From: a virus | Direction: 5' to 3' (one strand) | Length of the DNA: 64,000 nucleotides | Virus record (IMG/VR): IMGVR_UViG_3300045988_042432 | Part shown: positions 1 to 64,000 of the stretch, one piece after another | How the letters are laid out: each line of letters opens with the position of its first letter | Position numbering within the stretch: position 1 is the stretch's first letter | Translations under genes and position numbers: made by a program | Notes under the pieces: model-generated | The model's input: only the letters and a program-made list of their open reading frames with translations | The model's database searches: none | What the model was told of the DNA's origin: nothing

Positions 1-52
1 CTTTAGTACCGAACTTTGACTTAGCTTCGTCCATTGTTAGAAATTCTGCCAT
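1..52 (-). CDS. 5' end of a leftward gene running off the window (MAEFLTMDEAKSKFGTK...)
   Basis: ATG at 52 on the minus strand opens a frame still open at position 1; only 17 codons are visible. Confidence 0.25.
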   Translation of the reverse strand, partial: MAEFLTMDEAKSKFGTK

Positions 53-177
53 AATATATAAATATACTATACTTCCAAATTCGATATTGCAAAGTTACGT
101 TAAATTCTGGACATTACCAAATTATTTAACACTCGTTAACAATTAATTTATTGCATAGGTGGTTTTAGTAATCAGGT

Positions 178-210
178 ACAAACAAAGAAAGGCCGTCTAT
201 TGACGACCTT
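178..210 (-). terminator. hairpin plus T-run downstream of the last fibre gene
   Basis: On the minus strand, AAGGTCGTC-loop-GACGGCCTT (one mismatch) is followed by TTTCTTTGTTT. Confidence 0.5.
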
Positions 211-240
211 CTTAATGAAAACGTTATGAGATTATAATAA

Positions 241-1689
241 TTACTCTGCAAGTAATCTTCCAACTAGAGCTTCAAGTCTTGCAACTTTATCCTCTAGATA
301 TTTAATTTTAACCATAGCAAGTTCGTTATAGTTAACTGATTTAAATCCTTCACTATCAGTGTTCACCATTTCTGGATACACTTTCTCAAGTTCTTGAGCA
401 ATTACTCCATAGCCATGATGTTTTTTGTCTGTTCTATCAAACTCTACTAGTCTAACAGCATCAGCTCTACTTGCATCAATTTCTACTACGTTAGTTTTTA
501 CTCTAGCATCAGATGTATCAAAGAATCCATTAGCTGCATAGATAGCTGCTGTTGATGTAATTGCACCACCTTCAAATCCTTGCAAAGACATAAGAATTCC
601 ATCATCTTCTATGTAAACACCATTCTTACTGTAAGTTTGTGGATTAGCTCCTTGTGATGTAGCTCCAATTAGGTATAGTCTATCAGAAGAATTTGTTGCA
701 CCTGCTGTGTTCTTTGTATCTGTAAAGTCATCAAGTTTCTTCTTATCAACACCAGTTATTAAACCTGCACGACCTTGACTATTACCGCTTGCTGGAGAAG
801 CCATAGGTAAAGAAATGATTTTATGAGAAATAAACGCATCACTGTATGTAACATCTAATGGAACATACGCTGATTGCCAATCCGTACTGGGAGTTCCAGG
901 TTCTACTTGTTTAACTAAGGTAGGCTTGCTTGTGATTTCTGACCAGCTATAAGAAGGTTTAGAAGAACCAATCCATGATGGTTTACCTGTCACATTGCCC
1001 CATGCAACTGAGTCGGCTTCTCCACCACCTGTAGCAGATAGAACACCATTACTAATTGCCAAACCACTTCCTACTTTTACACCACCAAGTGTAGTAGCTG
1101 AAGCAGTAGGAAGAGTATATTTAGTATCAGTCCAAGGAACATTTACTACTGCTTGTTCATTACTATTAACCTGAACAGCATATGTTCTGCCTGAAGTTGT
1201 AGTAATTCCGTTAGGAGTTCCTCCCTGTGTGCTACTTGATAACTTGATACCTCCACGAGTACTGTTTGACGCTAATGGTAGTGTATATGAGGAACCAGAA
1301 GGTATATTTACTGTTTTAGCAGCACTACCGTCCCATGTACCTGTTACTGCACCAGTAAAGGTTAATACGTTTGGAGTAGGTAACTTAGTAGGAATTGTAG
1401 GCTTGTTACTCAAGTCATTATAATTACCTGAAGTAGCTACAGTAGCAAAGCTAGGTTTGCCTGTAATGGTACTCCATGTTACAGCGGTAGCATAGAACTG
1501 TCCGTGTGTCCAAATTTCTTTAGAATCTTTAATATAAACTATAGATTGATAGTTAATGTCAGGAGCTCCAGTCTGAACAGTTCCAGTACCTCCTACCTGA
1601 TATTGAGTATTAGAAGCATTGGCTGATAACTTCTGTGAGTTAAAAGTAGTTTTCTTATTAAAGTGAATTAATTTCTTATTAATTGCCAT
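241..1689 (-). CDS. tail fibre/spike protein with C-terminal intramolecular-chaperone (peptidase S74-like) domain
   Basis: 482-aa ORF with fibre motifs TWSTITGKPSF, AWGNVTGKPSW and SWSEITSKPT. The C-terminus ...TSDARVKTNV...GYGVIAQELEKVYPEMV... fits the autoproteolytic S74 chaperone pattern. Confidence 0.8.
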   Translation of the reverse strand: MAINKKLIHFNKKTTFNSQKLSANASNTQYQVGGTGTVQTGAPDINYQSIVYIKDSKEIWTHGQFYATAVTWSTITGKPSFATVATSGNYNDLSNKPTIPTKLPTPNVLTFTGAVTGTWDGSAAKTVNIPSGSSYTLPLASNSTRGGIKLSSSTQGGTPNGITTTSGRTYAVQVNSNEQAVVNVPWTDTKYTLPTASATTLGGVKVGSGLAISNGVLSATGGGEADSVAWGNVTGKPSWIGSSKPSYSWSEITSKPTLVKQVEPGTPSTDWQSAYVPLDVTYSDAFISHKIISLPMASPASGNSQGRAGLITGVDKKKLDDFTDTKNTAGATNSSDRLYLIGATSQGANPQTYSKNGVYIEDDGILMSLQGFEGGAITSTAAIYAANGFFDTSDARVKTNVVEIDASRADAVRLVEFDRTDKKHHGYGVIAQELEKVYPEMVNTDSEGFKSVNYNELAMVKIKYLEDKVARLEALVGRLLAE

Positions 1690-1754
1690 ATCACTTAAAT
1701 TTTAATCATTATAAAATAAAGGAGGGATGCTACTCCCTCCTTCTTGTACATATA

Positions 1755-3710
1755 TTATAGTTCAACCCAATCCCATGCAGCTTCTAGTTTACCAATAGCG
1801 GCATTAAGTGAATCACCAGCAGCAATTGCACCTGTATCTGACGGTTTGGTATAACCAGTCATTGCAGTTACCTTATTAGAAGCCAGATTGGCTAGAGTAG
1901 TAGCTAGTGTAACGTTAGCAGAACCATCTAAAGAAACACTTCCAGTTACACCACCACTAACTGTGATAGTACGAGCAGTAGCCCACTTAGCAGCAGTATC
2001 AGCCGCGCCAGCAGTAGCAGGTTTACCAATACTAACTGTTTGTTTAGAACCTCCAGAAGGAGTTACGCTGAATGAGCCGTTTCCTCCAACGAACGTATAA
2101 GTAGTATTAGTATCAGCTCCTGGAATACCCAAAGCTGTAATATCAGCCTTAGTAACAGCGGTTACTGAAGCAACGTGGCTAGTAGAATCTGTGCTGAATT
2201 TATAGAATCCAGAAGTTTTACTAGGAGCACCTCCAGCAGGGTGAGTATAAACTGTGTCCTTCTCTGCTTGCCATGCAGGACCACTAGCAGTGGCTTTCAA
2301 TACGTATCCAGCAGTACCATTAGCTAGAGCTTTAACAGTAGACCCACCGTTACCTAAAATTACTGCGTTAGCAGTTAGGGATTTGCCAGTAACAGCACCG
2401 TCTAAGTTTCTCTGAATAACTGACCAGTCACCATTTGCAGCAGTCGTTCCAGATTTAACACAGATAATCATGTCACCTGCTTCACAGCCTTCGCCCGCAA
2501 AGTTACCAGCAGCCTTAACTACGTAAGTATCTCCAACTGTGTGATTAGCTGGAAGTTCAGTTACATCACCGTCTGTGCCAATAGTTCCTTTGAATCTAAG
2601 TGCTTGAGCAGCAGAAATCTTACTTCCAATCTCGTTAATTACAAATGCAGTAGTTGCAATTTGAGTAGTATTAGTTCCACCAGCAGCAGTAGGAGCTGTA
2701 GGAGTTCCAGTAAACGCTGGGCTTGTAAACATTGTAGCCTTAGATTCATTTGTTACGTTACCTAAGCCTACATCAGCTTTAGTAACAGTAACATTAGCAC
2801 TAAGTGCATGTCCGTTTACAGTTCTAGTATTTGGAACAGCATTATCAGCCTTAGTACCTTGAGCAGCAGTTGCATATGCAGATGATGCTGTATATGCAGC
2901 AGAACCTAATCCTTTAACAGCAACATCAGTTCCGTCAATTGCAATAGTACCATTAGCAGAACCAGAAGCAGCCGTGGTTGCAGCACCATTAATTGTTACT
3001 TTACCAGTAGCATCAGCTGTAACTGTTACTTTACCAGTACCAGTAATTTGATGTGAGCTTCTTACTGCACCATTCTCAATTAAGTTCAAGAATGTAGTAG
3101 CATTAGTAGTTGCTGCATTAGCTGTAGCTGTAGCAGAAGCGCCAACAACATTCTTAGCTTGCCAGTTAGTAAATGAAGGAGCAGCTGGCATAGTCATTGT
3201 AGTGGTTCCTTTAGCTGTAACGTGTCCTTGTGCATCATAAGTAATGCTAGGAATAGTAAACGTTCCACCAAATGCTAATGTCTTACTATTATCACCTTTA
3301 GCTGTGCCAGCAGTTACTGAATTAGAGTGATTAATTGTAGTACCTTCAATAGAGATACCAGAACCTTGTGTGTATTTAGTATCTGTAGCGCTAATTGTTA
3401 CTCCATCTGTTCCGACAGTGATATTTACATTAGAGCCTTTGTTGAATTTAAGAGTTCCGTCATGAGAAGGAGACTCTGCAACATTAGTACCGTCAGAAAC
3501 TTTAGAGAAGGCCTTGGCAGCCTGTAAAGCTGCCACAGCACTCTCCAATGAAGTAATTTTGCCTTTGTAAGAATCAGGAATAGCGTAGAACGTTCCATGA
3601 GTATAAATCTCCTGTGAATCTTTAATGAAAACAATACTATTGGTGTATTGTTCTTGTAGTTCACTGGTAAATGTGGACTTCTTCGCTACGTGTACAAACA
3701 TTTTCTCCAT
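1755..3710 (-). CDS. tail fibre protein (Ala/Thr/Gly-rich)
   Basis: 651-aa ORF. The N-terminal module KKSTFTS...SIVFIKDSQEIYTHGTFYA is paralogous to the N-terminus of 241..1689. Confidence 0.7.
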   Translation of the reverse strand: MEKMFVHVAKKSTFTSELQEQYTNSIVFIKDSQEIYTHGTFYAIPDSYKGKITSLESAVAALQAAKAFSKVSDGTNVAESPSHDGTLKFNKGSNVNITVGTDGVTISATDTKYTQGSGISIEGTTINHSNSVTAGTAKGDNSKTLAFGGTFTIPSITYDAQGHVTAKGTTTMTMPAAPSFTNWQAKNVVGASATATANAATTNATTFLNLIENGAVRSSHQITGTGKVTVTADATGKVTINGAATTAASGSANGTIAIDGTDVAVKGLGSAAYTASSAYATAAQGTKADNAVPNTRTVNGHALSANVTVTKADVGLGNVTNESKATMFTSPAFTGTPTAPTAAGGTNTTQIATTAFVINEIGSKISAAQALRFKGTIGTDGDVTELPANHTVGDTYVVKAAGNFAGEGCEAGDMIICVKSGTTAANGDWSVIQRNLDGAVTGKSLTANAVILGNGGSTVKALANGTAGYVLKATASGPAWQAEKDTVYTHPAGGAPSKTSGFYKFSTDSTSHVASVTAVTKADITALGIPGADTNTTYTFVGGNGSFSVTPSGGSKQTVSIGKPATAGAADTAAKWATARTITVSGGVTGSVSLDGSANVTLATTLANLASNKVTAMTGYTKPSDTGAIAAGDSLNAAIGKLEAAWDWVEL

Positions 3711-3728
3711 TTTAATATATTATGTGTT

Positions 3729-4712
3729 TTATTCAGTTACTTCGTGCCAAGCCATAGCTGCATCGATAGCTGTATTAATTGTCGAAACTACAGTAGTGGT
3801 GATTCCAACAAGTTTAGCCTCGTTAGCAGCAACTCTAACTTCTAGAGCATCAATATCTGAAGCGTTAGTGTCAATAAGTGCAAGTTTAGTTTCTGGAATC
3901 AGAGTACTACCTTCTACCTTATCAACTTTATTAGCTACTAAATTACTAACATCACTAACTTTAGTATCTGCATAATCTTTAGCCTGTTTCAGAGTATTAG
4001 CTAGAGAACCTTCAGCATCAGCACTACCATTAATCTTAGCAATAGCTTGAGTATTAGTAGTAATTTTACCGTCTAATGCAGTATCAGCTGCTTCTCTTAA
4101 AGTCTTCTCTGCATCAACAGCAGCTGCAATTGCAGCATCTGCTTGAGTCTTATTGTAGTATGCAGACAGGTCAATAGCTCCACCCAGAGCATCCCATGCT
4201 GTACCAGTCCATGCCCAGTTAGTACCAGCTGGATGATTGTCATGAGCTTCCTCTACATTCCATACATCACCTGCTGCTGCATCACTAGGAAGTTCTGCAT
4301 AAGTAGCTTTGGAGCCTTTGTATGAATATACAGAAGAAATTTTGCCCTCAAGAGTAGTAACTCTCTGTCCTAATACCTTACCTTGATTAGCTGACAATGC
4401 AGCAGTGGTAGAAGAAGAATTTAAGTTGTCAATAATCTCTACTGTCTGTGCAGCAGCAACGTCCATTTGTTTCCATCCGGAGTAATCTGCTTCCAGAATT
4501 TTATCTTTATCAACTAGCATATAAATTGCCTTATCAGCAGCAACGGCTACTAGCAATCCATTATATACGTAGATAGTATCGCCATCATACGGCCAAGTCT
4601 CTTTATTAATAAGTTCAGACTTATTATCTACTAAGATTCTTGGGTCTAAAGCACCTTGAAGTTTAACCTCAAAGTTGGCTGCAAATTGGAATGTACCTTT
4701 ATTTCTTGCCAT
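3729..4712 (-). CDS. fibre-associated structural protein (putative)
   Basis: 327-aa ORF in the fibre gene run with an Ala-rich coiled-coil-like C-terminal half. Confidence 0.55.
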   Translation of the reverse strand: MARNKGTFQFAANFEVKLQGALDPRILVDNKSELINKETWPYDGDTIYVYNGLLVAVAADKAIYMLVDKDKILEADYSGWKQMDVAAAQTVEIIDNLNSSSTTAALSANQGKVLGQRVTTLEGKISSVYSYKGSKATYAELPSDAAAGDVWNVEEAHDNHPAGTNWAWTGTAWDALGGAIDLSAYYNKTQADAAIAAAVDAEKTLREAADTALDGKITTNTQAIAKINGSADAEGSLANTLKQAKDYADTKVSDVSNLVANKVDKVEGSTLIPETKLALIDTNASDIDALEVRVAANEAKLVGITTTVVSTINTAIDAAMAWHEVTE

Positions 4713-4720
4713 ATGTCAAA

Positions 4721-5797
4721 TTAGAATTTAGCGATTAAAGTTACTGAACCTCTAGTAGAACCATTGTAAGTGTAAACTGAATAAGTTACAGGTGTGGTTC
4801 CAATAGTAATCTCTTCTTCTGTCTTAGTCCAGTCACTAAGTCCTATAACTTCCATGTTACCTGATACTGTGTTCAACATTTGAAGTTGAGTGACAGCTCT
4901 TGGCAGCTTGAATACCTGTGGAAGAGTACCAGAAGGTTGTAATTCAAATCTAGGAGTAGTCATAGCTCCAGTAGAAGTATTCCAAGCAATAAGAGCTTGT
5001 TTAACCACAGGCGTACCAGAAGAAGCTGTACTTGTAGATGCATACCAAGGATATGTACCATTAAGTGTGATAGCTGAAGAGTTAACCGAACCAGCTGCAA
5101 GTGGAGTGCTATAATTGTTTCCTTTGTTATCTTTAGGTTGAGGTCCTTGCAAATAAGCTGCCTTATAAGTATAAGTAGTATTACCAAGTGTTACAGTAGT
5201 AGGCAGAGTTGTGTTAGACTCTTGTCCATTTACGAAGATAAATGAATTATCTGCATCTAAGTTACCAGACCTGTCTGCTTGTTTTGTTCCATTTAAGGTA
5301 ATAGCTCCCTTATTAAGACTAGTGTTGAAGTTAGCAGCAGTAGGTGCAGTAGCTCCAACTTCTTGAGGAGTTGAATAACTCTTAAATGAGATGCTTGCAG
5401 TAGGAGCAGTAAATGTAGGATTAATAGTAGGGAACAGCAGTTCATCCCACATATAATCATATGTCTGTCCTTCCAGAGCACTTACCTTAGTTCCTTTAGC
5501 GATACCACCGACAGCATTAGGCATAGCTAAATCTTTGTCCTCAATAGCTGATGTATACTTACCGCTACCTACTTCAATCTCTGTTGTAGTAGTATCAGAG
5601 TAAGTAATGACCAGTTTGCTTTTATCAGAAGACAAGGCTACATTAGTAACGACTTTACCAGCAGCTAGAGCTCCTGTGTAAGCCTTACCATTCATAAGGA
5701 TTTCATTGGTGTCTGTAGCAAAGTAAATCCCATCCTTGTGAGTAGTTTCAGCTACGTAATTGGCTTTTAACCCTCTGTAAAATTTTAATTGTGCCAT
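4721..5797 (-). CDS. fibre-associated structural protein (putative)
   Basis: 358-aa ORF. The N-terminus KDGIYFATDTNEILMNGKAYTG resembles the shared N-terminal module of the neighbouring fibre genes. Confidence 0.55.
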   Translation of the reverse strand: MAQLKFYRGLKANYVAETTHKDGIYFATDTNEILMNGKAYTGALAAGKVVTNVALSSDKSKLVITYSDTTTTEIEVGSGKYTSAIEDKDLAMPNAVGGIAKGTKVSALEGQTYDYMWDELLFPTINPTFTAPTASISFKSYSTPQEVGATAPTAANFNTSLNKGAITLNGTKQADRSGNLDADNSFIFVNGQESNTTLPTTVTLGNTTYTYKAAYLQGPQPKDNKGNNYSTPLAAGSVNSSAITLNGTYPWYASTSTASSGTPVVKQALIAWNTSTGAMTTPRFELQPSGTLPQVFKLPRAVTQLQMLNTVSGNMEVIGLSDWTKTEEEITIGTTPVTYSVYTYNGSTRGSVTLIAKF

Positions 5798-5811
5798 AAA
5801 ATTTAATGATG

Positions 5812-7416
5812 TTATTTAATAAATATGTTAATAGGGAGCACAGTATTATCACTGAATCTTACCTCCCCGCCAGTTATTTCACCACTGGCATTCTTATACA
5901 AATCTACTCCAGTTGGAGTTATAGTTCCATATGTTTCCCAAGTTTCTCCATTCCAAGCATAGTTAGCACCGTCATTAATAACGTTGTAAATATCACCTAC
6001 TTCTGGAGCAGAAGGTAAATACATACGAGTAGCTACAGACCCCTTATATCTAATAGCTGTAGAATCAGAAGATATAAGTATATCTCCATTACCGAGTACT
6101 GACTTACCATTAATCTTCTTAATGTTAACTCCACTAACAAGCTTATCTTGTTTAGTAGATAGTAAGTACTCCATAGTATCTTTCAATGTATTAATTGATT
6201 GTTGTATATGTGTTAAGTCAATAGATACATCTTCGGAACCGTCGTAACTAACCTCTCCTTCAGAATGCTTAACTGTTAAAGTTCCTACTGGATAACTCTC
6301 TGGTAAATCAGCGAGTCTGGTAGCTTTAGCAGTAGTTACTTCATTCCAAGTATAAGAAGTCAAGTCTGACATTAATGCAAGTGAATCAGTGTCTTCCCCT
6401 ACTACAACAGCTGGTCTTGTGTTAGTATATATCTCCAGATAAGAATTAACATTACCAAGTTTAAACCCTCCGGAATTGTCAGATGATATTAAATTCTGAA
6501 CACCGTCTCTACGATTAACCACAATTCCTTGACCTTCCTCTAATACTATATTACCATCAACCAAACTAACTTTATTGTCTAAATCACTTTCGATATTAGA
6601 TATAAGAGCGTCAGTTTCTGATTTAGTATAATATAAGTCAGGGTCTAAACCTCCACCACCTTCAGAGGCATATTTAACTCCATTAAGGTAAATAGACTTA
6701 ATGTCCTTTATGAAGTAAATGGTATTAGGTTCCAAAGTCTGTAGTAAATACTCATCGTAAGTATCTACGGCTTTAATTCTTACTGGGTATTCTGTACCTT
6801 CCCAACTAAATTTACAAACAACTCCTTTATCACCCTTAGTAATAACTATGTTAGAATCAGCATCAGTATCAACTACTAAGTCTGCCCTAACTCCAAAGTT
6901 TGAAGCTAATAAATCTACAGACCTATTAGTAATTGGATTATTAATTTTTAATTCTGATGCAATATTACCATTCTTAGTCTGGGTAATAATAGTATTAGTT
7001 ATTTGTCCTTTAGCTACAAAGTCTTCCAGAGACACTTCAAATCTATCTCCATTAGAAGCAGTAAGTATCAGCCATTCCTCATTCAGTGCATTACCGAATC
7101 CGTTATCTATATCCTCTTGTGTTATAAGATGTCTTTCAAACGAAACTATCTTAGTATCTTTATCAAGAAGGATTGATGATATTTCCTCACCACTTCCTCC
7201 TTTACCTATAACTCTAACCTTATTACCTTCTTCTTGAGTATCGAGTTCTACTATACCAGTTACCTGAGTAGCAATAGCATCTTTGATAGCTTTAGAAGAA
7301 GGAATAGAGTCTTCAACGTCTATTGAGTCCGACACCGTATATGGGCCATATGTTGTCCACAAGTAGTCCAACTGGCTCATATTAGCGGGTCTATTAGGAT
7401 ACTGTTTCTTCATCAC
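5812..7416 (-). CDS. structural protein, function unassigned
   Basis: 534-aa ORF packed tightly in the fibre run; overlaps the upstream gene by 23 nt. Confidence 0.55.
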   Translation of the reverse strand: MMKKQYPNRPANMSQLDYLWTTYGPYTVSDSIDVEDSIPSSKAIKDAIATQVTGIVELDTQEEGNKVRVIGKGGSGEEISSILLDKDTKIVSFERHLITQEDIDNGFGNALNEEWLILTASNGDRFEVSLEDFVAKGQITNTIITQTKNGNIASELKINNPITNRSVDLLASNFGVRADLVVDTDADSNIVITKGDKGVVCKFSWEGTEYPVRIKAVDTYDEYLLQTLEPNTIYFIKDIKSIYLNGVKYASEGGGGLDPDLYYTKSETDALISNIESDLDNKVSLVDGNIVLEEGQGIVVNRRDGVQNLISSDNSGGFKLGNVNSYLEIYTNTRPAVVVGEDTDSLALMSDLTSYTWNEVTTAKATRLADLPESYPVGTLTVKHSEGEVSYDGSEDVSIDLTHIQQSINTLKDTMEYLLSTKQDKLVSGVNIKKINGKSVLGNGDILISSDSTAIRYKGSVATRMYLPSAPEVGDIYNVINDGANYAWNGETWETYGTITPTGVDLYKNASGEITGGEVRFSDNTVLPINIFIK

Positions 7417-8785
7417 CTTCTACGTCAATCCAAGTTACTTCACCACCTATATCATCTGGAAGTTGTTCTTTAGGAACCTTTCCGCTTACTAAATCTGCTT
7501 TAGACTTTAGTAGAATTTCAACTTCGGGCAAAGAAATGGCTCCAATCTGTGCTGGAGTGACTCTATGTGGATTGTTGAAATCTTTAAGGTGGCTATCAAT
7601 ATCACTTTGTAATTCGCTAATAACAACATCCAAGGCTTTAGAATCATGTGTAATGTTATCGGAAGTACCTTTAACATACAGAGCATTTCCTTCTTTTACT
7701 AAGATGTTATCTTTAGCTATATGTAACCTAACGTCAGCAGAAAGCTTATCAGCGCCAGTTCCTAATGATAACACTTTCTCCAATTCTACTACCTTATCAG
7801 GAATAGAGTTATCAACTTCCCATTCTCTAATAAGAGTTCCAACTGGAATCCTAACTACTTGCTTATCACCAGTTAGAAGTTTAAATACTATAACTAGCTC
7901 TTCCGTATCTGGGTCGTACTTAGCATCCTCTACGATAGCTGACAAACCAATTTGATGTTGCCCTATAACATTATCGTTAACCTTAATAGTTAAGAGTCCG
8001 TCTAAATATTCAGTAGTTAGTTTATAGAATAGACCGTCATTCTTTATGGTAATTCCGTTACCACTATCAGTAGATACCTTAACATTACCAGATATTGTAG
8101 TTCCAGTAATCTGTCTATCAATATCTAATTCAATGCTTGGAGTATCTTCTAGTGTAACCCAGTTAAAGTGAATAGCATGATTCACTAATTCGTCTAGCTT
8201 GCGCAGAGAATCCATTACAGATGTAGAGTCTTTAAGGTAAGTAGTTTCAGTATCAGGAACATAAGCTCCGTCTTCTCCCAAACCTACTCCTTCTTGTGTC
8301 TTATCGAGTTCGGCTTGCACCTTATCAATATTACTCTGTAATTCCTCATCAGTGCTGTCTAGATTACCTAGATGCTCTCTAATTTTAGTAATTTCCTCTG
8401 CAATGTCCTTCAGACTGTTTAAGTCCTCTGGTACACTAGTATGGTCAACACTTCCCCAGATAGCATCGTCTGCTGTCTTTCTATCTTTAATTTCCTGCTC
8501 TAATCTAGTTATCAAGTCAGCTATAGTTTCATCACTCTTAGAAGTAATAAGTTTAGTAAACTCTAACTCATCGTTAGTCTCCTTTCTAGTGACCCAATAT
8601 AGTGCTTGATTACCATCTCCGTCATTTTCAACTACCTTTAACAATCCCTTGTGTAAAATAGCATTCTCTTCAGGAGATGAATAAAATTCTTTCAGTTTCG
8701 CTTCAGTTTCGAAGATATAGTCAGCTTCTATAGGGAACGGACCACCTCTTCTAAAACTTGCTATAATTTCACTATATGCTCTCAT
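7394..8785 (-). CDS. structural protein with coiled-coil segment, function unassigned
   Basis: 463-aa ORF in the late module. Confidence 0.55.
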   Translation of the reverse strand: MRAYSEIIASFRRGGPFPIEADYIFETEAKLKEFYSSPEENAILHKGLLKVVENDGDGNQALYWVTRKETNDELEFTKLITSKSDETIADLITRLEQEIKDRKTADDAIWGSVDHTSVPEDLNSLKDIAEEITKIREHLGNLDSTDEELQSNIDKVQAELDKTQEGVGLGEDGAYVPDTETTYLKDSTSVMDSLRKLDELVNHAIHFNWVTLEDTPSIELDIDRQITGTTISGNVKVSTDSGNGITIKNDGLFYKLTTEYLDGLLTIKVNDNVIGQHQIGLSAIVEDAKYDPDTEELVIVFKLLTGDKQVVRIPVGTLIREWEVDNSIPDKVVELEKVLSLGTGADKLSADVRLHIAKDNILVKEGNALYVKGTSDNITHDSKALDVVISELQSDIDSHLKDFNNPHRVTPAQIGAISLPEVEILLKSKADLVSGKVPKEQLPDDIGGEVTWIDVEGDEETVS

Positions 8786-8790
8786 ACTTA

Positions 8791-10560
8791 TTAAATGTTA
8801 GCTGGGTCAAACTTAAATGTTACCTCCAAGTTGAGAGTTACTAGAGACTCCTTGAATACATATATCTTATATATTTTACTATTTGACAATCCAGGAATTT
8901 CAAATGGGATATCGCTAATAATGTCAAACGATTCAAGACCAAACTGTTGAGAAGGCGTTGTCATTTGAACTAAGTCTGGATATTCCTTAGGCATTGCTAC
9001 AAATATTTGCTTAAGCTCTCTAGGACTTGAGAAATTATATTTGTGTTTGATTTCTGATACTAAATCACCAGAACTGTCAATGCTATTGTTCTCTGGGTCT
9101 GATTGAACTAGCTGAAGTAAGTAATCATAATTAACATTAGAGGCTGCATACCATTTAGGTAAGATTCCTACAAATATATCATATGCTACTTTAGTAGTAC
9201 AACTAGCTTCCAGATATGTACCATTAGGATAGAATACTTTAAACGTAAAAGTAGTTTCTTCGTTAATAGGTAAACTCTTTACAGTCAACTGTCCTAATTC
9301 GAAATCGTCCTTAGTATATGTTCCAATAAGCTCATCGTTCTGCCATAATTCAGCATAAGATATCACTCCAGTAGAACCTCTAACGAATAGTTCAACGTCT
9401 ACTATAGAACCCAATAAAGCATACGCAGGAGCTTTAACATCTACAGATTTACCGTAGAAGATTGCATCCATAACCTCTTGAAGATTCAATTTCTCTCCTG
9501 GGTCAGTTTCATCTTCAACGAAGCCTACTGTAGTCTGAACTGGTCCACTAGTAATCCAAACAGGCTCTTCTACAATAGAAGCATCCAGTTGTCTCTTAGT
9601 TACTAATTCGTCATCTTCTACAGCATCTACTCCCTTCTGTGGGGCAGTAAATGGAACTGAACCATCACGAGGTACATAATGCTTACTATAGATTTCTTTA
9701 AGAGTTCCATGAGGGTCATATTGATTGATATGTTCCTCAATAGCCCCTCTAGCCGCATCAATTACCAATTGATTAATAATGGCATCAATTTGAGCTCTTG
9801 AATAAGTCTCTGCTCTAGAGTAAGTTTCAGTCTTCCTGAAATAGTTGTTTAGTCTCTGATTAAGTAACGTTACAAATCCGTGAGGGTCTGCATCAACTAA
9901 ATGTTTAAACATTACATCATCTACATATTTCTTAGTAGATAGATGCCCATCAGCTACTGGAGTAACTCCTAACTGTGGTTTTAAAAATGCAGTAGTTCCG
10001 TCACGTCTAACGAAATTCTTGATTAAGTCGTCAACTTGTTCTCTAGTATATAACTCTACCTTCCTATAAATCTGGTCAGTAGTTACATATACTTTAAGTA
10101 TTTCCTCTACAAGAGGAATTATATTATGTGGGTCTGTTTTAGCTAAATGACTGTCCATTAAAGCAGTCACGAATCTCTTGGTTGTTAAATGAAAGTCTGT
10201 CAACGGGTCAACACCTGTTTGAGGTGCTAAGAATGGTGTGGTTCCATCCTCTTTAACAAAACCCTCCAGTTTACTTTCTATAGTAGGAATTATATTATGT
10301 GGGTCTTCAGTAGCTAGGTGAGTATCCATTGAGGTCTTAACTGCCTCTAATGTCTTTAAATCTGCTGAAGTCTTATCATAGACATCATTAATGCCAGCAG
10401 CTCCAAGATTAATTCTAGCAATTTGTTTATCTGACTCACTCTCAAACTCCCCTAAGCGGTAATCTACTTTCAGAAATTGTGAAGTATCAATTTGTTCGTT
10501 AACAGGATTGATACATTCATTTCCAGAACCACCTGGTGTTAAAATAGAGTTATCTGCCAT
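8791..10560 (-). CDS. tail fibre protein with tandem repeats
   Basis: 589-aa ORF with four roughly 45-aa repeats, each containing DPH(N/G) and DG(T/S)xxF(L/T)xPQxGV...(T/S)K(R/K)(F/Y)V. Confidence 0.65.
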   Translation of the reverse strand: MADNSILTPGGSGNECINPVNEQIDTSQFLKVDYRLGEFESESDKQIARINLGAAGINDVYDKTSADLKTLEAVKTSMDTHLATEDPHNIIPTIESKLEGFVKEDGTTPFLAPQTGVDPLTDFHLTTKRFVTALMDSHLAKTDPHNIIPLVEEILKVYVTTDQIYRKVELYTREQVDDLIKNFVRRDGTTAFLKPQLGVTPVADGHLSTKKYVDDVMFKHLVDADPHGFVTLLNQRLNNYFRKTETYSRAETYSRAQIDAIINQLVIDAARGAIEEHINQYDPHGTLKEIYSKHYVPRDGSVPFTAPQKGVDAVEDDELVTKRQLDASIVEEPVWITSGPVQTTVGFVEDETDPGEKLNLQEVMDAIFYGKSVDVKAPAYALLGSIVDVELFVRGSTGVISYAELWQNDELIGTYTKDDFELGQLTVKSLPINEETTFTFKVFYPNGTYLEASCTTKVAYDIFVGILPKWYAASNVNYDYLLQLVQSDPENNSIDSSGDLVSEIKHKYNFSSPRELKQIFVAMPKEYPDLVQMTTPSQQFGLESFDIISDIPFEIPGLSNSKIYKIYVFKESLVTLNLEVTFKFDPANI

Positions 10561-10781
10561 TTATTATTAAGATAAAATTGTTCTACAAATTCAGACCTAT
10601 TAACTTCATTCTCTTCTAGCAATTCGATGAGACTTATCTCTTCGAGAATTAGTTGGTAGTCATATCTATGCCCCCGTTCTAAATACTTAAGCAGTTCTTT
10701 GTATTCACAAATCACCTTATCTTTGAGAGCATCCACAGCCTTGCTCTGGCCATTTGCTGTATTCTGATTTACACAAGCCAT
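10539..10781 (-). CDS. hypothetical protein
   Basis: 80-aa ORF with no internal Met; overlaps both neighbours. Confidence 0.45.
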   Translation of the reverse strand: MACVNQNTANGQSKAVDALKDKVICEYKELLKYLERGHRYDYQLILEEISLIELLEENEVNRSEFVEQFYLNNKWQITLF

Positions 10782-11475
10782 TACAACCTCCTATTTGTTC
10801 TATGATTCGTTCAGCTTCAGCTAACTGATTAGATTGAACCATATATTTGATTACATTAATAGCCATCCAGACTAAATCTCTCTTGTAGGATAATTCGGCC
10901 GCTACAGCATTCTTACTCCAACATTTACTGAAACCTCTGCTATTAAATATTTGCTGGCACAAAGATATATAACATTTCTTAAGAAAACAAATAGACACGT
11001 AATTATTATATGTCCTAGAAATTGTAGTATCTTCTATGTTCCTCTCTACTATCTCATCTACAGTTACGGTCGTAGATGTGCCATTAAAATACTTATAGAT
11101 GTAGATGCCGTCCGAATAGTACACAGTGGCATACATAGTTACAGCTGAACCAGCCGTTTTACCTATCTCTCTATCAAACCAATCTTTAGTCGGCAGAACT
11201 ATATGATATACATTAAACCACCCATCAAACCCTACTGGCATAGTTACTGACTTATTACCGTCATCATGTAAAGTGTAAACAGGAAGTTGTATTTCAGGCC
11301 CATCTGCCTTATTATGTTGTAAGACATCAATAGATACAGTGTCAGAGTACTTGAATCTGTTCTTGACGATGACTGAAGAAGATTCAGGCAAATAGCCATT
11401 CTCTCCTGTACCAGTATCGTCAAGTATGATTACCTTACAGCTATCGTTAGTGCAAACTTTAATTTTTAATTCCAT
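10717..11475 (-). CDS. hypothetical structural-module protein
   Basis: 252-aa ORF whose start abuts the stop of the portal-sized gene. Confidence 0.6.
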   Translation of the reverse strand: MELKIKVCTNDSCKVIILDDTGTGENGYLPESSSVIVKNRFKYSDTVSIDVLQHNKADGPEIQLPVYTLHDDGNKSVTMPVGFDGWFNVYHIVLPTKDWFDREIGKTAGSAVTMYATVYYSDGIYIYKYFNGTSTTVTVDEIVERNIEDTTISRTYNNYVSICFLKKCYISLCQQIFNSRGFSKCWSKNAVAAELSYKRDLVWMAINVIKYMVQSNQLAEAERIIEQIGGCNGLCKSEYSKWPEQGCGCSQR

Positions 11476-13676
11476 TATACGTTCTTCACTTCGTTATTCT
11501 GCTGATTCCCATCGTACAATTGGGCTATCTCAATATCTGTTCTTTTGGTGTCATTATCAGAAGTACTCTGCTTATAATCTCTATCAGCGTTAGCCTTAAT
11601 AAGGCCAATCTCATAGTCATATTCAACCTTCTGCCTATCAATAGCAATCTTAGCTTCATTAAGAGATGCAATCTTATTATTAAGCTGCTCTTTCTCTTGT
11701 TCCGCCTTTTGAAGTTGCTTCTGTAGCTCTTCGTTCTGTTGTTGCATCTGTGCAGTGTTCTGAGTTTCTTCTCTTCTCTTTTGAAATGCCTTAGACAATT
11801 TAGACTTAAGTTCAGTCATACTTCTGGCAGTCATACACTCCATAGCTATGTCTGGGTCTAATTGACCACTCTTAATGAATTCAATCATTAATTGTTGCAT
11901 GTTCTGCATTTCCTCCATAATTCTACTACTAGCTATTACATGAATATCATAATCAGTAAAAGTAAAATGTTCAGGGAGAGCAGTGAACACTTTCTGTAGT
12001 TTGTCACCTAGCACTAAAGTTCCAGTAAGTGGTTTATGTTTCCATACCTTCTTAGCACAATTAAGAGAATCAATCAGAATATCCTCTGCCAAAGTATCCA
12101 TTTGCTGATAGTAAGATTTAGTAATGATATAAGAATTTCTCATACCTGCCTTAACATTACTAACAGCATCCCTGGTTTCTATTCCATTTAATCTCTCTCT
12201 AAACACTCCAGTAATAGATGATGTCTGCTCTTCTAACATCTGCAACGCCATATTAAATGCCTGAATAGTATCAGCTTTTAATAAGTCATCGAATCCAGCA
12301 AAAGAAGTATTGTTGTTAAATGCCCTACCTTCTTGTGAAGTATCAATAGGAGCCACACCAGTCTTCTTATAGGCAATGAATTTCTGCAATCTTTCAGTCA
12401 AATCATCACCAAGAGCCATAGGTAGCATACTAAAGTCAATCCAGTCTCCACTAGTACCACTATTAGCAATTACATTGTCCCTAAAGAAAGTAATCAAATC
12501 ATACTTGTCTTGAAGATGTGAACATGCAAGCACAAGTGAATATGGTTCGTTACTTCTGTTTACAAAGAACAAACCATTAACTGACAATCCACAGTGTGTA
12601 GGATTATCTTTAGTTCTAACTACATCAGGAGACTTACCAGTAAGAATGTAAATAGATTCTCCGATTTTAACTCCTTCATATCTATTCTCTACATAATCTT
12701 CTCCTTCTTTATCAACATCAATCCACTCAACTTCAAACACAGGTATTAACTTATAATTGTAAGTCTCATAGTAGTCGGTAGGGAATCCAGGTATTACTTC
12801 TTTACCCGCCTCGAGTCCGTCTGTAATAGGAGCTCCAGTAGCTTGATTGCTCATAGCGCGTACATATATATAACTACTATCGTAATATCCCTCAAACATC
12901 TCCTCTAATTCATTGATACTACTTGTATCTAGTTGAGGACCATATTTATTAAGTATTTGTTGCTTAGTTAACCAACGTCTAATAACTACTCTGTAGCTAT
13001 CTCTAACATATACAGATTCTGGATTTCTATCAACGAATACATTACGTGGGTCTAATACCTCTATTTCTATATTAGTTCTCTTCCTACTAGGATGAACCTG
13101 GTAAAAGCTCATGCCAGTTACTAGTAAGTCAAGTAACAGGTTCTTTAACTTAGTAAGTAAGTTAATATCTCTAGATTGGATTATATACTCAACAACATTC
13201 TGTGCAGCTATTTCATACTCGCTAACAAAGCTATTATTAATATCTTCTACTAACTTATTAAGTTGAGCCTCTACAGCCTTATCAGTTACTTCTTGTCCTC
13301 CTAAGAACGCTAGTATCTGATTGTTAAGATGTTGTTGTAAGTATTGATATACTTCTTTATTAATTTGTAATTCCTTATCTCTAGATATCTTAGATATAGT
13401 TTCTTTATCCTTGCATGACACTTTAGGCAGTAATGGAGTACCTAGGTATTCTCCAAGTAAAGCATCAACATGCTTCCTGATAAGAGGAGTAAATTCTATA
13501 GAAGTAGGATTACCTATTCCAAAATTCTCTTCTAGATACCTATATTGTTCGGCATCTCTATATCCATTATAATAATTATATGCTTTCTGTAATTTGTACT
13601 TAGGAAATACTAATTCTGACACTGCCTTATCAATATGCTCCATTAAGTACTCATCACTCCTGTTCTGTGCACTCAT
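11475..13676 (-). CDS. portal protein (assigned by size and synteny only)
   Basis: 733-aa ORF just downstream of the large terminase, with a Gln/Glu-rich coiled-coil C-terminus. Confidence 0.55.
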   Translation of the reverse strand: MSAQNRSDEYLMEHIDKAVSELVFPKYKLQKAYNYYNGYRDAEQYRYLEENFGIGNPTSIEFTPLIRKHVDALLGEYLGTPLLPKVSCKDKETISKISRDKELQINKEVYQYLQQHLNNQILAFLGGQEVTDKAVEAQLNKLVEDINNSFVSEYEIAAQNVVEYIIQSRDINLLTKLKNLLLDLLVTGMSFYQVHPSRKRTNIEIEVLDPRNVFVDRNPESVYVRDSYRVVIRRWLTKQQILNKYGPQLDTSSINELEEMFEGYYDSSYIYVRAMSNQATGAPITDGLEAGKEVIPGFPTDYYETYNYKLIPVFEVEWIDVDKEGEDYVENRYEGVKIGESIYILTGKSPDVVRTKDNPTHCGLSVNGLFFVNRSNEPYSLVLACSHLQDKYDLITFFRDNVIANSGTSGDWIDFSMLPMALGDDLTERLQKFIAYKKTGVAPIDTSQEGRAFNNNTSFAGFDDLLKADTIQAFNMALQMLEEQTSSITGVFRERLNGIETRDAVSNVKAGMRNSYIITKSYYQQMDTLAEDILIDSLNCAKKVWKHKPLTGTLVLGDKLQKVFTALPEHFTFTDYDIHVIASSRIMEEMQNMQQLMIEFIKSGQLDPDIAMECMTARSMTELKSKLSKAFQKRREETQNTAQMQQQNEELQKQLQKAEQEKEQLNNKIASLNEAKIAIDRQKVEYDYEIGLIKANADRDYKQSTSDNDTKRTDIEIAQLYDGNQQNNEVKNV

Positions 13677-13965
13677 TACAACTCTCTAATCCGTTATATT
13701 GTTTATATCCTAGGAAATAATGTGTGTCGCCTAATCTTCTATCTCTTAATTCCTGTCTAAGAAATTTAAGATACGCTACTTCACCACCCTCAAACGATAT
13801 AATAAGTGGCTTGTCTATATTATTCATGCCAAGTGTTAACTTATAACCCCTATGTGTCCCCTCGGCAGTTTGTAGCTCTTCTAGCTTTAATTTAGCCACA
13901 TATTCTTTATGATAAATCTGTTTGAATAAATCTCTGATTGCTACTTCTAATTCTTGTAGGGTCAT
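13654..13965 (-). CDS. hypothetical protein
   Basis: 103-aa ORF between the terminase and portal genes; overlaps both. Confidence 0.5.
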   Translation of the reverse strand: MTLQELEVAIRDLFKQIYHKEYVAKLKLEELQTAEGTHRGYKLTLGMNNIDKPLIISFEGGEVAYLKFLRQELRDRRLGDTHYFLGYKQYNGLESCNECTEQE

Positions 13966-16183
13966 CGTATTGTGTAGGCCATAAATTAAACTTAGGTACT
14001 ATCTGTTGTTTCTCTGGAATAACTCCTTTATGTCTAATTCCTCTTTCGTCAACCCAATAACCGAAAGGTCTTAGTTTGTTATTAGGACTGTCCATTTCTT
14101 TAGGAACTACCCCCATTAATTCCTCGTCTCCTAGTTCGCACATACCCCATGCAGCTATAATATCAAACTTACGTTTATTCTCATAACTGTATTTAATTGC
14201 TTCTTCTAGAATTTCTTCAAACCATATATTATGACAATAATCTTCTATATGTTGAGCTATTAAATCTAATTGATGCCTAATTACTACTTCAGTAGCAGGA
14301 GCTCCGAATTGTTTACTACGACCTCCTTGTATGTCAGATTGAGTAGCTCTAGGTCTTCTCATCAAATGTCTATTCTCTTTATGTTTCTCTCTAAAGAATT
14401 GCAGAGTAGACATTCTAGTAGATTCAAGAACAGCCTGACAATCGTAATACTGCAATATCTTAAGACATGTCATATGTGCTTCACGTAAAGTCTTAGGTCT
14501 GTCCCTATAATAGCACACTATTTTAGGTTCATCTAACCCATAAGCTCTCTTTTTAACTACTACACAGAAATCAGAAGGGTCTTGAGTCTTATCAGAAGTG
14601 TCTTCACCACCCATATCAATACCGTCAATACCAGCAACATATAAATTTCTAGGTACAGCTCCATGTTCTCCTCTAATCGGATGTTCAAGTATCTTAACCT
14701 TACCTTTAGGATTACTAACAAATCTTACACTATCAATTGCTTCCTCTGTGTGCTGGTTGTTAGTAAAATTATACTCTAACTGGCCTACATCAATATGTGG
14801 TCCCAGTTTATGTAATTTAATATTAGCAAGTTGCTCACTTAACAATACAGTATTAAACTGATTATCTCCTTCAAGAGCCAAAGCATCATCAGGAGTAAAA
14901 CAGAACTCTGCACATGCAATTAAATGCTCCTTCGGGTTAGCTAGTAGAGCTTCTCTTTGGTCTAAATAGAACTTCTTAGCCTTCGCAGTATTAGTAACTC
15001 CTCTATCGTCTACATATCCATTTGCTGCTACGAATGTATAGGCAGGTATGAAGAATGAGGTAAAAGCATAAGACCCGTCTTTAGTATGGTTATGTTTATA
15101 AGGTAAGAAATTATATCCAGCTGGATTATAAAACATCTTACTAAGTCCGTCAAGTGCAGGTCCCTGGTCTCCACCTGTTCCCCACACAAATCTAGTTCCA
15201 AACTTATTACCTAGAATTTCTACAAGAGCTGTACTCTGTAAGTAAGTCTTTACTAGGATTGGGTTAGAACCAGATTCTTCAAAGAACAATCTATCCACAC
15301 GGTCTCCACGGAGTTTACGAGGAACATCTACTACGAAACCAATAATGTCTGACATGAATCCAAATTCTTCTCTGTCTTTAGTAAGAAGAGAAGCTCTCTT
15401 ATGCATATCAGAATTATACTTCTGTCTTAGATGTCTCATGCCGCCTTCTGTATCAGCATTTAAATATTCAAGCTGTTCCCAGCATTTACGAAGCACGTCA
15501 CTAACGAATTTCTCGGTAAATGCTACATATACTGTATGTGAACCTCTAACAGTTGTATATAACCTAACTCCTAAAGATGCTGCAATTTCAGAGAATCCGA
15601 CTCCACGAGCTTTAAGGGCGCACACATCCTTCTTCAACTTCTCACACATTTCTATGTAATGGAAGTACTCATACTGCTTACTAAAGAATGAAGGGAATGT
15701 AGTTTCACGACCGGTACCAGCTTGAGACACATCGGTGTTCTTTAGTCTATAATAATTAAGGAAGAAGTAATTATCACCTGTGATTCTATACCCATGTGAT
15801 TCATATCCTTGATTACATCTTCTATGTTCTTCAGTCCAGAAGTCATTATACTTCTTAGTTCCTTTAGGATAGGCACAGTATTTACCGTCTCTTAATTTAA
15901 TCTGTCTAGCTTCAGTGAACCACTCTGGATTAAAATCTAATCCTCTTTCTTCATCCACTGGTCGATATCCAGTCAGCTCATAAGATAGAGTAGGGTCGAA
16001 ATGCTTAATCTCAGTATCTAATGTTACATCCCATACAATGTTAGACGTACTAACTGATTTATCTTCTATAATAGGGTCTACGTATGGAATAGCCTCTATC
16101 AATTCTGGTTCTACTCTTTGTATTAACTCTTGAACTGTTTCTGGAACTTCGACTTTCTTCTTAGGTCTACCACGTCCAGCCAT
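13907..16183 (-). CDS. terL: terminase large subunit
   Basis: 758-aa ORF with an ATPase-like segment ...LKARGVGFSEIAA... and a later acidic nuclease-type segment ...LYVAGIDGIDMGGEDTSD.... Size and position next to the portal-sized gene also fit. Confidence 0.7.
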   Translation of the reverse strand: MAGRGRPKKKVEVPETVQELIQRVEPELIEAIPYVDPIIEDKSVSTSNIVWDVTLDTEIKHFDPTLSYELTGYRPVDEERGLDFNPEWFTEARQIKLRDGKYCAYPKGTKKYNDFWTEEHRRCNQGYESHGYRITGDNYFFLNYYRLKNTDVSQAGTGRETTFPSFFSKQYEYFHYIEMCEKLKKDVCALKARGVGFSEIAASLGVRLYTTVRGSHTVYVAFTEKFVSDVLRKCWEQLEYLNADTEGGMRHLRQKYNSDMHKRASLLTKDREEFGFMSDIIGFVVDVPRKLRGDRVDRLFFEESGSNPILVKTYLQSTALVEILGNKFGTRFVWGTGGDQGPALDGLSKMFYNPAGYNFLPYKHNHTKDGSYAFTSFFIPAYTFVAANGYVDDRGVTNTAKAKKFYLDQREALLANPKEHLIACAEFCFTPDDALALEGDNQFNTVLLSEQLANIKLHKLGPHIDVGQLEYNFTNNQHTEEAIDSVRFVSNPKGKVKILEHPIRGEHGAVPRNLYVAGIDGIDMGGEDTSDKTQDPSDFCVVVKKRAYGLDEPKIVCYYRDRPKTLREAHMTCLKILQYYDCQAVLESTRMSTLQFFREKHKENRHLMRRPRATQSDIQGGRSKQFGAPATEVVIRHQLDLIAQHIEDYCHNIWFEEILEEAIKYSYENKRKFDIIAAWGMCELGDEELMGVVPKEMDSPNNKLRPFGYWVDERGIRHKGVIPEKQQIVPKFNLWPTQYDDPTRIRSSNQRFIQTDLS

Positions 16184-16185
16184 AA

Positions 16186-16764
16186 TTATCTGTCGTTAAA
16201 ACCTATTTCACTTTCACCTCTAACTCCAGTCTCTTCCTCTTGCTCTTTCTTGTACATATACTCAAGAGTTTTAAGTTCTTCTATAACCTTAGAAACTGAT
16301 TGCATTTCTTTCATTACATCAGCCACTTTCCAAACAGGTTTATTATTAACTGGGTCTCTTTCGGATAAATCTATGGTGTCAAAGTAATCAGTAATTCTAT
16401 CAACTACACTTTGAGCAGACTTAATGAGTTTAAGTGCTCTAGATTCGTTTTGAATATCTCTGTACTTCCTACATGCGGCTCTGAAGATTGGGTCTGCCCA
16501 TTCCTCTTCACTTAAATTAGCATCCTGAAGACATGCTTGATGCCTTTCCTGTTCTGTATAATCAGAGTATGGAGATGCCCAATCTAACATTAGCCATATG
16601 TAAACAAGCTCTCTATAAGCTCTTGATTTGCAAACTCCCGTAGGGTCTTCTTTGGTCTTATTCCTTTCATTAGTCCATAGAGCTGCGAACTCCTTAATAA
16701 GAAGAACCTCTGGCTCATTCACAATCACCGAATTAGTACCATTATCAAATAGGAATACTTTCAT
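16186..16764 (-). CDS. hypothetical protein
   Basis: 192-aa ORF directly upstream of terL. Confidence 0.6.
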   Translation of the reverse strand: MKVFLFDNGTNSVIVNEPEVLLIKEFAALWTNERNKTKEDPTGVCKSRAYRELVYIWLMLDWASPYSDYTEQERHQACLQDANLSEEEWADPIFRAACRKYRDIQNESRALKLIKSAQSVVDRITDYFDTIDLSERDPVNNKPVWKVADVMKEMQSVSKVIEELKTLEYMYKKEQEEETGVRGESEIGFNDR

Positions 16765-16766
16765 AT

Positions 16767-17594
16767 TTATTTGTTTTTATAAGGCTTACCAGCTAGTGCT
16801 TTCCTCTGAAACCCATTAAATTTCATTTCTCTAGTGCTATCTGCTGAGCCTGGTCCACCTTTAATGTGTTTAATAGCATCACCGCTAGCTTTACTAGGAA
16901 TACTCCATTTATTGCTAACAGTTCCGCCCATATTCTTCTTAATTCTCTTCTTAGCCATTCCTCCGCACTTGAACGAAGTAATAGTGCCACCGCTTAACTT
17001 TTTACCTATATTACTACCTCTAGTTGCACCTGCTCCGCTAGCACCTCTGCCGTTGGCCTGGTCTTTCATATCAACTTTCATTTTGTCTTTTAAAGGTAGT
17101 CCTTTGTAATCTGCTTTGGACATCTTCTTATAAGGGAGCTTCTTATTACTAACATTATATACTCCCTTACTGGTGTGTACAGTATCAGTCTTATTAACTG
17201 CTATTTTATCACCATTCTCGCTCTTCTTAATGCGTCTCTTGGCTTTACCTCCACATTTATCTTTGAATACGTCCATAGCTTTACTGCCTTCAGCCATTGC
17301 TTTCCTTCTACATTTAACACATCCTCCAGCCATGAATCTCTCTACCTCATAACCTTCTGGACACTTACCTTGCAATCTGCTAATGTAGTTAATTTTGGCT
17401 CCCATCTTAGCCATGATAGTTTGATTATTCTCCATACTCTTGTATTGTTTATAGATTTCATTAATTTCCCTCTCTGAGAGTTTGGATATAGTATCCTCAA
17501 ACTCCTGCTGAGACTTAGGCTTAAATAACTTAATAAGGTAGGCAGAGAACAACTCTTGGTCGTCCTGCCCACCTTGTTGAAACTTAGTTGCCAT
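16767..17594 (-). CDS. basic Lys-rich protein with duplicated KCGG(K/M)AK(R/K)RIKK motif
   Basis: 275-aa ORF. KKRIKK and QQG motifs recur in 23834..27430. Confidence 0.6.
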   Translation of the reverse strand: MATKFQQGGQDDQELFSAYLIKLFKPKSQQEFEDTISKLSEREINEIYKQYKSMENNQTIMAKMGAKINYISRLQGKCPEGYEVERFMAGGCVKCRRKAMAEGSKAMDVFKDKCGGKAKRRIKKSENGDKIAVNKTDTVHTSKGVYNVSNKKLPYKKMSKADYKGLPLKDKMKVDMKDQANGRGASGAGATRGSNIGKKLSGGTITSFKCGGMAKKRIKKNMGGTVSNKWSIPSKASGDAIKHIKGGPGSADSTREMKFNGFQRKALAGKPYKNK

Positions 17595-17818
17595 TATAGT
17601 TTAATTAAGTCTTTAGTATTAAAGATAGCTTCTTGTAGCTCTCCTCTTGTAGAGAACCATCTACATCTAATACCCTTGAAATATTCATCTTTCTTCTCAT
17701 CCTTAGATGGTCTAAACGTCATCGTCTCTTTCTTAACTACAATCATCTGAGGTTTATATGGGATGTCTTGTCTTAATGTTACTACATCTCCTGGTTGATA
17801 AAACACTTTCTCTTCCAT
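17594..17818 (-). CDS. hypothetical protein
   Basis: 74-aa ORF with start and stop abutting its neighbours. Confidence 0.55.
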   Translation of the reverse strand: MEEKVFYQPGDVVTLRQDIPYKPQMIVVKKETMTFRPSKDEKKDEYFKGIRCRWFSTRGELQEAIFNTKDLIKL

Positions 17819-18369
17819 TATTCTATACTTTTAAATCGTTCTTTTAAACCTTCATTAATAACCACCTGCACTTGCTGTTCAGCTACAACTTCAAATCCTT
17901 GTCTGAAGAACGGAACAGGTACTCCAGAAGAACGCCTATAATATATATCGTCTCCCGGTTTAATAAACTTACACAAAGGACTTACTTCTATAACATTAGC
18001 TACAACTGAAAGTTGATACTCTGTATCTTTCTCTCCGGTGTCTGGATTCTTAAATGCTCCGTCATATTCTGGTATAATAAGTCCGCCTTTAGTCACTTCT
18101 ATCTTTTGATACGGATTCTTAGCATAAGGTCTAACCAATACGTATGAATTAATAGGCATAATTTCCATACTATTCATCTTCTCTGTTACTTCCTCCGCTT
18201 TCTCCAATTCATCTTTAATGTTCTTATTAAGTGCTTTAGTGTAAGTATCTACTGCTTTATTATGTGCTTCCACAGCAGCTTCTTTCTTTAAATCTTTAAA
18301 TCCATCTGCACCGGCAAAGCTTAATCCTTTACCCCCAAACATTACATCCATTGTTCCGTTATTACTCAT
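17818..18369 (-). CDS. GroES/Cpn10-like co-chaperonin domain protein (tentative)
   Basis: 183-aa ORF. The C-terminal 115 aa (IMPINSYVLVRP...TKGGLIIPE...IKPGDDIYY...) follow the Cpn10 pattern. Confidence 0.4.
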   Translation of the reverse strand: MSNNGTMDVMFGGKGLSFAGADGFKDLKKEAAVEAHNKAVDTYTKALNKNIKDELEKAEEVTEKMNSMEIMPINSYVLVRPYAKNPYQKIEVTKGGLIIPEYDGAFKNPDTGEKDTEYQLSVVANVIEVSPLCKFIKPGDDIYYRRSSGVPVPFFRQGFEVVAEQQVQVVINEGLKERFKSIE

Positions 18370-18381
18370 AATTTAAATCAT

Positions 18382-18651
18382 TTACCATTTACATGCTGGA
18401 CATGAAGACTTAATATCTCTAACTTTAGCATTAAGTCTACACCCGCATCCACGTTTATAACCATCTTTACGTTCTGTTGATATATCTCCTGTTTTAGGGT
18501 TTAGCCACAGTTTACTGCTACATACATACCCCATAAACGAATCCTTCATAATAGGACATTTCTTACATATTCTAATACGAGCTTTAGCTATTTCTTCGTT
18601 ATTACCCAGTAACTCGTTCAAGTGCCCATTTACAATATTAGTAATTCCCAT
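18382..18651 (-). CDS. Cys-rich zinc-finger-like protein
   Basis: 89-aa ORF with CKKCP...C...CGC...CPAC. Confidence 0.55.
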   Translation of the reverse strand: MGITNIVNGHLNELLGNNEEIAKARIRICKKCPIMKDSFMGYVCSSKLWLNPKTGDISTERKDGYKRGCGCRLNAKVRDIKSSCPACKW

Positions 18652-18737
18652 AGATTTCTAATGAGCTTTAATTATACTTTACTTTTAATATCTCAAATCC
18701 CAGTTTGAAAGATACTCTATGATTATGAACTAGCTCA

Positions 18738-19661
18738 TTAGAACTCTATAGGCTTTCTCTTCTCCTTGATTTCCTCAAGTATACACTGTTTTTTCCAATG
18801 CTTACACATACGTTCCACATCATCTTTAAGATAATCTAACTCATGTTCTGTAACGTTACCATTATGGTCATAATGTATAAGCAATAGCTTCTTAATAACA
18901 AAATCAGGATTTAATTTCTGAAGCATCCATGCATAGGTAGATAGTTGTAAAGTATAATGTACTTTATTACAGTCCATTAAGTTATTCATAGGATACTTCA
19001 TCATTTGACTCTTCTTAGTCCTGGTATCAAAGTAAGATTTCTCGTCAATACTTTTATTAGTCTTGTAGTCAACAATGTAAATGTCATTTCCGTCCTTAAT
19101 AAGTAAGTCAATTTGACCTGCCAACCTAAACTTATTGTCGTCCGACCTTCTGTATATCATATATTCAGGGAAGACTCCTCTTTCTATGCTTAGTAGGTCT
19201 AAGTTATTCTTCTCTAAAGATTCATTAGTATTAACTTCAAAAGTTCCGCCTAAACCGTAACTTCTCATTTGGCATGAACTCTTACCTAAGTATTGATGTT
19301 CCAAATCACTATGAATCTTTGTACCTCTTTCCTTGGAATCGGCATTAGTTTTAGACCACTCATCCAGTATATCCTGTTGTGCAGAATTAAACTCCGTCTC
19401 ATTTAAATCGTACATGTCTAAGAAGTACTTCTTATCAAAACGTTTAGTTTCTAATAGTCTCTTCTTCTCCATGGCAAACTGTTCAGCACCTAATAGCTTC
19501 TGTAATGCTTTGTATTGCGACCAGAAATCACTGTCGAACTTTTGACAGAACTCATGTATCATTGTTGTTACTGAAGTGTATATAGTATTGTCGATTTCAC
19601 TCCAATACATATGGGAAGAATCGTTGTAACATATTTCCTTGTTCCTCTTGTCTACTTTCAT
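18738..19661 (-). CDS. PD-(D/E)XK (RecB/Cas4-like) nuclease
   Basis: 307-aa ORF with GQIDLLIKDGNDIYIVDYKTNKS followed by YTLQLSTYAWML (QxxxY). Confidence 0.7.
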   Translation of the reverse strand: MKVDKRNKEICYNDSSHMYWSEIDNTIYTSVTTMIHEFCQKFDSDFWSQYKALQKLLGAEQFAMEKKRLLETKRFDKKYFLDMYDLNETEFNSAQQDILDEWSKTNADSKERGTKIHSDLEHQYLGKSSCQMRSYGLGGTFEVNTNESLEKNNLDLLSIERGVFPEYMIYRRSDDNKFRLAGQIDLLIKDGNDIYIVDYKTNKSIDEKSYFDTRTKKSQMMKYPMNNLMDCNKVHYTLQLSTYAWMLQKLNPDFVIKKLLLIHYDHNGNVTEHELDYLKDDVERMCKHWKKQCILEEIKEKRKPIEF

Positions 19662-20355
19662 AATTCATTTTAAATTTCTTCCTAATTGAGTTATAATCTA
19701 ATAAGGTAGATAGAGGTTGGATACACGGAGCAATAACGGAGTTATAGTACCCCAAATAGTACTCTTTAGTAACTGGATAAATAACAACAATCATTCCTAT
19801 AGGTCCATCAATTCCAGCAATCGGATACATCGCAGCAGACTTTGCTCCAGATTCTTCTAATAAAGCTACTAAATTAGGGAATGTTCTGTAGTAGTTCTCA
19901 ATAGTGTCCATTCTAATGAATTGGTTGTCATTAATCCTTCCAAGCTCATCACCGTAGTTAATATACTCCAACTCTTTCCATATCTTAATAGTTGCCTTAG
20001 TTTCATACCCTCTTCTCTTCTCTGTAAGAGCTGTTAAATAGCGATATGATAAACCATGTGTACTTTGTAAGGTATTATGGTAATTCAATAACAAGACATT
20101 CGACGCATCCTTATCTTCCATAAGAATATGCTCTATGTGCCCGTTAACTTGTGGAGTAATCATCTCTGTATATTTCTCAGCTAATACCTTCTCCGTAACA
20201 GCTGCCTGTCTATAATCTTCTAAAATAGCTTTAGTGTGTGAAGAGAAATGAAGCTCTACCATCAAGAATGCAAGCATTATAATGACTATCGTCTTAACAC
20301 CAGAACTCCAACTGTCAATCCACCTGTACACCTCTTTTAGTTTGCCCAATAACAT
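19597..20355 (-). CDS. membrane-anchored protein, function unknown
   Basis: 252-aa ORF with an N-terminal hydrophobic helix (VKTIVIIMLAFLMV). Confidence 0.55.
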   Translation of the reverse strand: MLLGKLKEVYRWIDSWSSGVKTIVIIMLAFLMVELHFSSHTKAILEDYRQAAVTEKVLAEKYTEMITPQVNGHIEHILMEDKDASNVLLLNYHNTLQSTHGLSYRYLTALTEKRRGYETKATIKIWKELEYINYGDELGRINDNQFIRMDTIENYYRTFPNLVALLEESGAKSAAMYPIAGIDGPIGMIVVIYPVTKEYYLGYYNSVIAPCIQPLSTLLDYNSIRKKFKMNYESRQEEQGNMLQRFFPYVLE

Positions 20356-20446
20356 TAATCTACTGATTTAAAGGTTAGAGATTAATAATAGTTTAGTTTC
20401 TTTATTACTTATTTACATTGACACCTTAAATCATTAATTCATCTGA

Positions 20447-20482
20447 TTTGTTTGATAATGTGCAAATTTAGCAATACCTTTG
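20447..20482 (+). promoter_or_regulatory. Bacteroides-type promoter (TTTG about 20 nt upstream of TAccTTTG)
   Basis: TTTGTTTG at 20447-20454 and TACCTTTG at 20475-20482, 35 nt before the ATG at 20517. Confidence 0.45.
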
Positions 20483-20516
20483 TGAATAAAAAAGTGATTT
20501 AACATGTAATTTAATT

Positions 20517-20819
20517 ATGGAATTTAACGCAGAGGAATTATCAAGAATTAATGAGGCTCTGAAAGAGTTACTCGATGATGCGGACCTAGAAGAGGTTCCC
20601 ATGTTTAGATGTGGTAGTAAGTTAGTAAGGAAAGATAAAAATGGAAGCAAGATTCATATTAAGAAGAAGAATCGCGGCAAATTTACGGCATCAGCTAAGA
20701 AAGCTGGACAGAGTGTTCAAGAACATGCTAGGTCTGTACTTAACAATCCTAATGCGACTCCGTTACAGAAGAAGAGAGCTAATTTTGCACGGAATGCGGC
20801 GTCTTGGTCTAAGAAGTAA
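20517..20819 (+). CDS. small basic protein
   Basis: 100-aa ORF, first gene of the rightward block. Confidence 0.6.
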   Translation: MEFNAEELSRINEALKELLDDADLEEVPMFRCGSKLVRKDKNGSKIHIKKKNRGKFTASAKKAGQSVQEHARSVLNNPNATPLQKKRANFARNAASWSKK

Positions 20820-20821
20820 AC

Positions 20822-21493
20822 ATGAAGAAAGAAGAAAGATTGCAACAGCAATGTGACGTATGTGGGAGGTTGCTAGACAAGAATATAAGCAACTTCAGAA
20901 AGTATTCACGCAAGACAAACGGCTTAAACTTTCACACTACATGTAGGGATTGTGAAGACCGAATCAAATTGAATACCGAATGGAAAGATGGGAAGCTCTT
21001 ATGCCACATATGTGGAGAATATAAAGAGCCTAGTGAGTTTACTTATGCAGGGGCTAATAAATACACTTTACGTCAGAATAAGGAGTGTAGGTGCAATTCC
21101 TGTAAACTAGAACAAAGGAAAGCTGCTATAGCTACTTATGATAACGACGTTAAACTAGAGAAGGTTTTACAAGCACGTTGGCTTGCAGCTAAATCCAGAG
21201 CTATAGACAAATCTATACCTTTCACTATTACTAAAGAAGATTTACTAACCGTATGGAAGGCACAAAATGGCAAGTGTGCAATTTCTGGATTAGACATGAC
21301 TTATGAATTAGGAGAAGGTCGAATCTATACGAATGTTAGCATTGACCAGATAATGCCCTCAAAAGGTTATACTATAGATAATATACAATTAGTATGTATG
21401 GCAGTTAATCAACTTAAGTCAGATTTAGATATGGATACTATTTTAATTCTGTGTTCTGCAATAGTTGATAATGCCGCTAAATGGAAGCATTAA
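20822..21493 (+). CDS. Cys-rich HNH/EndoVII-type nuclease-like protein
   Basis: 223-aa ORF with several CxxC pairs and a C-terminal CAISGL...SIDQIMPSKGYTIDNIQLVCMAVNQLK, as in phage proteins annotated as HNH. Confidence 0.5.
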   Translation: MKKEERLQQQCDVCGRLLDKNISNFRKYSRKTNGLNFHTTCRDCEDRIKLNTEWKDGKLLCHICGEYKEPSEFTYAGANKYTLRQNKECRCNSCKLEQRKAAIATYDNDVKLEKVLQARWLAAKSRAIDKSIPFTITKEDLLTVWKAQNGKCAISGLDMTYELGEGRIYTNVSIDQIMPSKGYTIDNIQLVCMAVNQLKSDLDMDTILILCSAIVDNAAKWKH

Positions 21494-21495
21494 CT

Positions 21496-21861
21496 ATGAA
21501 ATTTAAGTACGACAAATCTAAAGGATTGCTATTCTTTATCAATCCGTTACTTCCGGTAAAAGGATATTCATTTATGAATATTTGTGCTATTATGTTTACT
21601 AGAAGTGAGGATTATATAAAGAGAATGAGTCAAGCTACAGTTACACATGAGAAGACTCACACGAAACAGATATTAGAAATGGGAATAGTATTCTTCTATT
21701 TATGGTATGTAATAGAGTGGTTTATTAAATTACTAGCTAGTGGCAATGCTCACACTGCCTATAGAAACATATCATTTGAAAGAGAAGCTAGATACGCGGC
21801 TGAACATCTTGAATACGAGAGGAAGACTTTCAGCTATGGCTGGTTTAAGTGGTTATTATGA
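21496..21861 (+). CDS. membrane protein with HExxH motif (putative zinc metallopeptidase-like)
   Basis: VTHEKTHTKQ...FEREA plus a hydrophobic helix. Start moved to the ATG just after the upstream stop. Confidence 0.5.
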   Translation: MKFKYDKSKGLLFFINPLLPVKGYSFMNICAIMFTRSEDYIKRMSQATVTHEKTHTKQILEMGIVFFYLWYVIEWFIKLLASGNAHTAYRNISFEREARYAAEHLEYERKTFSYGWFKWLL

Positions 21862-21916
21862 GAATCTCAACTAAAACAGATACAAACTAACGTAGAATTA
21901 TTAAACAATAACAATC

Positions 21917-22307
21917 ATGACTTTAATTCAAAATGAAGACAACAAATGCCCTACCACTAAACAGGTGAATGATGCACTCGAGTCTATGGGGGGGGGTTCA
22001 GACCCTGGTTTTAACAACATATAATTTAATTAACACAGATAGAAGTAGTCCCTTAGAAGTAAACAGTTCAGACCAGGCGGTGATGGATACTGTAAAGTCT
22101 AATGCGGAGAAAAATATTCCATTTCAATTACTGTACTATGGAGTAATTAGTGGAACTAGTTCAGTACAATTACTTCCAGTATCACTATATGGTATACCGT
22201 TAGCTAATGTGTTCACATTATACGTAAATCAAAGTGGTTTACAGCACTTTAGCCTTAACAAAGGCTCCAATCAAAAGTGGACTGCTTCTACACTTAGTAA
22301 TTCTTAA
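21917..22307 (+). CDS. G-tract family member P1, frame-broken at G9
   Basis: ATG 21917 gives MTLIQNEDNKCPTTKQVNDALESMGGG and then stops. The long frame 21969..22307 continues only if the tract is 8 or 11 G. Confidence 0.6.
21988..21996 (+). repeat. homopolymer G9
   Basis: Read directly: ATGGGGGGGGGTTCAG. Confidence 0.95.
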
Positions 22308-22338
22308 CATTTAAGAATTAAAGTACATTAATCGCAGT

Positions 22339-22542
22339 ATGAGAAATTTTATATTTGACGTCTGGGTTTGGTCTAAAGCCAAACACTCCAGACTACTTAA
22401 GCAAATAAGGGTAAAGGCACTATCGTTTCCTTCAGACATGTTCTGTTTGAACGAAGCTGCTAAAGATGCAGATGTATCACCCTACATGAAATCAGATGAA
22501 TTTGAAGTAACAATTGGTAATTTAAGAGAATATCAAGAATAA
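22339..22542 (+). CDS. hypothetical protein
   Basis: 67-aa ORF; its stop overlaps the ATG of P2 (TAATG). Confidence 0.55.
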   Translation: MRNFIFDVWVWSKAKHSRLLKQIRVKALSFPSDMFCLNEAAKDADVSPYMKSDEFEVTIGNLREYQE

Positions 22543-23037
22543 TGGAAAGTACTAATGAATTAGTAACAGCAGCTGAAGCTAGAGCAGAAGGCTTAAGCTT
22601 AGACGGAGTTGCGAACAATAGATGTATCACTAAGCAACAATTCAACGATAACCTACCGTCGGGGGGGGGGTATTGCTGACGCTATAGATTTATTAAACGG
22701 TTCACTAAGCGGTAGCACCCTAATATTCTTTAATAACACTACTGTAGACACTACAATGGGTATATCAATCATAAATATGTATGGTCAAAGCACATCGGCT
22801 ACACCAGATATTCCTGCTTCATCTATGGTGGTATACCCTATAGCAGGTGCTATAAGAAATGTAGCTTTGTTTGGCAATAGTGTGATTGGAAGTAATACTT
22901 ACGTAGCATTCCTATTAAATAATGCAAAGAATATGAATTACTATTCTAATTATGAAACAGATAAACTTATTATAGGAACTAATCAGAATTTGCCAGTACA
23001 GGGTCTACTTGCCGTTATGTGTATAAACAATACATAG
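22542..23037 (+). CDS. G-tract family member P2, frame-broken at G10
   Basis: ATG 22542 gives MESTNELVTAAEARAEGLSLDGVANNRCITKQQFNDNLPSGGGYC-stop. The frame 22609..23037 continues only if the tract is 9 or 12 G. Confidence 0.6.
22661..22670 (+). repeat. homopolymer G10
   Basis: Read directly: CCGTCGGGGGGGGGGTATTGC. Confidence 0.95.
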
Positions 23038-23049
23038 CAAGTATTTAAA

Positions 23050-23592
23050 ATGACAAATAAAATTGCAACAGAACAATATTTAATTAATTTAGCTGGTGGA
23101 GGTACAAATACTCCAACCAAGTGTGCCACTAGAGATAGAGTAGAGTTCTTCGGACTTGAAACTAACGATAATTACGCTAATAATCAGTTAGTTAAGGAAG
23201 AGGATATACAGTTGTCAACATTTCAGTATGACTTCAATATACATGTTTCAATAACTAACTCTGGGCTTACGTCTAAATCCTATGACTTTGTAGCAGATGT
23301 TTACATAGATGGAGTTCCAGATGGGTTTATAACAATTCCTAGGTCTGGAACTCTAGACTATCAAGGGGCAACTTTCTTTGACAGAAACTTCCACTTTAAT
23401 TTACCAACTGATTTAACTAGTGTCTCTAAATTATTGTTCACTGGATATTTCAGTACATACAGGGTGACTGTAGATGCGGATAGTGTAACAAATAATGCAG
23501 TATGCCAATCTGGGGTAACTACTGAAATACCAATAAATCAGGCATATATAGGAGGTGACACAGCTAATATTTCTATAAATGTAATTATATAA
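23050..23592 (+). CDS. G-tract family member P3 (intact, no homopolymer)
   Basis: 180-aa ORF MTNKIATEQYLINLAGGGTNTPTKCATRD...NNQLVKEEDI. The GGG is encoded by GGTGGAGGT at 23095-23103. Confidence 0.75.
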   Translation: MTNKIATEQYLINLAGGGTNTPTKCATRDRVEFFGLETNDNYANNQLVKEEDIQLSTFQYDFNIHVSITNSGLTSKSYDFVADVYIDGVPDGFITIPRSGTLDYQGATFFDRNFHFNLPTDLTSVSKLLFTGYFSTYRVTVDADSVTNNAVCQSGVTTEIPINQAYIGGDTANISINVII

Positions 23593-23834
23593 TGAAGTTT
23601 GTAACATTCTTAAAGCAAGTATTCACATCCCACTCTGGCATATCATCTAAGAGACTCTGCGGAGTAGTAGGGTGGTTTGTCTGCTTGGGAGTGTTAATAT
23701 ACTGTGCAATAAACGTAATTCAAGCCCCATTAATGATAGACACAGTCCTGTTGTGTTGTATGGGATTGCTTGGCATAGATTCAGTAACAGGAATATGGAA
23801 GAGATTCACCAATAACGATAAATCGAATAAATAA
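23592..23834 (+). CDS. small two-TM membrane protein (holin-like; speculative)
   Basis: 80-aa ORF with two hydrophobic helices; start and stop overlap its neighbours. Confidence 0.5.
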   Translation: MKFVTFLKQVFTSHSGISSKRLCGVVGWFVCLGVLIYCAINVIQAPLMIDTVLLCCMGLLGIDSVTGIWKRFTNNDKSNK

Positions 23835-26800
23835 TGAAAGTAATACCTAAACTACAACAAGGAAACACCATAGAGTCCGATAATACTAAAGTAGTTAGGC
23901 CAGAAATTCATGAACCTATTAAAGCTAAACCTAGACAGTATTCCATTGTAGATTTAGGTGGAGAACCTTCTAATGATACCAGGTCAGCTGCTGAAAGAAA
24001 TAGAGACTATTGGCATCCTATTAAGGGAGCTAAAGCCAGATTCAAGGCTTCTATGTCCAATGAGACTAATCCTCTAGTTGGAATAGAAAGAACTATACTT
24101 CCTTCAGCAGCTGGTGCTGCATTAGTAACAACTCCAGCCGCTGTTGTAGGAGGAGCTTTAGGTAATATGACTGTGGATAAGCTTACCGGGGGCTGGGGTA
24201 ATTGGTTAGAAGATAAGACTGGCATTCCGTCTGAAATTGGAATTTATACTAATCCAGGAGCTTGGTATGGTGGTGCTAAAGGATATAAGATTGGAAAGAA
24301 CAAGCTAATAACTAAATCAATTAAAGGTGATGCTGACCTAGCTTGGAATCCTATTAACAAGAATCATTGGATATTTAATAAGGAAGCAAGGACTCCTTCT
24401 AATATAGCAATGGCAACAGCTAACAGAATTACTCCATTTCTATCTAAGGTAGAGAAATTACCATTAAAAGTGGCTGCTTATAAAGCTGCCAAGAGAACTA
24501 ACGGTAATGCATCAGTAAGTTTGCAAGATATAAAAACAATGCCAGCCGACTACACAGGTTCTTCAATATTAGGTGGAGGAAATTTAGAAGGTAGGAATCT
24601 ATTAGCTAAATATATATTTGATGAGAATCCAGTAGTTAAAAGAATGTTCTTTAATAAAGCTACTAGTAATATCAAACCTATTAGCCGTAATGAAGCAAGG
24701 AGAGGATTTAGTCATGGGGATAGATATGAGCAGCTTTATCCTGGAGTTCATAACAGAAGATACGAAATGAGTGCAGTAGTACCCTCTGGTAGACCTCTTA
24801 AGTTTGAGAATGTTACAAAGTTTACTGATTATGCTGGAAAGAATCCAATCGGCAAGGTTGTTGGTAAGGAGACTGAACCAGTAATGCGTATGGGAGATAA
24901 AGAGTTTATGACCTTTAGGCAGCCAGGAACCGATTATATAGGTCCTATTGATGACGTTGCTGGACACTTGGTTAAGTTTCAAATGAATAAGGGTAAGCTT
25001 AGACAGACTTCTCAAGATATGTGGAAATTTAATCCTGCTGACTATGCTAAGAGGTGGAATGATTCTCCTAATACTGCTAACCAAGTTAGGCTTATTAAAC
25101 AAGCTGCATTAATGGATAAAGTAGGTCGTCCTTTCATATTGCAGCAATCTAATCCTATATGGATTGAAGGTAAGTCTGTTAGAAATCCGGAATTGGTAAC
25201 TATGGCACATGGTGGAAGATTTGATTTTAAGAAGTCCCCTCTGCTAAAGAAACAAGAAGAGATTAACGGTAAGAGGGATATGCGTAAGAAGTTCATCAAA
25301 TCAAGTCGCCCAACCTATAAGAAGCGAATCAAGAAAGCTCAACAAGGAATGAAGTTCGTAAGTTATAATCCAGTAAGTAATCCTACAATAGATTACACTG
25401 ATATTACTAATCCTATTAATCCATTTAGTGAGTATAATTATAATACAACTTACGATAAACCAGAAGCTTTAGTAGTACCAGTAAGAGATACTGAAGAAAC
25501 TGATGTAGTAGCTAATAATCCTACAGTAGAGCCAGTAATTAATAAGCCAGTAGCTAGTAATCCTGTTACCAATAAACCTGTTACTGCCAACTCAACTTGG
25601 AAGAGTCCATATACTAACAGAAGACAATGGTCTACAGAACTTATTAATGCCTATAAGAAGGCAGGTATTACTAATGATAATGCAATTAGAATGCTATTAG
25701 CACAAGACGCATTAGAATCTAGTTGGGGTAAGTCTGCACAAGGTAAGTACAACTTTGGCAATTTAACTACTGGTAGTTCATGGAAAGGTGATTATGTAAC
25801 TGGTAATGATAAAAATGCTAGAGGTGAAGCTATTAAGCAGAAGTTTAGGTCTTATAATTCTATGGATGAGTATGCAGCAGATAAGATACAATTCTTAAAG
25901 AGACTATATGACTTTGATGAGAATGATGATATTAATAAGTTTGTAGCTAAGCTTACTGGTTCTAATAAAGGTAAGAGAAGATATGCAGAAGCTAAGGAGT
26001 ATGCCAATTCATTAAGAGGCGTGTATAATAGTTTCAAAGCAGGTGGTATTATTAAATATCAAGAACCAGCACAACCTATAGCTAGAAGAGATGCTATTAA
26101 GGATTACAGACCTGAAATTCCACTTAGTCCTATTAAGCAACCAGTTAAACCTTATATGCCAACTCAACAGCCAGTGCTATCTTCTGATAATAGAACTGGT
26201 TGGGAGAAAGAAGTATCTAGGCAAATCAAAGCTGATAAAGCTAAGAATGATAAACTTTATGGTAATCAGCATACTTGGAACTGGTCTGCACCATTTACCA
26301 ATGCTAGAATTACTAAAGATAATGCTAGTGCTATATTTGATTTTGATAAGTCAGCAGCTATGAGTACATTTGCAATTGGACAGGGAATTGCTAGTCCTGT
26401 TACTACTGCAACATCTATAGCAGGTTCACTAGTTGGAGCTGGTATAGGTAATAAGGTAGCAGGAGAGAAAGGTGCTCTAGTCGGTGGATTTGTTGGTGGA
26501 ATGGTTAATCCTAGGTTTAGATTTGGGAAGAGTAGTTCTACTAAGAGACGGGAACATGGTAATGTAGCAGATAACGTTAATTTACATAGTAAGATGAATT
26601 TCGATGATTATGACCAAATTGTTAATGCAATAGATAATGAGGAGGAGTTATATAGACTTTATCTACAGAATGAAACTGTAGCTAAGAGAATACGTGAAGT
26701 TTCTCCGTCTTATGTAAAGGAGGTTAATAACTTTATTAAGACTAAAATCAAGAAGAGGTTTGGTAAGCCAACTAATGGTAATTATCAGGCTGCCAATAGA

Positions 26801-27430
26801 GTAGCAGATGATGCTCCAGAAGTTACATTTGGAGGAGTTCCGTTTAAGTATCAAGAGAATGTCTACAATATAGAACCAGGTAAACCTATACCCCATTTGG
26901 AGTTTGTAGCACATGAGAATAGCCATGGAATAGACAGGGCTGTGAGTAGATTACTAAGTACTGATTATCTAAGGAATTTATTGAATCCAAGTGACAAACT
27001 TCCGTTTAACAAATGGATTAATGAAGTTAAGAAGAGTAAGGCTGTAGTTGATTATATAAAGAGAAGTAGAAATTTAGATGTAAACAACCCAGCAGATTAC
27101 TCTAAAATAGAGAAGGAAGTTTATAAATACTTCTCTGACCCTACAGAGATTAAGGCATACTTCAGTAGGATTCCATTTGAGAAGTATAAGAAGTCAGTAG
27201 ATAGGAGCTTTGACGGGAAGGTTATTAATAATCCAGTATCAAAGGATATATTCCAAATCACTGATGCAGATATACTAGATGATGTTAGATTACAACTTAT
27301 AGCTTCTATCTATAAACGAAACGACATGGCGTCTTATGAAGCATTAAAGAGTAATCTTACTAATAAATTATGGGGAGTGTCTGCACTAGGTATTCCTGCA
27401 ATCAACACATTAATTAATGGATATGAATGA
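23834..27430 (+). CDS. large virion-associated cell-wall hydrolase (FlgJ/glucosaminidase-like domain) with C-terminal HExxH
   Basis: 1198-aa ORF with LLAQDALESSWGKSAQGKYNFGNL...KFRSYNSMDEYAADKIQFL (glucosaminidase pattern) and a later FVAHENSHGID. Confidence 0.7.
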   Translation: MKVIPKLQQGNTIESDNTKVVRPEIHEPIKAKPRQYSIVDLGGEPSNDTRSAAERNRDYWHPIKGAKARFKASMSNETNPLVGIERTILPSAAGAALVTTPAAVVGGALGNMTVDKLTGGWGNWLEDKTGIPSEIGIYTNPGAWYGGAKGYKIGKNKLITKSIKGDADLAWNPINKNHWIFNKEARTPSNIAMATANRITPFLSKVEKLPLKVAAYKAAKRTNGNASVSLQDIKTMPADYTGSSILGGGNLEGRNLLAKYIFDENPVVKRMFFNKATSNIKPISRNEARRGFSHGDRYEQLYPGVHNRRYEMSAVVPSGRPLKFENVTKFTDYAGKNPIGKVVGKETEPVMRMGDKEFMTFRQPGTDYIGPIDDVAGHLVKFQMNKGKLRQTSQDMWKFNPADYAKRWNDSPNTANQVRLIKQAALMDKVGRPFILQQSNPIWIEGKSVRNPELVTMAHGGRFDFKKSPLLKKQEEINGKRDMRKKFIKSSRPTYKKRIKKAQQGMKFVSYNPVSNPTIDYTDITNPINPFSEYNYNTTYDKPEALVVPVRDTEETDVVANNPTVEPVINKPVASNPVTNKPVTANSTWKSPYTNRRQWSTELINAYKKAGITNDNAIRMLLAQDALESSWGKSAQGKYNFGNLTTGSSWKGDYVTGNDKNARGEAIKQKFRSYNSMDEYAADKIQFLKRLYDFDENDDINKFVAKLTGSNKGKRRYAEAKEYANSLRGVYNSFKAGGIIKYQEPAQPIARRDAIKDYRPEIPLSPIKQPVKPYMPTQQPVLSSDNRTGWEKEVSRQIKADKAKNDKLYGNQHTWNWSAPFTNARITKDNASAIFDFDKSAAMSTFAIGQGIASPVTTATSIAGSLVGAGIGNKVAGEKGALVGGFVGGMVNPRFRFGKSSSTKRREHGNVADNVNLHSKMNFDDYDQIVNAIDNEEELYRLYLQNETVAKRIREVSPSYVKEVNNFIKTKIKKRFGKPTNGNYQAANRVADDAPEVTFGGVPFKYQENVYNIEPGKPIPHLEFVAHENSHGIDRAVSRLLSTDYLRNLLNPSDKLPFNKWINEVKKSKAVVDYIKRSRNLDVNNPADYSKIEKEVYKYFSDPTEIKAYFSRIPFEKYKKSVDRSFDGKVINNPVSKDIFQITDADILDDVRLQLIASIYKRNDMASYEALKSNLTNKLWGVSALGIPAINTLINGYE

Positions 27431-27800
27431 AATTAATTTGGTTTTACAGAAGTTTCCAAGCATAAATAGGGAAGAATTATTGACACTAACAGATGCCCTA
27501 CTTTGCTATTTGTATAACAAATGCCCGAAGTCTTTAGCTTCTCTTAAAGCTAAAGTTGATAAATGGTGTAGTGATACTATGCCAATTCCAAACTACTACT
27601 TAATGGGGTATAAAGAAATTGTTGAATCAGAAGAGTTCTTTAATCTACTTAGTAAAGTAGAGAAGTACGAGCACCTTAGTGGTAATCTATTTACTACAGG
27701 ACTTAAAGTAATTGGGACTGATATTAAATTAAATGAGTATTCAGATGTCATTCCAGAAAGAGGTGACGGACCAATAATAGATAATTTCTTTGAAATGTAA
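27417..27800 (+). CDS. hypothetical protein
   Basis: 127-aa ORF. Confidence 0.6.
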   Translation: MDMNEINLVLQKFPSINREELLTLTDALLCYLYNKCPKSLASLKAKVDKWCSDTMPIPNYYLMGYKEIVESEEFFNLLSKVEKYEHLSGNLFTTGLKVIGTDIKLNEYSDVIPERGDGPIIDNFFEM

Positions 27801-27885
27801 GTAATTTCACATTATAGATAAGGAACGTAATGGTTATCGAAATGGTCAACTATAATTGGTACTCCGGTAACTATATCTAAAATGA

Positions 27886-28050
27886 ATGAATATGATAACA
27901 GCAGAATATTGGATGGAAGGAATCAATAAAGTGCTTGATAGATATGGACTATCAAGAGAGGAGTTTTGGAAAGACCCCGAAGCATTCATTAATAATTTGG
28001 AAGATAAGGATGCAAAGCTTACATTGGAGTTCTACATGCAAATAGTATAA
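27886..28050 (+). CDS. small hypothetical protein (54 aa, below the ORF-track cutoff)
   Basis: Own translation: MNMITAEYWMEGINKVLDRYGLSREEFWKDPEAFINNLEDKDAKLTLEFYMQIV. Confidence 0.45.
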   Translation: MNMITAEYWMEGINKVLDRYGLSREEFWKDPEAFINNLEDKDAKLTLEFYMQIV

Positions 28051-28074
28051 CTAATAATAATTAAATGAATTAAT

Positions 28075-28335
28075 ATGACTAATGAACAATTAAATCAATA
28101 CTATAGTAAGGATGCAGATAAGAAGCAGTGTTGGGTAAGTAAAGACCATAACTGTCCATTAAAGGAACAATGTAATGGACTTGTTAAGCCAGAATGTAAA
28201 GAGCATATAGACAATGAAGAAGCCTGCCATGTTGTTGATAAGATGATAGAATGGTATTACCAAGTGGAAGAACCTGAATTTCTAAAGTTCTATAATTGTC
28301 ACTTAGAGATGTTAGAGAGACATGGAAGGAATTAG
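28075..28335 (+). CDS. Cys-rich small protein
   Basis: 86-aa ORF; ends in TAG. Confidence 0.55.
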   Translation: MTNEQLNQYYSKDADKKQCWVSKDHNCPLKEQCNGLVKPECKEHIDNEEACHVVDKMIEWYYQVEEPEFLKFYNCHLEMLERHGRN

Positions 28336-28616
28336 TTATTCCTTCCTCTGTTAGCAGGGATATTTAATGGACGTAAATTATTAAGCTTATTAGTACCACC
28401 TTCAGAAATTGGTTTAATATGGTCTACTTCCCAACCCCAAGGATGTTCAGCTTTACCATAAGCATCACGATGTATATATTCACCACTGGCATCTTTGCGA
28501 AGTCCGTCCTGTACTAAAGTGGCTTTACTGAATATTATATCCAGTTCTTCTTCTGTCCATTTAGGTCTTACTTCCATAATCTTAGATATTAGAATTAATA
28601 ACTGCAAATATAGCAA
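28332..28616 (-). CDS. HNH endonuclease
   Basis: 94-aa ORF with WEVDHIKPISEGGTNKLNNLRPLNIPANRGRNN. Confidence 0.75.
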   Translation of the reverse strand: MLYLQLLILISKIMEVRPKWTEEELDIIFSKATLVQDGLRKDASGEYIHRDAYGKAEHPWGWEVDHIKPISEGGTNKLNNLRPLNIPANRGRNN

Positions 28617-28791
28617 TAATTATTAATATTCCAAGACATCCTAAGAGAGTATGGAACGCATTGACAGGTAAGTATTTTGTTTATCCATTAATAGGAACTA
28701 CACTAATAGGAGGAATGAATTATGAGAAGATTTAATAAATATGGATTTGGTACAACAGCTCCAGCAATTATAAATAATAGAGAGTAATATT

Positions 28792-29058
28792 ATGGAAGAA
28801 TATCCTTATACAGAGGTTGTAGACGGTAAAGAGTACACCTATATTAATATGGGTACGTACTATGTAACTAACTTAGAGACTGGAGACAGAAGACTTGTAC
28901 AGAGAGAAGTGCCATTCTTATTCGATGATGAGTATGATACAGGTGTAAAAGATGAAGATGATACTGATTGCTTAACTGGGCATGAAGAGATTCTTAACCC
29001 ATTTAAAGCAGAATATGATGAGAATGGTAAGGAGATATTTATACCTAAAACCAAATGA
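28792..29058 (+). CDS. acidic small protein
   Basis: 88-aa ORF. Confidence 0.55.
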   Translation: MEEYPYTEVVDGKEYTYINMGTYYVTNLETGDRRLVQREVPFLFDDEYDTGVKDEDDTDCLTGHEEILNPFKAEYDENGKEIFIPKTK

Positions 29059-29071
29059 AGAAATAAATACA

Positions 29072-30155
29072 ATGAGTAGAATAGTAACACAAAGTAAATT
29101 AAACGAATTAACAGGTAAGAATATAGATTACGGGAGGGGGGGGGTATTGTCCTCACTACCAAACCATAGTTAGTCTCTGGGGTAGCGTAGTTGCGTCTAG
29201 TAACTACCAGCCAAATCAATTAGTTAAAGAAGAAGATATAGTTGTAGACAAAGACCTATTCCTTATTAATGCGGAGACAGGTAGTTTATACTTTGCTGGC
29301 GGTGGTACCTATGCTCAAATTCCAGCTATAGACGGCCATGAGGATTTTATATACATAGCTGGAGGAGGTGAAGCAATTGGAGCATTGTCTATGCTTGGAG
29401 GATTGTATGTAGTTAATCAGTCTACCAAACAGTGGGAATTAAAATACAAAGATACTGTAAGAGCTTATGGTTATGCTCACTTGGCTAGGTTCTCTACTGG
29501 CTGGGTATTTTATAAGGGAGCAGGAGGAGACGGTAAGAACTATGTTATTATAGTGTATGATGACGGTACAGTAAAGGAGCGTAGTGTTGTAGGCCCAGTC
29601 AGTAGCATATCAACTGGGCCTTATGATTACTGCTGTGTTGGGGCATCATATCAGGGAGGAGCTAGAATATATACCTTCTTGGCTACATCTGTACCAGATT
29701 CTCTTACTTATTATACTCCAGGAATGTTTACACCAAGTGCAGTAATACAAGGGTTTCATTCTTCGCCAAGAAGTGTAGTATATAGCACTACAAGTAATTA
29801 TACATACGTTAGTACTAACCCAACTGGAACTCAATGGACTGCTGCAACCACTAGACCACAACTAACAGGTTTGACTAAAGGATTGTATGTAAATGAAGCT
29901 GGGACTAATACATTTATGCTTATAGGAAATAATATGAAGAGTGTGTCTACAGATAGGGGTAATAATTGGACTACATCTACACTAGGTGAATATACTCTTA
30001 CTGATTTAATATATGTAGATTCAAATTGGTATGCAATTGGTTCGAATGGAACTAAAAGACTCCTATTGCAGAATACAGCTTCTACATTTGACCAAAGTAA
30101 TAAAATACTTGACTTGCCTGACTATTCTAGACAAGTAATTAAAATTAATACATAA
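29072..30155 (+). CDS. G-tract family member P4, frame-broken at G9; C-terminal beta-propeller-like domain with Asp-box
   Basis: ATG 29072 gives MSRIVTQSKLNELTGKNIDYGRGG... and then stops. The other frame is open from the tract to 30155 and contains NYQPNQLVKEEDI (family motif) and STDRGNNWT. It is in frame with 8 or 11 G. Confidence 0.6.
29136..29144 (+). repeat. homopolymer G9
   Basis: Read directly: CGGGAGGGGGGGGGTATTGT. Confidence 0.95.
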
Positions 30156-30170
30156 CAGGTTGATATAATA

Positions 30171-30215
30171 AAGCCCGAGCCTAGTAATTAAACTAAGTTC
30201 GGGCTTTGTTGTTTA
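30171..30215. terminator. hairpin between convergent genes
   Basis: AGCCCGA...TCGGGCT stem followed by TTGTTGTTT. Confidence 0.45.
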
Positions 30216-30337
30216 TAATAAGATTCCGTCTCGGTAAGTGAGAATACGTCAGAGCACACTGTCGTAGACCACCAAGACGAAGATGTAAAAACTATCTTAG
30301 GCTTTGTGCTTAGCATCTACTGGCTGGTATCAATTTA

Positions 30338-31192
30338 TTATATAGCTGTAGTGTCTATAGAGAATGTCACGTACCACCAATATAAATCATCTGCATTATC
30401 TATCCCAACTTCCAGTAGCTGTGACCAAGTTACTCCTTTGCATTTCCGTAAGTCCTTAAGTACATTCAGCACATCTTCCATGGGATTAATGATACATCCT
30501 TCAGCCCCATTTGTTCCATTGCTAATTGTCATATAAACTTGTAATTTAGATTCACCTCTAGGAACAACGGCAAATGTTTCATAATGGTCTTTTATGTTCA
30601 AAATAATATCTTCTATATGTTCTAGAACATTGGCTTGTAAGGGTTCGCCAGTCAGGTTACACATTCTTAAGCCTTTGGGAGTTCTTTCATAATATAAATT
30701 CTTTAAAGCTCCAAATGTATCATACCAAGTTCCAGAGTTAAACAGTTTAATTACTTGTTTACGTTCCTCCTCATTATAAGGACTCCACCTATTCCCAAAT
30801 CCTCTACTGGTTCTATCATTATATGTTTCTGTTCCCGATTGTACTATATAGTCAATAATAGTGTCCAAATTAGATTCTATTATTTCAGTAGCATAGTCTA
30901 AGGGATACTTTCCGTCAACTACTTTAGTAGTATCAGTATCAAGAATGGGATATTCTTCATGCGAGAACAATAGCTCTCTAGTTTCGGAAGTAGAAAATAT
31001 GCAGGCATTTGTGTCAAATAGAAAGCTGTCAGCCTGATGTTTTACCCCTGTTAGACAGTCAATACAGAATTGTTTTATCTTATCTCTTTGTGCCTTTAAT
31101 GATGATGCTATATCATTACAATTGAACTGTAAATTTATAGATTGCATATCAAAGTAAAGGATTAGCCATTTATTATACTCCTCATTTATCAT
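30338..31192 (-). CDS. hypothetical protein
   Basis: 284-aa ORF. Confidence 0.65.
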   Translation of the reverse strand: MINEEYNKWLILYFDMQSINLQFNCNDIASSLKAQRDKIKQFCIDCLTGVKHQADSFLFDTNACIFSTSETRELLFSHEEYPILDTDTTKVVDGKYPLDYATEIIESNLDTIIDYIVQSGTETYNDRTSRGFGNRWSPYNEEERKQVIKLFNSGTWYDTFGALKNLYYERTPKGLRMCNLTGEPLQANVLEHIEDIILNIKDHYETFAVVPRGESKLQVYMTISNGTNGAEGCIINPMEDVLNVLKDLRKCKGVTWSQLLEVGIDNADDLYWWYVTFSIDTTAI

Positions 31193-31198
31193 AGTTCA

Positions 31199-31480
31199 TC
31201 AATCAAAACTTCCAAAACTAGCTACTAAGCTCATTGGTATGTGTATTGTATCTTTTACTCTGCGAGTACCGTCCTCATCACAATGATTCTCAATACCTCT
31301 TCCCAATATTATTGATTTGTCGTCCATATATGCCAAGTAGCCCACTGTGGTTATCAAATTCTCATCCGGACATTCTCCTAGTATATGTCCTCCACGCCAT
31401 ACGTATCTATCGTCCCAATGAACCCACATAGGTTCTCCTACTTCATATCCTAGTTTCTGTACATTTAATTTATTATCCAT
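31199..31480 (-). CDS. hypothetical protein
   Basis: 93-aa ORF. Confidence 0.6.
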   Translation of the reverse strand: MDNKLNVQKLGYEVGEPMWVHWDDRYVWRGGHILGECPDENLITTVGYLAYMDDKSIILGRGIENHCDEDGTRRVKDTIHIPMSLVASFGSFD

Positions 31481-31481
31481 A

Positions 31482-31937
31482 TTAACTACCTACAAGTATT
31501 TTAACATTACCAGTCTCTATATCGAGAGTAGCTTTCTCAAGCCATAAATCTTCTATACGATGTCCCCATATTCCATACTTACCTGGATTCTCCTTCTCTT
31601 CTTCGTAAATCCTTCTATATGCAAGGGTTATTTCATTTATTAAATCATTCAAATTGCGGCATTTAGCAGTGAATGTATACGGATTCTTTAATGGATAACT
31701 AATAGTTATATTTACTGTATGGTCTTTAAAGTAGTCAGCAGCGTTGCTAAATAGACTTACTGCACAGTTAATAGAGTATTTATGAATCTTTATATTTACT
31801 CCTTTAGGAAGCAACTCTTGTTCTTTCTCTATTGTGAATTTAGATGGAAGTCTGTTTATCACTTCCTGTACATCGAAGTCCTTGTCCCTATACACACTTA
31901 TCCCAGATTCTTTATGCTCCACATATATACAATACAC
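31482..31937 (-). CDS. hypothetical protein
   Basis: 151-aa ORF. Confidence 0.6.
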   Translation of the reverse strand: MYCIYVEHKESGISVYRDKDFDVQEVINRLPSKFTIEKEQELLPKGVNIKIHKYSINCAVSLFSNAADYFKDHTVNITISYPLKNPYTFTAKCRNLNDLINEITLAYRRIYEEEKENPGKYGIWGHRIEDLWLEKATLDIETGNVKILVGS

Positions 31938-31977
31938 TAGTCTATACTGACTATCTCCTCCACTTCATCAACATTAA

Positions 31978-32187
31978 TTAATCGCTTTCCCATTCTTCTT
32001 CTAATGTATTATATAATTTAATAAAATCTTCTCCTTTATATTCACATACACATTCATTATCCTTATTAAAGATAGTAAGCATGTGCATATCCTTAGATTG
32101 TCCATTGTCTACATAAGAATACATCCCGTGTACCAATACGTATTCGGGATGTTTCTCATTCCAGTTATTTACAAGTTCCTTCATCAC
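31978..32187 (-). CDS. hypothetical protein
   Basis: 69-aa ORF. Confidence 0.55.
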   Translation of the reverse strand: MMKELVNNWNEKHPEYVLVHGMYSYVDNGQSKDMHMLTIFNKDNECVCEYKGEDFIKLYNTLEEEWESD

Positions 32188-32425
32188 TAAGTGTTATTCC
32201 ATTACTAGCATAAGATATAAATGTACCTGTGTCATATGGTCTCCAGCCACTATTATCTCTACGTATAGTAGTTGTCTGTCCTACGTTAAATTGTGGAATC
32301 TCTACTATGTTATCAAGAACTCTAAATAAGTCCTCTATTGATAAGTTTGGAAGTATCTGATGTAAATTCTCTAATGTCTTTCTAACGTCAATCATAATAG
32401 TATATTTTAGCAAATTGTACATCAC
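32165..32425 (-). CDS. hypothetical protein
   Basis: 86-aa ORF. Confidence 0.55.
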   Translation of the reverse strand: MMYNLLKYTIMIDVRKTLENLHQILPNLSIEDLFRVLDNIVEIPQFNVGQTTTIRRDNSGWRPYDTGTFISYASNGITLSDEGTCK

Positions 32426-32627
32426 CTATACTAATATTAGGCAGTAGTACCTTGTGTAGTTCTGTAGATTCAAATGTATCTTTATATTCCCTAGGAACTA
32501 ACAGAGTATCAACATGATGTCCTCTAGATATTCTAGCTAGATAGGAGATTTTACTGTCATCAAAGTCTGTAAGTTCCAACATAATGGCATTATGATGCCT
32601 AGGACAATTTCCACTAAGTATTATCAT
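32388..32627 (-). CDS. hypothetical protein
   Basis: 79-aa ORF. Confidence 0.55.
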   Translation of the reverse strand: MIILSGNCPRHHNAIMLELTDFDDSKISYLARISRGHHVDTLLVPREYKDTFESTELHKVLLPNISIGDVQFAKIYYYD

Positions 32628-32629
32628 AA

Positions 32630-32788
32630 TTACTTCTCCTGTAGTAAGATTCTCATCTCTTCCTTCCAGTTCTTATACCACTGTTCATTAATAAGGTCTT
32701 CTGATTCAATTAATTCAATCAAATCCTTAGTGCCATTATGAATTTGGCTACATAAATACTGTGCTAATTGGTTCTTTAATTCATCCAT
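32630..32788 (-). CDS. small hypothetical protein (52 aa, not in the ORF track)
   Basis: Own translation: MDELKNQLAQYLCSQIHNGTKDLIELIESEDLINEQWYKNWKEEMRILLQEK. It fills the gap between its neighbours exactly. Confidence 0.45.
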   Translation of the reverse strand: MDELKNQLAQYLCSQIHNGTKDLIELIESEDLINEQWYKNWKEEMRILLQEK

Positions 32789-32793
32789 AATTA

Positions 32794-32991
32794 TTAGTCT
32801 TTAGTTTTAACATAAAGTTGGCAATGGCAAGTCCCTTCTTCCATTTCCCTAAACTCTTTACACATACATACTGTATCTTCATCTCTTACTAAAGAGCATG
32901 GACAATACTTCTTACCATACTTCTCTTTATTCCTTTTAAGTCCTGCTAGGACTGTTTCCTTTACTTCTTTATTATCAGTTACTTTAATCAT
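32794..32991 (-). CDS. small Cys-rich protein, ferredoxin-thioredoxin-reductase catalytic-chain-like motif (tentative)
   Basis: 65-aa ORF with CPC-x9-CMC-x11-CHC spacing. Confidence 0.4.
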   Translation of the reverse strand: MIKVTDNKEVKETVLAGLKRNKEKYGKKYCPCSLVRDEDTVCMCKEFREMEEGTCHCQLYVKTKD

Positions 32992-33635
32992 TGCGCTGAC
33001 GCTGTATACAGTTCTATGTTTAGGTCTATTTCCCCACCAGTAAATCTAAATACTCTACCAGAATTATTCATTTTGACCCACCTTCCAGATGAAGGGAATG
33101 TTACTCCTTCTGCCCAATTCTCAGATTGAGAATCTACTGCTAATGTAATTTGAGACACTTGCCTAAGCATCACGTATCCCTCAAAACGTATCCAAACAGG
33201 TGTATTATATGGGTCTTGGTTAGAAGGTGCTAATTTCTCTAAGTAATATTTAAGAGGATTTGCTAAAGTCTTAGTGTACGTTCGTTCTCCTTGCTCTAAT
33301 CTTGGAGTAATTGCAAAGTACATAGTATTGTCAGAATACGTAAACGGCTCTCCATTCACTGAACTCTCATTAACAAATGAGAAACGTACTCTAAATTGCT
33401 GTATATTATTAATTGGCATATCCTGCCAACCATAATGAAGGATTACATTTGGAGCAGTTATAGCTGCCTCTATACCTTCTAACTCCACTAACTGATTATC
33501 AGTATAACTAAATCCACTTTTAATCTGACATCCTAATTCAAGTGCTCTAGCTTTAGTACAGCACTTATTATCAATTACCGAGAGAGTCCCCCCCCCCATA
33601 GTCTTAGCTTCTAATTCTGTTGCTATTTTACTCAT
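32988..33635 (-). CDS. G-tract family member P5 (in frame through G10)
   Basis: 215-aa ORF MSKIATELEAKTMGGGTLSVIDNKCCTKARALELG...DNQLVELEGIE. Met-Gly-Gly-Gly is encoded by ATG+G9, seen as C10 on the plus strand. Confidence 0.75.
   Translation of the reverse strand: MSKIATELEAKTMGGGTLSVIDNKCCTKARALELGCQIKSGFSYTDNQLVELEGIEAAITAPNVILHYGWQDMPINNIQQFRVRFSFVNESSVNGEPFTYSDNTMYFAITPRLEQGERTYTKTLANPLKYYLEKLAPSNQDPYNTPVWIRFEGYVMLRQVSQITLAVDSQSENWAEGVTFPSSGRWVKMNNSGRVFRFTGGEIDLNIELYTASAQ
33588..33597 (-). repeat. homopolymer G10 (C10 on the plus strand)
   Basis: Read directly: GAGAGTCCCCCCCCCCATAG. Confidence 0.95.
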
Positions 33636-33864
33636 GGTTCTTGTATCGTTCTGTAATATTAATTAAATCCTTGTTGTCATGCAGTAACTCTAAGAAAGCC
33701 TTGTCTACTGCTATATCAAATGCAGTATTAGTAATGATTGGTTCTTTATGCACTCTCTCAATCTCTTCTCTAATCATTTGTTCAGATAATTGAGTGTATA
33801 ATCGTCTGGTATAATCATTATACCAAGGCTCTTTAAATGTTACTATAATTTCTTCTCCTGTCAT
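33628..33864 (-). CDS. hypothetical protein
   Basis: The track ORF starts at a TTG. The ATG at 33864 overlaps the stop of the upstream mini-ORF (ATGA). Confidence 0.55.
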   Translation of the reverse strand: MTGEEIIVTFKEPWYNDYTRRLYTQLSEQMIREEIERVHKEPIITNTAFDIAVDKAFLELLHDNKDLINITERYKNHE

Positions 33865-33971
33865 AAATATATTGTCTTTAGTAATCCAGGTAGGCAATAC
33901 TTCCAGCCTGGATATATGTATGCATTCCTATACAATGCTTCTTCTACTAATTCTACTTCTTGTGTTATCAT
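33861..33971 (-). CDS. 36-aa mini-ORF linked to both neighbours by ATGA overlaps
   Basis: Own translation: MITQEVELVEEALYRNAYIYPGWKYCLPGLLKTIYL. Confidence 0.35.
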   Translation of the reverse strand: MITQEVELVEEALYRNAYIYPGWKYCLPGLLKTIYL

Positions 33972-34279
33972 TGATTAGCCTTTGCTCTTGCTAAATAGTC
34001 TCTAGTTTGCCATCTGCCATCATATTCCATATCCCATGGAGCTACCTTATTTAGTATTTGTAGTAGCTCCTCACCACTTATAGAGTCTCTATGTTTGAGT
34101 GTATGAAGTATTTCATCCTTAAGGTTTCTAATATAGAAGTCTCTCATATGTATGTTAGCATATAATTCCTTTATATAATCCCTCATATACTCTGCTAATT
34201 CATAGTCATTAGTCTTTAATAATTCTAGAGCTCTCTGGTCTACATTATCATAATCACCTGGTATCTGTTCTAGTTTCAT
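33968..34279 (-). CDS. hypothetical protein
   Basis: 103-aa ORF. Confidence 0.6.
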   Translation of the reverse strand: MKLEQIPGDYDNVDQRALELLKTNDYELAEYMRDYIKELYANIHMRDFYIRNLKDEILHTLKHRDSISGEELLQILNKVAPWDMEYDGRWQTRDYLARAKANQ

Positions 34280-34650
34280 TGAAGTTTCTCTAAGTTCTTT
34301 ACTATCGTGAATAGCTCATCTGGTTCGAATGATGTGATATCATTAATAACATCAACCATATACTCTTTAACTTCATCTAGAGTCATTATTTTAAATTCAT
34401 CCTTAGATAGACCTTTAGTTTTGATAAATTTACTAAATATGTCTATAATCTGGACTAAGTTGTGCTTATCTTGTAAATAGAACTCACCCTTCTCTGGATG
34501 AGATGCTAATTTAAATATATCTGCATTGTCTGTAATTACTTGTTCATATTCCTCATCACTAAGAAGATTCATTAACGCTACAGCTTTATCATATAGCAAT
34601 TTAACTTCCTTCTCTTCATACTGCTTATTAATTCTATCAATATGTCTCAT
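34276..34650 (-). CDS. hypothetical protein
   Basis: 124-aa ORF. Confidence 0.6.
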   Translation of the reverse strand: MRHIDRINKQYEEKEVKLLYDKAVALMNLLSDEEYEQVITDNADIFKLASHPEKGEFYLQDKHNLVQIIDIFSKFIKTKGLSKDEFKIMTLDEVKEYMVDVINDITSFEPDELFTIVKNLEKLQ

Positions 34651-34652
34651 TA

Positions 34653-34907
34653 TTAGCGAATGTTATTATAAATGCAAGATAGTTGCATTAAATATTCAAT
34701 ACCAGCTCCATTAGCTAGTCCGTCTTGCAATTTATTTAATAATTCTAATTTTACATCTGTTGTTTTATTGTCTAACTTCACCCAGTTAGTTGCCTTTGAT
34801 TCATTACATCCTAAATCAGTATTTACTGGACATTCTGACAAACTAGTCTTTAATATTTTTACTTCATCTACTTCTTTACTTGTTAAGTCTTTAACTTCTT
34901 TAGCCAT
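34653..34907 (-). CDS. hypothetical protein (first gene of the leftward block)
   Basis: 84-aa ORF. Confidence 0.6.
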   Translation of the reverse strand: MAKEVKDLTSKEVDEVKILKTSLSECPVNTDLGCNESKATNWVKLDNKTTDVKLELLNKLQDGLANGAGIEYLMQLSCIYNNIR

Positions 34908-35040
34908 TGGTATAAATTTTAGTTATTGTTAATAATTCTGATTTAAGTTCGCAAATATATTATTATTTAATTTGACAATACAAAATTAGTTATATATTTC
35001 AATATTACCAAATGGTAATATAATTATTAATATATATTAT

Positions 35041-35252
35041 ATATTGCCAACTCAAATTCACAGTTAATATTAAGTATATTGCCAACTCGGAACTTCATGA
35101 CGTGCTGTGGCAATCTGCGCCCCTTCGGGGCTTGCTTGCAATTAGTAAGATGAATAGAAATTAATATATATTGCCAACTCACAAGTACGGGTGCTCAAAA
35201 TCACACCCCTCCCACTCCCGGGGTGGGTTGTCATATTATATATTGCCAACTC
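35041..35252 (+). repeat. four direct copies of ATATTGCCAACTC in the divergent intergenic region
   Basis: Exact copies at 35041-35053, 35076-35088, 35168-35180 and 35240-35252, with a partial copy at 35284-35290. GC-rich hairpins lie between the copies. Confidence 0.9.
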
Positions 35253-35560
35253 GGATGCTGGGTGAATATTGCAAGATTTGTGTATATTGCGGATACGACA
35301 GTCGTGTTACCCCTCACACCCCTCACCCATGTTTGGAGAAAATCAAAAGATTTATATCATTTGGTTTTGCTTTATAATATTCATTTTAAAATTATTAGCT
35401 TATGTACACTATTTTATCAAACGGTTTAGTTCGTGTCAATCTTACAGGTTGTTATATCACAATGTCAGAATATAAAGAACTAATTGCAAACGTATAAAAT
35501 TAAATCAAGAACGGGTAAATAAGCCCGTTCTATATTGTTTCACTAATAAATTATTAAACT

Positions 35561-36043
35561 ATGAATTTAGCAGAATTACAAGAAGTTAACAAGAAGTTAC
35601 CGAAAGCAAGCAAAAACGAAATTGCGGCAGCTTTAAACCGTTTGGGTGTGAATCCTGATTCTATCAAGGTAGGCGACAAATTGAAGTTTCCCGCTGAAAT
35701 TAACGAATTTAACGGAACAATCACAAAAGGAGTTGTGAACGGTAATACATTCTTTCAAGTTGCAGTAGAGGTTAACGGAACGGCAAGAAACGTGTCTATC
35801 AATTCTTTGTTCCGGTCTTTTAACGACCGTGAAAACAACAAGCGTATTACACCGGTTGACATTCTTCCAGAGGCGGACAAAGACAAATGTATTTTCAATA
35901 TGTTTGAAAATAAGACAATAGCGGAATGTCTTGCAGATTTACAAGGTACGGAAGTAACCGCAAAGGCGATAGAAACGTTTGAAAGCGTCGCAAGAGACGG
36001 CAACCAAATGAACGTAAATGTCATTGCATATTGCAAGGAATAA
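35561..36043 (+). CDS. hypothetical protein (first gene of the rightward block)
   Basis: 160-aa ORF. Confidence 0.65.
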   Translation: MNLAELQEVNKKLPKASKNEIAAALNRLGVNPDSIKVGDKLKFPAEINEFNGTITKGVVNGNTFFQVAVEVNGTARNVSINSLFRSFNDRENNKRITPVDILPEADKDKCIFNMFENKTIAECLADLQGTEVTAKAIETFESVARDGNQMNVNVIAYCKE

Positions 36044-36060
36044 CAAAGTACTTCTTATTG

Positions 36061-36099
36061 AAAGGCACATTTAGAAAGTCTATTTGTGTCTTTCTTTTT
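36061..36099 (+). terminator. rho-independent-type terminator
   Basis: AAAGGCACA-loop-TGTGTCTTT followed by CTTTTT. Confidence 0.55.
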
Positions 36100-36115
36100 A
36101 TCATGCTTATTCAGA

Positions 36116-36123
36116 TATATTTG
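36116..36123 (+). promoter_or_regulatory. Bacteroides-type -7 box TAtaTTTG
   Basis: TATATTTG lies 28 nt upstream of the ATG at 36151. Confidence 0.35.
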
Positions 36124-36150
36124 TTAGTATGTAGTTAGCTGAATAGTGAA

Positions 36151-36348
36151 ATGAAAGCGAAGAAATCAAAATTAAGAACTGTATTTGGACGTAATCGGAA
36201 CGATGCAATTCATGCAAATAATGGTATAATGTATAAACTGACAAATCCTCTGTTTGAGGAAGCAGTAGGCTATTATTTGCTTGAACAAATCTCCACTTGG
36301 AGTGGGACGAGATATAAAGTACTAAAGTACGTAGTTCAGACCGTTTGA
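36151..36348 (+). CDS. hypothetical protein
   Basis: 65-aa ORF. Confidence 0.5.
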   Translation: MKAKKSKLRTVFGRNRNDAIHANNGIMYKLTNPLFEEAVGYYLLEQISTWSGTRYKVLKYVVQTV

Positions 36349-36440
36349 ATGTGTAAAATGAATATTATTAAGAGTATGTAGGTCTGTGATAGATATGCAT
36401 ACTCACCTTTTGTTTGAGTTGACAATAATACTATATATTT

Positions 36441-36695
36441 ATGGACTACATCGAAGACGATTTCACAGATGCTCTAATTGATGCAATTTGTGAGAAATCA
36501 CCAAGCACTTGGTATACCTTAATAGGAGAGAACTTTGACCCAGACGAAGAGACAATAGTCAAGGAAGCTGACAATAAGAAGGACATTGAAGATGCATTTA
36601 ATGAAAGCAAAGACGACTTTGATTTATTATATGTAGTACTTAATGATGAATCTTATGCGGCATGTTCCAAAGGCTCTAAACTTATTTGGAAGTAA
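36441..36695 (+). CDS. acidic small protein
   Basis: 84-aa ORF. Confidence 0.55.
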   Translation: MDYIEDDFTDALIDAICEKSPSTWYTLIGENFDPDEETIVKEADNKKDIEDAFNESKDDFDLLYVVLNDESYAACSKGSKLIWK

Positions 36696-36706
36696 ATAAC
36701 GATTAA

Positions 36707-36733
36707 AACCTCATGGTGTATAGGTTAACCATG
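36707..36733 (+). promoter_or_regulatory. R-hairpin copy 1 (AACCT / stem / GTATAGGTTA loop / stem)
   Basis: Stem CATGGT/ACCATG; the ATG at 36731 lies in the 3' arm. Confidence 0.7.
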
Positions 36734-37030
36734 CGCACATTTATGGTATTCGAATACGTTCATTCAAGCGGAATTAAACTACGTCCAGCTAGACCTTTGA
36801 CTAACAGCATATTATACATTTACAATCCAATTGGCAACGAATGGATGCATTTGTGTAAAGAGGACATACATGGACATCTAGAGCTATTGACATGCTTTAG
36901 TAATGGTGCTACTATGTATCAAGTAATTGAAGGTCTTAAGAAGGTAGTAGAGTACTGGGGAGATGACTATCTCGTAGGTCGCAGAGACTTTTACAAAGAG
37001 ATTATAGACATCTATTCCTCACACCGATAA
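36731..37030 (+). CDS. hypothetical protein
   Basis: Track ORF 36713..37030; start moved to the ATG that follows the hairpin loop. Confidence 0.55.
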   Translation: MRTFMVFEYVHSSGIKLRPARPLTNSILYIYNPIGNEWMHLCKEDIHGHLELLTCFSNGATMYQVIEGLKKVVEYWGDDYLVGRRDFYKEIIDIYSSHR

Positions 37031-37268
37031 CATCACAGGGTTTAGCTCTTCTAAGTAGTTGCAAATGCTTGGAATCCTTTACGTGCAAAATGGACATAAT
37101 GCATGTATTGCCCAAATTAAAACGTTCCTGTTTCACGCGTTAAAGCAGGAGTCCATTATGGTTGTTTTAATTACATTAATCTTTAAGTTTTAAACAGCGT
37201 CCTACATTGTTTGTGGGTTTTGGTATGGCTCCTCTGCCAAGTAATGCGTACAAAGAGCCACTAATCAA

Positions 37269-37295
37269 AAACCTCACACTGAATAGGTAAAGTGT
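37269..37295 (+). promoter_or_regulatory. R-hairpin copy 2
   Basis: AACCT, stem ACACT/AGTGT, loop GAATAGGTAA. Confidence 0.7.
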
Positions 37296-37303
37296 ACATA
37301 GTT

Positions 37304-37591
37304 ATGAGTAAATACGATGATTATCACAGAGTTGACAATAGATATACCACAGCTATAGGAATGAGCGTGTGGAGATTCTTTAATATTGGCAAATATAAGA
37401 ATCAGAAAGTAAAAGACGTCTGTTACTCCAATCCATTCTATGTAGCATGGTGTCTGGAGAACTGGCAAGGATTCAGTCTTACTAGCTACGAACGTTCCAA
37501 TTACATGAAAGGATTAGAACGTCAGTTAGAGAAAGACCCTGAAGACCAAGAACTCATCTTAAAGGTGAGTAAATGTAAAACCATTGTATGA
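37304..37591 (+). CDS. hypothetical protein
   Basis: The track ORF starts at a GTG; first ATG at 37304 (MSKYDDYH...). Confidence 0.55.
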   Translation: MSKYDDYHRVDNRYTTAIGMSVWRFFNIGKYKNQKVKDVCYSNPFYVAWCLENWQGFSLTSYERSNYMKGLERQLEKDPEDQELILKVSKCKTIV

Positions 37592-37616
37592 TTATTTTTA
37601 CAGAAATGATATAGTC

Positions 37617-37774
37617 ATCCACCATAATGGGTACGCCCGGAGACTAATGCAGAGCATCTCTTATACCAAACAGTATCTTCCTTTAATACTGGAGAGATGT
37701 CTTATCGTGAGATAAGGCAAAGGAGTGTGGCACAGGAAGGTGGATTCCTTTACTTGTAATAATATTTTTGTTCG
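37617..37774 (+). ncRNA. candidate small RNA A1 (TAATGGGTACGC ... GCACAGGAAG ... TTTTTGTTC)
   Basis: ORF-free. Closing stem ATCCACC/GGTGGAT. Shares two boxes and a U-rich end with 41978-42044. Confidence 0.35.
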
Positions 37775-37888
37775 TTTTATTACAGCATATCCTCCCGTGA
37801 CGGGAGTGGCATCATGACTAAGCCTTTACGTGGCGATGCTATAAGTAAGTCAATAGACTGAAACTAATTAGTCATAATTAACCATTAA

Positions 37889-37915
37889 AGACCTCACAAC
37901 GTATAGGTAAGTTGT
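37889..37915 (+). promoter_or_regulatory. R-hairpin copy 3
   Basis: GACCT, stem ACAAC/GTTGT, loop GTATAGGTAA. Confidence 0.7.
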
Positions 37916-37923
37916 AGTAAATC

Positions 37924-38214
37924 ATGAAACAGTATTTTTATTTAGTGACTAAATTAGTAAATGGAGAACTGACTCCACTTAGAATCTTTTTGCAATATAA
38001 GCTAGCCATTAGATTTGGAAGAAATTACGCAACTAAACACCCATATGCTTTAGTAGGTTTACACAAACAAGTAATATCTAACAGTGCAGACATTACTTGG
38101 ATATGTAATCTATATCCTTGGAATCAGGTAGAACCAGACATGATTGAAGCGGAAGAGGAGGTAATGCTTGATATCCTTGCTGATAACAACATGCTTATTG
38201 ACCGTAAATCTTGA
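37924..38214 (+). CDS. hypothetical protein
   Basis: 96-aa ORF. Confidence 0.6.
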   Translation: MKQYFYLVTKLVNGELTPLRIFLQYKLAIRFGRNYATKHPYALVGLHKQVISNSADITWICNLYPWNQVEPDMIEAEEEVMLDILADNNMLIDRKS

Positions 38215-38244
38215 TTACATCATTAATAATTAACGTTTCACTAA

Positions 38245-38270
38245 AACCTTGCATTGTATAGGTAAAATGC
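38245..38270 (+). promoter_or_regulatory. R-hairpin copy 4
   Basis: AACCT, stem GCATT/AATGC, loop GTATAGGTAA; the ATG follows immediately. Confidence 0.7.
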
Positions 38271-39098
38271 ATGAAGATTATGGAATTATCACTTGTTAAC
38301 AAACTGAAACAATTACCAATCGAACCGACTTACGTGGTTACAGAGAAGAATGCCGACATATTGAACGGCCTTCATCTTCTTGAGACAAACAGGGAAATTA
38401 AGTCTAACAAGGTAAACGACCTAGTTAAGGCTATTCAAGAAGGGCTCTTCATTCCTCCTATCATTGTGTCTGCTGGAACATTCACTGTCATCGAAGGTGC
38501 TCACAGAACATCTGCATATAGAGAATGCTTGCGCAGAGGTATTCCCTTTACTATGAAGTTGTACTTGGTAAAGGATGTTGAAGCAACCGAAACGTGTATG
38601 CTTATCAATAACACACAGAAGAGTTGGAAGGCAAATGACAGACTCATATCATATGTCAAGCAAAAGAAGAGCTCATACATAATACTGAAATCCTTCATGG
38701 AGAAGCATTCTAAGTATTTCATGAAAGGTACAATGTATAACGTGACGGCAGCTCTAGCACTTCTAAGTCCTCTATCTTCTAATAATGCTGAAGCTGCATT
38801 CAGAGACGGCACCTTGGTTATTACGGAAGAAATGGTGAAGAAAGCTATGCCTACGCTTAATCAACTGAAACTTATTGGCGAAATCCTTGGTGCTAGAAGA
38901 GGTACAGGAGAGGCTGACTTGTCTCCGTTTAGGAGATATAGAATCAAGGATTGGATACGAGCCAGAGATATTATGAATATTTCTGTAGACCAGTTCATGA
39001 ATCGGTTGAAGCGTAGAGTCGATTCCGGTAGGTGGGAAGAACCTTCAGAAAAGAATTGGTTCAATTCTTACATAGAAGTGGCATCGTTAAAACGCTAA
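38271..39098 (+). CDS. ParB-like nuclease-domain protein
   Basis: 275-aa ORF with LFIPPIIVSAGTFTVIEGAHRTSAYRE, which fits the ParB/Srx N-terminal domain pattern. Confidence 0.55.
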   Translation: MKIMELSLVNKLKQLPIEPTYVVTEKNADILNGLHLLETNREIKSNKVNDLVKAIQEGLFIPPIIVSAGTFTVIEGAHRTSAYRECLRRGIPFTMKLYLVKDVEATETCMLINNTQKSWKANDRLISYVKQKKSSYIILKSFMEKHSKYFMKGTMYNVTAALALLSPLSSNNAEAAFRDGTLVITEEMVKKAMPTLNQLKLIGEILGARRGTGEADLSPFRRYRIKDWIRARDIMNISVDQFMNRLKRRVDSGRWEEPSEKNWFNSYIEVASLKR

Positions 39099-39124
39099 GG
39101 AGTATTACATTTCCATATTTTTAG

Positions 39125-39151
39125 AACCTGGCAGTGAGTAGGTTAACTGCC
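39125..39151 (+). promoter_or_regulatory. R-hairpin copy 5
   Basis: AACCT, stem GGCAGT/ACTGCC, loop GAGTAGGTTA. Confidence 0.7.
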
Positions 39152-39160
39152 AACTTATCT

Positions 39161-39673
39161 ATGACTAATGAATTAGCAGAGGAATACAGAGAGCTTAAAC
39201 GTAACTTAATACCCATATTGTTACAGACATGTGGTAAAGAGCGTTTATGTGATGCTGTAGACAAATGGTTATTAGTAAAATCCGGTATCAAAGTAATATC
39301 TAAATCATGGTATGAAGGTGGATTGCCTGGTAAAGAGTATGTGGTAATTAAGGATACTTCAGTACTTGCTAGCTATCCCTCTAAAGGTGCTAATTATGAA
39401 CATCGTCTTGCGAGGTATAGAGCCTACACTAAGGCATTTAACCATGTAAGAGAAGAAGGAATACCTTTGGCTCCTATACAGGTTGATAAATTTACCAAAG
39501 TACTTGTCAATGGAGTAACACTATGCCTTATCGGAACTTTTGAAGGTAAATCAGAGAATGACTTTATCAAAGAGATATCTGGTAAGGTTTACGTAAAGGC
39601 AGGTACTGATTCGGTAGATGTTATTAATCTACAAACTAGAAGAACTAAAAGATATAAAGTTCAGTACACATGA
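39161..39673 (+). CDS. hypothetical protein
   Basis: The track ORF starts at a GTG inside the hairpin; first ATG at 39161 (MTNELAEEY...). Confidence 0.6.
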   Translation: MTNELAEEYRELKRNLIPILLQTCGKERLCDAVDKWLLVKSGIKVISKSWYEGGLPGKEYVVIKDTSVLASYPSKGANYEHRLARYRAYTKAFNHVREEGIPLAPIQVDKFTKVLVNGVTLCLIGTFEGKSENDFIKEISGKVYVKAGTDSVDVINLQTRRTKRYKVQYT

Positions 39674-40014
39674 AACTATACTTTAACTATACACAGAACT
39701 TCATCCTTGCAGATTGTGAGGGTGAGGTTATTGATATGAGAACTGGTCAGCCCTCTGATGCCAAACTACAATCTCGTCTTAATAGCTACAAAGATGAAAC
39801 TACATCTAAGTGGATTCCTATTAAGGACTTGGGAGATTTGTATGATATGTCAGATAGTGATGTGACAGTTTCTGGCAGCTTAATCACGATGTCCATTGAC
39901 GGACACAAGGTTACAGCTAGACATAAGGTGTCAGCAGGAGTTAATTATGTACAACTGACTGGACACTTCCCTCGCTACTTCTGGAAAGGATTTGCTAACT
40001 TATTAACTAAGTAA
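39670..40014 (+). CDS. hypothetical protein
   Basis: 114-aa ORF with an ATGA overlap. Confidence 0.6.
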   Translation: MKLYFNYTQNFILADCEGEVIDMRTGQPSDAKLQSRLNSYKDETTSKWIPIKDLGDLYDMSDSDVTVSGSLITMSIDGHKVTARHKVSAGVNYVQLTGHFPRYFWKGFANLLTK

Positions 40015-40016
40015 CA

Positions 40017-40250
40017 ATGTTATCGCAGATACAATTTAGGAAACAGAGAATACCATGTACTCTCAATCATCAATCTGTTACTTCTCGTGAAGGTAAATTG
40101 CTTCTTGGGTTTGGAACTAACCAGCCCATGATGCAGCAAGCCGAAAGACAAATTGCTAAACATCAGGTTCCTTATGAGACATCTGATTTAAACGGCATGC
40201 TTTCAATCATTATCGATTATTCTATTATCAGCAGTGTAACAACAATCTAA
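40017..40250 (+). CDS. hypothetical protein
   Basis: 77-aa ORF. Confidence 0.5.
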   Translation: MLSQIQFRKQRIPCTLNHQSVTSREGKLLLGFGTNQPMMQQAERQIAKHQVPYETSDLNGMLSIIIDYSIISSVTTI

Positions 40251-40260
40251 CCTTTAAACA

Positions 40261-40503
40261 ATGGATATAAAGAACAGCCCTATAGTTAAACATGCAATTA
40301 ACAATGACAAATCTCTTCTTCCCGGAATCATCGCTTACAGCTGCAAAGAAGCTATAGTAATCGCTAAGAGAGAATGCGGTGATTTTATAGACTTCGCCAA
40401 GGAGTGGATACAGTCCTCCAAACAGCTTTGCGAAGAAGAGAACATTCCATGGGAACAGATTAGGACAGCAACTGGAGATTCTATTGATAATTATATATCA
40501 TAA
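40261..40503 (+). CDS. hypothetical protein
   Basis: 80-aa ORF. Confidence 0.55.
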   Translation: MDIKNSPIVKHAINNDKSLLPGIIAYSCKEAIVIAKRECGDFIDFAKEWIQSSKQLCEEENIPWEQIRTATGDSIDNYIS

Positions 40504-40521
40504 TCTCCTTTCCGTCTAAAA

Positions 40522-40595
40522 GAGAGTCTGATGAGTCGTTGAAAATTACGACGAAACTTCACTGTGATTTGGCACGTCACGGTGGAGTCACTCTT
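40522..40595 (+). ncRNA. type I hammerhead ribozyme
   Basis: GAGAGU-CUGAUGA-[GUCGU/ACGAC helix II]-GAAA-[11-bp helix III]-U-C(cleavage after 40589)-ACUCUU. All core nucleotides are present, and helix I pairs GAGAGU with ACUCUU. Confidence 0.85.
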
Positions 40596-40612
40596 AACCA
40601 ATATTAGTAATT

Positions 40613-40774
40613 ATGAAACTCACTAAGAATAAGAAAGACAATATAATAATTAGTTCTGCCATTGGAGCATTAGTAATTATTAATATCATGTTGCCTACAG
40701 CTGGCGATTTTACATATGTAGCCGGAGCTATAGGTATTGTTGCGGCCATAGGAGTCTGGTTCTTACCAGACTAA
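40613..40774 (+). CDS. 53-aa membrane peptide (not in the ORF track)
   Basis: Own translation: MKLTKNKKDNIIISSAIGALVIINIMLPTAGDFTYVAGAIGIVAAIGVWFLPD. Confidence 0.45.
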   Translation: MKLTKNKKDNIIISSAIGALVIINIMLPTAGDFTYVAGAIGIVAAIGVWFLPD

Positions 40775-40815
40775 TCAAATAATTAATAAATCAAACTCTT
40801 TAAATTTAGAAGGAA

Positions 40816-41439
40816 ATGAAGAAATTACAAGAACGCCTGAAAGCTGGTATTGATTTCAATCCAAAGAAAGACCCATGCTATGATTCTATCGTAGAAGAAG
40901 CTGAAACTATTCTTGGGCATGTGCTCGATGCCGCTGAAGGTAAAGAAGTTCCTTACAAGAACTTCACTGTTGGTGGCGGTTATGACGAAAGGAAAGACCG
41001 TGAAATCGTCATTGTTCGTGGTGACGGTGAAGACTTGCTCGTTATGGAAGTTAAAGACGAATCTATTCGTGTGCAACCTCATGAACGTCATGCTGTCACT
41101 CTGAATGAGGATGACGAAGCTTCTGCCCGTGAAATCTTTGACATTCTTATGAAAATGAGAGACCAAAGACAAGGCTCTACATTTAAAGTCGAAGAAGGCA
41201 AAAAAGCTTTGTTTGAGTTTCTGAAGGATATATCTAAGGCTATCGGTGCTGATGTTGAAGGTGTTGAAACGCCAGAAGAGCTATTAAAAGCTCTCAAGGC
41301 TAGAGAAGAAGGCAATGAAGGAGCCATAGAAGATTTGATGCGTGAACAACGCATTCATCTTACTATGCACATGCTTGACTGTTCCCGTGAGAAGGCAGAG
41401 AAGATTGTAAAGAACTTTGAAGAAGCTGTGAAGCGTTAA
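40816..41439 (+). CDS. acidic hypothetical protein
   Basis: 207-aa ORF. Confidence 0.65.
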   Translation: MKKLQERLKAGIDFNPKKDPCYDSIVEEAETILGHVLDAAEGKEVPYKNFTVGGGYDERKDREIVIVRGDGEDLLVMEVKDESIRVQPHERHAVTLNEDDEASAREIFDILMKMRDQRQGSTFKVEEGKKALFEFLKDISKAIGADVEGVETPEELLKALKAREEGNEGAIEDLMREQRIHLTMHMLDCSREKAEKIVKNFEEAVKR

Positions 41440-41449
41440 TAATGCCAAG

Positions 41450-41518
41450 AGAGGATTAGTTTAATGGTAGAAGGCTAGTTGCGAACTGGCGGAGGGAGTT
41501 CGAATCTCCCATCCTCTC
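41450..41518 (+). tRNA. tRNA, anticodon GCG (Arg) if my fold is right; compact core
   Basis: Acceptor AGAGGAT/ATCCTCT, anticodon arm GCTAG-TTGCGAA-CTGGC, T arm GGGAG-TTCGAAT-CTCCC. Confidence 0.65.
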
Positions 41519-41600
41519 CCAATCATTTTAAAGTTTTGTATAGTTTAGGCTTGCCCCAGTCATGTTGTGAAACACACTTGGGCTTTTAATTAATAAGTGT

Positions 41601-41954
41601 ATGAATCAGAATGCAGTTAATTCTTTAAGGAATGCCAAGAGGCATATTCTTATTAGCGATGTTGATAAGTTCAATAGCCATTTATTGTATTACATATTAA
41701 ATGTTATATATGGAACACATGACCATATTAAATTAAATACGATACGTGAAAGACTTGAACGTGAGCTTAAATGGTCATTGGATGAGCATATTCCTGATAA
41801 GGATGTAATTAGAGAATGGCTTGACAATGATTACCCTCTTATATGCATAACAGAGTTATCGTTTGACAGTTGTATTAAACTTGCCAACGATTTCCCAGAT
41901 TATGAAATTGTAGTTTATAGTTGGATGAAACATGAAGGGAACTTACCATTTTAA
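41601..41954 (+). CDS. hypothetical protein
   Basis: 117-aa ORF. Confidence 0.6.
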   Translation: MNQNAVNSLRNAKRHILISDVDKFNSHLLYYILNVIYGTHDHIKLNTIRERLERELKWSLDEHIPDKDVIREWLDNDYPLICITELSFDSCIKLANDFPDYEIVVYSWMKHEGNLPF

Positions 41955-41977
41955 ATGGAATAAAAATAACTCCTAGG

Positions 41978-42044
41978 CTATTAAGTCTGTAATGGGTACG
42001 CTACTCAATGTAGCACAGGAAGATACTGATAGCTTTTTTGTTCA
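41978..42044 (+). ncRNA. candidate small RNA A2 (short version of A1)
   Basis: TAATGGGTACGC at 41990-42001, GCACAGGAAG at 42013-42022, closing stem CTATTA/TGATAG followed by T6. Confidence 0.35.
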
Positions 42045-42090
42045 GGTTTGAGAGACCTCCTGGCATGAGAGGATAATCATGCCGTTCTAT

Positions 42091-42609
42091 GGGCCTAGAT
42101 TTGGTTTTGACAGGCGATTACAAGTTAGTAAGACGTGTAGAGTTCGTACCAACTCTTTAATAATGATACAGCAATTTAAGTGGAAACACTGAAGTAAGAA
42201 TGGCAGCCTAAGCTGCTGGCTTATCTATTAATTTAGCTCTAAGTCGGGTTAATTGGAGAGACCTAGAAACAGAAGAGGTGTGGGAAGAAGCGTATAGAGC
42301 AGCCCACTTAACTTGAAAGCCAAAGGTTAGTAAAGCTGAAATCTCCACTACCTATCTATGGGTTACAAATAGAAACGTTCTCCAACGTAAATGGAGTGGT
42401 GGAGCGACCGTTCGGTCAAGCCCAGTTTGGTAGTTTGTGAACAACTAAGTCGTAGCCCTACGAGGGAGACGTAATTGGTGAATTAACACTCGGCTTCTTA
42501 GTAAAACTACCTACATGCTGAACTCAACAGCTGATGTAATAAAATAGAGACACACGTAATCTTATTAATGAGGGTTGTTTGGACGGCGGTTCGACTCCGC
42601 CTAGGTCCA
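42091..42609 (+). ncRNA. ssrA: tmRNA (ssrA-like)
   Basis: The 5' end GGGCCUAGAUUUGGUUUUGACAGGCGAUU resembles the canonical tmRNA 5' end. The 3' end has GGCGG-UUCGACU-CCGCC-UAGGUCC-A. The acceptor GGGCCUA/UAGGUCC carries G3:U70. A possible tag frame is GGA AAC ACT GAA GTA AGA ATG GCA GCC TAA (42182-42211, GNTEVRMAA). Confidence 0.7.
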
Positions 42610-42637
42610 CTATTATTAACGTTTAAATATCAATTTT

Positions 42638-42991
42638 ATGGGATTATTTATTATTGCAGTGATTGTTTTACTTATTTGTGTATGTCTTTCGCGAGTAGGG
42701 TCTAAAGACCTAAGAGAAGTTGCAGTGGCAGTTGAGATTGTATTCTCAATGGCAACAGTTGTGGCAGCGATTTCATTACCATTCGCTATTAAGGGAAATA
42801 CTCAAATTATTGGCAAGCATGCAGTGCTAAAAGAAACATTGGAGGCTACTGATAGGAAGAATTACTATCTTATATCTAGTGATGTTTTAGAGCTCAATTA
42901 TACTATTATGAATCATAGGAACTTTGTAGACAATTTCTGGATTGGGATATGGTATGATAAGGACGTAGCTAAATTGGAACTATTAAAATGA
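42638..42991 (+). CDS. membrane protein
   Basis: 117-aa ORF with two N-terminal hydrophobic helices. Confidence 0.6.
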   Translation: MGLFIIAVIVLLICVCLSRVGSKDLREVAVAVEIVFSMATVVAAISLPFAIKGNTQIIGKHAVLKETLEATDRKNYYLISSDVLELNYTIMNHRNFVDNFWIGIWYDKDVAKLELLK

Positions 42992-43269
42992 AAGCAAGGT
43001 TATTAAAGAAACTTCGTAAGGAGTCAAAGAAGCTGAAATTAATAAGAGGTGAGGATTATCAATACATAGTTACTGATAGTCCTCATGACATATTAAGACC
43101 AAAGCTTGATACTTACTACAGTGGCACATACTACTGTGGTCAAGAATTATTATTTGACGAAGATGTAATTGCATGGTTACATCAATGCAGACGTAATTGG
43201 ATTCTGTCCGAGATTAAACGAATGCGTGTACATCTACGTAAATCTCGAATTAGAATATATAAAGAGTAA
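42988..43269 (+). CDS. basic small protein
   Basis: 93-aa ORF with an ATGA overlap. Confidence 0.6.
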   Translation: MKARLLKKLRKESKKLKLIRGEDYQYIVTDSPHDILRPKLDTYYSGTYYCGQELLFDEDVIAWLHQCRRNWILSEIKRMRVHLRKSRIRIYKE

Positions 43270-43295
43270 TTGTTTCACTAAAAGTTATTGAAATT

Positions 43296-43793
43296 ATGGG
43301 AAAGAGGTCAATATCCGACGATGACATCGTTCGGATTTTTAACACGGTAAAGGCAATGAATCCTGGGCCTTTTAAGATTACAGATGTAGTCAGGGATTTA
43401 AAGAAGAATGGCTTCCCAAGGCCAGAGAACTTCATGGCTGTTTTGCGTAAGCAGGGAGTGATTGAACCTGACGGTGCTATCTATACTAAAGGATTTATGT
43501 GGAAAGAACATGGCCCTTTGTATAAGACTAGAGTCATTGAATTGATAACTATCAGCAGGAAAGAAATGGCTAAGATACAGAGAGATGCATATGCTAAGAG
43601 AATGGCTATTAAAGCTGGCACTTACGTAGCACCTCCTAAACCTAAGCCACAAGCTGAAATGGAAGCTGTTACAGAAGCGGAAGAAGACAAACATCTGATT
43701 CCTATTACACAGGCTGAAATGGAAGCAATCAAATTCCTGAAATCGAGAGGTTATAGAATCACTAAATTAATAACAGTTGAACAGATAGTATGA
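43296..43793 (+). CDS. hypothetical protein
   Basis: 165-aa ORF. Confidence 0.6.
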   Translation: MGKRSISDDDIVRIFNTVKAMNPGPFKITDVVRDLKKNGFPRPENFMAVLRKQGVIEPDGAIYTKGFMWKEHGPLYKTRVIELITISRKEMAKIQRDAYAKRMAIKAGTYVAPPKPKPQAEMEAVTEAEEDKHLIPITQAEMEAIKFLKSRGYRITKLITVEQIV

Positions 43794-44485
43794 AGTTTAC
43801 AGTACAAGGGAACACGCCATTCAGTGCACATATTTGCCAATATCTATATGATTTGGAAAGCAACTTTGCCAAGGAGAAATTATCATTGCCACTTAGTCAG
43901 ATTATAGCTCATATCTTATATGGGACTAAGAGAATCAGACTTGGTAATGAAGCTATTCCGTCCGAAGCAATCACTATTTTGGAAGAATGTATTGAAGCTA
44001 ATCAGCCAATACCAGTCAATTGTATCTTCGGCAGTTCTGAATCGGAGAAAGACTATGTTGATGTTGCTGAATTTCAATCTCTTCAAACGTTGAAGGATAT
44101 AAGCAGGAGAGTTGCTAAATTCTACTATCCAGGCTTGAACATAAGACTAGATGTAGTAGGCGATTCAAAATATGTTAGTAAGGTGATGAGACTGGCAACA
44201 GTCTTAGGTGGTTTTACCATAGGCACACACCAATCAGCTATTAATGTATCATTCGCTCACTACCGGCCAGCACACTATTATTATAAGTCTATTCCGTCTC
44301 GAAACATTCTACGAGGTGGATATGTTCCAGCTTGGGACGGTAGAGGTTATTTATACTTAGAATCCCCACATGATATTGTGAGTATGATAACTACAGCTGA
44401 CAATCCTGACATTCTTTCGACGACTGTGGTGTTAGAAGCAAACGAAGAGACGGTAGACCTTCGTGTGGACTATCTAATACCGTAA
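43790..44485 (+). CDS. hypothetical protein
   Basis: 231-aa ORF. Confidence 0.65.
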   Translation: MKFTVQGNTPFSAHICQYLYDLESNFAKEKLSLPLSQIIAHILYGTKRIRLGNEAIPSEAITILEECIEANQPIPVNCIFGSSESEKDYVDVAEFQSLQTLKDISRRVAKFYYPGLNIRLDVVGDSKYVSKVMRLATVLGGFTIGTHQSAINVSFAHYRPAHYYYKSIPSRNILRGGYVPAWDGRGYLYLESPHDIVSMITTADNPDILSTTVVLEANEETVDLRVDYLIP

Positions 44486-44865
44486 ATCCACTATTGACGA
44501 ATAGTGGTAGCAAAACTTGGTCTGAAGAACCAGTAGACATATTCCGGAGTATGTCTATGACTTAAAGGCTATATCAAAGAGTTGAAACCTGTATCTATTC
44601 GAACAGTAGGAGTTCACCTGATTAAGCATCAGAAAACAGTAGTGCAAATCTACTATAGATATTGTGTAAGAGAGAATCTACACGGTCTGTATTATATAAT
44701 CAGCATGCAGATAGGTCACCAAGCAAACCTCTTTCCTGCCTGGTCAAGTGTGCATTACGGTCTGTAAGTGGCGAGCGGGTTAACGTATGTCCGATTGCCG
44801 TAATGCCGCTTGTTTATTGTTTAGAATAAAGAAAGACTCTCATAACAATAAATTTAAACAAAGAG
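44486..44865 (+). ncRNA. ORF-poor hairpin-rich segment (candidate structured RNA)
   Basis: Hairpins include CCACTATT/AATAGTGG, TTGGT-CTGAAGA-ACCAG (a mimic of the tRNA-Phe anticodon arm) and TAGACATA/TATGTCTA. GC content is higher than in the flanks. Confidence 0.3.
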
Positions 44866-46560
44866 ATGGAAATGAAAGGAGCACAAAGGCCAAGGAGGCC
44901 TTACCCTAATGCCGCACGTCAAAGGCGGGATGAGAATAAACCTAAGTTTGTGGATAATAATCAGTTATTCATAGACCAGTTTGTTAATCTTAAGAAATGT
45001 CTTCAGCCACGTACCTACGTGCAAGTGGCTAAAGATATGTATCCTTTATGGAAAGCTAATCCATTACTATGTACTAAGTTTACTGCATATACGAGAATGA
45101 TAACTCGTAAATGTAGAATAATTACCCCGGAAGGAGTTATACAACTTGATACACAGCAAGGAGAAGGTTTGAAGAATGAAGGTATAATGAGAATGTTGTG
45201 GTTGGCAATCTATCACAAACCCACATTCCATGCCAACATTGCTTATTTTGCAGCAGCTGGATGCTGGAAAGATTTCATTACTATGATGGCTTTAGATGTT
45301 CAACTCCATGGCTTTAAGCACAGATTGGATTGGGACTTCTTCAAGAAAGTCATATTCGCAGGTCTTGCCAACGGTCAGACATGTGATTTAGTAAAGAAGT
45401 ATCTTCCTCGTGTTCGTTCCAGTGTTGCATGTAAGACAGATGAGGCAAAAGCACGTAATACAGTAGCCAAATTCTTGGCGGAAGGCCTTTATGGTAAACC
45501 TAAGGATGAAGGAGACTATTCAACCTATCGTAAATATAGGAAGATGAAGAATAGCGGGAAAGCAGCCCAATGGCAGCAGTTAATCAGTCAAAAGAAATTC
45601 TTGGAAATCGATTTTGACACTGTTACTGGAAAGGCACTGGCACAGCTAGTAGGCTCTAAATTCCTCAAACATCAAGGTCTTAAAGAGAAGTATCAGAACT
45701 GGTTGAAGAACCGTAAGAAGCCCTCTAATAGCGGATTTCTACATACTCTGTTCAAACCATACGGATTGGATAAAATTGCCGAAGAGATTCCAGAATTTAT
45801 GGAAACTTCTATTAATGCAAGTTTCAATGTATTTGTTGATAATGCTAAACGCAATAGAGTAGCTCCGTTGTTGGTAGTAAGAGATATAAGTCATTCTGCT
45901 AATGGTGAGATAGAGAATAGCGAAACATCTGCTTACAGTTTGGGTAAAGTATATGCTTTATATCACTCTGAATTACTTCCTACAATATTCAAAAACTCCT
46001 ATGCCGTGTTAGAAGATAACATGGTTCTACATAAGTTCAAAGGTCAGAATGTCATTGAGAAATGGAAAGCTGACAAAGAAGAAGCATTATGCCAGAATCC
46101 TTCTATTATTAATATAGCAGAAATGCTGTGTAAAATGAAAGAAGATTATGGTGTGGATGAAGGAGAGTTCCCTAGAGGTTGTGTGGTAATTACTAACCAT
46201 ACATATTTTACCAAGTTGAACAACCAAGCATTCGTGGAATTTAAGCAAAGACTGCTTAAAGCAAATTTCAGTAAGGAATTTGTAAGAGCATTCAAAGTTA
46301 TCATTTGGAGAGTTCCTTTAGCATATAAGGGAAGACCTAATGTGGCTTTGGTTCCAGGAGTGTCAAATTGCTTCTTAGTAAATGGACTTAATAATTCAAC
46401 ATCCTCATTTATTACTGGAGAGAAGAGGTTCCAGGTGCCTAAAACCACTAGAGACATCTTTAAGCATGCTATGAATCAAGAGTTGCTTAATATGATGATT
46501 CTAGAGAAGGATGTTGTCAAGAAGAATGCAAGCGTGCAGAAGAAGCCTGTGAAGGTCTAA
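44866..46560 (+). CDS. vWA-domain protein (MIDAS-like DISHS); N-terminal region possibly DUF2828/TROVE-like
   Basis: 564-aa ORF with ...PLLVVRDISHSANGE... in the C-terminal half. The N-terminal call is from memory only. Confidence 0.5.
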   Translation: MEMKGAQRPRRPYPNAARQRRDENKPKFVDNNQLFIDQFVNLKKCLQPRTYVQVAKDMYPLWKANPLLCTKFTAYTRMITRKCRIITPEGVIQLDTQQGEGLKNEGIMRMLWLAIYHKPTFHANIAYFAAAGCWKDFITMMALDVQLHGFKHRLDWDFFKKVIFAGLANGQTCDLVKKYLPRVRSSVACKTDEAKARNTVAKFLAEGLYGKPKDEGDYSTYRKYRKMKNSGKAAQWQQLISQKKFLEIDFDTVTGKALAQLVGSKFLKHQGLKEKYQNWLKNRKKPSNSGFLHTLFKPYGLDKIAEEIPEFMETSINASFNVFVDNAKRNRVAPLLVVRDISHSANGEIENSETSAYSLGKVYALYHSELLPTIFKNSYAVLEDNMVLHKFKGQNVIEKWKADKEEALCQNPSIINIAEMLCKMKEDYGVDEGEFPRGCVVITNHTYFTKLNNQAFVEFKQRLLKANFSKEFVRAFKVIIWRVPLAYKGRPNVALVPGVSNCFLVNGLNNSTSSFITGEKRFQVPKTTRDIFKHAMNQELLNMMILEKDVVKKNASVQKKPVKV

Positions 46561-46723
46561 GTATTTCGCGCACCGTTTATTTAATAGTTGAATTAATGTT
46601 CTGATTGGATAGAAGATAGATTTCATTATGCATGGAGAAGAGCGCATATTTGGTATAGTAATCTTTGTGCATATCTAGTAACACTAGGTGGGAATTTATT
46701 GGATGATTCCATAGGGACTGGAT

Positions 46724-46797
46724 AGAGATATAGTTCAGTGGTAGAACAGCTAAAGTCAATCTTTAGAAGAACATCAGTTCGAATCTGGTTATCTCTA
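46724..46797 (+). tRNA. atypical tRNA, anticodon CAA, anticodon arm 2 nt too long, short variable region
   Basis: Acceptor AGAGATA/TATCTCT, D arm GTTC/GAAC, T arm ATCAG-TTCGAAT-CTGGT. The anticodon arm is CTAAA-GTCAATC-TTTAG with an extra G.A layer. Confidence 0.6.
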
Positions 46798-46900
46798 CAC
46801 CATTTTATTAATATGATTCTTTCAACATATGCAGTGTCATTTCTATCTCGACTCATAGTCATTATTACGAGTTAAAGTATCTGCAATTGTTGAATAACTA

Positions 46901-46936
46901 CTAAGCTCATCGGTTCGAGAGAATATGTGAGCTTAG
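46901..46936 (+). repeat. T-hairpin copy 1 (loop GGTTCGAGAGAATA)
   Basis: Stem CTAAGCTCA/TGAGCTTAG. Confidence 0.7.
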
Positions 46937-47002
46937 TTTAATACCGAGCAAACTTCTATCGTATTTAATACATATTAACTTTTACATGTGGGGAAGATTC
47001 AT

Positions 47003-47010
47003 TACCTTTG
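47003..47010 (+). promoter_or_regulatory. Bacteroides-type -7 box TAccTTTG upstream of tRNA-Tyr
   Basis: TACCTTTG lies 38 nt before the tRNA. The following 16-mer AATTCACAGTTAATAT is repeated exactly at 35055-35070. Confidence 0.4.
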
Positions 47011-47047
47011 CACTCACAATTCACAGTTAATATGGATTGTGTGATTC

Positions 47048-47131
47048 GGGCACGTAACCGGTAATTGGTAGCCGCGTAGACTGTAAATCTACTCCTTAAT
47101 TGGACTGGAGGTTCGAGTCCTCCCGGGCCCA
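47048..47131 (+). tRNA. tRNA-Tyr (GTA), long variable arm
   Basis: Anticodon arm GTAGA-CTGTAAA-TCTAC, T arm GGAGG-TTCGAGT-CCTCC, 3-bp D stem. Confidence 0.8.
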
Positions 47132-47184
47132 CTCACACTGCGATAATTAAATACAATATCTGTTGAGGTCAAACTCGACAAACC

Positions 47185-47212
47185 CTTCTATGGTTCGAGA
47201 GAATAGTAGAAG
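47185..47212 (+). repeat. T-hairpin copy 2
   Basis: Stem CTTCTA/TAGAAG, loop TGGTTCGAGAGAATAG; ends 6 nt before tRNA-Gly. Confidence 0.65.
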
Positions 47213-47218
47213 TAAACT

Positions 47219-47290
47219 GCGGGATTCGTATAATGGTTATTATAACAGCCTTCCAAGCTGAAGATGACAGTTCAATTCTGTTATCCCGCT
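47219..47290 (+). tRNA. tRNA-Gly (TCC)
   Basis: Acceptor GCGGGAT/ATCCCGC, anticodon loop CTTCCAA. Confidence 0.8.
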
Positions 47291-47313
47291 CATTATTAAT
47301 AATAGATGAGATT

Positions 47314-47571
47314 ATGAAAGAGACATCATTTAAGGCAGGTGTTATTGGTGGATTATGTGGAGTATTTACCTTCTTGGCATTATTTGCAACCACAAGTAAA
47401 GCATCAATTAATGAGTCTGCTGCTACTAATGGAGATTATAAAATCAACAGAGTGCAGTATGAATTTATTAACGAACTAACCATTTATAAGGTATCAGGTC
47501 CTGGTATTCCAGGTATTAAGTATGTGCTTAGAGATTCCGAGAAAGGTGGTTTATGTGTATTAAATCCATGA
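47314..47571 (+). CDS. small secreted/membrane protein
   Basis: The track ORF 47233.. overlaps tRNA-Gly. The internal ATG gives MKETSFKAGVIGGLCGVFTFLALFATTSKA... Confidence 0.5.
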   Translation: MKETSFKAGVIGGLCGVFTFLALFATTSKASINESAATNGDYKINRVQYEFINELTIYKVSGPGIPGIKYVLRDSEKGGLCVLNP

Positions 47572-47849
47572 GTGAACACTGTCTTATTAAGAAGAATACT
47601 CCAGAACTTCGTAAGAAACTAGAGGATGCTGGGTTAAGTGTGTGTATATGTACTACATTTGAGGATGCTGATTGGCTTAGTTGCTGGGGTTCTCATATGT
47701 CATATGATGTACATGGTGTGTATCCGGATGACGTGGACGATTTGTCTAAAGAAGCCTATCTGGAGATGTATCTCAAGGAAACGAATCCGATTATATGTGA
47801 ATCGGATGATGAGTTTATTAACATGTGTAAACAAATTAAAGGGAAATGA
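47568..47849 (+). CDS. hypothetical protein
   Basis: ATGA overlap with the upstream stop. Confidence 0.55.
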   Translation: MSEHCLIKKNTPELRKKLEDAGLSVCICTTFEDADWLSCWGSHMSYDVHGVYPDDVDDLSKEAYLEMYLKETNPIICESDDEFINMCKQIKGK

Positions 47850-47938
47850 TTATGCGGTAGATTACTTACAAGCCACCATAAGATAGTTGATTATTAATTA
47901 AGGCAATTTATTTATTAACTTATTAACAATTAACTATC

Positions 47939-48277
47939 ATGGCAACAATTAAACAATTTAAACAAGAAATCGCGAATTTAGTAAAAGCACAGAAAGCAGC
48001 TAAGAATATTAATGACTGCTCATCAGTTTATTACAACAGAGGAAGATTACATGCAATGTATGTAGCTTATTACATATTAAAGCATAAACTAATCGGAGAA
48101 GCTATGAATGAGTATCTAGCTAAAGTTATCAAAGAATGGAAATCACTTGAAACTCAAGGTTGGTGTGGTTATTCTAAGATGTATAGTGGAGAGAAGTATT
48201 TCCGAGAAAGAGTTGATTCACTGATTGATACATATTCTGATGAAGAGATTGTATGTGCTGATAGACCAGAAGCTTGA
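47939..48277 (+). CDS. hypothetical protein
   Basis: 112-aa ORF. Confidence 0.6.
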   Translation: MATIKQFKQEIANLVKAQKAAKNINDCSSVYYNRGRLHAMYVAYYILKHKLIGEAMNEYLAKVIKEWKSLETQGWCGYSKMYSGEKYFRERVDSLIDTYSDEEIVCADRPEA

Positions 48278-48527
48278 TGCAGTTTATGGTTGTGTACAAG
48301 GAGGTCATGCAGTAGCACAGTGGTTATTAGAACATCCTAATCAAGAGTGGAATAATAGCTATTTAATCTACTTATATGCAGACTTAGACAAATGGAAAGT
48401 AAGATTAGACTTAGTAAATAAGGACTACTCTTCATTCTATGAACCAGACCTTGACAATCAATTAACAGCAATCGCATTACAAGATGACGGTCGCATGTTC
48501 AAGAAACTTAAATTAGTAAGAGAATGA
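48240..48527 (+). CDS. PTH2-like peptidyl-tRNA hydrolase (tentative)
   Basis: MKRLYVLIDQKLDAVYGCVQGGHAVAQ...LTAIALQDDGRMFKKLKLV loosely follows the PTH2 pattern. Confidence 0.35.
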   Translation: MKRLYVLIDQKLDAVYGCVQGGHAVAQWLLEHPNQEWNNSYLIYLYADLDKWKVRLDLVNKDYSSFYEPDLDNQLTAIALQDDGRMFKKLKLVRE

Positions 48528-48829
48528 TATACAAACGAGATTATTATGTCAGTATAGGTGACGAACAGGTAATTATTACTAAGAACGCCATTATGCCATA
48601 TAATGTAATGGAGTCTAGAAACAAATACTTTTATAAAGTTGGAGATAAGGTTTTAACTCCGTTCGGAATACAAACTATTAAGGACATTATAAAGGATTAT
48701 AGTTCTCAACCAGGTCATGAATGGATTATCCTAGTAGAGGAGAATGGCAATCAGTATAAGCCGTGTGAGTTAATTGGCATAGTAGTCAAGGAACTTACAC
48801 TTGAACAGTGGAATCAAATTATCGAATAG
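48524..48829 (+). CDS. hypothetical protein
   Basis: 101-aa ORF; ends in TAG. Confidence 0.6.
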   Translation: MIYKRDYYVSIGDEQVIITKNAIMPYNVMESRNKYFYKVGDKVLTPFGIQTIKDIIKDYSSQPGHEWIILVEENGNQYKPCELIGIVVKELTLEQWNQIIE

Positions 48830-48866
48830 TTGATGAGTTGTGGGTAATCTCGTAAAACCCTCATTC

Positions 48867-48938
48867 GCCCCATTACTTCAGTGGTAGAAGAGCAAATTCT
48901 AAACTTGTATGGCGTTGGTTCGAGTCCAACATGGGGCA
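48867..48938 (+). tRNA. suppressor tRNA, anticodon CTA (reads TAG)
   Basis: Clean cloverleaf: GCCCCAT-TA-CTTC-AGTGGTA-GAAG-A-GCAAA-TTCTAAA-CTTGT-ATGGC-GTTGG-TTCGAGT-CCAAC-ATGGGGC-A. Confidence 0.8.
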
Positions 48939-48940
48939 CT

Positions 48941-49019
48941 TGCGGAAGAATGAAACGGATATATAAATCATACTAGTCTCATAAGCTAGTTATATTGGGT
49001 TCGACTCCCATTTCCGCAA
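48941..49019 (+). tRNA. tRNA with CAT anticodon (Met or Ile2), enlarged D loop, U1:A72
   Basis: Acceptor TGCGGAA/TTCCGCA, anticodon arm CTAGT-CTCATAA-GCTAG. Confidence 0.6.
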
Positions 49020-49055
49020 CTACAGTCATTGTACATTTGCATTTTCAGAATGCTA

Positions 49056-49113
49056 AGAAGACAAACAGCAATTTCCTGTATGTTGGCATAAGTAAATGAA
49101 TCTATTGTCTTCT
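49056..49113 (+). repeat. H-hairpin copy 1 (tRNA leader hairpin)
   Basis: Stem AGAAGACAA/TTGTCTTCT, ACAGCAA after the 5' arm; 6 nt before tRNA-Ile. Confidence 0.7.
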
Positions 49114-49119
49114 GATGAT

Positions 49120-49192
49120 GGGTGTATAACTCAGGTGGTAGAGTAACACGCTGATAACGTGTAAGTCCTTGGTTCAAGTCCAAGTACACCCA
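49120..49192 (+). tRNA. tRNA-Ile (GAT)
   Basis: Acceptor GGGTGTA/TACACCC, anticodon arm ACACG-CTGATAA-CGTGT. Confidence 0.85.
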
Positions 49193-49222
49193 CAATACAA
49201 CAATTTTCAATAGCTTTGAATA

Positions 49223-49288
49223 AGAAGTCTTACGGCACGAAAGAAAGTGTTTCATATTTTATGATTTTAATTAAACTAAGAGACTTCT
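49223..49288 (+). repeat. H-hairpin copy 2
   Basis: Stem AGAAGTCT/AGACTTCT, TACGGCAC after the 5' arm; 6 nt before tRNA-Pro. Confidence 0.65.
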
Positions 49289-49294
49289 GTAGTC

Positions 49295-49367
49295 CGGGAT
49301 GTAGTTCAGTAGATAGAATGCGTGGTTTGGGACCACGAGGTCGCTGGTTTGAATCCAGTCATCCCGA
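49295..49367 (+). tRNA. tRNA-Pro (TGG)
   Basis: Acceptor CGGGATG/CATCCCG, anticodon arm CGTGG-TTTGGGA-CCACG. Confidence 0.85.
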
Positions 49368-49421
49368 CCCCTGTAGCATCCAAGAGAGGATGCTGATAAT
49401 CCCATAATAATAAATGTGGAC

Positions 49422-49451
49422 AACTACTCCGTTCGTGAGAATAGAGTAGTT
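49422..49451 (+). repeat. T-hairpin copy 3
   Basis: Stem AACTACTC/GAGTAGTT, loop CGTTCGTGAGAATA. Confidence 0.7.
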
Positions 49452-49591
49452 TTAATAAGAACCATAATTAACACAATAATATATAGTTTCACTAAACAAT
49501 CATCAAATCAACTCAACAATCAACCCAACAACTTTTAATTTATGATTTGATTAACCTGTTTCATAGTTAAGCCCATAAGTCGTATTGATAT

Positions 49592-49663
49592 GTGGGCTTG
49601 CCCGAGAGGTTTAGGGGCTGGTCCGCAAAACCAGTTAGGACGGTTCGATTCCGTCAGCCCACT
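49592..49663 (+). tRNA. tRNA-Cys (GCA) with C at position 33
   Basis: Acceptor GTGGGCT/AGCCCAC, anticodon arm CTGGT-CCGCAAA-ACCAG. Confidence 0.75.
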
Positions 49664-49682
49664 CTCGATTTAGTGAAACATA

Positions 49683-49740
49683 AGAAGGCGTACAGCACTA
49701 ATCATTGTACAGTTTACATGTTTTTGATAACGCGCCTTCT
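49683..49740 (+). repeat. H-hairpin copy 3
   Basis: Stem AGAAGGCG/CGCCTTCT, TACAGCAC after the 5' arm; 6 nt before tRNA-Lys. Confidence 0.7.
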
Positions 49741-49746
49741 GTGGAT

Positions 49747-49818
49747 GATTCCGGAGCATGTATGGATATGCTATAGACTTTTAATCTATAGAACAGGGTT
49801 CAAGTCCCTGCGGAATCA
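49747..49818 (+). tRNA. tRNA-Lys (TTT)
   Basis: Acceptor GATTCCG/CGGAATC, anticodon arm ATAGA-CTTTTAA-TCTAT. Confidence 0.85.
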
Positions 49819-49859
49819 CATATGTACTAAGATTGTACATGATGTCAAAGAACGAGTTT

Positions 49860-49889
49860 AACCACTCAGTCTGTGAAGATAGAGTGGTT
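49860..49889 (+). repeat. T-hairpin copy 4
   Basis: Stem AACCACTC/GAGTGGTT, loop AGTCTGTGAAGATA. Confidence 0.65.
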
Positions 49890-50142
49890 TATTTAGATTA
49901 CTTATTTATTGACTAAAACTGATGTATTATGAGACTATTTAAGTTAATTAAGAAAGCAGTTCGTTGGTATTTCAAAGTGTCAGCTGATAGCTACACGTGG
50001 TATCCAACAGGAGTAGTTCCTTACCATAGGGATTAACTCCGATGCAATCGGGATAGGTCAATTAAACATTATGGCGAGTTTATTAACAAGCGTTGACACC
50101 TTTTAACTTGCGGTTTGACTTAATTCTTAGTATCTTTGTTTT

Positions 50143-50499
50143 ATGGAAAGACAAAGAGAAATAAGAATATGTTCTAAACACGGAGAAACAGAGTTTGCTC
50201 TTGAGAAATCTGGACGCTGGCGTTGCCTAAAATGTCAAGTAGAAGCAACTCAAAAGAGACGTAACAAAGTTAAAGAGATGGCTGTAGAGTACAAAGGTGG
50301 TAAATGTTCTGTTTGTGGATATGACAGATGTGCGGATGCTTTAGAGTTTCATCATTTAGACCCTTCCAAAAAGGATTTTGGAATATCTTCTAAAGGATAT
50401 ACCAGGTCTTGGGATAAAGTAAAAGAGGAGCTTGATAAATGTATCTTGGTATGCTCTAACTGTCATAGAGAAATACATTCAGGACTTATAAAGACATAA
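50143..50499 (+). CDS. HNH homing-type endonuclease
   Basis: 118-aa ORF with CSVCGYDRCADALEFHHLDPSKKDF...LVCSNCHREIH. TAtcTTTG lies 4 nt upstream. Confidence 0.8.
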   Translation: MERQREIRICSKHGETEFALEKSGRWRCLKCQVEATQKRRNKVKEMAVEYKGGKCSVCGYDRCADALEFHHLDPSKKDFGISSKGYTRSWDKVKEELDKCILVCSNCHREIHSGLIKT

Positions 50500-50506
50500 A
50501 ATCAAT

Positions 50507-50593
50507 GTGCAGTTGGCCGAGTGGTCGAAGGCAATAGACTGTTAATCTATCGTGACGAAAGTCCCACCGCAAGTTCGAATCTTGCACTGCACG
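50507..50593 (+). tRNA. long-variable-arm (type II, Ser-like body) tRNA with GTT (Asn) anticodon
   Basis: GTGCAGT-TG-GCC-GAGTGGTCGAA-GGC-A-ATAGA-CTGTTAA-TCTAT-[18-nt variable arm]-GCAAG-TTCGAAT-CTTGC-ACTGCAC-G. Confidence 0.7.
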
Positions 50594-50718
50594 CAAACAC
50601 ATTAGATTATTAACATTAAATTATAAGATTATGCATAGTTTTGGTGCTTACATTGTGGGAGCTATAGTGCTAGTAGTATTGTATTACATCTTTAAAGATT
50701 CCACAATCTAAAATTGAT

Positions 50719-50793
50719 GCGTCCTTAGCTCAATCGGTAGAGCCCCTGTCTCCAAAACTGGGTGTGTTGCATGTTCGAGTCGTGCAGGGCGTG
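50719..50793 (+). tRNA. tRNA-Trp (CCA), slightly irregular stems
   Basis: Anticodon loop CTCCAAA, T arm GCATG-TTCGAGT-CGTGC. Confidence 0.7.
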
Positions 50794-50803
50794 CTTATTA
50801 ATT

Positions 50804-50889
50804 GGAAGTATGGCAGAGTTGGTCGATTGCACTGGTCTTGAAAACCAGAGGTCCTTCGGGGTCCGGGGGTTCGAATCCCTCTGCTTCCT
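50804..50889 (+). tRNA. tRNA-Ser (TGA)
   Basis: Anticodon arm CTGGT-CTTGAAA-ACCAG with a long variable arm. Confidence 0.85.
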
Positions 50890-50908
50890 CAACTAATTTG
50901 AATGTATT

Positions 50909-51232
50909 ATGAAGTTTAAAGTGAAATTAAGGAGAGTGTCTACGTTAAGTAGAAACCAAATTTGTAGAGTGTACGAATCTGGAATGCGAGTAATGGTGAA
51001 ACGTCCCACATTAGTTAGAGTCCTTCTTAAGGATTACAAAACTAAAGAAGATGTTAATGCTTTACTTGAGCAATTAAGCGAAGCAAGTAGAGCCGCTGAA
51101 CAGGATTTATATGCAGAGTACCCAAAGTTGCCCAGAAAGGCTAAGAAGGAACTCAAGAAGAGGCTGAATGCAGTTAATAATGCCTATTGTGTTGGTATTA
51201 CTTTATTGCTGGCTGAATCAGATGGCTTATAA
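50909..51232 (+). CDS. hypothetical protein
   Basis: 107-aa ORF. Confidence 0.6.
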   Translation: MKFKVKLRRVSTLSRNQICRVYESGMRVMVKRPTLVRVLLKDYKTKEDVNALLEQLSEASRAAEQDLYAEYPKLPRKAKKELKKRLNAVNNAYCVGITLLLAESDGL

Positions 51233-51515
51233 ATTCATACCTACTCGATATGTAGACAATAACTCCAAGTTGTTGGCAAGAATTTACTTAAATAGGCAAA
51301 ATTCTCGCCGAGTGGTATTACGAGGATACTATGATTTTGATAAAGAGAAGTTTTACATTTCATCTATATCAAAGAAGGCTAATACAAGGTCTGTGATGAA
51401 GTTCTTACTAAAGACTATAGAATGTAGTAGATTTCATTGGGAGTATTCAGGGAACTATGATGATAAGCTCTATCAAGAGTGGTTAAAGGAACATGCAGTA
51501 TTTAATAGATTGTAA
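51222..51515 (+). CDS. hypothetical protein
   Basis: Start moved to the ATG (MAYKFIPTRY...) that overlaps the upstream stop region. Confidence 0.55.
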   Translation: MAYKFIPTRYVDNNSKLLARIYLNRQNSRRVVLRGYYDFDKEKFYISSISKKANTRSVMKFLLKTIECSRFHWEYSGNYDDKLYQEWLKEHAVFNRL

Positions 51516-51524
51516 AATTATCGT

Positions 51525-51716
51525 ATGAAAGGAATTAATTTAACAGGATTGGACATGAAGAAGTTTGTTGGAACTGGCTACAACCCGTCTCAAGACATTA
51601 TTAACACTAATGGTAGAGACGATGGAAGAACTAAGAACGGAGAAACTGAAGGATTCACTAATCCAAAGAAACAAAAGGTGGAGGAACCTAAAGAAAGACC
51701 AGAAGTATATTACTAG
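51525..51716 (+). CDS. hypothetical protein
   Basis: 63-aa ORF; ends in TAG. Confidence 0.45.
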   Translation: MKGINLTGLDMKKFVGTGYNPSQDIINTNGRDDGRTKNGETEGFTNPKKQKVEEPKERPEVYY

Positions 51717-51915
51717 GATTAAACTCCACGCTGCCTACTGGTATAATCCAGATAAAACGGCAAGAGGTAGACATTGGACAGAATTATATAATTCTAAATA
51801 TACGTTTGCCTATAAAACAACCAGTACTCCTTGTAGTTGTCCTATATGTAAAGGAGAACGCTATAATAGGAGACAGTTTAAGAAAGAGACAAGAGAATTA
51901 CTTAATCTAGAATAA
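51565..51915 (+). CDS. hypothetical Cys-containing protein; true start unclear
   Basis: 116-aa ORF whose first 150 nt overlap 51525..51716 in another frame. There is no ATG after 51716. Confidence 0.4.
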   Translation: MLELATTRLKTLLTLMVETMEELRTEKLKDSLIQRNKRWRNLKKDQKYITRIKLHAAYWYNPDKTARGRHWTELYNSKYTFAYKTTSTPCSCPICKGERYNRRQFKKETRELLNLE

Positions 51916-51931
51916 CTGAATGGGTAATATA

Positions 51932-51979
51932 AGAAGGCATCAGCACTTTTACTGTGTCATGTAGTTCAATTTGCCTTCT
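51932..51979 (+). repeat. H-hairpin copy 4
   Basis: Stem AGAAGGCA/TGCCTTCT, TCAGCAC after the 5' arm; 6 nt before tRNA-Arg. Confidence 0.7.
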
Positions 51980-51985
51980 GATGAT

Positions 51986-52058
<73 letters not shown>

Positions 52059-52073
52059 CTAATAGTGGTTAAC

Positions 52074-52376
52074 ATGATTGGGTTCATAGAGTATTTAATT
52101 AGTAAAGGGTATAAACCTTATCGCAAGGTAATGTCTAAGAAGGGTTCTACATATGTAGAGGATTCTAATATAGGATTTTATTCTTCTATGTCAGAGCATA
52201 TTGACCTTCGTCTTATTAAAGGTAAGAAGGAAGTAGTGTATGGATTACATGAGAGAGGACATTCTCCTACTCTTATATATCCTAGACCTAAATGGGTTAA
52301 ATCTGATGCAGATATGGATAGACTATTTCTGAATTATTCATTTGAAGAAATTGCTGAAATGATAGGTTTAAAATAG
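52074..52376 (+). CDS. hypothetical protein
   Basis: The track ORF starts at a GTG inside the tRNA flank; first ATG at 52074. Ends in TAG. Confidence 0.55.
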   Translation: MIGFIEYLISKGYKPYRKVMSKKGSTYVEDSNIGFYSSMSEHIDLRLIKGKKEVVYGLHERGHSPTLIYPRPKWVKSDADMDRLFLNYSFEEIAEMIGLK

Positions 52377-52480
52377 TGCACAATGAGGAGGGTATGCATG
52401 TAGAGTTCTATAACATGCTATGGGTTGGAGTCGGAGACTGACAAGAACAGTTGGGGCATGACTAAGTAATTGTGCATTTT
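52377..52480 (+). ncRNA. candidate structured RNA domain
   Basis: 8-bp closing stem TGCACAAT/ATTGTGCA followed by TTTT, with an internal hairpin GCATGT/ACATGC. Confidence 0.3.
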
Positions 52481-52563
52481 ATAGGTTATCAGACCGGTAG
52501 GTAACCTTCCGTAATCAGTCGGACGTTGGGAGCTGATAGCCCTACGATAGTGTGGCTAAATAT

Positions 52564-52636
52564 GGGCTGTGTAGTGTAAATGGCTAACACATCACTCTTG
52601 CACAGTGAAGTTGGAGTTCGAGTCTCACACGGTCCA
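52564..52636 (+). tRNA. tRNA-Ala (TGC)
   Basis: Anticodon arm TCACT-CTTGCAC-AGTGA. The acceptor GGGCTGT/ACGGTCC carries G3:U70. Confidence 0.75.
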
Positions 52637-52664
52637 CAGATTGTTGAACTTAAATTGAAAGGTA

Positions 52665-53243
52665 ATGAATCGAGAAGAATTAGAAGATTTGAAAATAACC
52701 AAGATTAGTGAAGAGGAATATGAACGCCTTAAAGATTCAGACGAAGGAGAAGCTATGGAAGTGTCAATTGACTCATTAAAAGCTGAACAAGAGAAGCTAA
52801 AAGAGTCAGCATCATTACTTGATGAAGCAAAGAAGGCATTTTCAGCTTATTGGTTCTTACTGTCCCTCTTTATAGGACAGAATCTATGTTTGGGTGTTGT
52901 ATTGTGTCAAATCTATTCAGCATGGTCTAAAGGAGAACCCCTCGGATTTATGGTACTATGTGCCATATCAATAATAGTGGCTGCTTCATATTCATGGAAT
53001 GCAATAAGACCATATCGAGAACGATATAAGAACTATAAACAAGTTCGCACTGCTTATAGTCGTCTGGTTGAAGCTAATAGAGCTGTGTTGGAATTACTGG
53101 AATATGTAGAATCTAAGCCCAAAGAAGAAAGAGCTGAAGAAGCCGAAGAGTTAGCAGAGCCAGTAGTTATGGCTGTAGCTGAACTATTCTTTGCTAGAAT
53201 GGCATATACTAGGGCACTAAAAGAAGGATTAGAGTTGCAATAA
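52665..53243 (+). CDS. membrane protein with acidic termini
   Basis: 192-aa ORF with two central hydrophobic helices. Confidence 0.6.
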   Translation: MNREELEDLKITKISEEEYERLKDSDEGEAMEVSIDSLKAEQEKLKESASLLDEAKKAFSAYWFLLSLFIGQNLCLGVVLCQIYSAWSKGEPLGFMVLCAISIIVAASYSWNAIRPYRERYKNYKQVRTAYSRLVEANRAVLELLEYVESKPKEERAEEAEELAEPVVMAVAELFFARMAYTRALKEGLELQ

Positions 53244-53251
53244 CTCAATAT

Positions 53252-53325
53252 GGTGGCATTAGCTCAATTGGCAGAGCATTAGGTTGTGGTTCTAAGGGTT
53301 ACGAGTTCAAGTCTCGTATGTCACC
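53252..53325 (+). tRNA. tRNA-His (GTG) with G-1:C73
   Basis: G-GTGGCAT...ATGTCAC-C, anticodon arm TTAGG-TTGTGGT-TCTAA. Confidence 0.85.
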
Positions 53326-53624
53326 CAATTCTGCTGTTTAAGTATAAACGTATCATAAATCTTCCTGTTTGGTTTGACTTATTCAGCAGAGTTATATTTT
53401 ATCTTGAAACGGAATGCCGAGGATGTGGTTAGGTGAAAATCCTAAAGTGGAATGTAGGGTACGTTGCGTGACGAAGTAATGGGAGTAGGTGCGATGGCAG
53501 ATTAATTAATGTTGAGGCCTCGTTAATATATGTATAGCTGTACAGCACCGAAGGATTTAGACTGTCCAAAGCAACTGGCGTAATAAAGCATAAAATCCAG
53601 TGAAGACGTATGTGTAGGCAGTAT

Positions 53625-53696
53625 GGGGCGGTAGCTCAATGGTAGAGCGCAGGTCTGAAGAACCTGGCGTTGGGGGTTCGATTCCCTTCTGCCCCA
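53625..53696 (+). tRNA. tRNA-Phe (GAA)
   Basis: Acceptor GGGGCGG/CTGCCCC, anticodon arm CAGGT-CTGAAGA-ACCTG. Confidence 0.85.
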
Positions 53697-53701
53697 CCTA
53701 T

Positions 53702-54172
53702 ATGGGAACTTTAATAAGTAAATTTAGTGATGAAGAGTTTAGTAATATAGTTAAGGAATCTGAAACAGTTTCCGAAATAGCTTCTAAGCTCGGCTATAAG
53801 TCAAAGGGAGGTGGAGTTACTAGACTGATTAAAGATAAGATAGAAGAGCTGGGTATAGACATATCTCATTTTAATAGATATGCTAAAAATCATTCGCCTG
53901 AAAGGTATAAGTCCTTAGAAGATATTCTAGTAGAAGATTCTACTTATACCAACAACACTTCTTTAAAGAAGAGGCTATTGGAATCTAATTTACTAGAATA
54001 TAAGTGTAGTATATGTGGTATTAATGAGTGGCAAGGAAAGCCGTTATCATTACAACTGGACCATATTAATGGGAATAACAAGGATAATAGAATAGAAAAT
54101 CTTAGATTGCTATGTCCTAATTGCCATTCCCAAACTGATACGTTTTCAGGTAAAAACGCATCACATTATTAA
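53702..54172 (+). CDS. HNH homing-type endonuclease
   Basis: The track ORF begins inside the tRNA. The ATG at 53702 gives MGTLISKF...CSICGINEWQGKPLSLQLDHINGNNKDNRIENLRLLCPNCHSQ. Confidence 0.8.
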   Translation: MGTLISKFSDEEFSNIVKESETVSEIASKLGYKSKGGGVTRLIKDKIEELGIDISHFNRYAKNHSPERYKSLEDILVEDSTYTNNTSLKKRLLESNLLEYKCSICGINEWQGKPLSLQLDHINGNNKDNRIENLRLLCPNCHSQTDTFSGKNASHY

Positions 54173-54208
54173 AATCCAGAGATAATGGTTCGACTCCATT
54201 TCGCCCCA
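54171..54208 (+). pseudogene. orphan 3' half of a second tRNA-Phe-like gene
   Basis: AAAATCCAG-AGAT-AATGG-TTCGACT-CCATT-TCGCCCC-A. The 3' acceptor strand is complementary to GGGGCGG of the intact tRNA-Phe. Confidence 0.6.
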
Positions 54209-54237
54209 CTTTAATAGATTAAATAATTATTAGTAAG

Positions 54238-54759
54238 ATGGACAATAACTTGTATTATATCTTAGGAGGCATCGCCTATGGTATATTTATCCTACAATTC
54301 ATAATATCATGGGTTGCTGGGGAGTTCGATGTCGATGTAGACTTTGATGGTGATGCTGATTTTGATGTCAGTGATGTTGTATCCTTTAAAGGATTTATCC
54401 ATTTCTTCATGGGATTCGGAGGATGGACATCTATTAAGCAATTATTAGGTTATGAAGTAACCTGGATTGATTGGTTAATAGGATTCTTTATAGGTCTTGT
54501 GTTTGTATTTATGCTGTATCATTTATATAAGTTCTGTATGAAATTGCAGAACCTTCCTAAAGACGAACCGAAGACTAACTTAGTTGGCAGAACTGCTACT
54601 ATCTATGTACATTTAGGTGAAGGGCGCCATTTGGCATCCGTGAACATAAGTGGAGCATTGAGAGAAGTAGAAGTTGTATCTCTTAATAAGAAGATATATC
54701 CTGTCAATGAGCCAGTAACGATTCGTAAATACGAAGACAATAAATTATACATAGATTAA
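54238..54759 (+). CDS. NfeD-like membrane protein
   Basis: 173-aa ORF with N-terminal TM helices and a C-terminal soluble beta-rich domain, directly upstream of an SPFH gene. Confidence 0.55.
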   Translation: MDNNLYYILGGIAYGIFILQFIISWVAGEFDVDVDFDGDADFDVSDVVSFKGFIHFFMGFGGWTSIKQLLGYEVTWIDWLIGFFIGLVFVFMLYHLYKFCMKLQNLPKDEPKTNLVGRTATIYVHLGEGRHLASVNISGALREVEVVSLNKKIYPVNEPVTIRKYEDNKLYID

Positions 54760-54772
54760 TACCAATTTCAAG

Positions 54773-56734
54773 ATGGAAATGACATCATTAATTATCGTTG
54801 GTGTAGTTGTACTAGTTGCAATCATCACTATCATTGGGATTCTATCCCGCTACCGTAAATGTAAATCTGACGAATTGTTGGTAGTTTATGGTAAAACAGG
54901 CTCTCACAAAGAGAAAGTTAGCGAACGCGACGCTAAAGGTAATCTGGTTGACAGAGAAGTTGAAATTAAAACTGCCAAAGTTTATCATGGTGGTGCAGCT
55001 TTTGTATGGCCGATTATACAGGGTTATGAAGTAATGTCAATGCAGCCGATTCAATTGAATCTTGTATTGAAGAATGCTTTGTCAGCTCAAAATATTCGTG
55101 TAACTATCCCTACCACTGTAACTGTTGCTATTAGCCAAGAACCGCTGATTATGCAGAATGCTGCTAATCGCTTACTAGGTGCTGATGATGACGTTAAAGA
55201 AAGTTTGATTTCAGATATTGTTTATGGTCAGATGAGGCTTGTTATTGCTTCGATGACTATTGAAGAGCTTAACTCTGACAGAGACAAGTTCCTAGCTCAA
55301 GCTAGAGACAATATCAATACAGAATTGAACAAACTTGGTCTTTATCTGATGAATATCAATATCAGTGACATTCAAGATGCTGCTCAATATATTGATAATC
55401 TTGGTAAGAAAGAAGAGACTAAAGCAAGAGCGCAATCACAAGCTGATATCGCAGAAGAAGAGAAGAAAGGAGCAATCCAGATAGCTCAAACTACGAGAGA
55501 GAAGGAGATTGCAATTGCAGCAGCTACTAAGGAGCAAGAAACTATAGTGGCTGAAACTAACAGGGAGAAAGAAGTTGCTATTGCTAAGACCACTAAAGAG
55601 AAAGAAACTCAATTGGCCGAGCAGCATAAGGAGCAGCAAATTGCTGTTGCAGAGCAAAGAAAGGAACGTGAAATTGGTGTGGCTACAGCCCAAACTGAAG
55701 AAGCATCCAAAGTTGCCGAGCAAGAAGCATTAAGAGCTGCTAAGATTGCAGAGCAGCAAGCTTATGCAACTGCTAAAGAAGCAGAATTTACTGCCAAAGC
55801 TGAAGCCGCTAAGGCAGAAGCAGAAGCAGAGAAGGAAGTTCGTATGGCAGTAGCAGCACAAAACCAAGAAGCTGAAACTGTTAAAGCACAACAGGAAAAG
55901 GAAGCTAAAACTGCACAGTATGAATCAGAAGCCCGTCAAAAGGCAGCTGAAGCAGAGAAAGCAGCAGGAGTAGCTGAACAGAAAGCTACTATTGAAGTTT
56001 CCAAAGCTAAGGGAGAAGCAGAGAAAGCTAAAGCTGAAGCAGAAAGAGTAGCTGGTACTTCTAAAGTTGAAGCTCAAATGGCAGTTGCTAAAACAGAGCA
56101 AGAACGTCAGGTGGAAGTTAACGAAGCTAAAGCTAAAGCTGAAGAAGCTAAGCTTAAAGCTGAAGTAATTATACCTGCCGAGAAAGCCAAAGAGAAAGCT
56201 AAAATTGAAGCAGAAGCTGTTAAGAGTGTAGCCATTCTTGAAGCAGAAGCGGAAGCAGCTAAAATCTTGAAAGCAGCAGAAGCTAAAGCAAATGCTACTA
56301 AGATGCAACTGGAAGCAGAAGCTGAAGGTACCAAGAAGAAACTTCTTGCTGAAGCTGAAGGTAAGAAAGCATCTTTAATGGCAGAAGCTGAACAGAAACA
56401 GGCAATGGAAATGGCTCCGGCTCTTGCAGTTGAACATATGATTAAATCAGGTATGCATCCTGAAGCAATCGTTCAATATGCAATGACCGACAGGTGGAAA
56501 GAAGTTGCTGAAGCCAACGCTAAGGTGTTTGAACATATCCAGCTTGGTAATGTTACTGTGTATGGTGATTCCAATACTGCTGGGCAGTTCATGGCTAATA
56601 TGGCTAAGAATCTTGCTCCTAGCTTGGAAATTGCTCGCAATTTGCCCATTGCAGATTCGCTTAAGCAAATAATCACTGGCAAGAAGCCGGAAGAATCACC
56701 AGCTAAAGGTGATGAATTTCCTCCTGTAAAGTAA
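54773..56734 (+). CDS. flotillin-like SPFH/band-7 protein
   Basis: 653-aa ORF with an N-terminal TM helix, an SPFH-like segment (VYHGGAAFVWPIIQGYEVMSMQPIQL...TIEELNSDRDKF) and about 250 aa of Ala/Glu/Lys coiled coil. Confidence 0.7.
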   Translation: MEMTSLIIVGVVVLVAIITIIGILSRYRKCKSDELLVVYGKTGSHKEKVSERDAKGNLVDREVEIKTAKVYHGGAAFVWPIIQGYEVMSMQPIQLNLVLKNALSAQNIRVTIPTTVTVAISQEPLIMQNAANRLLGADDDVKESLISDIVYGQMRLVIASMTIEELNSDRDKFLAQARDNINTELNKLGLYLMNINISDIQDAAQYIDNLGKKEETKARAQSQADIAEEEKKGAIQIAQTTREKEIAIAAATKEQETIVAETNREKEVAIAKTTKEKETQLAEQHKEQQIAVAEQRKEREIGVATAQTEEASKVAEQEALRAAKIAEQQAYATAKEAEFTAKAEAAKAEAEAEKEVRMAVAAQNQEAETVKAQQEKEAKTAQYESEARQKAAEAEKAAGVAEQKATIEVSKAKGEAEKAKAEAERVAGTSKVEAQMAVAKTEQERQVEVNEAKAKAEEAKLKAEVIIPAEKAKEKAKIEAEAVKSVAILEAEAEAAKILKAAEAKANATKMQLEAEAEGTKKKLLAEAEGKKASLMAEAEQKQAMEMAPALAVEHMIKSGMHPEAIVQYAMTDRWKEVAEANAKVFEHIQLGNVTVYGDSNTAGQFMANMAKNLAPSLEIARNLPIADSLKQIITGKKPEESPAKGDEFPPVK

Positions 56735-56755
56735 TCCTTTTACAGTGAATTTCTA

Positions 56756-56814
56756 AGAAGACTTACAGCACTAAGGTAATCATAAGCGATTGATATAGCA
56801 TAAATAAGTCTTCT
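56756..56814 (+). repeat. H-hairpin copy 5
   Basis: Stem AGAAGACTTA/TAAGTCTTCT, CAGCAC after the 5' arm; 7 nt before tRNA-Ser. Confidence 0.7.
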
Positions 56815-56821
56815 GTGGATT

Positions 56822-56909
56822 GGAGAGTTGGGTGAGTGGCTTAAACCAGTCCCCTGCTAAGGGACCGAACCTCAAAAGGGTTCCGCTGGTTCGAATCCAG
56901 CACTCTCCG
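56822..56909 (+). tRNA. tRNA-Ser (GCT)
   Basis: Acceptor GGAGAGT/ACTCTCC, anticodon arm GTCCC-CTGCTAA-GGGAC, long variable arm, G73. Confidence 0.85.
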
Positions 56910-56961
56910 CGCTGGCTAATAAGAGTTTGCGAAAATCATTATTAACCTAATTATTAGAATT

Positions 56962-57249
56962 ATGGTGAAGGTATTAAATTCAAGAGAATTGAGGAGTATA
57001 GATTTAAAATCTATTCCTGATGCAGTTATCTTAGCTTTTAATACTTTAATAGTTAAGAACTGGAGTGGTAAAGCTTCTGAATTTAAGCAATCAGATGTAA
57101 TAGCCTATGTAGCATCTGAAGGTTTAACCGAAGAAGAGGTAATTAAGAACCATTGGTTAGATGTAGAACCTCTATATCGAGAGAATGGTTTTGATGTGAA
57201 GTATGTAAGATGTCCAGAAGGCAATAAGTTTGTATTCTGGAAAGCTTAA
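56962..57249 (+). CDS. hypothetical protein
   Basis: 95-aa ORF. Confidence 0.6.
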   Translation: MVKVLNSRELRSIDLKSIPDAVILAFNTLIVKNWSGKASEFKQSDVIAYVASEGLTEEEVIKNHWLDVEPLYRENGFDVKYVRCPEGNKFVFWKA

Positions 57250-57257
57250 TAAGGTAT

Positions 57258-57330
57258 ACTGGATTCGACTAGTGGTTTAGGTCGACGCACTTTCGATGCG
57301 TAAACAGGGGTTCGAATCCCCTATCCAGTG
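57258..57330 (+). tRNA. tRNA-Glu (TTC)
   Basis: Acceptor ACTGGAT/ATCCAGT, anticodon arm ACGCA-CTTTCGA-TGCGT. Confidence 0.8.
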
Positions 57331-57359
57331 CATTAGTAATGAATTAATAATTACAGCTT

Positions 57360-58253
57360 ATGAAAGAATGTAACAAAGTATTCTTTGGCGAGAAGGGATT
57401 AACCCAAACTTCTGCCAATCACCTGGCTAATATAGCTAAGGAGACAGTGGAATCTAATAGACAAGCTTTAGATTCTGTAGGGTTTGTGAATGTCAATATT
57501 AGCTTGTTAAGTGGAGGTAACTCCAGGACTGTAAAGACAGGTAGAAATGAGGCATATCTTGATAATGTACCTACATTACTTCAAGAAGTTGCTAATATGA
57601 ATGCCTTCTGCGCATGGATTCGTGAAGCTATTAAGGCTAGAGAAGAAGAACTTGAAATTATTAACAGGTACACTTGGGATGTATATGCTACAGATGTAGC
57701 TGGATTCAAGTTGGACACCCCGATTAAGGGTCATATCCTTACCGAAGAGGAAGCAATTGCTTCATTGAGCATTGCAGAACGTATGGAATATTATAGACTA
57801 GAAGCAGAAGCATCTGCTATTGGTAAGTATATTCATCCAATGCGTCCGTTTGCAAACGCCCGTAGAGCTTTAATGGATGCCTATACTAATCCTACTAAGG
57901 TTGAAGGTTCTGGCACTGACACAATCGTGTACTCGTATGACCCGTCTGTTAGTAGTGATAAGGTAGAGAATACATTCTTTGCATTGCAGCAGAAACACAG
58001 AGACATATCAGCTAGACTTAATAAGATTAAGTTCAAAATTGATAAAATGGTAAAGGATTCTGAATATGAAGTCAATCAGGCTTATAAACAAGCTGTTGAT
58101 AGATTCAATTTGGATGCCAAAACCCTGTCTCAACAATGTGAAACTTGGAAAGTTGAAGAACGTAAGAAACTATTGGAACTTAAGATAGTAATTCCTAATG
58201 AGTTACAAGCAACTTATGAGTTACTAACTAAGATTTCCAATCCAGATAAATAG
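57360..58253 (+). CDS. hypothetical protein
   Basis: 297-aa ORF; ends in TAG. Confidence 0.65.
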   Translation: MKECNKVFFGEKGLTQTSANHLANIAKETVESNRQALDSVGFVNVNISLLSGGNSRTVKTGRNEAYLDNVPTLLQEVANMNAFCAWIREAIKAREEELEIINRYTWDVYATDVAGFKLDTPIKGHILTEEEAIASLSIAERMEYYRLEAEASAIGKYIHPMRPFANARRALMDAYTNPTKVEGSGTDTIVYSYDPSVSSDKVENTFFALQQKHRDISARLNKIKFKIDKMVKDSEYEVNQAYKQAVDRFNLDAKTLSQQCETWKVEERKKLLELKIVIPNELQATYELLTKISNPDK

Positions 58254-58295
58254 GTGCTATAGTCTTGAATCTCATTGGATTCTAACATAGCTTTG

Positions 58296-58524
58296 CGTGA
58301 GTAGTATGAATTGCATCAAAGACTCTAGTCGATGCATTGTCGACAAATTAATCGTGTTCTGTATTCCATACAGGGACGATTTCCAGCATAATTAAGTATT
58401 ATTAATTCAAACCCTGTCAGTCTATTGCGAAGTTACAAAATTCCTTTGACTTTGCCCTAGATAGCAATAGGCTGGTCTTTGACTTTAATCTTAATTTTGT
58501 CATAGTTGCAATTAACTACTCACG
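58296..58524 (+). ncRNA. unassigned structured RNA (about 230 nt) closed by nested long-range helices
   Basis: CGTGAGTAGT (58296-58305) pairs with ACTACTCACG (58515-58524). AATTGCA pairs with TGCAATT. TCAAAGAC (58316-58323) pairs with GTCTTTGA (58475-58482). There are several internal hairpins and no ORF. Confidence 0.45.
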
Positions 58525-58536
58525 ACTATTTAACAC

Positions 58537-58609
58537 GCAGCTATCTACTAACTGGTTAGGTAATATGCCTCTCAAGCATAAAATACGGGTTCGAGTCCCG
58601 TTAGCTGTA
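58537..58609 (+). tRNA. tRNA-Glu (CTC)
   Basis: Acceptor GCAGCTA/TAGCTGT, anticodon arm TATGC-CTCTCAA-GCATA. Confidence 0.8.
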
Positions 58610-58913
58610 CCTCGTACATAATCCTTCCAATCAGGTAACTGGTTAGGCAATAATAATCATGTACACTCTAAGGCGACGTAAGGGATAGGAGCTTAGACGG
58701 TAGCTAGCGCTGTAGTACGCAATGGTGGGATAGAAACGGCTAGCACCCACTTTTTATGAATTGCCATGTCCCATTTGGCACATCTGAATAGTAATTGTGG
58801 GTTGGACACACGATTACAGTAAGAGAATAACTCAGCTAGCGGGAAGGGACAATATCTGAATAACTGATTGCCAGTCCAAGCATAGGTTTTGAGGGTAGGT
58901 TAAGCAAGCTTCA

Positions 58914-58986
58914 TGGTGCATTCGTTCAGTGATTAGGATGCCTCACTGTCTATGAGGAGACCACGGGTTTGAATCCCGTATGCACC
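58914..58986 (+). tRNA. tRNA-Asp (GTC)
   Basis: Acceptor GGTGCAT/ATGCACC, anticodon arm CCTCA-CTGTCTA-TGAGG. Confidence 0.8.
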
Positions 58987-59004
58987 GCTTTCTTTGATTT
59001 ACAA

Positions 59005-59037
59005 AGGAGATGTCAGCACACTTGGTAACATCGTCTC
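59005..59037 (+). repeat. H-hairpin copy 6 (shorter)
   Basis: Stem GGAGATG/CGTCTCC, TCAGCAC after the 5' arm; 8 nt before the next tRNA. Confidence 0.55.
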
Positions 59038-59045
59038 CTGTTTAT

Positions 59046-59128
59046 GCCGACTTCGCATAGTGGTTGATTGCACGTGACTTGTAATCACGAGAGGAAACTC
59101 CACGTCAGTTCGAATCTGACAGTCGGCT
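59046..59128 (+). tRNA. long-variable-arm (type II) tRNA with TGT (Thr) anticodon
   Basis: GCCGACT-TC-GCA-TAGTGGTTGAT-TGC-A-CGTGA-CTTGTAA-TCACG-[AGAGGAAACTCCAC]-GTCAG-TTCGAAT-CTGAC-AGTCGGC-T. Confidence 0.7.
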
Positions 59129-59215
59129 CGATTGTAATCCTAGATGATTACAGTTAGATTATAAATTACCACACAGAGATGCTTATTGAATTTAACATGT
59201 TAAATGTAAGTGTAA

Positions 59216-59596
59216 ATGAGCAGTTTTAAAGAGAAATTAAGTAAGAGTGGACAAAGTGTACTTGATGCAAGAGCGCAGAATCTGTATGAATTGGCTAAAA
59301 TCGAGGAAGACAGATTTGTTCAGGATTGTAAGTTGAAAGTACTCCGCATTCAGGGAGAAATCAACAAACACAATGACCTGGCTGTTAAATCAAGAGACTC
59401 TTTGAATCCGGGAGAAGGACTGAATCCGGCTGAATGGGTAAGAACAAGACATGAATTGGCACGTAAACTGCGTGTTGCAAAGATTGAACTTGCTCTAGCT
59501 ATGCAAGTCGATGCAGAAGAATTTCCCGCTGATGCATCAGAATCCATTAATTTGGATGACGTGAAAGATGACGCTGCTGCAACTGTAAATGAATAA
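59216..59596 (+). CDS. hypothetical coiled-coil protein
   Basis: 126-aa ORF. Confidence 0.6.
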   Translation: MSSFKEKLSKSGQSVLDARAQNLYELAKIEEDRFVQDCKLKVLRIQGEINKHNDLAVKSRDSLNPGEGLNPAEWVRTRHELARKLRVAKIELALAMQVDAEEFPADASESINLDDVKDDAAATVNE

Positions 59597-59599
59597 TTT

Positions 59600-60532
59600 A
59601 TGGGAGCAGGTAGTTATTCTAGAATTGCTTATGATGTAGAGGCCGGCAGTAGGGGTTTATATACCTCCACTAGGGATGAACTCTTTAAGAGCCATGCCAT
59701 TAATGCATGTAATACTGCTGCATCGCTTAACAACAATGTTAGGCAGTATAACACGCAGATAAGGCAAGAAATGGTTAACGTGGGTGTTCGTGAATCTCGT
59801 GATTCTAAAGAACATCCTTTCTCTACTCCGATAATCATTGCGCTAGACGTTACTGGTTCAATGATGGACACACCTTATGAAATGATTAGAGACCAATTCC
59901 CTAAGATTATGGACTCTCTCATTCAACTAGGTGTGCGTGACCCACAAATCATGTTTATGGCAGTTGGGGACCACGTTTATGACCGATATCCAATTCAAAT
60001 TGGTCAGTTTGAGTCTGATACAGCTAAAATCCTTGACACTTTACAGTCATTCGTGATTGAAGGTGGAGGAGGAGGTAATAGAGGTGAAAGCTATCTACTA
60101 TCTCACATCGTAGCGGGTTATCATACTGAAACTGATTCCTGGTTTGAAAGACACACTAAGGGATTCTTATTTACTATTGGAGATGAACCAAATCTCGATA
60201 AGGTAGAGGGATGTTACTTAGAACGTGTTCTAGGGTATCAAAAAGGTGCTAAAACCATTACTTGTCAAGAAGCTCTTGACAAAGCAAAGGAACAGTACCA
60301 TGTATTCCACATTCACATTACTAATGCCAGTCATGGCTCAAGGGTTGCTGAATCTTGGAAGACTTTACTTGGACAGAATGTATTGACATGTACATCTGGA
60401 GAAGTAGACAAGGTGATTGTCACCGCAATTAAAGAGAACTATGAGGAGCCTGTTGAAGGCTTAGCTCCTAGTGCTTCTGTTAGTCAGGAATGGCAAGATG
60501 TGCCGTCTGATAGTAATGACAAATTTTATTAA
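59600..60532 (+). CDS. von Willebrand factor A (vWA) domain protein
   Basis: 310-aa ORF with MIDAS-type IIIALDVTGSM, then GGGGGNRGES and FTIGDEPN. Confidence 0.7.
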   Translation: MGAGSYSRIAYDVEAGSRGLYTSTRDELFKSHAINACNTAASLNNNVRQYNTQIRQEMVNVGVRESRDSKEHPFSTPIIIALDVTGSMMDTPYEMIRDQFPKIMDSLIQLGVRDPQIMFMAVGDHVYDRYPIQIGQFESDTAKILDTLQSFVIEGGGGGNRGESYLLSHIVAGYHTETDSWFERHTKGFLFTIGDEPNLDKVEGCYLERVLGYQKGAKTITCQEALDKAKEQYHVFHIHITNASHGSRVAESWKTLLGQNVLTCTSGEVDKVIVTAIKENYEEPVEGLAPSASVSQEWQDVPSDSNDKFY

Positions 60533-60566
60533 ACTGAAATGATTAGTATTGTATTAGGAACAGTAC

Positions 60567-61316
60567 ATGGGTAAGAAATTGACCGAGGAGGAAGTAATAT
60601 CTAGGTTTAGAGATGTTCATGGAGACAAATACGACTATAGTAAAGTCGTCTATGTAGATATGAACTCTAAAGTAACCATTATATGTCCGGAGCATGGAGA
60701 GTTTGAACAAACTCCCGCCAAACATATTAATAGGAAGCATGGATGCCCTAAATGCAAGGGTACTAAACTAAGAAACCACTTCTCTTCTACTACCGAAGAA
60801 TTTGTAAGGAAGGCTGTTAGCAAACATGGCGACAGATATAACTACTCTAAAGTAGAGTATGTTAATTCTAGAACTAAGGTTTGTATCATGTGCAAAAAGC
60901 ACGGGGAATTTTACGTAACTCCAGATAACCATCTGAAAGGACGTGGATGTCCTAGATGCAAACAGTCTCGTGGAGAGAACATGATTGAAGCATGGTTACA
61001 ACGAAGTAATATTCGTTATGAACGACAATTCGTATTGATTAACCAGGAGATAGACAGGCCCTCACATAGATTAGTTATTGATTTCTTTGTAAAGCATAAA
61101 GGACGTCAGTATTTCATAGAGTACGATGGGGAACAGCACTTCAGCCCAACCTATAGATTCTATGATAGCATGGCTGATTTCCAAATGCAACAACACAGGG
61201 ACCAGCTACTTAATGATTTCTGTGATAGACATAAGGATGCAGTTACCTTGATAAGGGTGAATTGTAGACAATGTGAAGCAGAGATAACTCATACATTAAG
61301 TAGCACAATAGCATAA
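60567..61316 (+). CDS. putative homing endonuclease (Vsr/PD-(D/E)xK-like nuclease with duplicated zinc-ribbon modules)
   Basis: Two repeats of GD(K/R)Y(D/N)YSKV.Y......KV.I.C..HGEF...P..H...GCP(K/R)C, then VIDFFV...IEYDGEQHF. Confidence 0.6.
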   Translation: MGKKLTEEEVISRFRDVHGDKYDYSKVVYVDMNSKVTIICPEHGEFEQTPAKHINRKHGCPKCKGTKLRNHFSSTTEEFVRKAVSKHGDRYNYSKVEYVNSRTKVCIMCKKHGEFYVTPDNHLKGRGCPRCKQSRGENMIEAWLQRSNIRYERQFVLINQEIDRPSHRLVIDFFVKHKGRQYFIEYDGEQHFSPTYRFYDSMADFQMQQHRDQLLNDFCDRHKDAVTLIRVNCRQCEAEITHTLSSTIA

Positions 61317-61320
61317 TTTT

Positions 61321-62388
61321 ATGATAAATATAGTTTTAGGTAGTTTCTTCGGCGATTGCGGTAAGGGACAGACAGTTCACAACTTATGTAACAAGTACAT
61401 AGGTAAGCGAGAGTCTGTGTTAGTAGTCAGGTTTAGTGGTGGACATCAAGTAGGACATACTGTAAAGCATGGAGACATGATGCACACCTTTAGTAACTTT
61501 GGCAGCGGAACCTTACTTGGAGTGCCGACGTACTGGTCCGAATACTGTACTGTAGACCCAATTACCTCTATGTTGGAGGGTGCAGACTTAGCTAAAATGG
61601 GAGTTCATCCCATTGTTCAGTATCACCCTCACTGCCAAGTTGTAATTCCCTTCGATGTCTATTCCCAAGTTAATAACGAAGAGAACTTACGACATGGTAC
61701 TGTAGGTACAGGGTTTAAAGCTTGTTTGGACCGAGTTAAGGCAGGATACAGCTTAACAGTTGTAGATTGTATGAATCCTTACATACTGCGTGAGAAACTA
61801 AATGCCATAGTGGATAACTATTACAACATGTCTAGTAAATATCCTTCGATAGACCTAGACAACTGGTGTAGGTTAGCACATGCTTATTTCTTACATACAG
61901 GTACGGTTAATGAAGATTGCTTGTTGAATTATGATAACCTAGTGTTTGAAGGTTCACAGGGAATATTGCTTGACCAAAGATTCGGCATAATGCCTTATTG
62001 TACTCCGTCTAATACAACTTCACAAAACGCTTACGAGCTGTTGCGGAAAGCAGGTATACGTAAAGAAATCCAAACTTGTTATGTAACTCGTCCTTATATA
62101 ACAAGGCATGGTAACGGCCCGTTTCCTTCTGGAATGTCTGTTAGGGATGTCGATGACCCTAATAATAAGTTCAACGATTTCCAGAAGACGCTTAGGGCTA
62201 TTGATTTCGACAAAGACCTATTCGCACACAGTGTACGCATTAACCGTTCATTTAAGGTTCCTTATAGGAATGAACGAACGGAGAAATTGTACGTATCACA
62301 TTGGGATGAAGCATCTGACGCAGAGCGAGAAATGCTAGCAAATTTATGGATGTCGATACAGCCCATGATATTCGATAAGTTAGTTTAG
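61321..62388 (+). CDS. short adenylosuccinate-synthetase (PurA)-family enzyme, PurZ-like
   Basis: 355-aa ORF with FFGDCGKG, VVRFSGGHQVGHTV, FEGSQGILLDQRFGIMPYCTPSNTT and YVTRPYITRHGNGPFP, which align to PurA landmarks. The GTP-specificity (S/T)KLD box and the C-terminal roughly 80 aa of PurA are missing. Confidence 0.7.
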   Translation: MINIVLGSFFGDCGKGQTVHNLCNKYIGKRESVLVVRFSGGHQVGHTVKHGDMMHTFSNFGSGTLLGVPTYWSEYCTVDPITSMLEGADLAKMGVHPIVQYHPHCQVVIPFDVYSQVNNEENLRHGTVGTGFKACLDRVKAGYSLTVVDCMNPYILREKLNAIVDNYYNMSSKYPSIDLDNWCRLAHAYFLHTGTVNEDCLLNYDNLVFEGSQGILLDQRFGIMPYCTPSNTTSQNAYELLRKAGIRKEIQTCYVTRPYITRHGNGPFPSGMSVRDVDDPNNKFNDFQKTLRAIDFDKDLFAHSVRINRSFKVPYRNERTEKLYVSHWDEASDAEREMLANLWMSIQPMIFDKLV

Positions 62389-62407
62389 GAGTCTTCGGAC
62401 TCCTTTT
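62388..62407 (+). terminator. UUCG-loop hairpin plus T-run
   Basis: GGAGTC-TTCG-GACTCC-TTTT. Confidence 0.5.
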
Positions 62408-62409
62408 AC

Positions 62410-62481
62410 TGGGCTATGGTGTAGTGGTAGTCACACAAGGTTTTGGCTCTTGTAGCCCAGGTTCGAATCCTGGTAGCCCAA
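62410..62481 (+). tRNA. tRNA-Gln (TTG), U1:A72
   Basis: Acceptor TGGGCTA/TAGCCCA, anticodon arm CAAGG-TTTTGGC-TCTTG. Confidence 0.8.
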
Positions 62482-62575
62482 CTACTAATTATTTCAGTTT
62501 AAAATAGAATTTATCATGAAGTCACTAACAACACTACTCTTTGAGAACTGTTAATTGTGAGCGGATATAAACATT

Positions 62576-62660
62576 CAGGGACGTATCCCCTCTGCCTTAT
62601 ACGCTGTTGAAAGGGTAATTGGTCACATGTGGGTTCAATCCCCACCGTCCCTACACAGTT
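62576..62660 (+). other. tRNA-like element (acceptor plus T arm only; no foldable anticodon arm)
   Basis: AGGGACG ... GTGGG-TTCAATC-CCCAC-CGTCCCT-A. I found no 5-bp/7-nt anticodon arm in the 43-nt core. Confidence 0.35.
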
Positions 62661-62674
62661 AATAGTTGAATCGA

Positions 62675-62938
62675 ATGAGTAAGGTAGTAGGTAGCATTGA
62701 CGGCTACGATGTCATTTATGTGGAAGGCAAGAATATGATATTCTGTAAGAATACTATATTACCCTTTCCACTCATTAAAAGAATTATCAGAGGAGGTTTG
62801 TGTAGGGAAACAATCGAAGAGAAGAACCTGACTATCACTCAAGACGGTTCTATTATTCAACTTGGTTGTTTAACTACAACAAGAGAGAATTGTGAGGCAA
62901 TCATTAAAGAAGTAAATAAGATTAATAAACCTAATTAA
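62675..62938 (+). CDS. hypothetical protein
   Basis: The track ORF starts at a TTG; first ATG at 62675. Confidence 0.55.
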   Translation: MSKVVGSIDGYDVIYVEGKNMIFCKNTILPFPLIKRIIRGGLCRETIEEKNLTITQDGSIIQLGCLTTTRENCEAIIKEVNKINKPN

Positions 62939-62941
62939 GTA

Positions 62942-64000
62942 ATGGCAAAGAACATTATTCCGCAAGGAACTACAGCTGCTATTAAGCAGAGAGTTAACAA
63001 GTACGAGGAAACTCAGAAACAGAGAATGATTGAAGTGCTCCAAAGCAATGTGAAGTATGCTGATGCTCTGGGATTCATCGAAGGTGAAATCAAACAGTCC
63101 AAGAAAATGGCAAGTTTCAAATACTCGCTGCTTTGTTGGAAACCAGACGGTGTATATCAGTTGAACAGAGCAATCAATGAAATCTTCGGTTCTGCCGTTA
63201 GTAAGGAGGATAACAGTCCTTCTGGAAACAGCAACATTGATACCGTAGACGTTGTTCTGGCAGACGGTTCTCGTACCAAAGTTCCGTTTGGTAAAATTAG
63301 CCTTGAAGAATTGGGAGAAGATTCTGAAATCAACATCAACTATGACAATGACCGTCATTTGCTCCTTATTAAAGGACAATGCCAGTTCAAATACCAGTCA
63401 TTAATTGATGATATTGTTGACAGAACTAAAGAGCTATTGGCATCAGAATCTATCTACAAAAACCAGGCTTTGGAAATCAGTAATCTGTCTGAACCTACTA
63501 TCATGACACTTGCCGGCATTGAGAAACAATTCATGGTTCTTTCTAAGAAGACTGAATTTGAATTGCAACCGCTACGCTCAAGAATCTTGTATCCAGAGAA
63601 ATGTCTGGCTAAAGGTATTCCATTGAAGTATGGTTGTTTGCTGGAAGGTAAATATGGTACAGGTAAGACCTTGCTGGCATTTAAGCTGGCTAAAGATGCT
63701 GTAACAAACGGCTGGTCATTCGTGTATTTGAAGAATCCTTCTCTTCTTGCAGAAACTCTGCGCATGTGTAAAGTTGTTGACCGTTCGGGTCATGGTGTTG
63801 TTGTATTTGTTGAAGATATTGACCAAGTAACTAGAGGTAACAGAGATGCTGCTATGCAGGACATCCTGAATACTCTGGACGGTGGTGATACCAAAGACAT
63901 GAACGTAATCACCTTGTTCACTACTAATCACATTGAATTGATTGAACCTACCTTCTTAAGAGGTAAGAGAATCGGCTCTGTGATTACCATGGACTGTCTG
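62942..64000 (+). CDS. AAA+ ATPase (classical AAA clade), 3'-truncated by the window end
   Basis: Not in the ORF track because it has no stop. Own translation is open for 353 codons and shows Walker A LEGKYGTGKT, Walker B VVVFVEDID and sensor/SRH TTNHIELIEPTFLRGKRIG. Confidence 0.75.
   Translation, partial: MAKNIIPQGTTAAIKQRVNKYEETQKQRMIEVLQSNVKYADALGFIEGEIKQSKKMASFKYSLLCWKPDGVYQLNRAINEIFGSAVSKEDNSPSGNSNIDTVDVVLADGSRTKVPFGKISLEELGEDSEININYDNDRHLLLIKGQCQFKYQSLIDDIVDRTKELLASESIYKNQALEISNLSEPTIMTLAGIEKQFMVLSKKTEFELQPLRSRILYPEKCLAKGIPLKYGCLLEGKYGTGKTLLAFKLAKDAVTNGWSFVYLKNPSLLAETLRMCKVVDRSGHGVVVFVEDIDQVTRGNRDAAMQDILNTLDGGDTKDMNVITLFTTNHIELIEPTFLRGKRIGSVITMDCL

Follow-up and report, generated by a model that had tools for sequence, protein, structure and literature searches.

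A small RNA hairpin recurs in crAss-like phages, in temperate phages and in integrated elements whose hosts range from Bacteroidales to Flavobacteriales. With a probability of roughly 0.6, it is a cis-acting element of the 5′-UTR that controls or promotes translation initiation, its partner being a host factor common to the phylum and probably the 30S subunit. The element consists of a single-stranded UWARAACCU flank and a hairpin of 5–7 bp whose loop, G-N3-AGGU-W-(A), has 9–10 nt. The base of this stem-loop lies 8–10 nt upstream of the AUG, which is where the mRNA exits from the 30S channel and where the Shine–Dalgarno (SD)/anti-SD helix is situated in other bacteria. Bacteroidota are dominant gut bacteria and have ribosomes that do without SD pairing, and both start-site choice and translation strength are open questions in this phylum. 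A 35-nt element at a fixed place before the AUG therefore offers an experimental handle on start selection. If the element is an enhancer, it would represent a novel type of ribosome-recruiting signal and could usefully serve as an expression part in Bacteroides engineering; if it is an operator, it would point to a phylum-wide RNA-binding regulator exploited by mobile elements.

Structure of the hairpin and its copies in the window

The window, i.e. the whole stretch of 64 kb that was analysed, is part of a phage genome of more than 117 kb. Judged by its TerL, which is about 30% identical to crAss-like terminases, the phage is a distant crAss-like one. Five exact ACCT-N9-TAGGT sites are present in the window (36708, 37271, 37891, 38246 and 39126), as against about 0.5 expected from base counts (nine fixed bases, both strands). 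All five are on the + strand within 36.7–39.2 kb and have the format (A/G)ACCU, a 5–7 bp stem and the loop G-N3-AGGU-W-A (Table 1). They precede five consecutive small genes near the beginning of a rightward gene block, and these genes are probably early or accessory. A preliminary description of this DNA had listed five hairpins here; the arms and loops have exactly the sequences given in it, and its start coordinates are correct to 1–2 nt.

A covariance model of 21 family members was used to score every position of the window on both strands. The five copies score 42.9–47.1 bits and the next best site 10.8 bits. MAFFT misaligned the 3′ arms when 9-nt and 10-nt loops were mixed, the gap being placed at the 3′ end, and the model was therefore built from the 10-nt loop class only, with the remaining sequences aligned by Infernal. 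The gene behind copy 3, together with an identical stem, is also present in four other loci (L035, L036, L097 and L122).

Table 1. Hairpin copies in the window, with their arms, loops, likely start codons and gene products; bit scores are those of the covariance model.
Feature	Position	Strand	Sequence or remark
Copy 1	36702..36736	+	ACCU 36708-36711; 44.8 bits
Copy 1, arms	36712-36717 (5′), 36728-36733 (3′)	+	5′ CAUGGU, 3′ ACCAUG
Copy 1, loop	36718-36727	+	GTATAGGTTA (DNA) / GUAUAGGUUA (RNA)
Copy 1, likely start codon	36743	+	10 nt past fifth pair; ATGs at 36713 and 36731 are in frame, inside hairpin
Copy 2	37265..37299	+	ACCU 37271-37274; 46.7 bits
Copy 2, arms	37276-37280 (5′), 37291-37295 (3′)	+	5′ ACACU, 3′ AGUGU
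Copy 2, loop	37281-37290	+	GAATAGGTAA (DNA) / GAAUAGGUAA (RNA)
Copy 2, likely start codon	37304	+	8-nt spacer
Copy 2, gene product			95 aa, ExoX-like C-terminal motif (Pfam PF20600)
Copy 3	37885..37919	+	(G)ACCU 37890-37894; 42.9 bits
Copy 3, arms	37896-37900 (5′), 37911-37915 (3′)	+	5′ ACAAC, 3′ GUUGU
Copy 3, loop	37901-37910	+	GTATAGGTAA (DNA) / GUAUAGGUAA (RNA)
Copy 3, likely start codon	37924	+	8-nt spacer
Copy 4	38240..38274	+	ACCU 38246-38249; 47.1 bits
Copy 4, arms	38250-38255 (5′), 38266-38271 (3′)	+	5′ UGCAUU, 3′ AAUGCA; outer U/A pair is the sixth, core GCATT/AATGC
Copy 4, loop	38256-38265	+	same as copy 3: GTATAGGTAA (DNA) / GUAUAGGUAA (RNA)
Copy 4, likely start codon	38280 or in-frame 38271	+	38280 is 9 nt past fifth pair
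Copy 4, gene product			ParB-like protein (PHROG ParB-like)
Copy 5	39120..39154	+	ACCU 39126-39129; 43.8 bits
Copy 5, arms	39130-39135 (5′), 39146-39151 (3′)	+	5′ GGCAGU, 3′ ACUGCC
Copy 5, loop	39136-39145	+	GAGTAGGTTA (DNA) / GAGUAGGUUA (RNA)
Copy 5, likely start codon	39161	+	opens tightly packed gene run 39161-40503 (ORF map)

Across the family, ACCU is invariant and AGGU is altered in one of 99 distinct sequences (to AGGC). On the 5′ side, the UWARAACCU flank is conserved and unpaired. The hairpin closes with a conserved U-A pair, but the stem is otherwise free in sequence, and 44 different 5-bp stems were counted. Pairing is nevertheless maintained: 87.5% of stem cells are paired in the 99 distinct sequences, compared with 12–54% when the partners are slid. 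The stem covariation noted at first in the window thus holds far beyond it, with a covariation score of 0.66 as against at most 0.10 in the 99 sequences and double changes in all six pairs; it is also strong in the 21-sequence set and in the window copies. The loop is 9–10 nt in nearly all of the distinct copies and 8 or 11 nt in three. Wobble pairs display the polarity of an RNA, with 34 G·U cells on the sense strand (18 distinct stems) and one A·C (an earlier tally gave 13 and 0). Copies 2–4, with stems of 5–6 bp, have folding energies of about -3.5 to -5.3 kcal/mol (z about 0), while copies 1 and 5 reach -11 and -11.4 kcal/mol (z -1.49). Since hairpins 2–4 are weak alone, the hairpin appears to need a partner.

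The ACCU and AGGU tetramers are complementary to each other. However, compensatory ACCU/AGGU variants are absent from 336 hairpins chosen regardless of these letters, and as both strands are almost invariant, covariation gives no support for ACCU:AGGU pairing. By general pseudoknot geometry, the linkers (0–1 nt and 1–2 nt) also seem too short for a classical H-type pseudoknot.

Genomic position and distribution

The start codon had been placed 0–17 nt past the 3′ arm. A start codon does follow downstream, and for the likely start codons of the window its distance is now narrowed to 8–10 nt past the fifth pair. Of 146 instances across the family, 103 have an ATG 7–11 nt past the fifth pair, most often at 8 nt; in a stricter IMG/VR set, 46 of the 56 unique copies have it at 7–10 nt. 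Copies lie between consecutive co-directional genes, often 1–25 nt past the upstream stop codon, and the distance from that stop codon to the motif is broad. The mean from fifth pair to AUG is 8.6 nt with 9-nt loops and 8.85 nt with 10-nt loops, whereas that from AGGU to AUG shifts from 14.6 to 15.85 nt. The AUG spacing therefore tracks the helix and not the AGGU. Genes with the motif also differ from other genes of the same loci in having U more often at -1 (77% versus 44%) and at -2 (63% versus 31%). For approximately 15–20% of copies no ATG is found within 11 nt, and thus the link between motif and start codon is strong but not absolute. Some copies are 26–150 nt upstream of an ATG, and the distant ATG has a GGAG-like sequence beside it in L093 and L107.

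The motif is located downstream of host promoters. The canonical Bacteroidota promoter (TTTG-N20-TAnnTTTG) is found upstream of it at variable distance: TTTG-N20-TACCTTTG is about 28 nt upstream in L175, twice, and TAnnTTTG boxes are 33–81 nt upstream in L156, L176, L165, L173 and L168. Within the motif there is no Bacteroidota -33/-7 promoter, and in the window no convincing promoter is seen upstream of the five copies. In L014 and L102, copies directly follow tRNA genes.

A covariance model and a search of relatives had been suggested at the outset, and the motif is indeed found in many other phage and prophage loci. IMG/VR contigs contain more than 100 hairpin-bearing copies and Bacteroidota genomes about 45, the host-side matches being to Bacteroidales, Flavobacteriales, Chitinophagales and other Bacteroidota. 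These latter copies are in assembly contigs of bacterial genomes, and several of the contigs are large and chromosomal. Temperate phages with an integrase or CI repressor carry the motif as well. Two crAss-like genomes show one copy each adjoining a divergent junction, cr50_1 in its whole genome and cr114_1 in the 12.6 kb scanned around its gene. Multiple copies are found in the window (five), in L036 (six) and in L007 (four, where the stretch ends just past the fourth); those of L007 are identical and stand ahead of four different genes. Downstream genes are diverse and form 73 clusters out of 126, and the most widespread protein family within about 7 kb on each side of the motif occurs in 4 of 71 locus groups. 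As the motif spans varied phages and hosts and the downstream genes are diverse, a host-wide factor is likely. No canonical copy is present in the cultured phages crAss001, B40-8 and Hankyphage, and therefore the motif is not a general requirement for Bacteroides phage genes.

The hairpin family is large and apparently undescribed. At the five sites, no Rfam 15 family reaches its gathering score, and on 36600–39300 at E values up to 5 only TarA and U4 appear, at chance level and far below gathering scores. A search of GenBank phages with the region gave no relative, the nearest record (MT835470.1) ending before the region, and the ParB-like gene as query yielded one close relative only. Literature searches by sequence strings and keywords returned only primers or unrelated papers, with no description of the element in the papers searched. 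P_BfP1E6, reportedly a widely used Bacteroides 'phage promoter' part (said to be from Whitaker et al. 2017), might conceivably contain the motif.

Proposed role in translation initiation and alternative explanations

The confinement of G·U pairs to the sense strand, the host promoters upstream at variable distance and the occurrence in temperate phages and prophages argue for a function in mRNA and not as a DNA hairpin promoter. These properties are consistent with a translational operator or other RNA-level role, as put forward in the preliminary description. The element is proposed to act at initiation on genes of Bacteroidota phages and other mobile elements. A phylum-conserved factor, most likely the 30S platform, would recognise its invariant ACCU and AGGU, and the hairpin may be an SD-independent docking or enhancer element where ribosomes disregard the SD. 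In Bacteroidia ribosomes the anti-SD is sequestered and the SD goes unrecognised, and other mRNA features are used (PMC7797042; PMC13000457). Because the anti-SD is hidden, AGGU is 14–16 nt from the AUG and the spacing tracks the stem, the loop AGG is unlikely to be the presented ribosome-binding site that had been suggested. That the element acts on initiation and that the ribosome is its partner are inferred, as is the direction of the effect; a hairpin inside the 30S footprint could equally inhibit initiation.

A more specific form of this proposal, to be regarded as quite unlikely, is that mobile elements of Bacteroidota evolved a compact docking element for the ribosome that is independent of the SD, as the bacterial counterpart to an IRES. 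The cis-hairpin would fill the cleft used by the SD/anti-SD helix in other bacteria, and the invariant ACCU(C/U) flank would mimic the 16S 3′ tail (A1534-CCUCC) held by bS21, bS18 and bS6 in the phylum-specific platform pocket. In Weeksellaceae this tail reads AUCUCA and not ACCUCC (PMC7797042). The loop AGGU could pair with the displaced tail. Phage genes with the element would thereby gain privileged initiation on ribosomes deaf to the ordinary SD.

Perhaps the hairpin is instead an operator for a sequence- and shape-specific RNA-binding protein that represses or times translation of early or accessory genes, in the manner of T4 RegA or RNA-phage coat proteins, the protein being encoded by the host or by mobile elements beyond the stretches inspected (about 7 kb to either side of each copy). 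Conservation of loop and flank around a free stem is the classic signature of protein–hairpin recognition; ACCU is invariant and AGGU is so except in one copy, the hairpin ends within the 30S footprint, and several consecutive genes of a phage carry the motif in the manner of a regulon (window five, L007 four, L036 six). However, no protein family within those stretches is common to the motif loci (maximum 4 of 71 groups), and simple occlusion would not need a spacing as narrow as 8–10 nt. As the motif spans crAss-like, temperate and integrated elements and several Bacteroidota classes, the protein would have to be that of the host. This explanation, the main rival, appears rather unlikely. 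A site of RNA processing or stability is decidedly less probable. An endoribonuclease would cut polycistronic early transcripts in their A-rich ACCU flanks and the cistrons would keep a 5′ hairpin, which fits the location of copies between co-directional genes, often shortly past the upstream stop, the copies behind tRNA genes that need processing and the conserved, single-stranded UWARAACCU flank. Yet neither the 8–10 nt distance to the AUG nor the conserved 9–10 nt loop is explained by processing, the 5–7 bp stems are far too short for RNase III (a duplex of about 20 bp or more, often with an internal loop), and copies 2–4 (-3.5 to -5.3 kcal/mol) are too weak to be a good 5′ protector alone.

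A role at the DNA level, as a hairpin promoter for a phage RNA polymerase or as a recombination site that shuffles gene cassettes, is very improbable. For phi14:2 gp66, which transcribes single-stranded DNA, an early promoter motif was not found (10.1101/2020.03.07.982082). An analogy to N4, raised in the preliminary description, is attractive because the virion RNA polymerase of crAss-like phages favours single-stranded DNA and has no known early promoters; the window phage is crAss-like, and in crAss-like genomes copies stand at the beginning of the rightward block. The four identical copies before different genes in L007 suggest a spread by recombination. Against this, the G·U pairs (34 versus 1 A·C) are on the sense strand only and would become C·A mismatches in the template strand, which the N4 virion RNA polymerase (vRNAP) reads; to extrude a 9–10 nt loop from duplex DNA is costly; canonical host promoters are upstream at several loci; the motif occurs in integrase- or CI-bearing temperate phages and in bacterial assembly contigs; and it is the distance to the AUG that is fixed, not that to any other landmark. 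The N4-like promoter is accordingly not upheld, and one candidate for the early promoters of crAss-like virion RNA polymerases is removed.

Other candidates were rejected on sequence grounds, namely sigma-70, ECF, sigma-54 and T7-like promoters and an integron attC-like site. An intrinsic terminator would need a U tract, which is absent; a palindromic operator in dsDNA fails to explain stem covariation and strand asymmetry; a Frpo-type single-stranded-DNA promoter would have the wobbles on the other strand; and small ribozymes or riboswitches were set aside since the downstream genes are unrelated.

Comparison with known systems

Promoters of the N4 vRNAP are hairpins of the template DNA strand with a stem of 5–7 bp and a loop of 3 nt. 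The present hairpin is similar to them in its conserved flank and loop and in its location before early genes of a lineage that carries a virion RNA polymerase. It differs in having a 9–10 nt loop and a sense-strand structure, in being downstream of host promoters and not itself the promoter, and in its presence in phages without such a polymerase.

The early RNase III sites of T7 and the T4-type PeSL cassettes are likewise repeated structured elements between consecutive small early genes, and there too element and gene move together as a modular unit, as do the stem and gene shared by the window, L035, L036, L097 and L122. Unlike this hairpin, the T7 sites are long, irregular duplexes in which no loop is conserved, PeSL units contain a sigma-70 promoter and a terminator-like stem, and neither is tied to the AUG at 8–10 nt. 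An H-type pseudoknot such as the preQ1-I aptamer offers a parallel in the complementarity of the loop AGGU to the flanking ACCU near the ribosome-binding region; in this family, however, the linkers are short and the downstream genes have no common function.

As in the MS2 and PP7 coat hairpins, the T4 RegA sites and the T4 gene 32 pseudoknot, a small RNA structure adjoins the start codon, its loop being conserved and its stem free and, here, covarying; control over many early genes would be a further likeness to RegA. In contrast to these phage operators, the hairpin loci share no known cognate protein within about 7 kb of the motif, the motif is common to unrelated phages across the phylum, and the hairpin stops 8–10 nt before the AUG and does not cover it.

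The hairpin differs from the SD/anti-SD helix and standby sites in that the mRNA supplies both strands of the helix, AGGU offers just 4 nt (four possible pairs) at 14–16 nt from the AUG with a spacing that tracks the stem, and the hosts are Bacteroidia, whose anti-SD is hidden (PMC7797042). It resembles them in placing a short A-form helix of 5–7 bp about 8–10 nt before the AUG at a narrow spacing, and the loop AGGU and flank ACCU share letters with part of the SD and with the 16S tail (ACCUCC).

The hairpin cluster and its genomic setting

The frame common to all five copies, ACCT-N9-TAGGT, was read from the sequence at 36500-39400, and an exact search of the 64 kb returns five matches, all on the + strand, where ~0.5 is expected from base counts (see table). 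In each copy the loop is flanked by arms of 5-6 nt that are perfectly complementary, and the five stems all differ. A covariance model (R1), built from an alignment of 21 family members with 10-nt loops (A2), scores these copies at 42.9-47.1 bits with all filters off, and everything else in the window at 10.8 bits or less. The cluster is real, strand-specific and limited to 2.5 kb. The preliminary description of five hairpins with different yet complementary stems is thus borne out by sequence reading, exact search and covariance model alike, and covariation is seen in A2 as well as in a larger alignment of 99 distinct sequences (A4).

The genes behind the copies are the fifth to ninth of the last gene block. 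Their products are small proteins without known function, of which one has an ExoX-like C-terminal motif and one is ParB-like. The motif is missing from the genes that precede the cluster (35561-36695) and from those that follow it (39670 onwards). Two long stretches with no plausible gene lie between motif genes. The second is conserved in three related stretches (L036, L097 and L122) and has a strong hairpin, CCUCCCG-UGA-CGGGAG; folding z-scores of the two are only -1.15 and -1.96, and neither has an Rfam match.

The window is phage DNA: genes for a portal protein, a large terminase and tail fibres lie at 0.2-19.7 kb, all on the - strand. The terminase is ~30% identical to those of crAss-like, Flavobacterium and Azobacteroides phages, and 100% identical to that of MT835470.1 (human faeces), the only relative among GenBank phage records, which stops short of the hairpin region. 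This 117 kb, unannotated record, labelled 'UNVERIFIED', was compared with window 12000-26080; the match is 97.9% up to ~26.1 kb, where the record ends, and the complete genome should therefore be well above 117 kb. GenBank phage records thus do not cover the hairpin region.

Coordinates of the hairpin copies, gene blocks and neighbouring features in the window
Feature	Position	Strand	Basis
ACCT-N9-TAGGT copy 1	36708	+	exact match
ACCT-N9-TAGGT copy 2	37271	+	exact match
ACCT-N9-TAGGT copy 3	37891	+	exact match
ACCT-N9-TAGGT copy 4	38246	+	exact match
ACCT-N9-TAGGT copy 5	39126	+	exact match
Gene block	241-19661	-	ORF map
Gene block	20517-30155	+	ORF map
Gene block	30338-34650	-	ORF map
Gene block	34672-64000	+	ORF map
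Gene-poor stretch	37031-37268	+	
Gene-poor stretch	37592-37888	+	
tRNA genes (22)	41450-62482	+	
tRNA, overlapping call	56849-56925	-	
tmRNA gene, full-length	42091-42612	+	Rfam RF00023, 85.8 bits
RAGATH-34 RNA	44488-44595	+	120.9 bits
Gene, 564 aa	44866-46560	+	PHROG 850 'RNA-binding protein'
tRNA, CUA anticodon	48867-48939	+	ARAGORN, 'Pyl'
Gene, 355 aa	61321-62388	+	PHROG 1211, E = 6e-45

Other features were observed in the rightward block. The tmRNA gene sits at a place comparable to that of the annotated tmRNA of the crAss-like phage cr50_1. The RAGATH-34 RNA is just 5' of the 564-aa gene and, as crAss001 encodes a TROVE-domain (Ro60-like) protein, the two may by analogy form a Ro/Y-RNA-like pair in a phage. 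The tRNA with a CUA anticodon is an amber suppressor, which suggests TAG read-through or recoding in some genes. The 355-aa protein matches PurZ-type adenylosuccinate synthetase, a possible sign that the genome contains diaminopurine (Z) or that its nucleotides are modified in a similar way.

Structure and distribution of the family

In A2 and A4, 88% and 87.5% of the cells are paired, against 22-40% and 12-54% when the 3' partners are slid; covariation scores are 0.83 and 0.66, against at most 0.16 and 0.10. Double-sided changes occur at all six pairs in A4, and there are 44 distinct 5-bp stems. Conserved parts are the 5' flank U-W-A-R-A-ACCU, a closing U-A pair (92 of 99 sequences), a G as first loop base, and AGGU-W-(A); loop positions 2-4 are variable. 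ACCU is present in all A4 sequences and AGGU differs in only one. The two are complementary, but compensatory variants were not found, hence no covariation is available for this pairing, and a classical H-type pseudoknot would probably need longer linkers than the 0-1 and 1-2 nt present here. Copies 2-4 fold at about -3.5 to -5.3 kcal/mol (z ~0), and copies 1 and 5 at -11 and -11.4 kcal/mol (z -1.49). As a 5-6 bp stem is weak alone, conservation appears to reflect recognition and not mere stability.

A search for the motif in other phages recovered a large family from IMG/VR and Bacteroidota genomes. The pattern AACCT-N6-GTATAGGTAA is found in at least 120 IMG/VR stretches, and in most of those listed complementary arms form a stem at the corresponding place, with an ATG close downstream. 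A stricter 18-base pattern, AAAACCT-N5-TGTATAGGTAA, gives 108 IMG/VR matches, 103 of them with the hairpin and with 32 distinct stems. In GTDB species-representative genomes it occurs in 55 stretches (~45 with the hairpin), almost all of them from Bacteroidales, Flavobacteriales (Chryseobacterium, Epilithonimonas), Chitinophagales and other Bacteroidota; for most of the matches outside Bacteroidota there is no stem, and they are probably fortuitous. Four close relatives (L036, L097, L122 and L035) have the same genes and stems as the window, and add copies with the loop variants GUAAAGGUAA, GAACAGGUAA and GAUUAGGUA. An unrelated 62 kb contig (L007) carries four identical copies before four consecutive small genes. 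The motif is also present in temperate phages with tyrosine integrase, CI/S24 repressor and Terminase_3, and in isolate-genome and MAG contigs, several of them large and chromosomal. In four Bacteroidales loci (L144, L166, L173 and L174) a second conserved element, CCGAAAA...N...AGTAGGC, lies 15-40 nt 5' of the motif.

Among standard crAss-like phages, the 98.8 kb of cr50_1 contain a single copy, ahead of the gene that opens the rightward block, and cr114_1 has one in the 12.6 kb scanned around its gene, ahead of the second gene past the divergent junction. Both are at the divergent junction of structural and replication arms. The proteins that follow (cr50_1 gp040 in stretch L098, cr114_1 gp076 in L108) are 199-220 aa, of unknown function, and may be abundant early proteins. 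No canonical copy is present in crAss001, B40-8 or Hankyphage. A weak partial likeness, AAGAACCU...UAAUAGGUAA (16.4 bits, without a proper stem), is at crAss001 99208-99239 (49208-49239, - strand, of stretch L184), within a 400-nt non-coding region 5' of gp98; it may be degenerate or a different structure.

Proteins downstream of the motif, 126 in all, fall into 73 clusters. Those that can be recognised are ParB-like, DUF932, NADAR, DUF2779 and GP88 proteins, the kind usually encoded by accessory or early genes of mobile elements. Among all proteins encoded within ~7 kb of the motif, the most widespread family is found in only 4 of 71 locus groups.

Probable action at the RNA level

The five inner pairs contain 34 G·U or U·G cells (18 distinct stems) versus one A·C, an asymmetry which argues that selection acts on the structure of the sense strand; the template strand would have C·A mismatches at these positions. 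Textbook Bacteroidota promoters lie 5' of the motif at variable distance in loci with a non-coding upstream region. TTTG-N20-TACCTTTG occurs twice in L175, ~28 nt before ACCU, and TAnnTTTG boxes are 33-81 nt upstream in L156, L176, L165, L173 and L168. In such loci the motif is predicted to be inside the transcript. Some copies are directly 3' of tRNA genes; in L014 and L102 the hairpin begins a few nt past the tRNA 3' end, so that tRNA and mRNA are probably co-transcribed. Wobble asymmetry, upstream host promoters and phylogenetic spread are three independent lines that point to an element acting as RNA.

The virion polymerase of the crAss-like phage phi14:2 transcribes single-stranded DNA, and its early promoter motif was not found (10.1101/2020.03.07.982082), which made the N4-like hairpin promoter first proposed an attractive idea. 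The three lines do not fit it: temperate phages and prophages, and not only crAss-like phages, carry the family, which therefore cannot depend on a virion RNA polymerase. A DNA-level promoter or recombination site, third of the rivals, is highly improbable.

Link to the start codon, a proposed role in initiation, and known systems

In 103 of 146 instances the first frame-opening ATG follows the fifth stem pair by 7-11 nt (8 nt in 55, 9 nt in 21, 10 nt in 17). The gap between the preceding stop codon and the motif varies from 1 nt to >190 nt. Stem-to-AUG spacing is the same for 9-nt and 10-nt loops (8.6 and 8.85), whereas AGGU-to-AUG spacing shifts from 14.6 to 15.85; the constraint is thus on the helix. 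Motif genes have U at -1 in 77% of cases and at -2 in 63%; for 585 other gene starts from these loci the figures are 44% and 31%. In a minority of copies (~15-20%) the next ATG is 26-150 nt away.

At -9/-10, the position of the hairpin base, mRNA comes out on the 30S platform, and SD-using bacteria have their SD/anti-SD helix there. In Bacteroidia ribosomes the anti-SD is locked in a bS21/bS18/bS6 pocket, and starts are chosen by other mRNA features (PMC7797042; PMC13000457). The suggestion that the loop AGG serves as a ribosome-binding site is accordingly unlikely: these hosts do not recognise an SD, no more than four pairs could form, and the distance to the AUG is not that of an SD.

The simplest interpretation is that a host component present throughout the phylum, most likely the platform of the 30S subunit, reads the element at initiation. 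Genes of mobile elements would thereby gain efficient or regulated initiation, internal cistrons of polycistronic mRNAs included. A translation-linked role at the RNA level, anticipated as a translational operator, is supported by indirect but convergent evidence. Foremost among the rivals is an operator for some RNA-binding protein, which is unlikely; a processing or stability site comes second and is rather improbable.

As classes for the element, the N4 hairpin promoter, the SD sequence and the RNase III site were each tried and rejected on their defining tests. The element is best classed as a cis-acting 5'-UTR RNA structure, widespread and with strong covariation support. It matches no Rfam 15 family, and no description was found in the literature searched, though the Bacteroides 'phage promoter' part P_BfP1E6 may carry the motif; it is therefore taken as new within this class. 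In layout it recalls the T7 early region, with its RNase III sites between genes, and the PeSL cassettes of T4-type phages; in its probable mode of action it comes closest to a translational operator or an enhancer hairpin.

Follow-up and report, generated by a model that had tools for sequence, protein, structure and literature searches.

The window analysed here is a 64,000-nt stretch of viral DNA from the IMG/VR record IMGVR_UViG_3300045988_042432. Between positions 38271 and 41521 of its plus strand, we found a string of ORFs of 275, 179, 114, 77, 80, 53, and 207 aa followed by a tRNA-Arg gene, with spacers of 35, -4, 2, 10, 109, 41, and 10 nt in that order. The 109-nt spacer is the largest in the gene string, the others ranging from -4 to 41 nt, and it is filled by a sequence with the layout of a type I hammerhead ribozyme (40522-40595, plus strand). 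The gene upstream of this element is an 80-aa ORF (40261-40503, plus strand) ending in a TAA stop at 40501-40503. The gene downstream is a 53-aa ORF (40613-40774, plus strand) with two predicted hydrophobic segments and a maximum 19-residue Kyte-Doolittle hydrophobicity of 2.16. Both ORFs are also called in public assemblies. The hammerhead begins 18 nt after the upstream stop codon, and its predicted cleavage site, 40589/40590, lies 23 nt before the next ATG. A first-pass annotation of this DNA had located a hammerhead between the 40261-40503 ORF and a 53-aa membrane-peptide ORF at 40613, and we found the location as claimed; the peptide has two predicted TM segments.

The variable sites of the 80-aa and 53-aa ORFs among relatives fall mostly in third codon positions, which hold 6 of the 8 variable sites in the 80-aa ORF. 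Pfam and PHROG gave no match for either ORF and no function for the neighbouring ORFs. There was no plus-strand terminator-like site in the gene string, and sigma-70-like promoter hits were below the shuffled expectation. Thus, the genes on both sides of the hammerhead are likely to be co-transcribed.

The anatomy of the element was read directly on the plus strand. Helix I has 6 pairs, formed by the 5' arm GAGAGU (40522-40527) and the 3' arm ACUCUU (40590-40595), the latter being the 5'-OH end of the downstream fragment if the RNA is cut. The first core strand, CUGAUGA (C3-A9, 40528-40534), leads into the helix II hairpin (40535-40552), in which GUCGU and ACGAC form 5 pairs closed by the loop UGAAAAUU; RNAfold gives the same hairpin. 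The second core strand is GAA (G12, A13, and A14; 40553-40555). It is followed by the helix III hairpin, which extends from A15.1 to U16.1 over 33 nt (40556-40588) and has 12-13 pairs, also in RNAfold. Direct reading gives A15.1:U16.1 plus 11 pairs, two of them G-U, with a 9-nt loop, and RNAfold adds one U-G pair for a total of 13 pairs and a 7-nt loop. Directly after helix III, position 17 is C40589 and not G, as is characteristic of hammerheads, and the scissile bond is predicted at 40589/40590. The pairs next to the core are all standard, with G40535:C40552 at 10.1:11.1, U40527:A40590 at 1.1:2.1, and A40556:U40588 at 15.1:16.1. Helix I is open and helices II and III are closed by loops, which is the type I topology.

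The element is preceded by the A-rich flank UAAAA (40517-40521), and its 3' arm is followed by the A/U-rich remainder (40596-40612) of a 23-nt leader (40590-40612). A40521 and A40596 correspond to positions -7, which is near-invariant, and +7 of the hammerhead family described below. As the upstream ORF is read in a different frame from the UAA at 40517-40519, something other than translation termination explains why the A-rich flank is kept here.

The three-way junction was both the MFE and the centroid structure of 40510-40612 in RNAfold (-27.4 kcal/mol, z = -2.3), and it was retained in the MFE fold of the 281-nt context. Base for base, these results agree with the first-pass annotation, which had described the core, helices I to III, and C17 of a type I hammerhead at 40522-40595. 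Its pairs G10.1:C11.1 and A15.1:U16.1 were borne out, and its cleavage position between 40589 and 40590 is the one obtained by direct reading. By every sequence-defined criterion, the element is a genuine type I hammerhead.

We also evaluated how often such a sequence occurs by chance. A type I descriptor was defined by the core strands CUGANGA and GAA, loop-closed helices II and III, helix I, and any nucleotide but G at position 17. On both strands of the 64-kb window, it matched only 40522-40595. In 100 dinucleotide shuffles, we found 0.12 relaxed matches per shuffle and no strict match with the helix lengths of this site. Descriptors for types II and III returned nothing across the window beyond the 40522-40595 site. 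Rfam at E<=1, the covariance model R1 described below, and the descriptors agreed that no second ribozyme of any class is present in the window.

The Rfam models recognized the element poorly. Searched at gathering thresholds, the whole window gave 22 hits (RAGATH-34, one tmRNA, and 20 tRNAs), none of them a hammerhead. A second search of a 321-nt region at an E-value threshold gave RAGATH-1-hammerhead as the best match, full length, with 23.8 bits against a gathering score of 56.3. Hammerhead_3 was the best match kept from clan CL00010 (Hammerhead_1, _3, _II, HH9, and HH10), none of which reached gathering; it was partial, covering the core and helix II, with 21.3 bits against 48.5. The first-pass annotation had named a covariance-model score below threshold as grounds for rejecting the element, and this is formally what Rfam returned. 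We do not take the shortfall as a refutation, because R1 matched the element with an E-value of 1e-7 and the family-specific flanks match as well. Instead, we judge the sub-threshold scores to reflect a sensitivity gap in Rfam and not counter-evidence. The element is not a member of the RAGATH-1-hammerhead family either, since neither its score nor the architecture of its stem II fits that family.

The family to which the element was compared was collected by two scans. In scan 1, IMG/VR was searched with a pattern consisting only of UAAAA, the two core strands, and their spacing. This gave 88 loci, and 66 matches fold as complete type I hammerheads, with the lineage of the window included. 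The covariance model R1 was built from 38 phage type I hammerheads, excluding the lineage of the window. Against the window, R1 gave a single hit at 40514-40603 with 42.9 bits (E = 1.1e-7), which is mid-range among the scores of other members (31.7-55.7 bits).

In scan 2, the core and the helix II loop (CTGATGAGTNNNTGAAAATTNNNACGAAAC) were fixed, and helices I and III and all flanks were left free. The pattern matched at least 119 loci in viruses. A further 66 lie in bacterial genomes and MAGs, most of them from gut Clostridia and a few from Bacteroidales. Among the viral matches listed, 93 of 107 distinct sequences fold as type I, and the remainder are mostly visible type III permutations with the same helix II. 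The identical loop UGAAAAUU is carried on 8 different helix II stems.

The family shows strong covariation in helices I and III, including the helix I columns of the element. In the model-fitted alignment A2 (89 matches, 73 distinct rows), 96.5% of the cells are standard pairs, compared with 33-41% when the 3' partners were slid by 1-3 columns. Changes on both sides were found in 13 of 16 pairs of A2, and the observed covariation score was reached by 0 of 500 shuffles. On alignment A1, the proportion of paired cells is to some extent circular, as the R1 sequences had passed a pairing filter. A2 is itself fitted to the model, and the fold completion of the pattern-only matches (93/107) is the cleaner number.

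The flanks of the hammerheads are also conserved. Among the scan 2 matches listed, 71 of 72 non-redundant type I members have A at position -7 before CUGAUGA; A or U occupies position -8, and either purine occurs at position -6. Of these 72 members, 52 have A at position +7 after N17 and 63 have C as N17, and helix I has 5-6 pairs. The element agrees on all of these features (A40521, A40520, G40522, A40596, C40589, and 6 pairs). Its R1 score, A at -7, 6-bp helix I, and loop II are those of the type I set with the UGAAAAUU loop. Thus, the element belongs by its sequence to an abundant and apparently uncurated subgroup of gut-phage type I hammerheads with this loop. It is unusual within the subgroup only in its long helix III and its offset from the upstream stop codon; helix III measures 33 nt against a family median of 18, and a length of at least 33 nt is reached by 4 of 85 among the matches listed.

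A tertiary contact of the stem II loop with stem I makes hammerheads fast at physiological Mg2+, and both loop II and the A at -7 are conserved across the family. A pseudoknot between loop II and the helix I tails, as is present in many hammerheads of Perreault et al., was considered but is not supported. Family-wide, Watson-Crick pairing of loop II with either tail was no better than with shuffled tails. A duplex of at least 4 bp between the 5' tail and loop II is possible in 57% of the family, compared with 47% (sd 5%) after shuffling, and the 3' tail shows a weak excess (39% compared with 27%, sd 4.5%). In the window, the matches between loop II and the tails reach 4 bp only.

To describe the conservation of the element, we compared close relatives of the phage. 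Searches with the flanking proteins found 15 IMG/VR contigs of 67-162 kb from the same phage lineage, with protein identities of 91-100%. A large protein collection contained 179 matching proteins at E 0.001; the best 120 of the 179 are 89-99% identical, and the contigs bearing them reach 184 kb. Searching with both flanking proteins, we found no distant syntenic relatives, and the matches listed were all at least 89% identical. The 15 IMG/VR relatives show no variation at 40520-40556, which includes the CUGAUGA core strand, or at 40588-40612, and the five variable sites of the element all lie within distal helix III or its loop. Two changes in helix III keep the pairing (U-A to U-G and U-G to U-A), and G40564A, found in 8 of the 15, produces an A-C mismatch at the eighth pair. 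One further relative differs in the helix III loop and carries an A-to-U change at 40602 in the leader. This is the sole change outside distal helix III and its loop in the 16 close relatives read. Beyond the 15 IMG/VR contigs, essentially the same element is present on two others. In all related genomes, the element occupies the same place between conserved ORFs. This pattern is what would be expected of an active hammerhead. Only close relatives (at least 89% protein identity) were found, so the divergence is too small to reveal lineage-specific compensatory changes.

Upstream in the gene string, the region of the 179-aa ORF (39134-39673) varies at 62% of its sites in the 15 relatives, compared with 3-15% for its neighbours. 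Some relatives probably carry a different gene at this position.

The phage is a crAss-like phage of the human gut, and it looks Bacteroidota-associated. Its large terminase shares about 30% identity with the terminases of cr1_1, cr50_1, and other crAss-like phages, and it is 100% identical to that of the GenBank scaffold MT835470.1 (human faeces, Mexico). Positions 89688-116138 of MT835470.1 match only positions 1-26079 of the window, with 96-99% identity, and positions 1-70000 of that record have nothing in common with 26080-64000 of the window. R1 found no hammerhead on MT835470.1. The break at 26079 indicates either mosaic genomes or that one of the two assemblies is chimeric. Neither 39000-42000 nor 40261-41439 matched an annotated phage record at the DNA level.

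The window encodes several other RNAs. A full-length RAGATH-34 RNA (RF03103; 120.9 bits, E = 4e-19) is located at 44488-44595 on the plus strand, 270 nt upstream of a 564-aa ORF (44866-46560). The only match of this ORF is PHROG 850, 'RNA-binding protein', with none in Pfam or NCBIfam. RAGATH motifs were defined through their association with the gene contexts of hammerhead and twister ribozymes, and the distance of 3.9 kb between the RAGATH-34 RNA and the hammerhead fits this association. A tmRNA (RF00023, 85.8 bits) is located at 42091-42612 on the plus strand; at 522 nt compared with the 374 positions of the model, it contains large insertions.

An array of 23-25 tRNA genes extends over 41450-62653 on the plus strand. 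One of them (48867-48939) has the anticodon CUA of an amber suppressor and is labelled Pyl by ARAGORN, which suggests a possible reassignment of TAG. TAG is the rarest stop codon, ending 7 of the 72 ORFs with 100 aa or more, but code 11 leaves the long structural ORFs intact, so recoding of TAG is only a possibility. At 56822-56925, ARAGORN called a tRNA-Ser(GCU) on the plus strand overlapping a tRNA-Arg(UCG) on the minus strand, and the antisense tRNA-Arg(UCG) call is probably an artefact. A 653-aa SPFH/Band 7 protein (88 bits; 54773-56734, plus strand) is encoded among the tRNA genes. The plus-strand ORF at 61321-62388 resembles adenylosuccinate synthetase (Pfam PF00709, 114.9 bits), and its PHROG, 1211, has a PurZ-type name. 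With the NCBIfam PurZ model, it scored only 19.3 bits where the cut-off is 300, and its scores with the PurA equivalogs also fell far short of their cut-offs. The ORF thus encodes a divergent relative of PurA or PurZ.

We then examined how family members are placed relative to genes. The norm is a hammerhead followed by a short leader and an ATG. Among the matches listed, the cleavage site precedes the ATG by a median of 31 nt in the first set and by 40 nt in the second, compared with 23 nt in the window. In 33 of 56 matches listed in the second set, helix I starts 0-2 nt after the upstream stop codon; this gap is 18 nt in the window. This adjacency was measured on the scan 2 set, whose flank was free, since scan 1 is biased by the TAAAA in its pattern. 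At a distance of 0-2 nt, a terminating ribosome would occupy both helix I and the core. Perreault et al. 2011 do not use the term 'stop codon'.

Downstream ORFs of the family are TM-like in 4 of 78 matches listed. This is below background, showing no enrichment of membrane proteins, and a preference of the family for preceding small membrane proteins was therefore rejected. For the same reason, the two-TM peptide is not a family trait.

Several viral contigs carry more than one family hammerhead. L203 has three type I hammerheads within a few kb (1474-1555, 1920-1996, and 3251-3327), as does L139 (101-171, 1025-1096, and 1613-1697). L214, L207, L167, and L160 also carry two or three. On these contigs the hammerheads flank single genes, an arrangement already described in 2011. 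Unlike these multi-copy contigs, the phage of the window has one hammerhead only.

Taken together, this data suggests, with a probability of roughly 0.8, that the element is a genuine type I hammerhead that cuts a polycistronic transcript between two small plus-strand genes of a crAss-like phage. Once this transcript is made, whether nascent or complete, the 74-nt element would fold into the three-way junction. The 2'-OH of C17 (40589) would then attack the adjacent phosphate, and the RNA would be cut between 40589 and 40590. The upstream fragment would contain the 80-aa ORF, and its 3' end would consist of the hairpins of helices II and III and carry a 2',3'-cyclic phosphate. The downstream fragment would carry the 53-aa membrane ORF, the 207-aa ORF, and the tRNA-Arg; it would begin with a 5'-OH and a free 23-nt A/U-rich leader released from helix I. 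The two halves of the operon would likely be uncoupled in stability and translation.

Other explanations were weighed against the same observations. The ribozyme may be conditional, its folding or cleavage being controlled, for instance, by a factor bound to the long helix III or by ribosomes on the upstream ORF, so that it sets the level or timing of the two-TM peptide. The 33 of 56 listed family stops within 0-2 nt of helix I, where a ribosome would cover helix I and the core, are consistent with gating, as is a helix III of 33 nt against the listed median of 18, and regulated cleavage in phages was raised as a possibility by Perreault et al. (PMC3088659). However, the stop codon in the window lies 18 nt before helix I, probably beyond the footprint of a terminating ribosome, and distal helix III is the least conserved part of the element and tolerates a mismatch. 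We saw no aptamer-like conserved element, and the 4 of 78 TM-like genes downstream of listed family members also argue against this reading. We therefore consider conditional cleavage unlikely. It is still a little less probable that the hammerhead acts as a gated switch in which cleavage reports translation of the upstream gene, a terminating ribosome unfolding the ribozyme where the stop abuts helix I. If this were true, the phage could use its long helix III or its 18-nt offset to adjust when the two-TM membrane peptide is expressed.

The possibility that the sequence no longer cleaves or resembles a hammerhead by chance, and is at most a passive cluster of RNA hairpins in the spacer, draws on the Rfam scores below gathering and on some phage hammerhead-like sequences that were inactive when assayed (legend of Fig. 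S7 of PMC3088659). Against it stand a core consensus without deviation, the R1 E-value of 1e-7, and the 0 strict matches in 100 shuffles. In every relative read, no change was seen in the core, in helix I or II, or in the near flanks, while the helix III loop drifts, and the family-specific flank nucleotides are retained. These observations make a non-cleaving sequence very unlikely. Hammerheads are also common in selfish elements, and the type I topology suits ligation chemistry (PMC3088659), so the element could be part or a remnant of a small mobile or circular RNA that excises itself by ribozymes instead of processing mRNA. But the window has a single ribozyme of any class, leaving no unit that could be excised, and all related genomes have the element at the same location between conserved ORFs. 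This origin is the least credible of all, and cleavage of a polycistronic mRNA by a genuine type I hammerhead is the reading we prefer.

With this element, a crAss-like human-gut phage lineage with assembled contigs of up to about 180 kb gains a well-supported hammerhead, alongside its roughly 25 tRNAs, its tmRNA, and its RAGATH-34 RNA. Elements of this kind are already known as a large group of phage hammerheads; the element is real but ordinary, and the knowledge of ribozymes is unchanged. Useful by-products of the analysis are the sensitivity gap of Rfam and the stop-codon adjacency at the family level. The Rfam gathering thresholds miss an abundant phage type I subgroup with the same stem II loop, which occurs at no fewer than 119 loci in viruses and at 66 in bacterial genomes. 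A single-copy site beside defined small genes would also be a simple test case for the function of phage hammerheads.

Phage hammerheads flanking genes were previously shown to cleave in vitro and in vivo in E. coli (PMC3088659), and in a 2019 review, what hammerheads do in bacteria and phages was still listed as unresolved (PMC6765202). The element shares its catalytic core and its intergenic site in phage or prophage operons with the hammerheads of Perreault et al. 2011 (PMC3088659). The role proposed there, in which long phage transcripts are cut into gene-length mRNAs, is the same as the one we propose for the window. That study stresses type II hammerheads, pseudoknots, and tandem copies, whereas the window, from a crAss-like gut phage, has a single type I copy with no supported pseudoknot. 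HHphage of the haloviruses HF1 and HF2 likewise has its site within a polycistronic phage transcript, and a transcript 5' end that maps within 3 nt of the hammerhead site supports its activity in vivo (PMC3088659). Its cleavage site is 13 nt upstream of the start codon, compared with 23 nt in the window. HHphage belongs to archaeal viruses and is a core or structural variant needing high Mg2+, whereas the core in the window is fully canonical.

Among the Rfam families, the RAGATH-1 hammerhead (RF03152) is similar in its type I layout, the A-rich stretch before a short helix I, and its full-length alignment. The RF03152 model has a stem II of about one pair and a 5' hairpin, whereas the element has a 5-bp stem II and no matching 5' hairpin. 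RiboJ-type insulators provide a functional comparison. In these, a hammerhead placed before a coding sequence cuts away the RNA in front of it, so that the transcript starts with a short, defined 5'-OH leader and downstream expression no longer depends on the upstream context. Unlike the element in the window, RiboJ is synthetic and derived from a plant satellite RNA, with an added hairpin that exposes the ribosome-binding site.

The genomes hosting the phage type I set with the UGAAAAUU loop are mostly those of gut Clostridia, in contrast to the phage of the window, which looks Bacteroidota-associated. The element resembles this set in its loop II, covarying stem II, A at -7, C17, 5-6 bp helix I, and short leader before the ATG.

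Follow-up and report, generated by a model that had tools for sequence, protein, structure and literature searches.

We describe a phage tRNA gene, here called AsnL, that joins a GUU anticodon to the long variable arm usual in serine, leucine and tyrosine tRNAs. AsnL is a real phage tRNA, and it lies in a 64,000-nucleotide stretch of viral DNA, the whole of which we refer to as the window. We consider AsnL to be a functional Asn-decoding tRNA with a class-II-like body, brought into this phage lineage in an HNH cassette and perhaps serving nuclease escape, a reading to which we assign a probability of about 0.6.

The AsnL gene and its fold

ARAGORN reports a tRNA-Asn(gtt) spanning 50507-50594, whose anticodon it places at position 35 of the gene, that is, at 50541-50543. 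The Rfam tRNA model RF00005 matches 50507-50593 over model positions 1-71 of 71 with 61.2 bits (gathering score 29; E 3e-11). The layout of AsnL was parsed by hand and by script, and together with the two programs it confirms the fold claimed in the first-pass annotation, namely a 3-bp D stem, an 18-nt variable arm, G73 and a GUU anticodon. The features of the gene are as follows:

50507..50593, + strand, tRNA with a long variable arm and anticodon GUU (AsnL), from ARAGORN, the Rfam tRNA match, the segment map and family covariation
50541..50543, + strand, anticodon GTT in the loop CTGTTAA (50539-50545), from ARAGORN and the parse; the loop is invariant in 16/16 aligned members of the family
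50551..50568, + strand, 18-nt variable region CGTGACGAAAGTCCCACC, read as a hairpin GAC (50554-50556)-GAAA-GTC (50561-50563) and a 3' tail CCACC

The 7-bp acceptor (GTGCAGT/ACTGCAC) is followed by U8 and G9, the D stem (GCC/GGC, 3 bp) closes an 11-nt D loop (GAGTGGTCGAA) and is followed by A26, and the anticodon stem is ATAGA/TCTAT. The variable region pairs as a 3-bp hairpin with a 5-nt tail or, alternatively, as 5 bp with a CC bulge; the T arm is GCAAG-TTCGAAT-CTTGC, and the discriminator G73 stands at 50593. AsnL therefore has the acceptor, D, anticodon and T arms and the T loop of a tRNA, with a score above the Rfam cut-off, in an architecture other than that of class I, in which a 4-5-nt variable loop accompanies a 4-bp D stem. 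CCA is not encoded, and it is also absent from other tRNAs of the window's array. ARAGORN calls no other tRNA-Asn across the 64-kb window, in agreement with the earlier remark that a canonical one was missing there. Minimum-free-energy folding of single tRNAs gave z = -1.7, the cloverleaf not being the minimum for several of them, and a scan for sigma-70 promoters and terminators around AsnL returned fewer promoter matches than shuffled sequences did and nothing usable.

A widespread family of long-arm phage tRNAs

A pattern made of the D arm and CTGTTAA matched 19 IMG/VR contigs, which with one further contig (L036) brings the AsnL family to at least 20 contigs. Members are also present in cultured phages, namely phiKZ, the E. 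coli phages 4MG and Av-05, Serratia phage CHI14 and P. fluorescens phage Y1-MI. Among 16 distinct members, 99.7% of stem cells are paired and 16 of the 20 pairs have changed on both sides; 0 of 500 shuffles did as well, and slid registers came nowhere near. All 16 aligned members have the loop CUGUUAA and G73 without variation (L036 also has G73), and throughout the family the 7-bp acceptor stem is perfect and the T loop canonical, on a standard 7/5 acceptor branch. The variable regions are 13-19 nt long and consist of a stem of 3-5 bp whose sequence differs between members, a loop of 4 nt (GAAA in 8/16) and a 3-5-nt tail that ends in C. These comparisons show AsnL to be a member of a widespread, conserved and covarying phage tRNA family and not a one-off mutant tRNA-Ser.

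When the same kind of scan was run over 185,579 species-representative genomes, only eight matches were obtained. Five have no tRNA call at the match position and one (L031) is an odd ARAGORN call; the remaining two are undoubted tRNA genes, of 87 and 89 nt, in phage-like tRNA arrays on MAG contigs. The contig-pattern scans show that AsnL is not a normal cellular tRNA and that its family is confined to phages. The arrays seen of the window, 4MG, Av-05, CHI14 and Y1-MI have no Asn tRNA other than the long-arm gene, and all of these phages have separate, genuine tRNA-Ser genes as well. Some huge-phage contigs (L010, L013, L014, L018, L019 and L034) carry an ordinary and a long-arm tRNA(GUU) together, and the two could be non-equivalent in such phages.

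A megablast of the AsnL region against GenBank phages gave no match. The only protein-level relative that we located is the gut phage csAssE-Sib, in whose homologous region no tRNA genes are annotated; the host of the window's phage is probably a gut bacterium. The literature that we searched yielded no description of a long-arm phage tRNA-Asn, tRNA-Thr or tRNA-Lys. Two apparent leads, a phage DNA-modification paper with the words 'class II tRNA' and a Schlafen paper with 'type II tRNA', turned out to have them in a reference title only.

As to the ancestry of the scaffold, the first-pass annotation had stressed that the anticodon loop of AsnL is a single base away from that of the window's tRNA-Ser(GCU). 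A derivation of one from the other is not supported, the two genes being only 58% identical with unrelated anticodon stems. The loop is also one base from that of tRNA-Tyr (CTGTAAA), and bacterial tRNA-Tyr shares the architecture. Mean pairwise identity of the family is 58.7% to tRNA-Tyr and 54.9% to tRNA-Ser, either of which may be the source of the scaffold; of the E. coli Tyr, Ser and Asn sequences used as references, that of tRNA-Tyr was verified. The arm of E. coli tRNA-Tyr is built in the same way, from a 3-bp stem, a short loop and a 3-nt tail. The anticodon arm of this tRNA is that of several family members except for A36U, and its T arm is that of the 4MG and Av-05 genes; it differs in having A73 and GUA, whereas the phage family has GUU and G73, the latter a TyrRS antideterminant.

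Replacement at the tRNA-Asn locus

The HNH gene that the first-pass annotation had seen ending just upstream of AsnL is indeed there, with its stop codon 7 nt before the tRNA by coordinates (50499 to 50507). The locus comprises the following features:

50143..50499, + strand, HNH homing-endonuclease-like ORF of 118 aa (PHROG 2255, E 2e-33; Pfam HNH 19.6 bits, below cut-off)
50073..50080, + strand, 8-nt stump GGCGAGTT, which matches the 5' acceptor strand and U8 of the sister phages' ordinary tRNA-Asn (GGCAAGTT / GGTGAGTT)
50080..50615, + strand, replacement cassette of the HNH gene and AsnL, with 9-bp direct repeats TTATTAACA at 50080-50088 and 50607-50615

The sister phages L062 and L065 have the tRNA-array order of the window and flanks that are 94-99.6% identical to it, and in exactly the AsnL slot they carry a canonical tRNA-Asn of 73 or 75 nt with G1-C72 and G73; the HNH ORF is missing from them in the alignment. 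The window and L006 have, in order, the 8-nt stump of an ordinary tRNA-Asn, the HNH gene and the long-arm tRNA. The difference is a 434-nt indel with the HNH ORF inside near-identical flanks, a tRNA stump and 9-bp repeats, as expected of a homing cassette; since the repeat TTATTAACA is found six times in the AT-rich window, its own significance is modest. Phage tRNA arrays typically contain homing endonucleases. The alignments show the replacement of a canonical tRNA-Asn by the AsnL cassette at the same locus. In addition, tRNA bodies are swapped between sister phages inside near-identical flanks, with 60-63% identity between the tRNA-Lys versions and 63-77% between the tRNA-Asn versions, which is what an arms race would produce.

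Identity elements and use of asparagine codons

Identity elements were judged against Table 1 of PMC9976931. The experimentally defined bacterial Asn set, G34, U35, U36 and A37 with G73 (PMC9976931), is present in full in AsnL and invariant in the family. Serine determinants or Ser-like features of AsnL are G73, C72, C11-G24, G30-C40, G10-C25, G13...A22, GG and a G20b-like residue, among which G73 and C72 are not Ser-exclusive, as they also occur in the canonical tRNA-Asn of the sister phages; G30-C40 is likewise found in the L062 copy. The anticodon is GUU and not the NGA or GCU of serine, and G2-C71 and R4-Y69 are absent from AsnL, which has U2-A71 and C4-G69 instead. Within the family G2-C71 is found in 9/16 members and C2-G71, a SerRS antideterminant (PMC9976931), in two, and G1-C72 is not conserved. 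The size of the variable arm is the major Ser determinant (PMC9976931). Both tRNA-Ser of the window, with anticodons GCU and UGA, have G1-C72, G2-C71 and A3-U70 and variable stems of 6 and 5 bp, respectively, with 1-nt flanks, against the 3-bp hairpin and 5-nt tail of AsnL. The label 'Ser-type' given in the first-pass annotation is thus only partly apt: it suits the D arm, with its C11-G24, and less so the variable arm, which is long but of another form, and the acceptor stem.

The first acceptor pair is U1-A72 in both Pseudomonas phage members (phiKZ and Y1-MI) and G1-C72 in the enterobacterial members and the window. U1-A72 is the GatCAB identity pair for tRNA-Asn, and Akochy et al. reportedly found in 2004 that P. 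aeruginosa has no AsnRS and uses the AspRS/GatCAB pathway. The phiKZ and Y1-MI genes share acceptor and T stems and therefore represent one evolutionary event. Because SerRS ignores the anticodon and AsnL has a Ser-like D arm and G73, some serylation is possible. AsnRS belongs to class IIb and comes to its tRNA from the variable-loop side, where the AsnL hairpin might hinder it. Judging from the identity elements, AsnL quite likely still carries asparagine.

The codons AAT and AAC account for 5.9% of codons in 37 long ORFs of the window. In a PurA-like protein, AAY codons specify the Asn conserved in the motifs SNTTS and GNGPF, which were used for this check instead of the catalytic Asn of PurA (GGHNAGHT), a residue that is Gln in the phage protein. 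A stop-to-stop ORF comparison, which is uninformative on AAY, revealed no clear indication that TAG or TGA is recoded in the window.

Companion long-arm tRNAs

The window has exactly two long-arm tRNAs, Asn(GUU) and Thr(UGU), the second of which is as follows:

59046..59128, + strand, long-arm tRNA-Thr(UGU) with a 3-bp D stem, a 14-nt variable region with a GAG-GAAA-CTC hairpin, G1-C72, C2-G71 and U73

This Thr type occurs in 35 IMG/VR contigs and is 83-87 nt long in the 32 that have called tRNAs. Phage arrays with the AsnL family also hold long-arm Thr, Lys, Met, Ile, Val, Cys, Gly, His and Gln tRNAs (about ten specificities). The long arm is thereby found also on Ile, Val, Cys, Gly, His and Gln tRNAs, which are not known as targets of the defence system PARIS. 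The discriminator of the long-arm siblings always follows the cognate rule of their own anticodon and not the G73 of serine: U73 with G1-C72 and C2-G71 in Thr (4/4), A73 in Lys (4/4), A73 in Met, Ile and Val, U73 in Cys and Gly, C73 in His, and G73 with U1-A72 in Gln.

Discussion

The first-pass annotation had offered two readings of this gene, insertion of serine at AAY codons and an asparagine tRNA in an unusual scaffold. The former is disfavoured by the ordinary tRNA-Asn in the same slot of sister phages, the missing G2-C71, the discriminators of the siblings and the AAY codons at conserved Asn positions. Asn identity in an unusual scaffold is the best reading, and would fit the locus, identity-element, sibling and codon evidence alike. 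In the mechanism that we propose, AsnL would decode AAY as asparagine and would be charged through G34-U35-U36-A37 and G73, either by the host AsnRS or, in hosts without AsnRS, by a non-discriminating AspRS with GatCAB. The body of tRNA-Asn would have been exchanged for a class-II-like scaffold whose D stem has 3 bp, whose D loop has 11 nt and whose variable arm is a short hairpin. The gene would have entered this phage lineage together with the HNH endonuclease gene, in a cassette that took the place of the ordinary tRNA-Asn resident there. The altered body would no longer be recognised or cut by host tRNA-targeting defence nucleases, which may know Asn, Thr and Lys tRNAs by their shape, D loop or anticodon stem and for which PARIS AriB serves as the model, and the Asn-rich phage proteome could still be translated once the host tRNA-Asn had been destroyed.

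AriB cuts tRNA-Lys, tRNA-Thr and tRNA-Asn with the anticodons UUU, UGU and GUU, respectively, between positions 40 and 41, is modelled as reading U16-U17 of the D loop and needs features of the tRNA body beyond the cut site (PMC12409363). Phage T5 escapes it with variant Lys, Thr and Asn tRNAs, and overexpressed viral tRNAs have been suggested to inhibit AriB by competition (PMC12409363). The link to PARIS is an analogy drawn from E. coli. The two long-arm tRNAs of the window are phage-encoded, have the AriB-target anticodons Asn(GUU) and Thr(UGU) and bodies unlike those of class I tRNAs, and both keep the sequence U36-A-A-U-C, so that any escape would have to stem from the tRNA body. By this analogy, escape from tRNA nucleases may be the role of the AsnL scaffold, with chances that we put slightly short of even.

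Were AsnL a missense tRNA, the host SerRS would charge it by way of the class-II body and serine would enter proteins at AAY, whether through recoding, programmed or statistical, or to sabotage the proteins of the host. The Ser-like D arm with C11-G24, together with G73, C72 and G30-C40, speaks for this, as do the independence of serine identity from the anticodon and the mistranslation caused by tRNA-Ser anticodon mutants (PMC9976931), and an ordinary tRNA-Asn alongside in some huge phages would suit a distinct role. We nevertheless regard it as highly improbable: AsnL replaces this phage's only tRNA-Asn at the same locus; it has neither G2-C71 nor R4-Y69, and G1-C72 and G2-C71 are not family-conserved; its 3-bp hairpin and long tail differ from the arms of 5-6 bp in the tRNA-Ser genes of this phage, and the size of the arm is the major Ser determinant; two family members bear the SerRS antideterminant C2-G71; AAY makes up 5.9% of codons and stands at conserved Asn positions; the long-arm siblings obey their own discriminator rules; and the Pseudomonas phage members of the AsnL family have U1-A72. 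The coexistence of ordinary and long-arm genes in some phages would also suit a decoy or competitive inhibitor, charged or not, that occupies a defence nuclease or toxin, or another tRNA-like role. The competition suggested by the PARIS authors and the retained U36-A-A-U-C cleavage-site sequence point the same way. However, the 7-bp acceptor, G73, anticodon loop and T loop are kept in all members, as expected of a tRNA that is aminoacylated and decoded, and AsnL is the phage's sole Asn tRNA, in place of a canonical one; a decoy therefore seems unlikely to us.

It is likewise doubtful that AsnL is a selfish or neutral passenger, a divergent allele that spread through the linked HNH homing endonuclease, is immune to its cutting and has an arm of no benefit to the phage. 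The HNH gene and the tRNA do form one insertion, with 9-bp repeats at its borders and the stump of the displaced gene, and homing endonucleases are common company in phage tRNA arrays. Against this, phiKZ has no annotated or predicted HNH gene beside its member, the upstream gap in L002 is 224 nt and too short for the 357-nt HNH ORF, the family is old, diverse and fully covarying with invariant identity elements, and the arm design recurs on at least ten other specificities. A pseudogene or software artefact, such as a decaying duplicate of tRNA-Ser(GCU) or tRNA-Tyr(GUA), could be imagined from an anticodon one substitution away from both GCU and GUA and from the lack of an encoded CCA. The chance of this is close to nil: with 61.2 bits to the Rfam tRNA, all four stems intact, compensatory changes among 16 distinct homologues whose loop does not vary, and other array tRNAs also without CCA, the Rfam score and the family covariation refute it as far as sequence analysis goes.

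Our preferred reading, an asparagine tRNA in an exchanged body, may extend beyond AsnL. In the textbook view, a long variable arm belongs only to the tRNAs for Leu, Ser, bacterial Tyr and Sec, where it counts as a major identity signal. We tentatively suggest that phages keep a parallel, class-II-like set of hairpin-armed tRNAs (Asn, Thr, Lys, Met, Ile, Val, Cys, Gly, His and Gln) that may be cognate-charged by host synthetases and invisible to shape-reading tRNases. If true, such a set would be a natural exception to the Leu/Ser/Tyr/Sec rule, and a counter-defence at the level of the tRNA fold, beyond T5-type point mutations near the cut site; cognate charging would mean that AsnRS, ThrRS, LysRS and others tolerate a variable-arm hairpin. 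If these tRNAs are serylated instead, phages would deliberately miscode Asn codons. Since the gene is present in phages of E. coli and Pseudomonas that are in culture, either charging outcome is open to direct test. The AsnL scaffold might also be usable as an orthogonal or nuclease-proof tRNA chassis.

Among known systems, the T5 variant tRNAs resemble AsnL and its companions as phage replacements for nuclease-destroyed tRNAs, with anticodons Asn GUU, Thr UGU and Lys, in tRNA arrays interspersed with homing endonucleases. They are ordinary class I tRNAs of 73-76 nt with point changes at or near the cut site (39, 41) and in the D loop (16), whereas AsnL, a candidate for resistance only, retains U36-A-A-U-C in its anticodon stem and is class-II-like, with a hairpin arm, over its whole body. 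The nematode nev-tRNAs are reported to keep leucine identity and to be leucylated in vitro, so that anticodon and identity disagree, whereas for the phage tRNAs the anticodon is matched by both the discriminator and the acceptor determinants (G73 for Asn, C2-G71 for Thr, A73 for Lys, U73 for Cys and Gly, C73 for His). These nematode-specific V-arm tRNAs too are class II tRNAs with class I amino-acid anticodons (Gly, Ile; PMC3333845), but they are cellular and eukaryotic and the long-arm family is viral.

Mistranslating tRNA-Ser variants keep the full Ser acceptor stem and a Ser-size arm, whereas AsnL lacks G2-C71 and R4-Y69, has a 3-bp hairpin arm and substitutes for tRNA-Asn. The tRNA-Ser(CAG) of Candida is one such anticodon variant that mistranslates. 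Yeast tRNA-Ser with Pro anticodons (PMC9976931) is similar to AsnL in its Ser-like D arm, long variable region, G73 and non-Ser anticodon. Allo-tRNAs and 8/4 or 9/3 tRNAs (PMC5389517) are also non-canonical, come from metagenomes and some phages and show a mismatch of anticodon and scaffold, but their 12-bp branch is divided as 8/4 or 9/3, and that of the AsnL family as the standard 7/5. A change of arm has its own precedents. Tyrosine tRNAs are class II in bacteria and class I elsewhere. In bacterial tRNA-Tyr, as in the type I and type II tRNA-Leu of Streptomyces coelicolor (PMC6614811), the arm has been gained or lost with the amino-acid identity unchanged.

Results

A long-arm tRNA-Asn in the window and its relatives

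The first-pass annotation described 50507-50593 as a tRNA with a long variable arm and a GUU anticodon, lying just downstream of an HNH gene in a window where no canonical tRNA-Asn was seen. This description proved correct, as ARAGORN, the Rfam tRNA model (end-to-end match, 61.2 bits; gathering score 29) and direct reading agree. ARAGORN called 23 tRNA genes, spanning 41450-62482, and no further Asn tRNA in the whole window.

Principal features of the window
42091-42612 (+): phage-encoded tmRNA, 522 nt; Rfam 85.8 bits, no ARAGORN call
44488-44595 (+): RAGATH-34 RNA; Rfam 120.9 bits
50143-50499 (+): HNH endonuclease ORF; PHROG 2255, E 2e-33; stop 7 nt before the tRNA
50507-50594 (+): tRNA-Asn(gtt), as called by ARAGORN; anticodon GTT at 50541-50543
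59046-59128 (+): long-arm tRNA-Thr(UGU), 83 nt; 3-bp D stem, G1-C72, C2-G71, U73
61321-62388 (+): divergent adenylosuccinate-synthase-like protein, 355 aa

On direct reading, the Asn gene opens with a 7-bp acceptor stem and U8 G9. Its D arm pairs GCC with GGC (3 bp) around an 11-nt loop (GAGTGGTCGAA), and the anticodon stem ATAGA/TCTAT closes the loop CTGTTAA. The variable region, 18 nt long (CGTGACGAAAGTCCCACC), contains the hairpin GAC-GAAA-GTC; the T arm is standard, the discriminator is G73 and CCA is not encoded.

The gene belongs to a phage family, here termed AsnL. The D arm plus CTGTTAA pattern was found in 8 IMG/VR contigs and a looser pattern in 19, and ARAGORN called a tRNA(gtt) of 87-91 nt in each pattern contig. 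The AsnL consensus matched 86 GenBank phage records by blastn, and the long tRNA-Asn gene was verified in five cultured phages: Pseudomonas phage phiKZ, E. coli phages 4MG and Av-05, the Serratia T4-like phage CHI14 and P. fluorescens phage Y1-MI. Members are already deposited in GenBank as 'tRNA-Asn', the cultured-phage genes carrying this plain label or no annotation; a full-text literature search found no paper noting a long variable arm on phage Asn, Thr or Lys tRNAs. In an alignment of 16 distinct sequences, 99.7% of stem positions were paired, 16 of 20 pairs had changed on both sides, and the covariation score was reached by none of 500 shuffles. The loop CUGUUAA and G73 were invariant; in the variable region (13-19 nt in all members), a stem of 3-5 bp whose sequence differs between members carries a 4-nt loop (GAAA in 8/16) and is followed by a 3-5-nt tail.

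Among 185,579 prokaryotic species (one genome each), only 8 contigs matched the pattern: five had no ARAGORN tRNA call at the match position, two matches, on MAG contigs, fell within phage-like arrays of tRNA genes, and one had an odd ARAGORN call (L031). The family appears essentially confined to phages. The uncalled matches, exact for D arm and CTGTTAA, lie in bacterial MAGs (L029 1904-1933, L030 5795-6021, L028, L032 and L033), several of them a short distance upstream of a genuine tRNA-Ser; they may represent incomplete copies of tRNA-Ser, for instance att-site remnants.

Replacement of an ordinary tRNA-Asn

A scan of IMG/VR for the long-arm tRNA-Thr(UGU) identified sister phages, among them L062 and L065, whose arrays follow the order of the window (Ile, Pro, Cys, Lys, Asn, Trp, Ser...). 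Their Asn slot holds an ordinary tRNA-Asn of 73 or 75 nt, and the spacers flanking it align with those of the window at 94-99.6% identity. In the window and in a related contig (L006), the ordinary tRNA-Asn is cut down to its first 8 nt (GGCGAGTT, 50073-50080), followed by the HNH gene and then the long-arm tRNA, a unit bounded by 9-bp repeats (TTATTAACA). Judged from these alignments, the canonical tRNA-Asn is overwritten by an HNH and tRNA cassette, with no other Asn tRNA kept in the array. This replacement without a second Asn tRNA is the strongest single argument that long-arm and ordinary tRNA-Asn are functionally interchangeable.

Inside near-identical flanks, the tRNA-Asn alleles of the sister phages are 63-77% identical and the tRNA-Lys(UUU) alleles only 60-63% (window 49747-49819 (+) versus L065 9077-9151 and L062), which indicates that tRNA bodies are exchanged much faster than the surrounding sequence. 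The tRNA-Trp alleles are 89% identical.

Amino acid identity

The experimentally defined bacterial Asn determinants, G34, U35, U36, A37 and G73, which can be transplanted to another tRNA (PMC9976931), are all present and invariant in AsnL. The Ser determinants are G73, C72, G2-C71, R4-Y69, C11-G24, G30-C40 and a large variable region whose size matters (PMC9976931). The window gene has U2-A71 and C4-G69, G2-C71 occurs in 9/16 members (G1-C72 in 12/16), and two members carry C2-G71, a SerRS antideterminant. Both tRNA-Ser(GCU) and tRNA-Ser(UGA) of the window have G1-C72, G2-C71 and A3-U70, and their variable stems are regular (6 and 5 bp, respectively) with single flanking nucleotides.

These phage arrays also contain long-arm tRNAs for nine other anticodon identities, whose discriminators were read by a script locating the acceptor stem.

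Discriminators of sibling long-arm tRNAs
Thr: U73; G1-C72 and C2-G71 in 4/4
Lys, Met, Ile, Val: A73
Cys, Gly: U73
His: C73
Gln: G73, U1-A72

These agree with the bacterial identity table (PMC9976931). If the arm conferred serine acceptance, G73 would be expected in all siblings, whereas the discriminators vary. Furthermore, across 37 long ORFs 5.9% of codons are AAT or AAC, and in the PurA-like protein these codons specify the conserved Asn of both the SNTTS and the GNGPF motif, so that wholesale Ser insertion would be costly. We consider Ser charging very improbable; AsnL is probably charged with Asn (probability about 0.75, from sequence features), the remainder falling to mixed or non-translational roles.

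U1-A72, the pair that GatCAB needs on tRNA-Asn, is found in both Pseudomonas phage AsnL genes, which have stems in common and count as one event; the corresponding pair in the enterobacterial phages is G1-C72. P. aeruginosa reportedly lacks AsnRS (Akochy et al. 2004).

The siblings with Lys, Ile, Val, Cys, Gly, Met, His and Gln anticodons (82-90 nt) lie at L036 3506-7136, L041 376-459, L067 6363-8832, L027 1693-1780, L025 1200-1284 and L023 2992-3078. A single contig, L036, has long tRNAs for Asn, Lys, Thr, Ile and Val, and the 90-nt 'His' call of L067 looks doubtful. In phage 4MG (L022 2741-2824), an 84-nt GenBank tRNA-Lys(UUU) without an ARAGORN call seems to have a D loop of ~20 nt rather than a long variable arm.

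Origin of the scaffold

The first-pass annotation placed the anticodon loop one base from that of tRNA-Ser(GCU), which holds for the loop but not for the whole gene (58% identity, unrelated anticodon stems); the loop is equally one base from that of tRNA-Tyr (GUA). E. coli tRNA-Tyr, whose sequence was verified, shares the AsnL arm design, with a 3-bp stem, a short loop and a tail of 3 nt; it has the anticodon arm of several members except for A36U, and a T arm identical to that of 4MG and Av-05. In most members the D arm is closer to tRNA-Ser. Mean identities (AsnL-Tyr 58.7%, AsnL-Ser 54.9%, AsnL-AsnL 71%) do not separate the two origins; 'class-II-like scaffold' is the safe wording, rather than 'Ser scaffold'.

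Other features of the array

The tmRNA and RAGATH-34 RNA lie just upstream of the tRNA array. In the adenylosuccinate-synthase-like protein, GDCGKG replaces GDEGKG and GGHQVGHT replaces GGHNAGHT, and its scores are far under the NCBIfam cut-offs (PurA, 95 versus 402 bits; PurZ, 19 versus 300 bits). The tRNA called as Leu(caa) at 46724-46798 (+) has a class-I size (75 nt), an unusual anticodon loop G-U-CAA-U-C (G32, U37) and A73; it is also conserved in the sister contigs L005 and L006, and may be a type I tRNA-Leu or a molecule of another kind. A further tRNA, at 48867-48939 (+), is an amber suppressor (anticodon CUA; ARAGORN label 'Pyl'); stop-to-stop ORF lengths within the 64-kb window gave no clear sign of TAG recoding. 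ARAGORN also called an antisense tRNA-Arg(tcg) at 56849-56925 (-), overlapping tRNA-Ser(GCU) at 56822-56910 (+) and recurring in sister contigs, which is probably a mirror artefact. At the gathering threshold, Rfam reported neither this tRNA-Ser(GCU) nor an oddly shaped tRNA-Tyr at 47048-47132 (+).

Discussion

Phage tRNA evolution is driven by tRNA-cutting defence systems, among them PARIS, whose nuclease AriB targets E. coli tRNA-Lys(UUU), Thr(UGU) and Asn(GUU), cuts between positions 40 and 41, is modelled as reading U16-U17 of the D loop, and is neutralised by the T5 variant Lys, Thr and Asn tRNAs together (PMC12409363). T5 tRNA-Lys with the cut-site sequence restored is still not cut (PMC12409363); therefore, AriB must also read the tRNA body. 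The two long-arm tRNAs of the window are exactly Asn(GUU) and Thr(UGU), and long-arm Lys occurs in other arrays. The tRNA-Thr(UGU), a type found in 35 IMG/VR contigs and sometimes beside an ordinary tRNA-Thr, has a 14-nt variable region with a GAG-GAAA-CTC hairpin and retains U36-A-A-U-C-A in its anticodon stem, identical to the sequence at which AriB cuts tRNA-Lys and tRNA-Thr of E. coli. Both window tRNAs keep U36-A-A-U-C, so that protection, if there is any, must be due to the changed D arm and the hairpin, which emerges three nucleotides from the cut position.

We tentatively propose, at somewhat less than even odds, that the altered body allows long-arm tRNAs to evade shape- or body-reading tRNA nucleases or toxins; the rapid swapping of tRNA alleles between sister phages fits an arms race. 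The mechanism is put in this general form because the long arm also occurs on tRNAs not known as PARIS targets, which counts against a PARIS-specific account. Alternatively, the long-arm tRNA may serve as a decoy, or may be a selfish passenger linked to the HNH gene; against the passenger, no HNH gene is annotated or predicted beside the AsnL member of phiKZ, and in contig L002 the gap preceding the member, at 224 nt, is too short to accommodate one.

If evasion is its role, AsnL would rank among phage counter-defence tRNAs, a question open to direct test in E. coli and Pseudomonas phages. Its nearest precedents are the point-mutant tRNAs of T5, which share its proposed purpose but use different means, and the nematode nev-tRNAs, which resemble it in architecture but in which identity is reportedly set by the scaffold and not by the anticodon.
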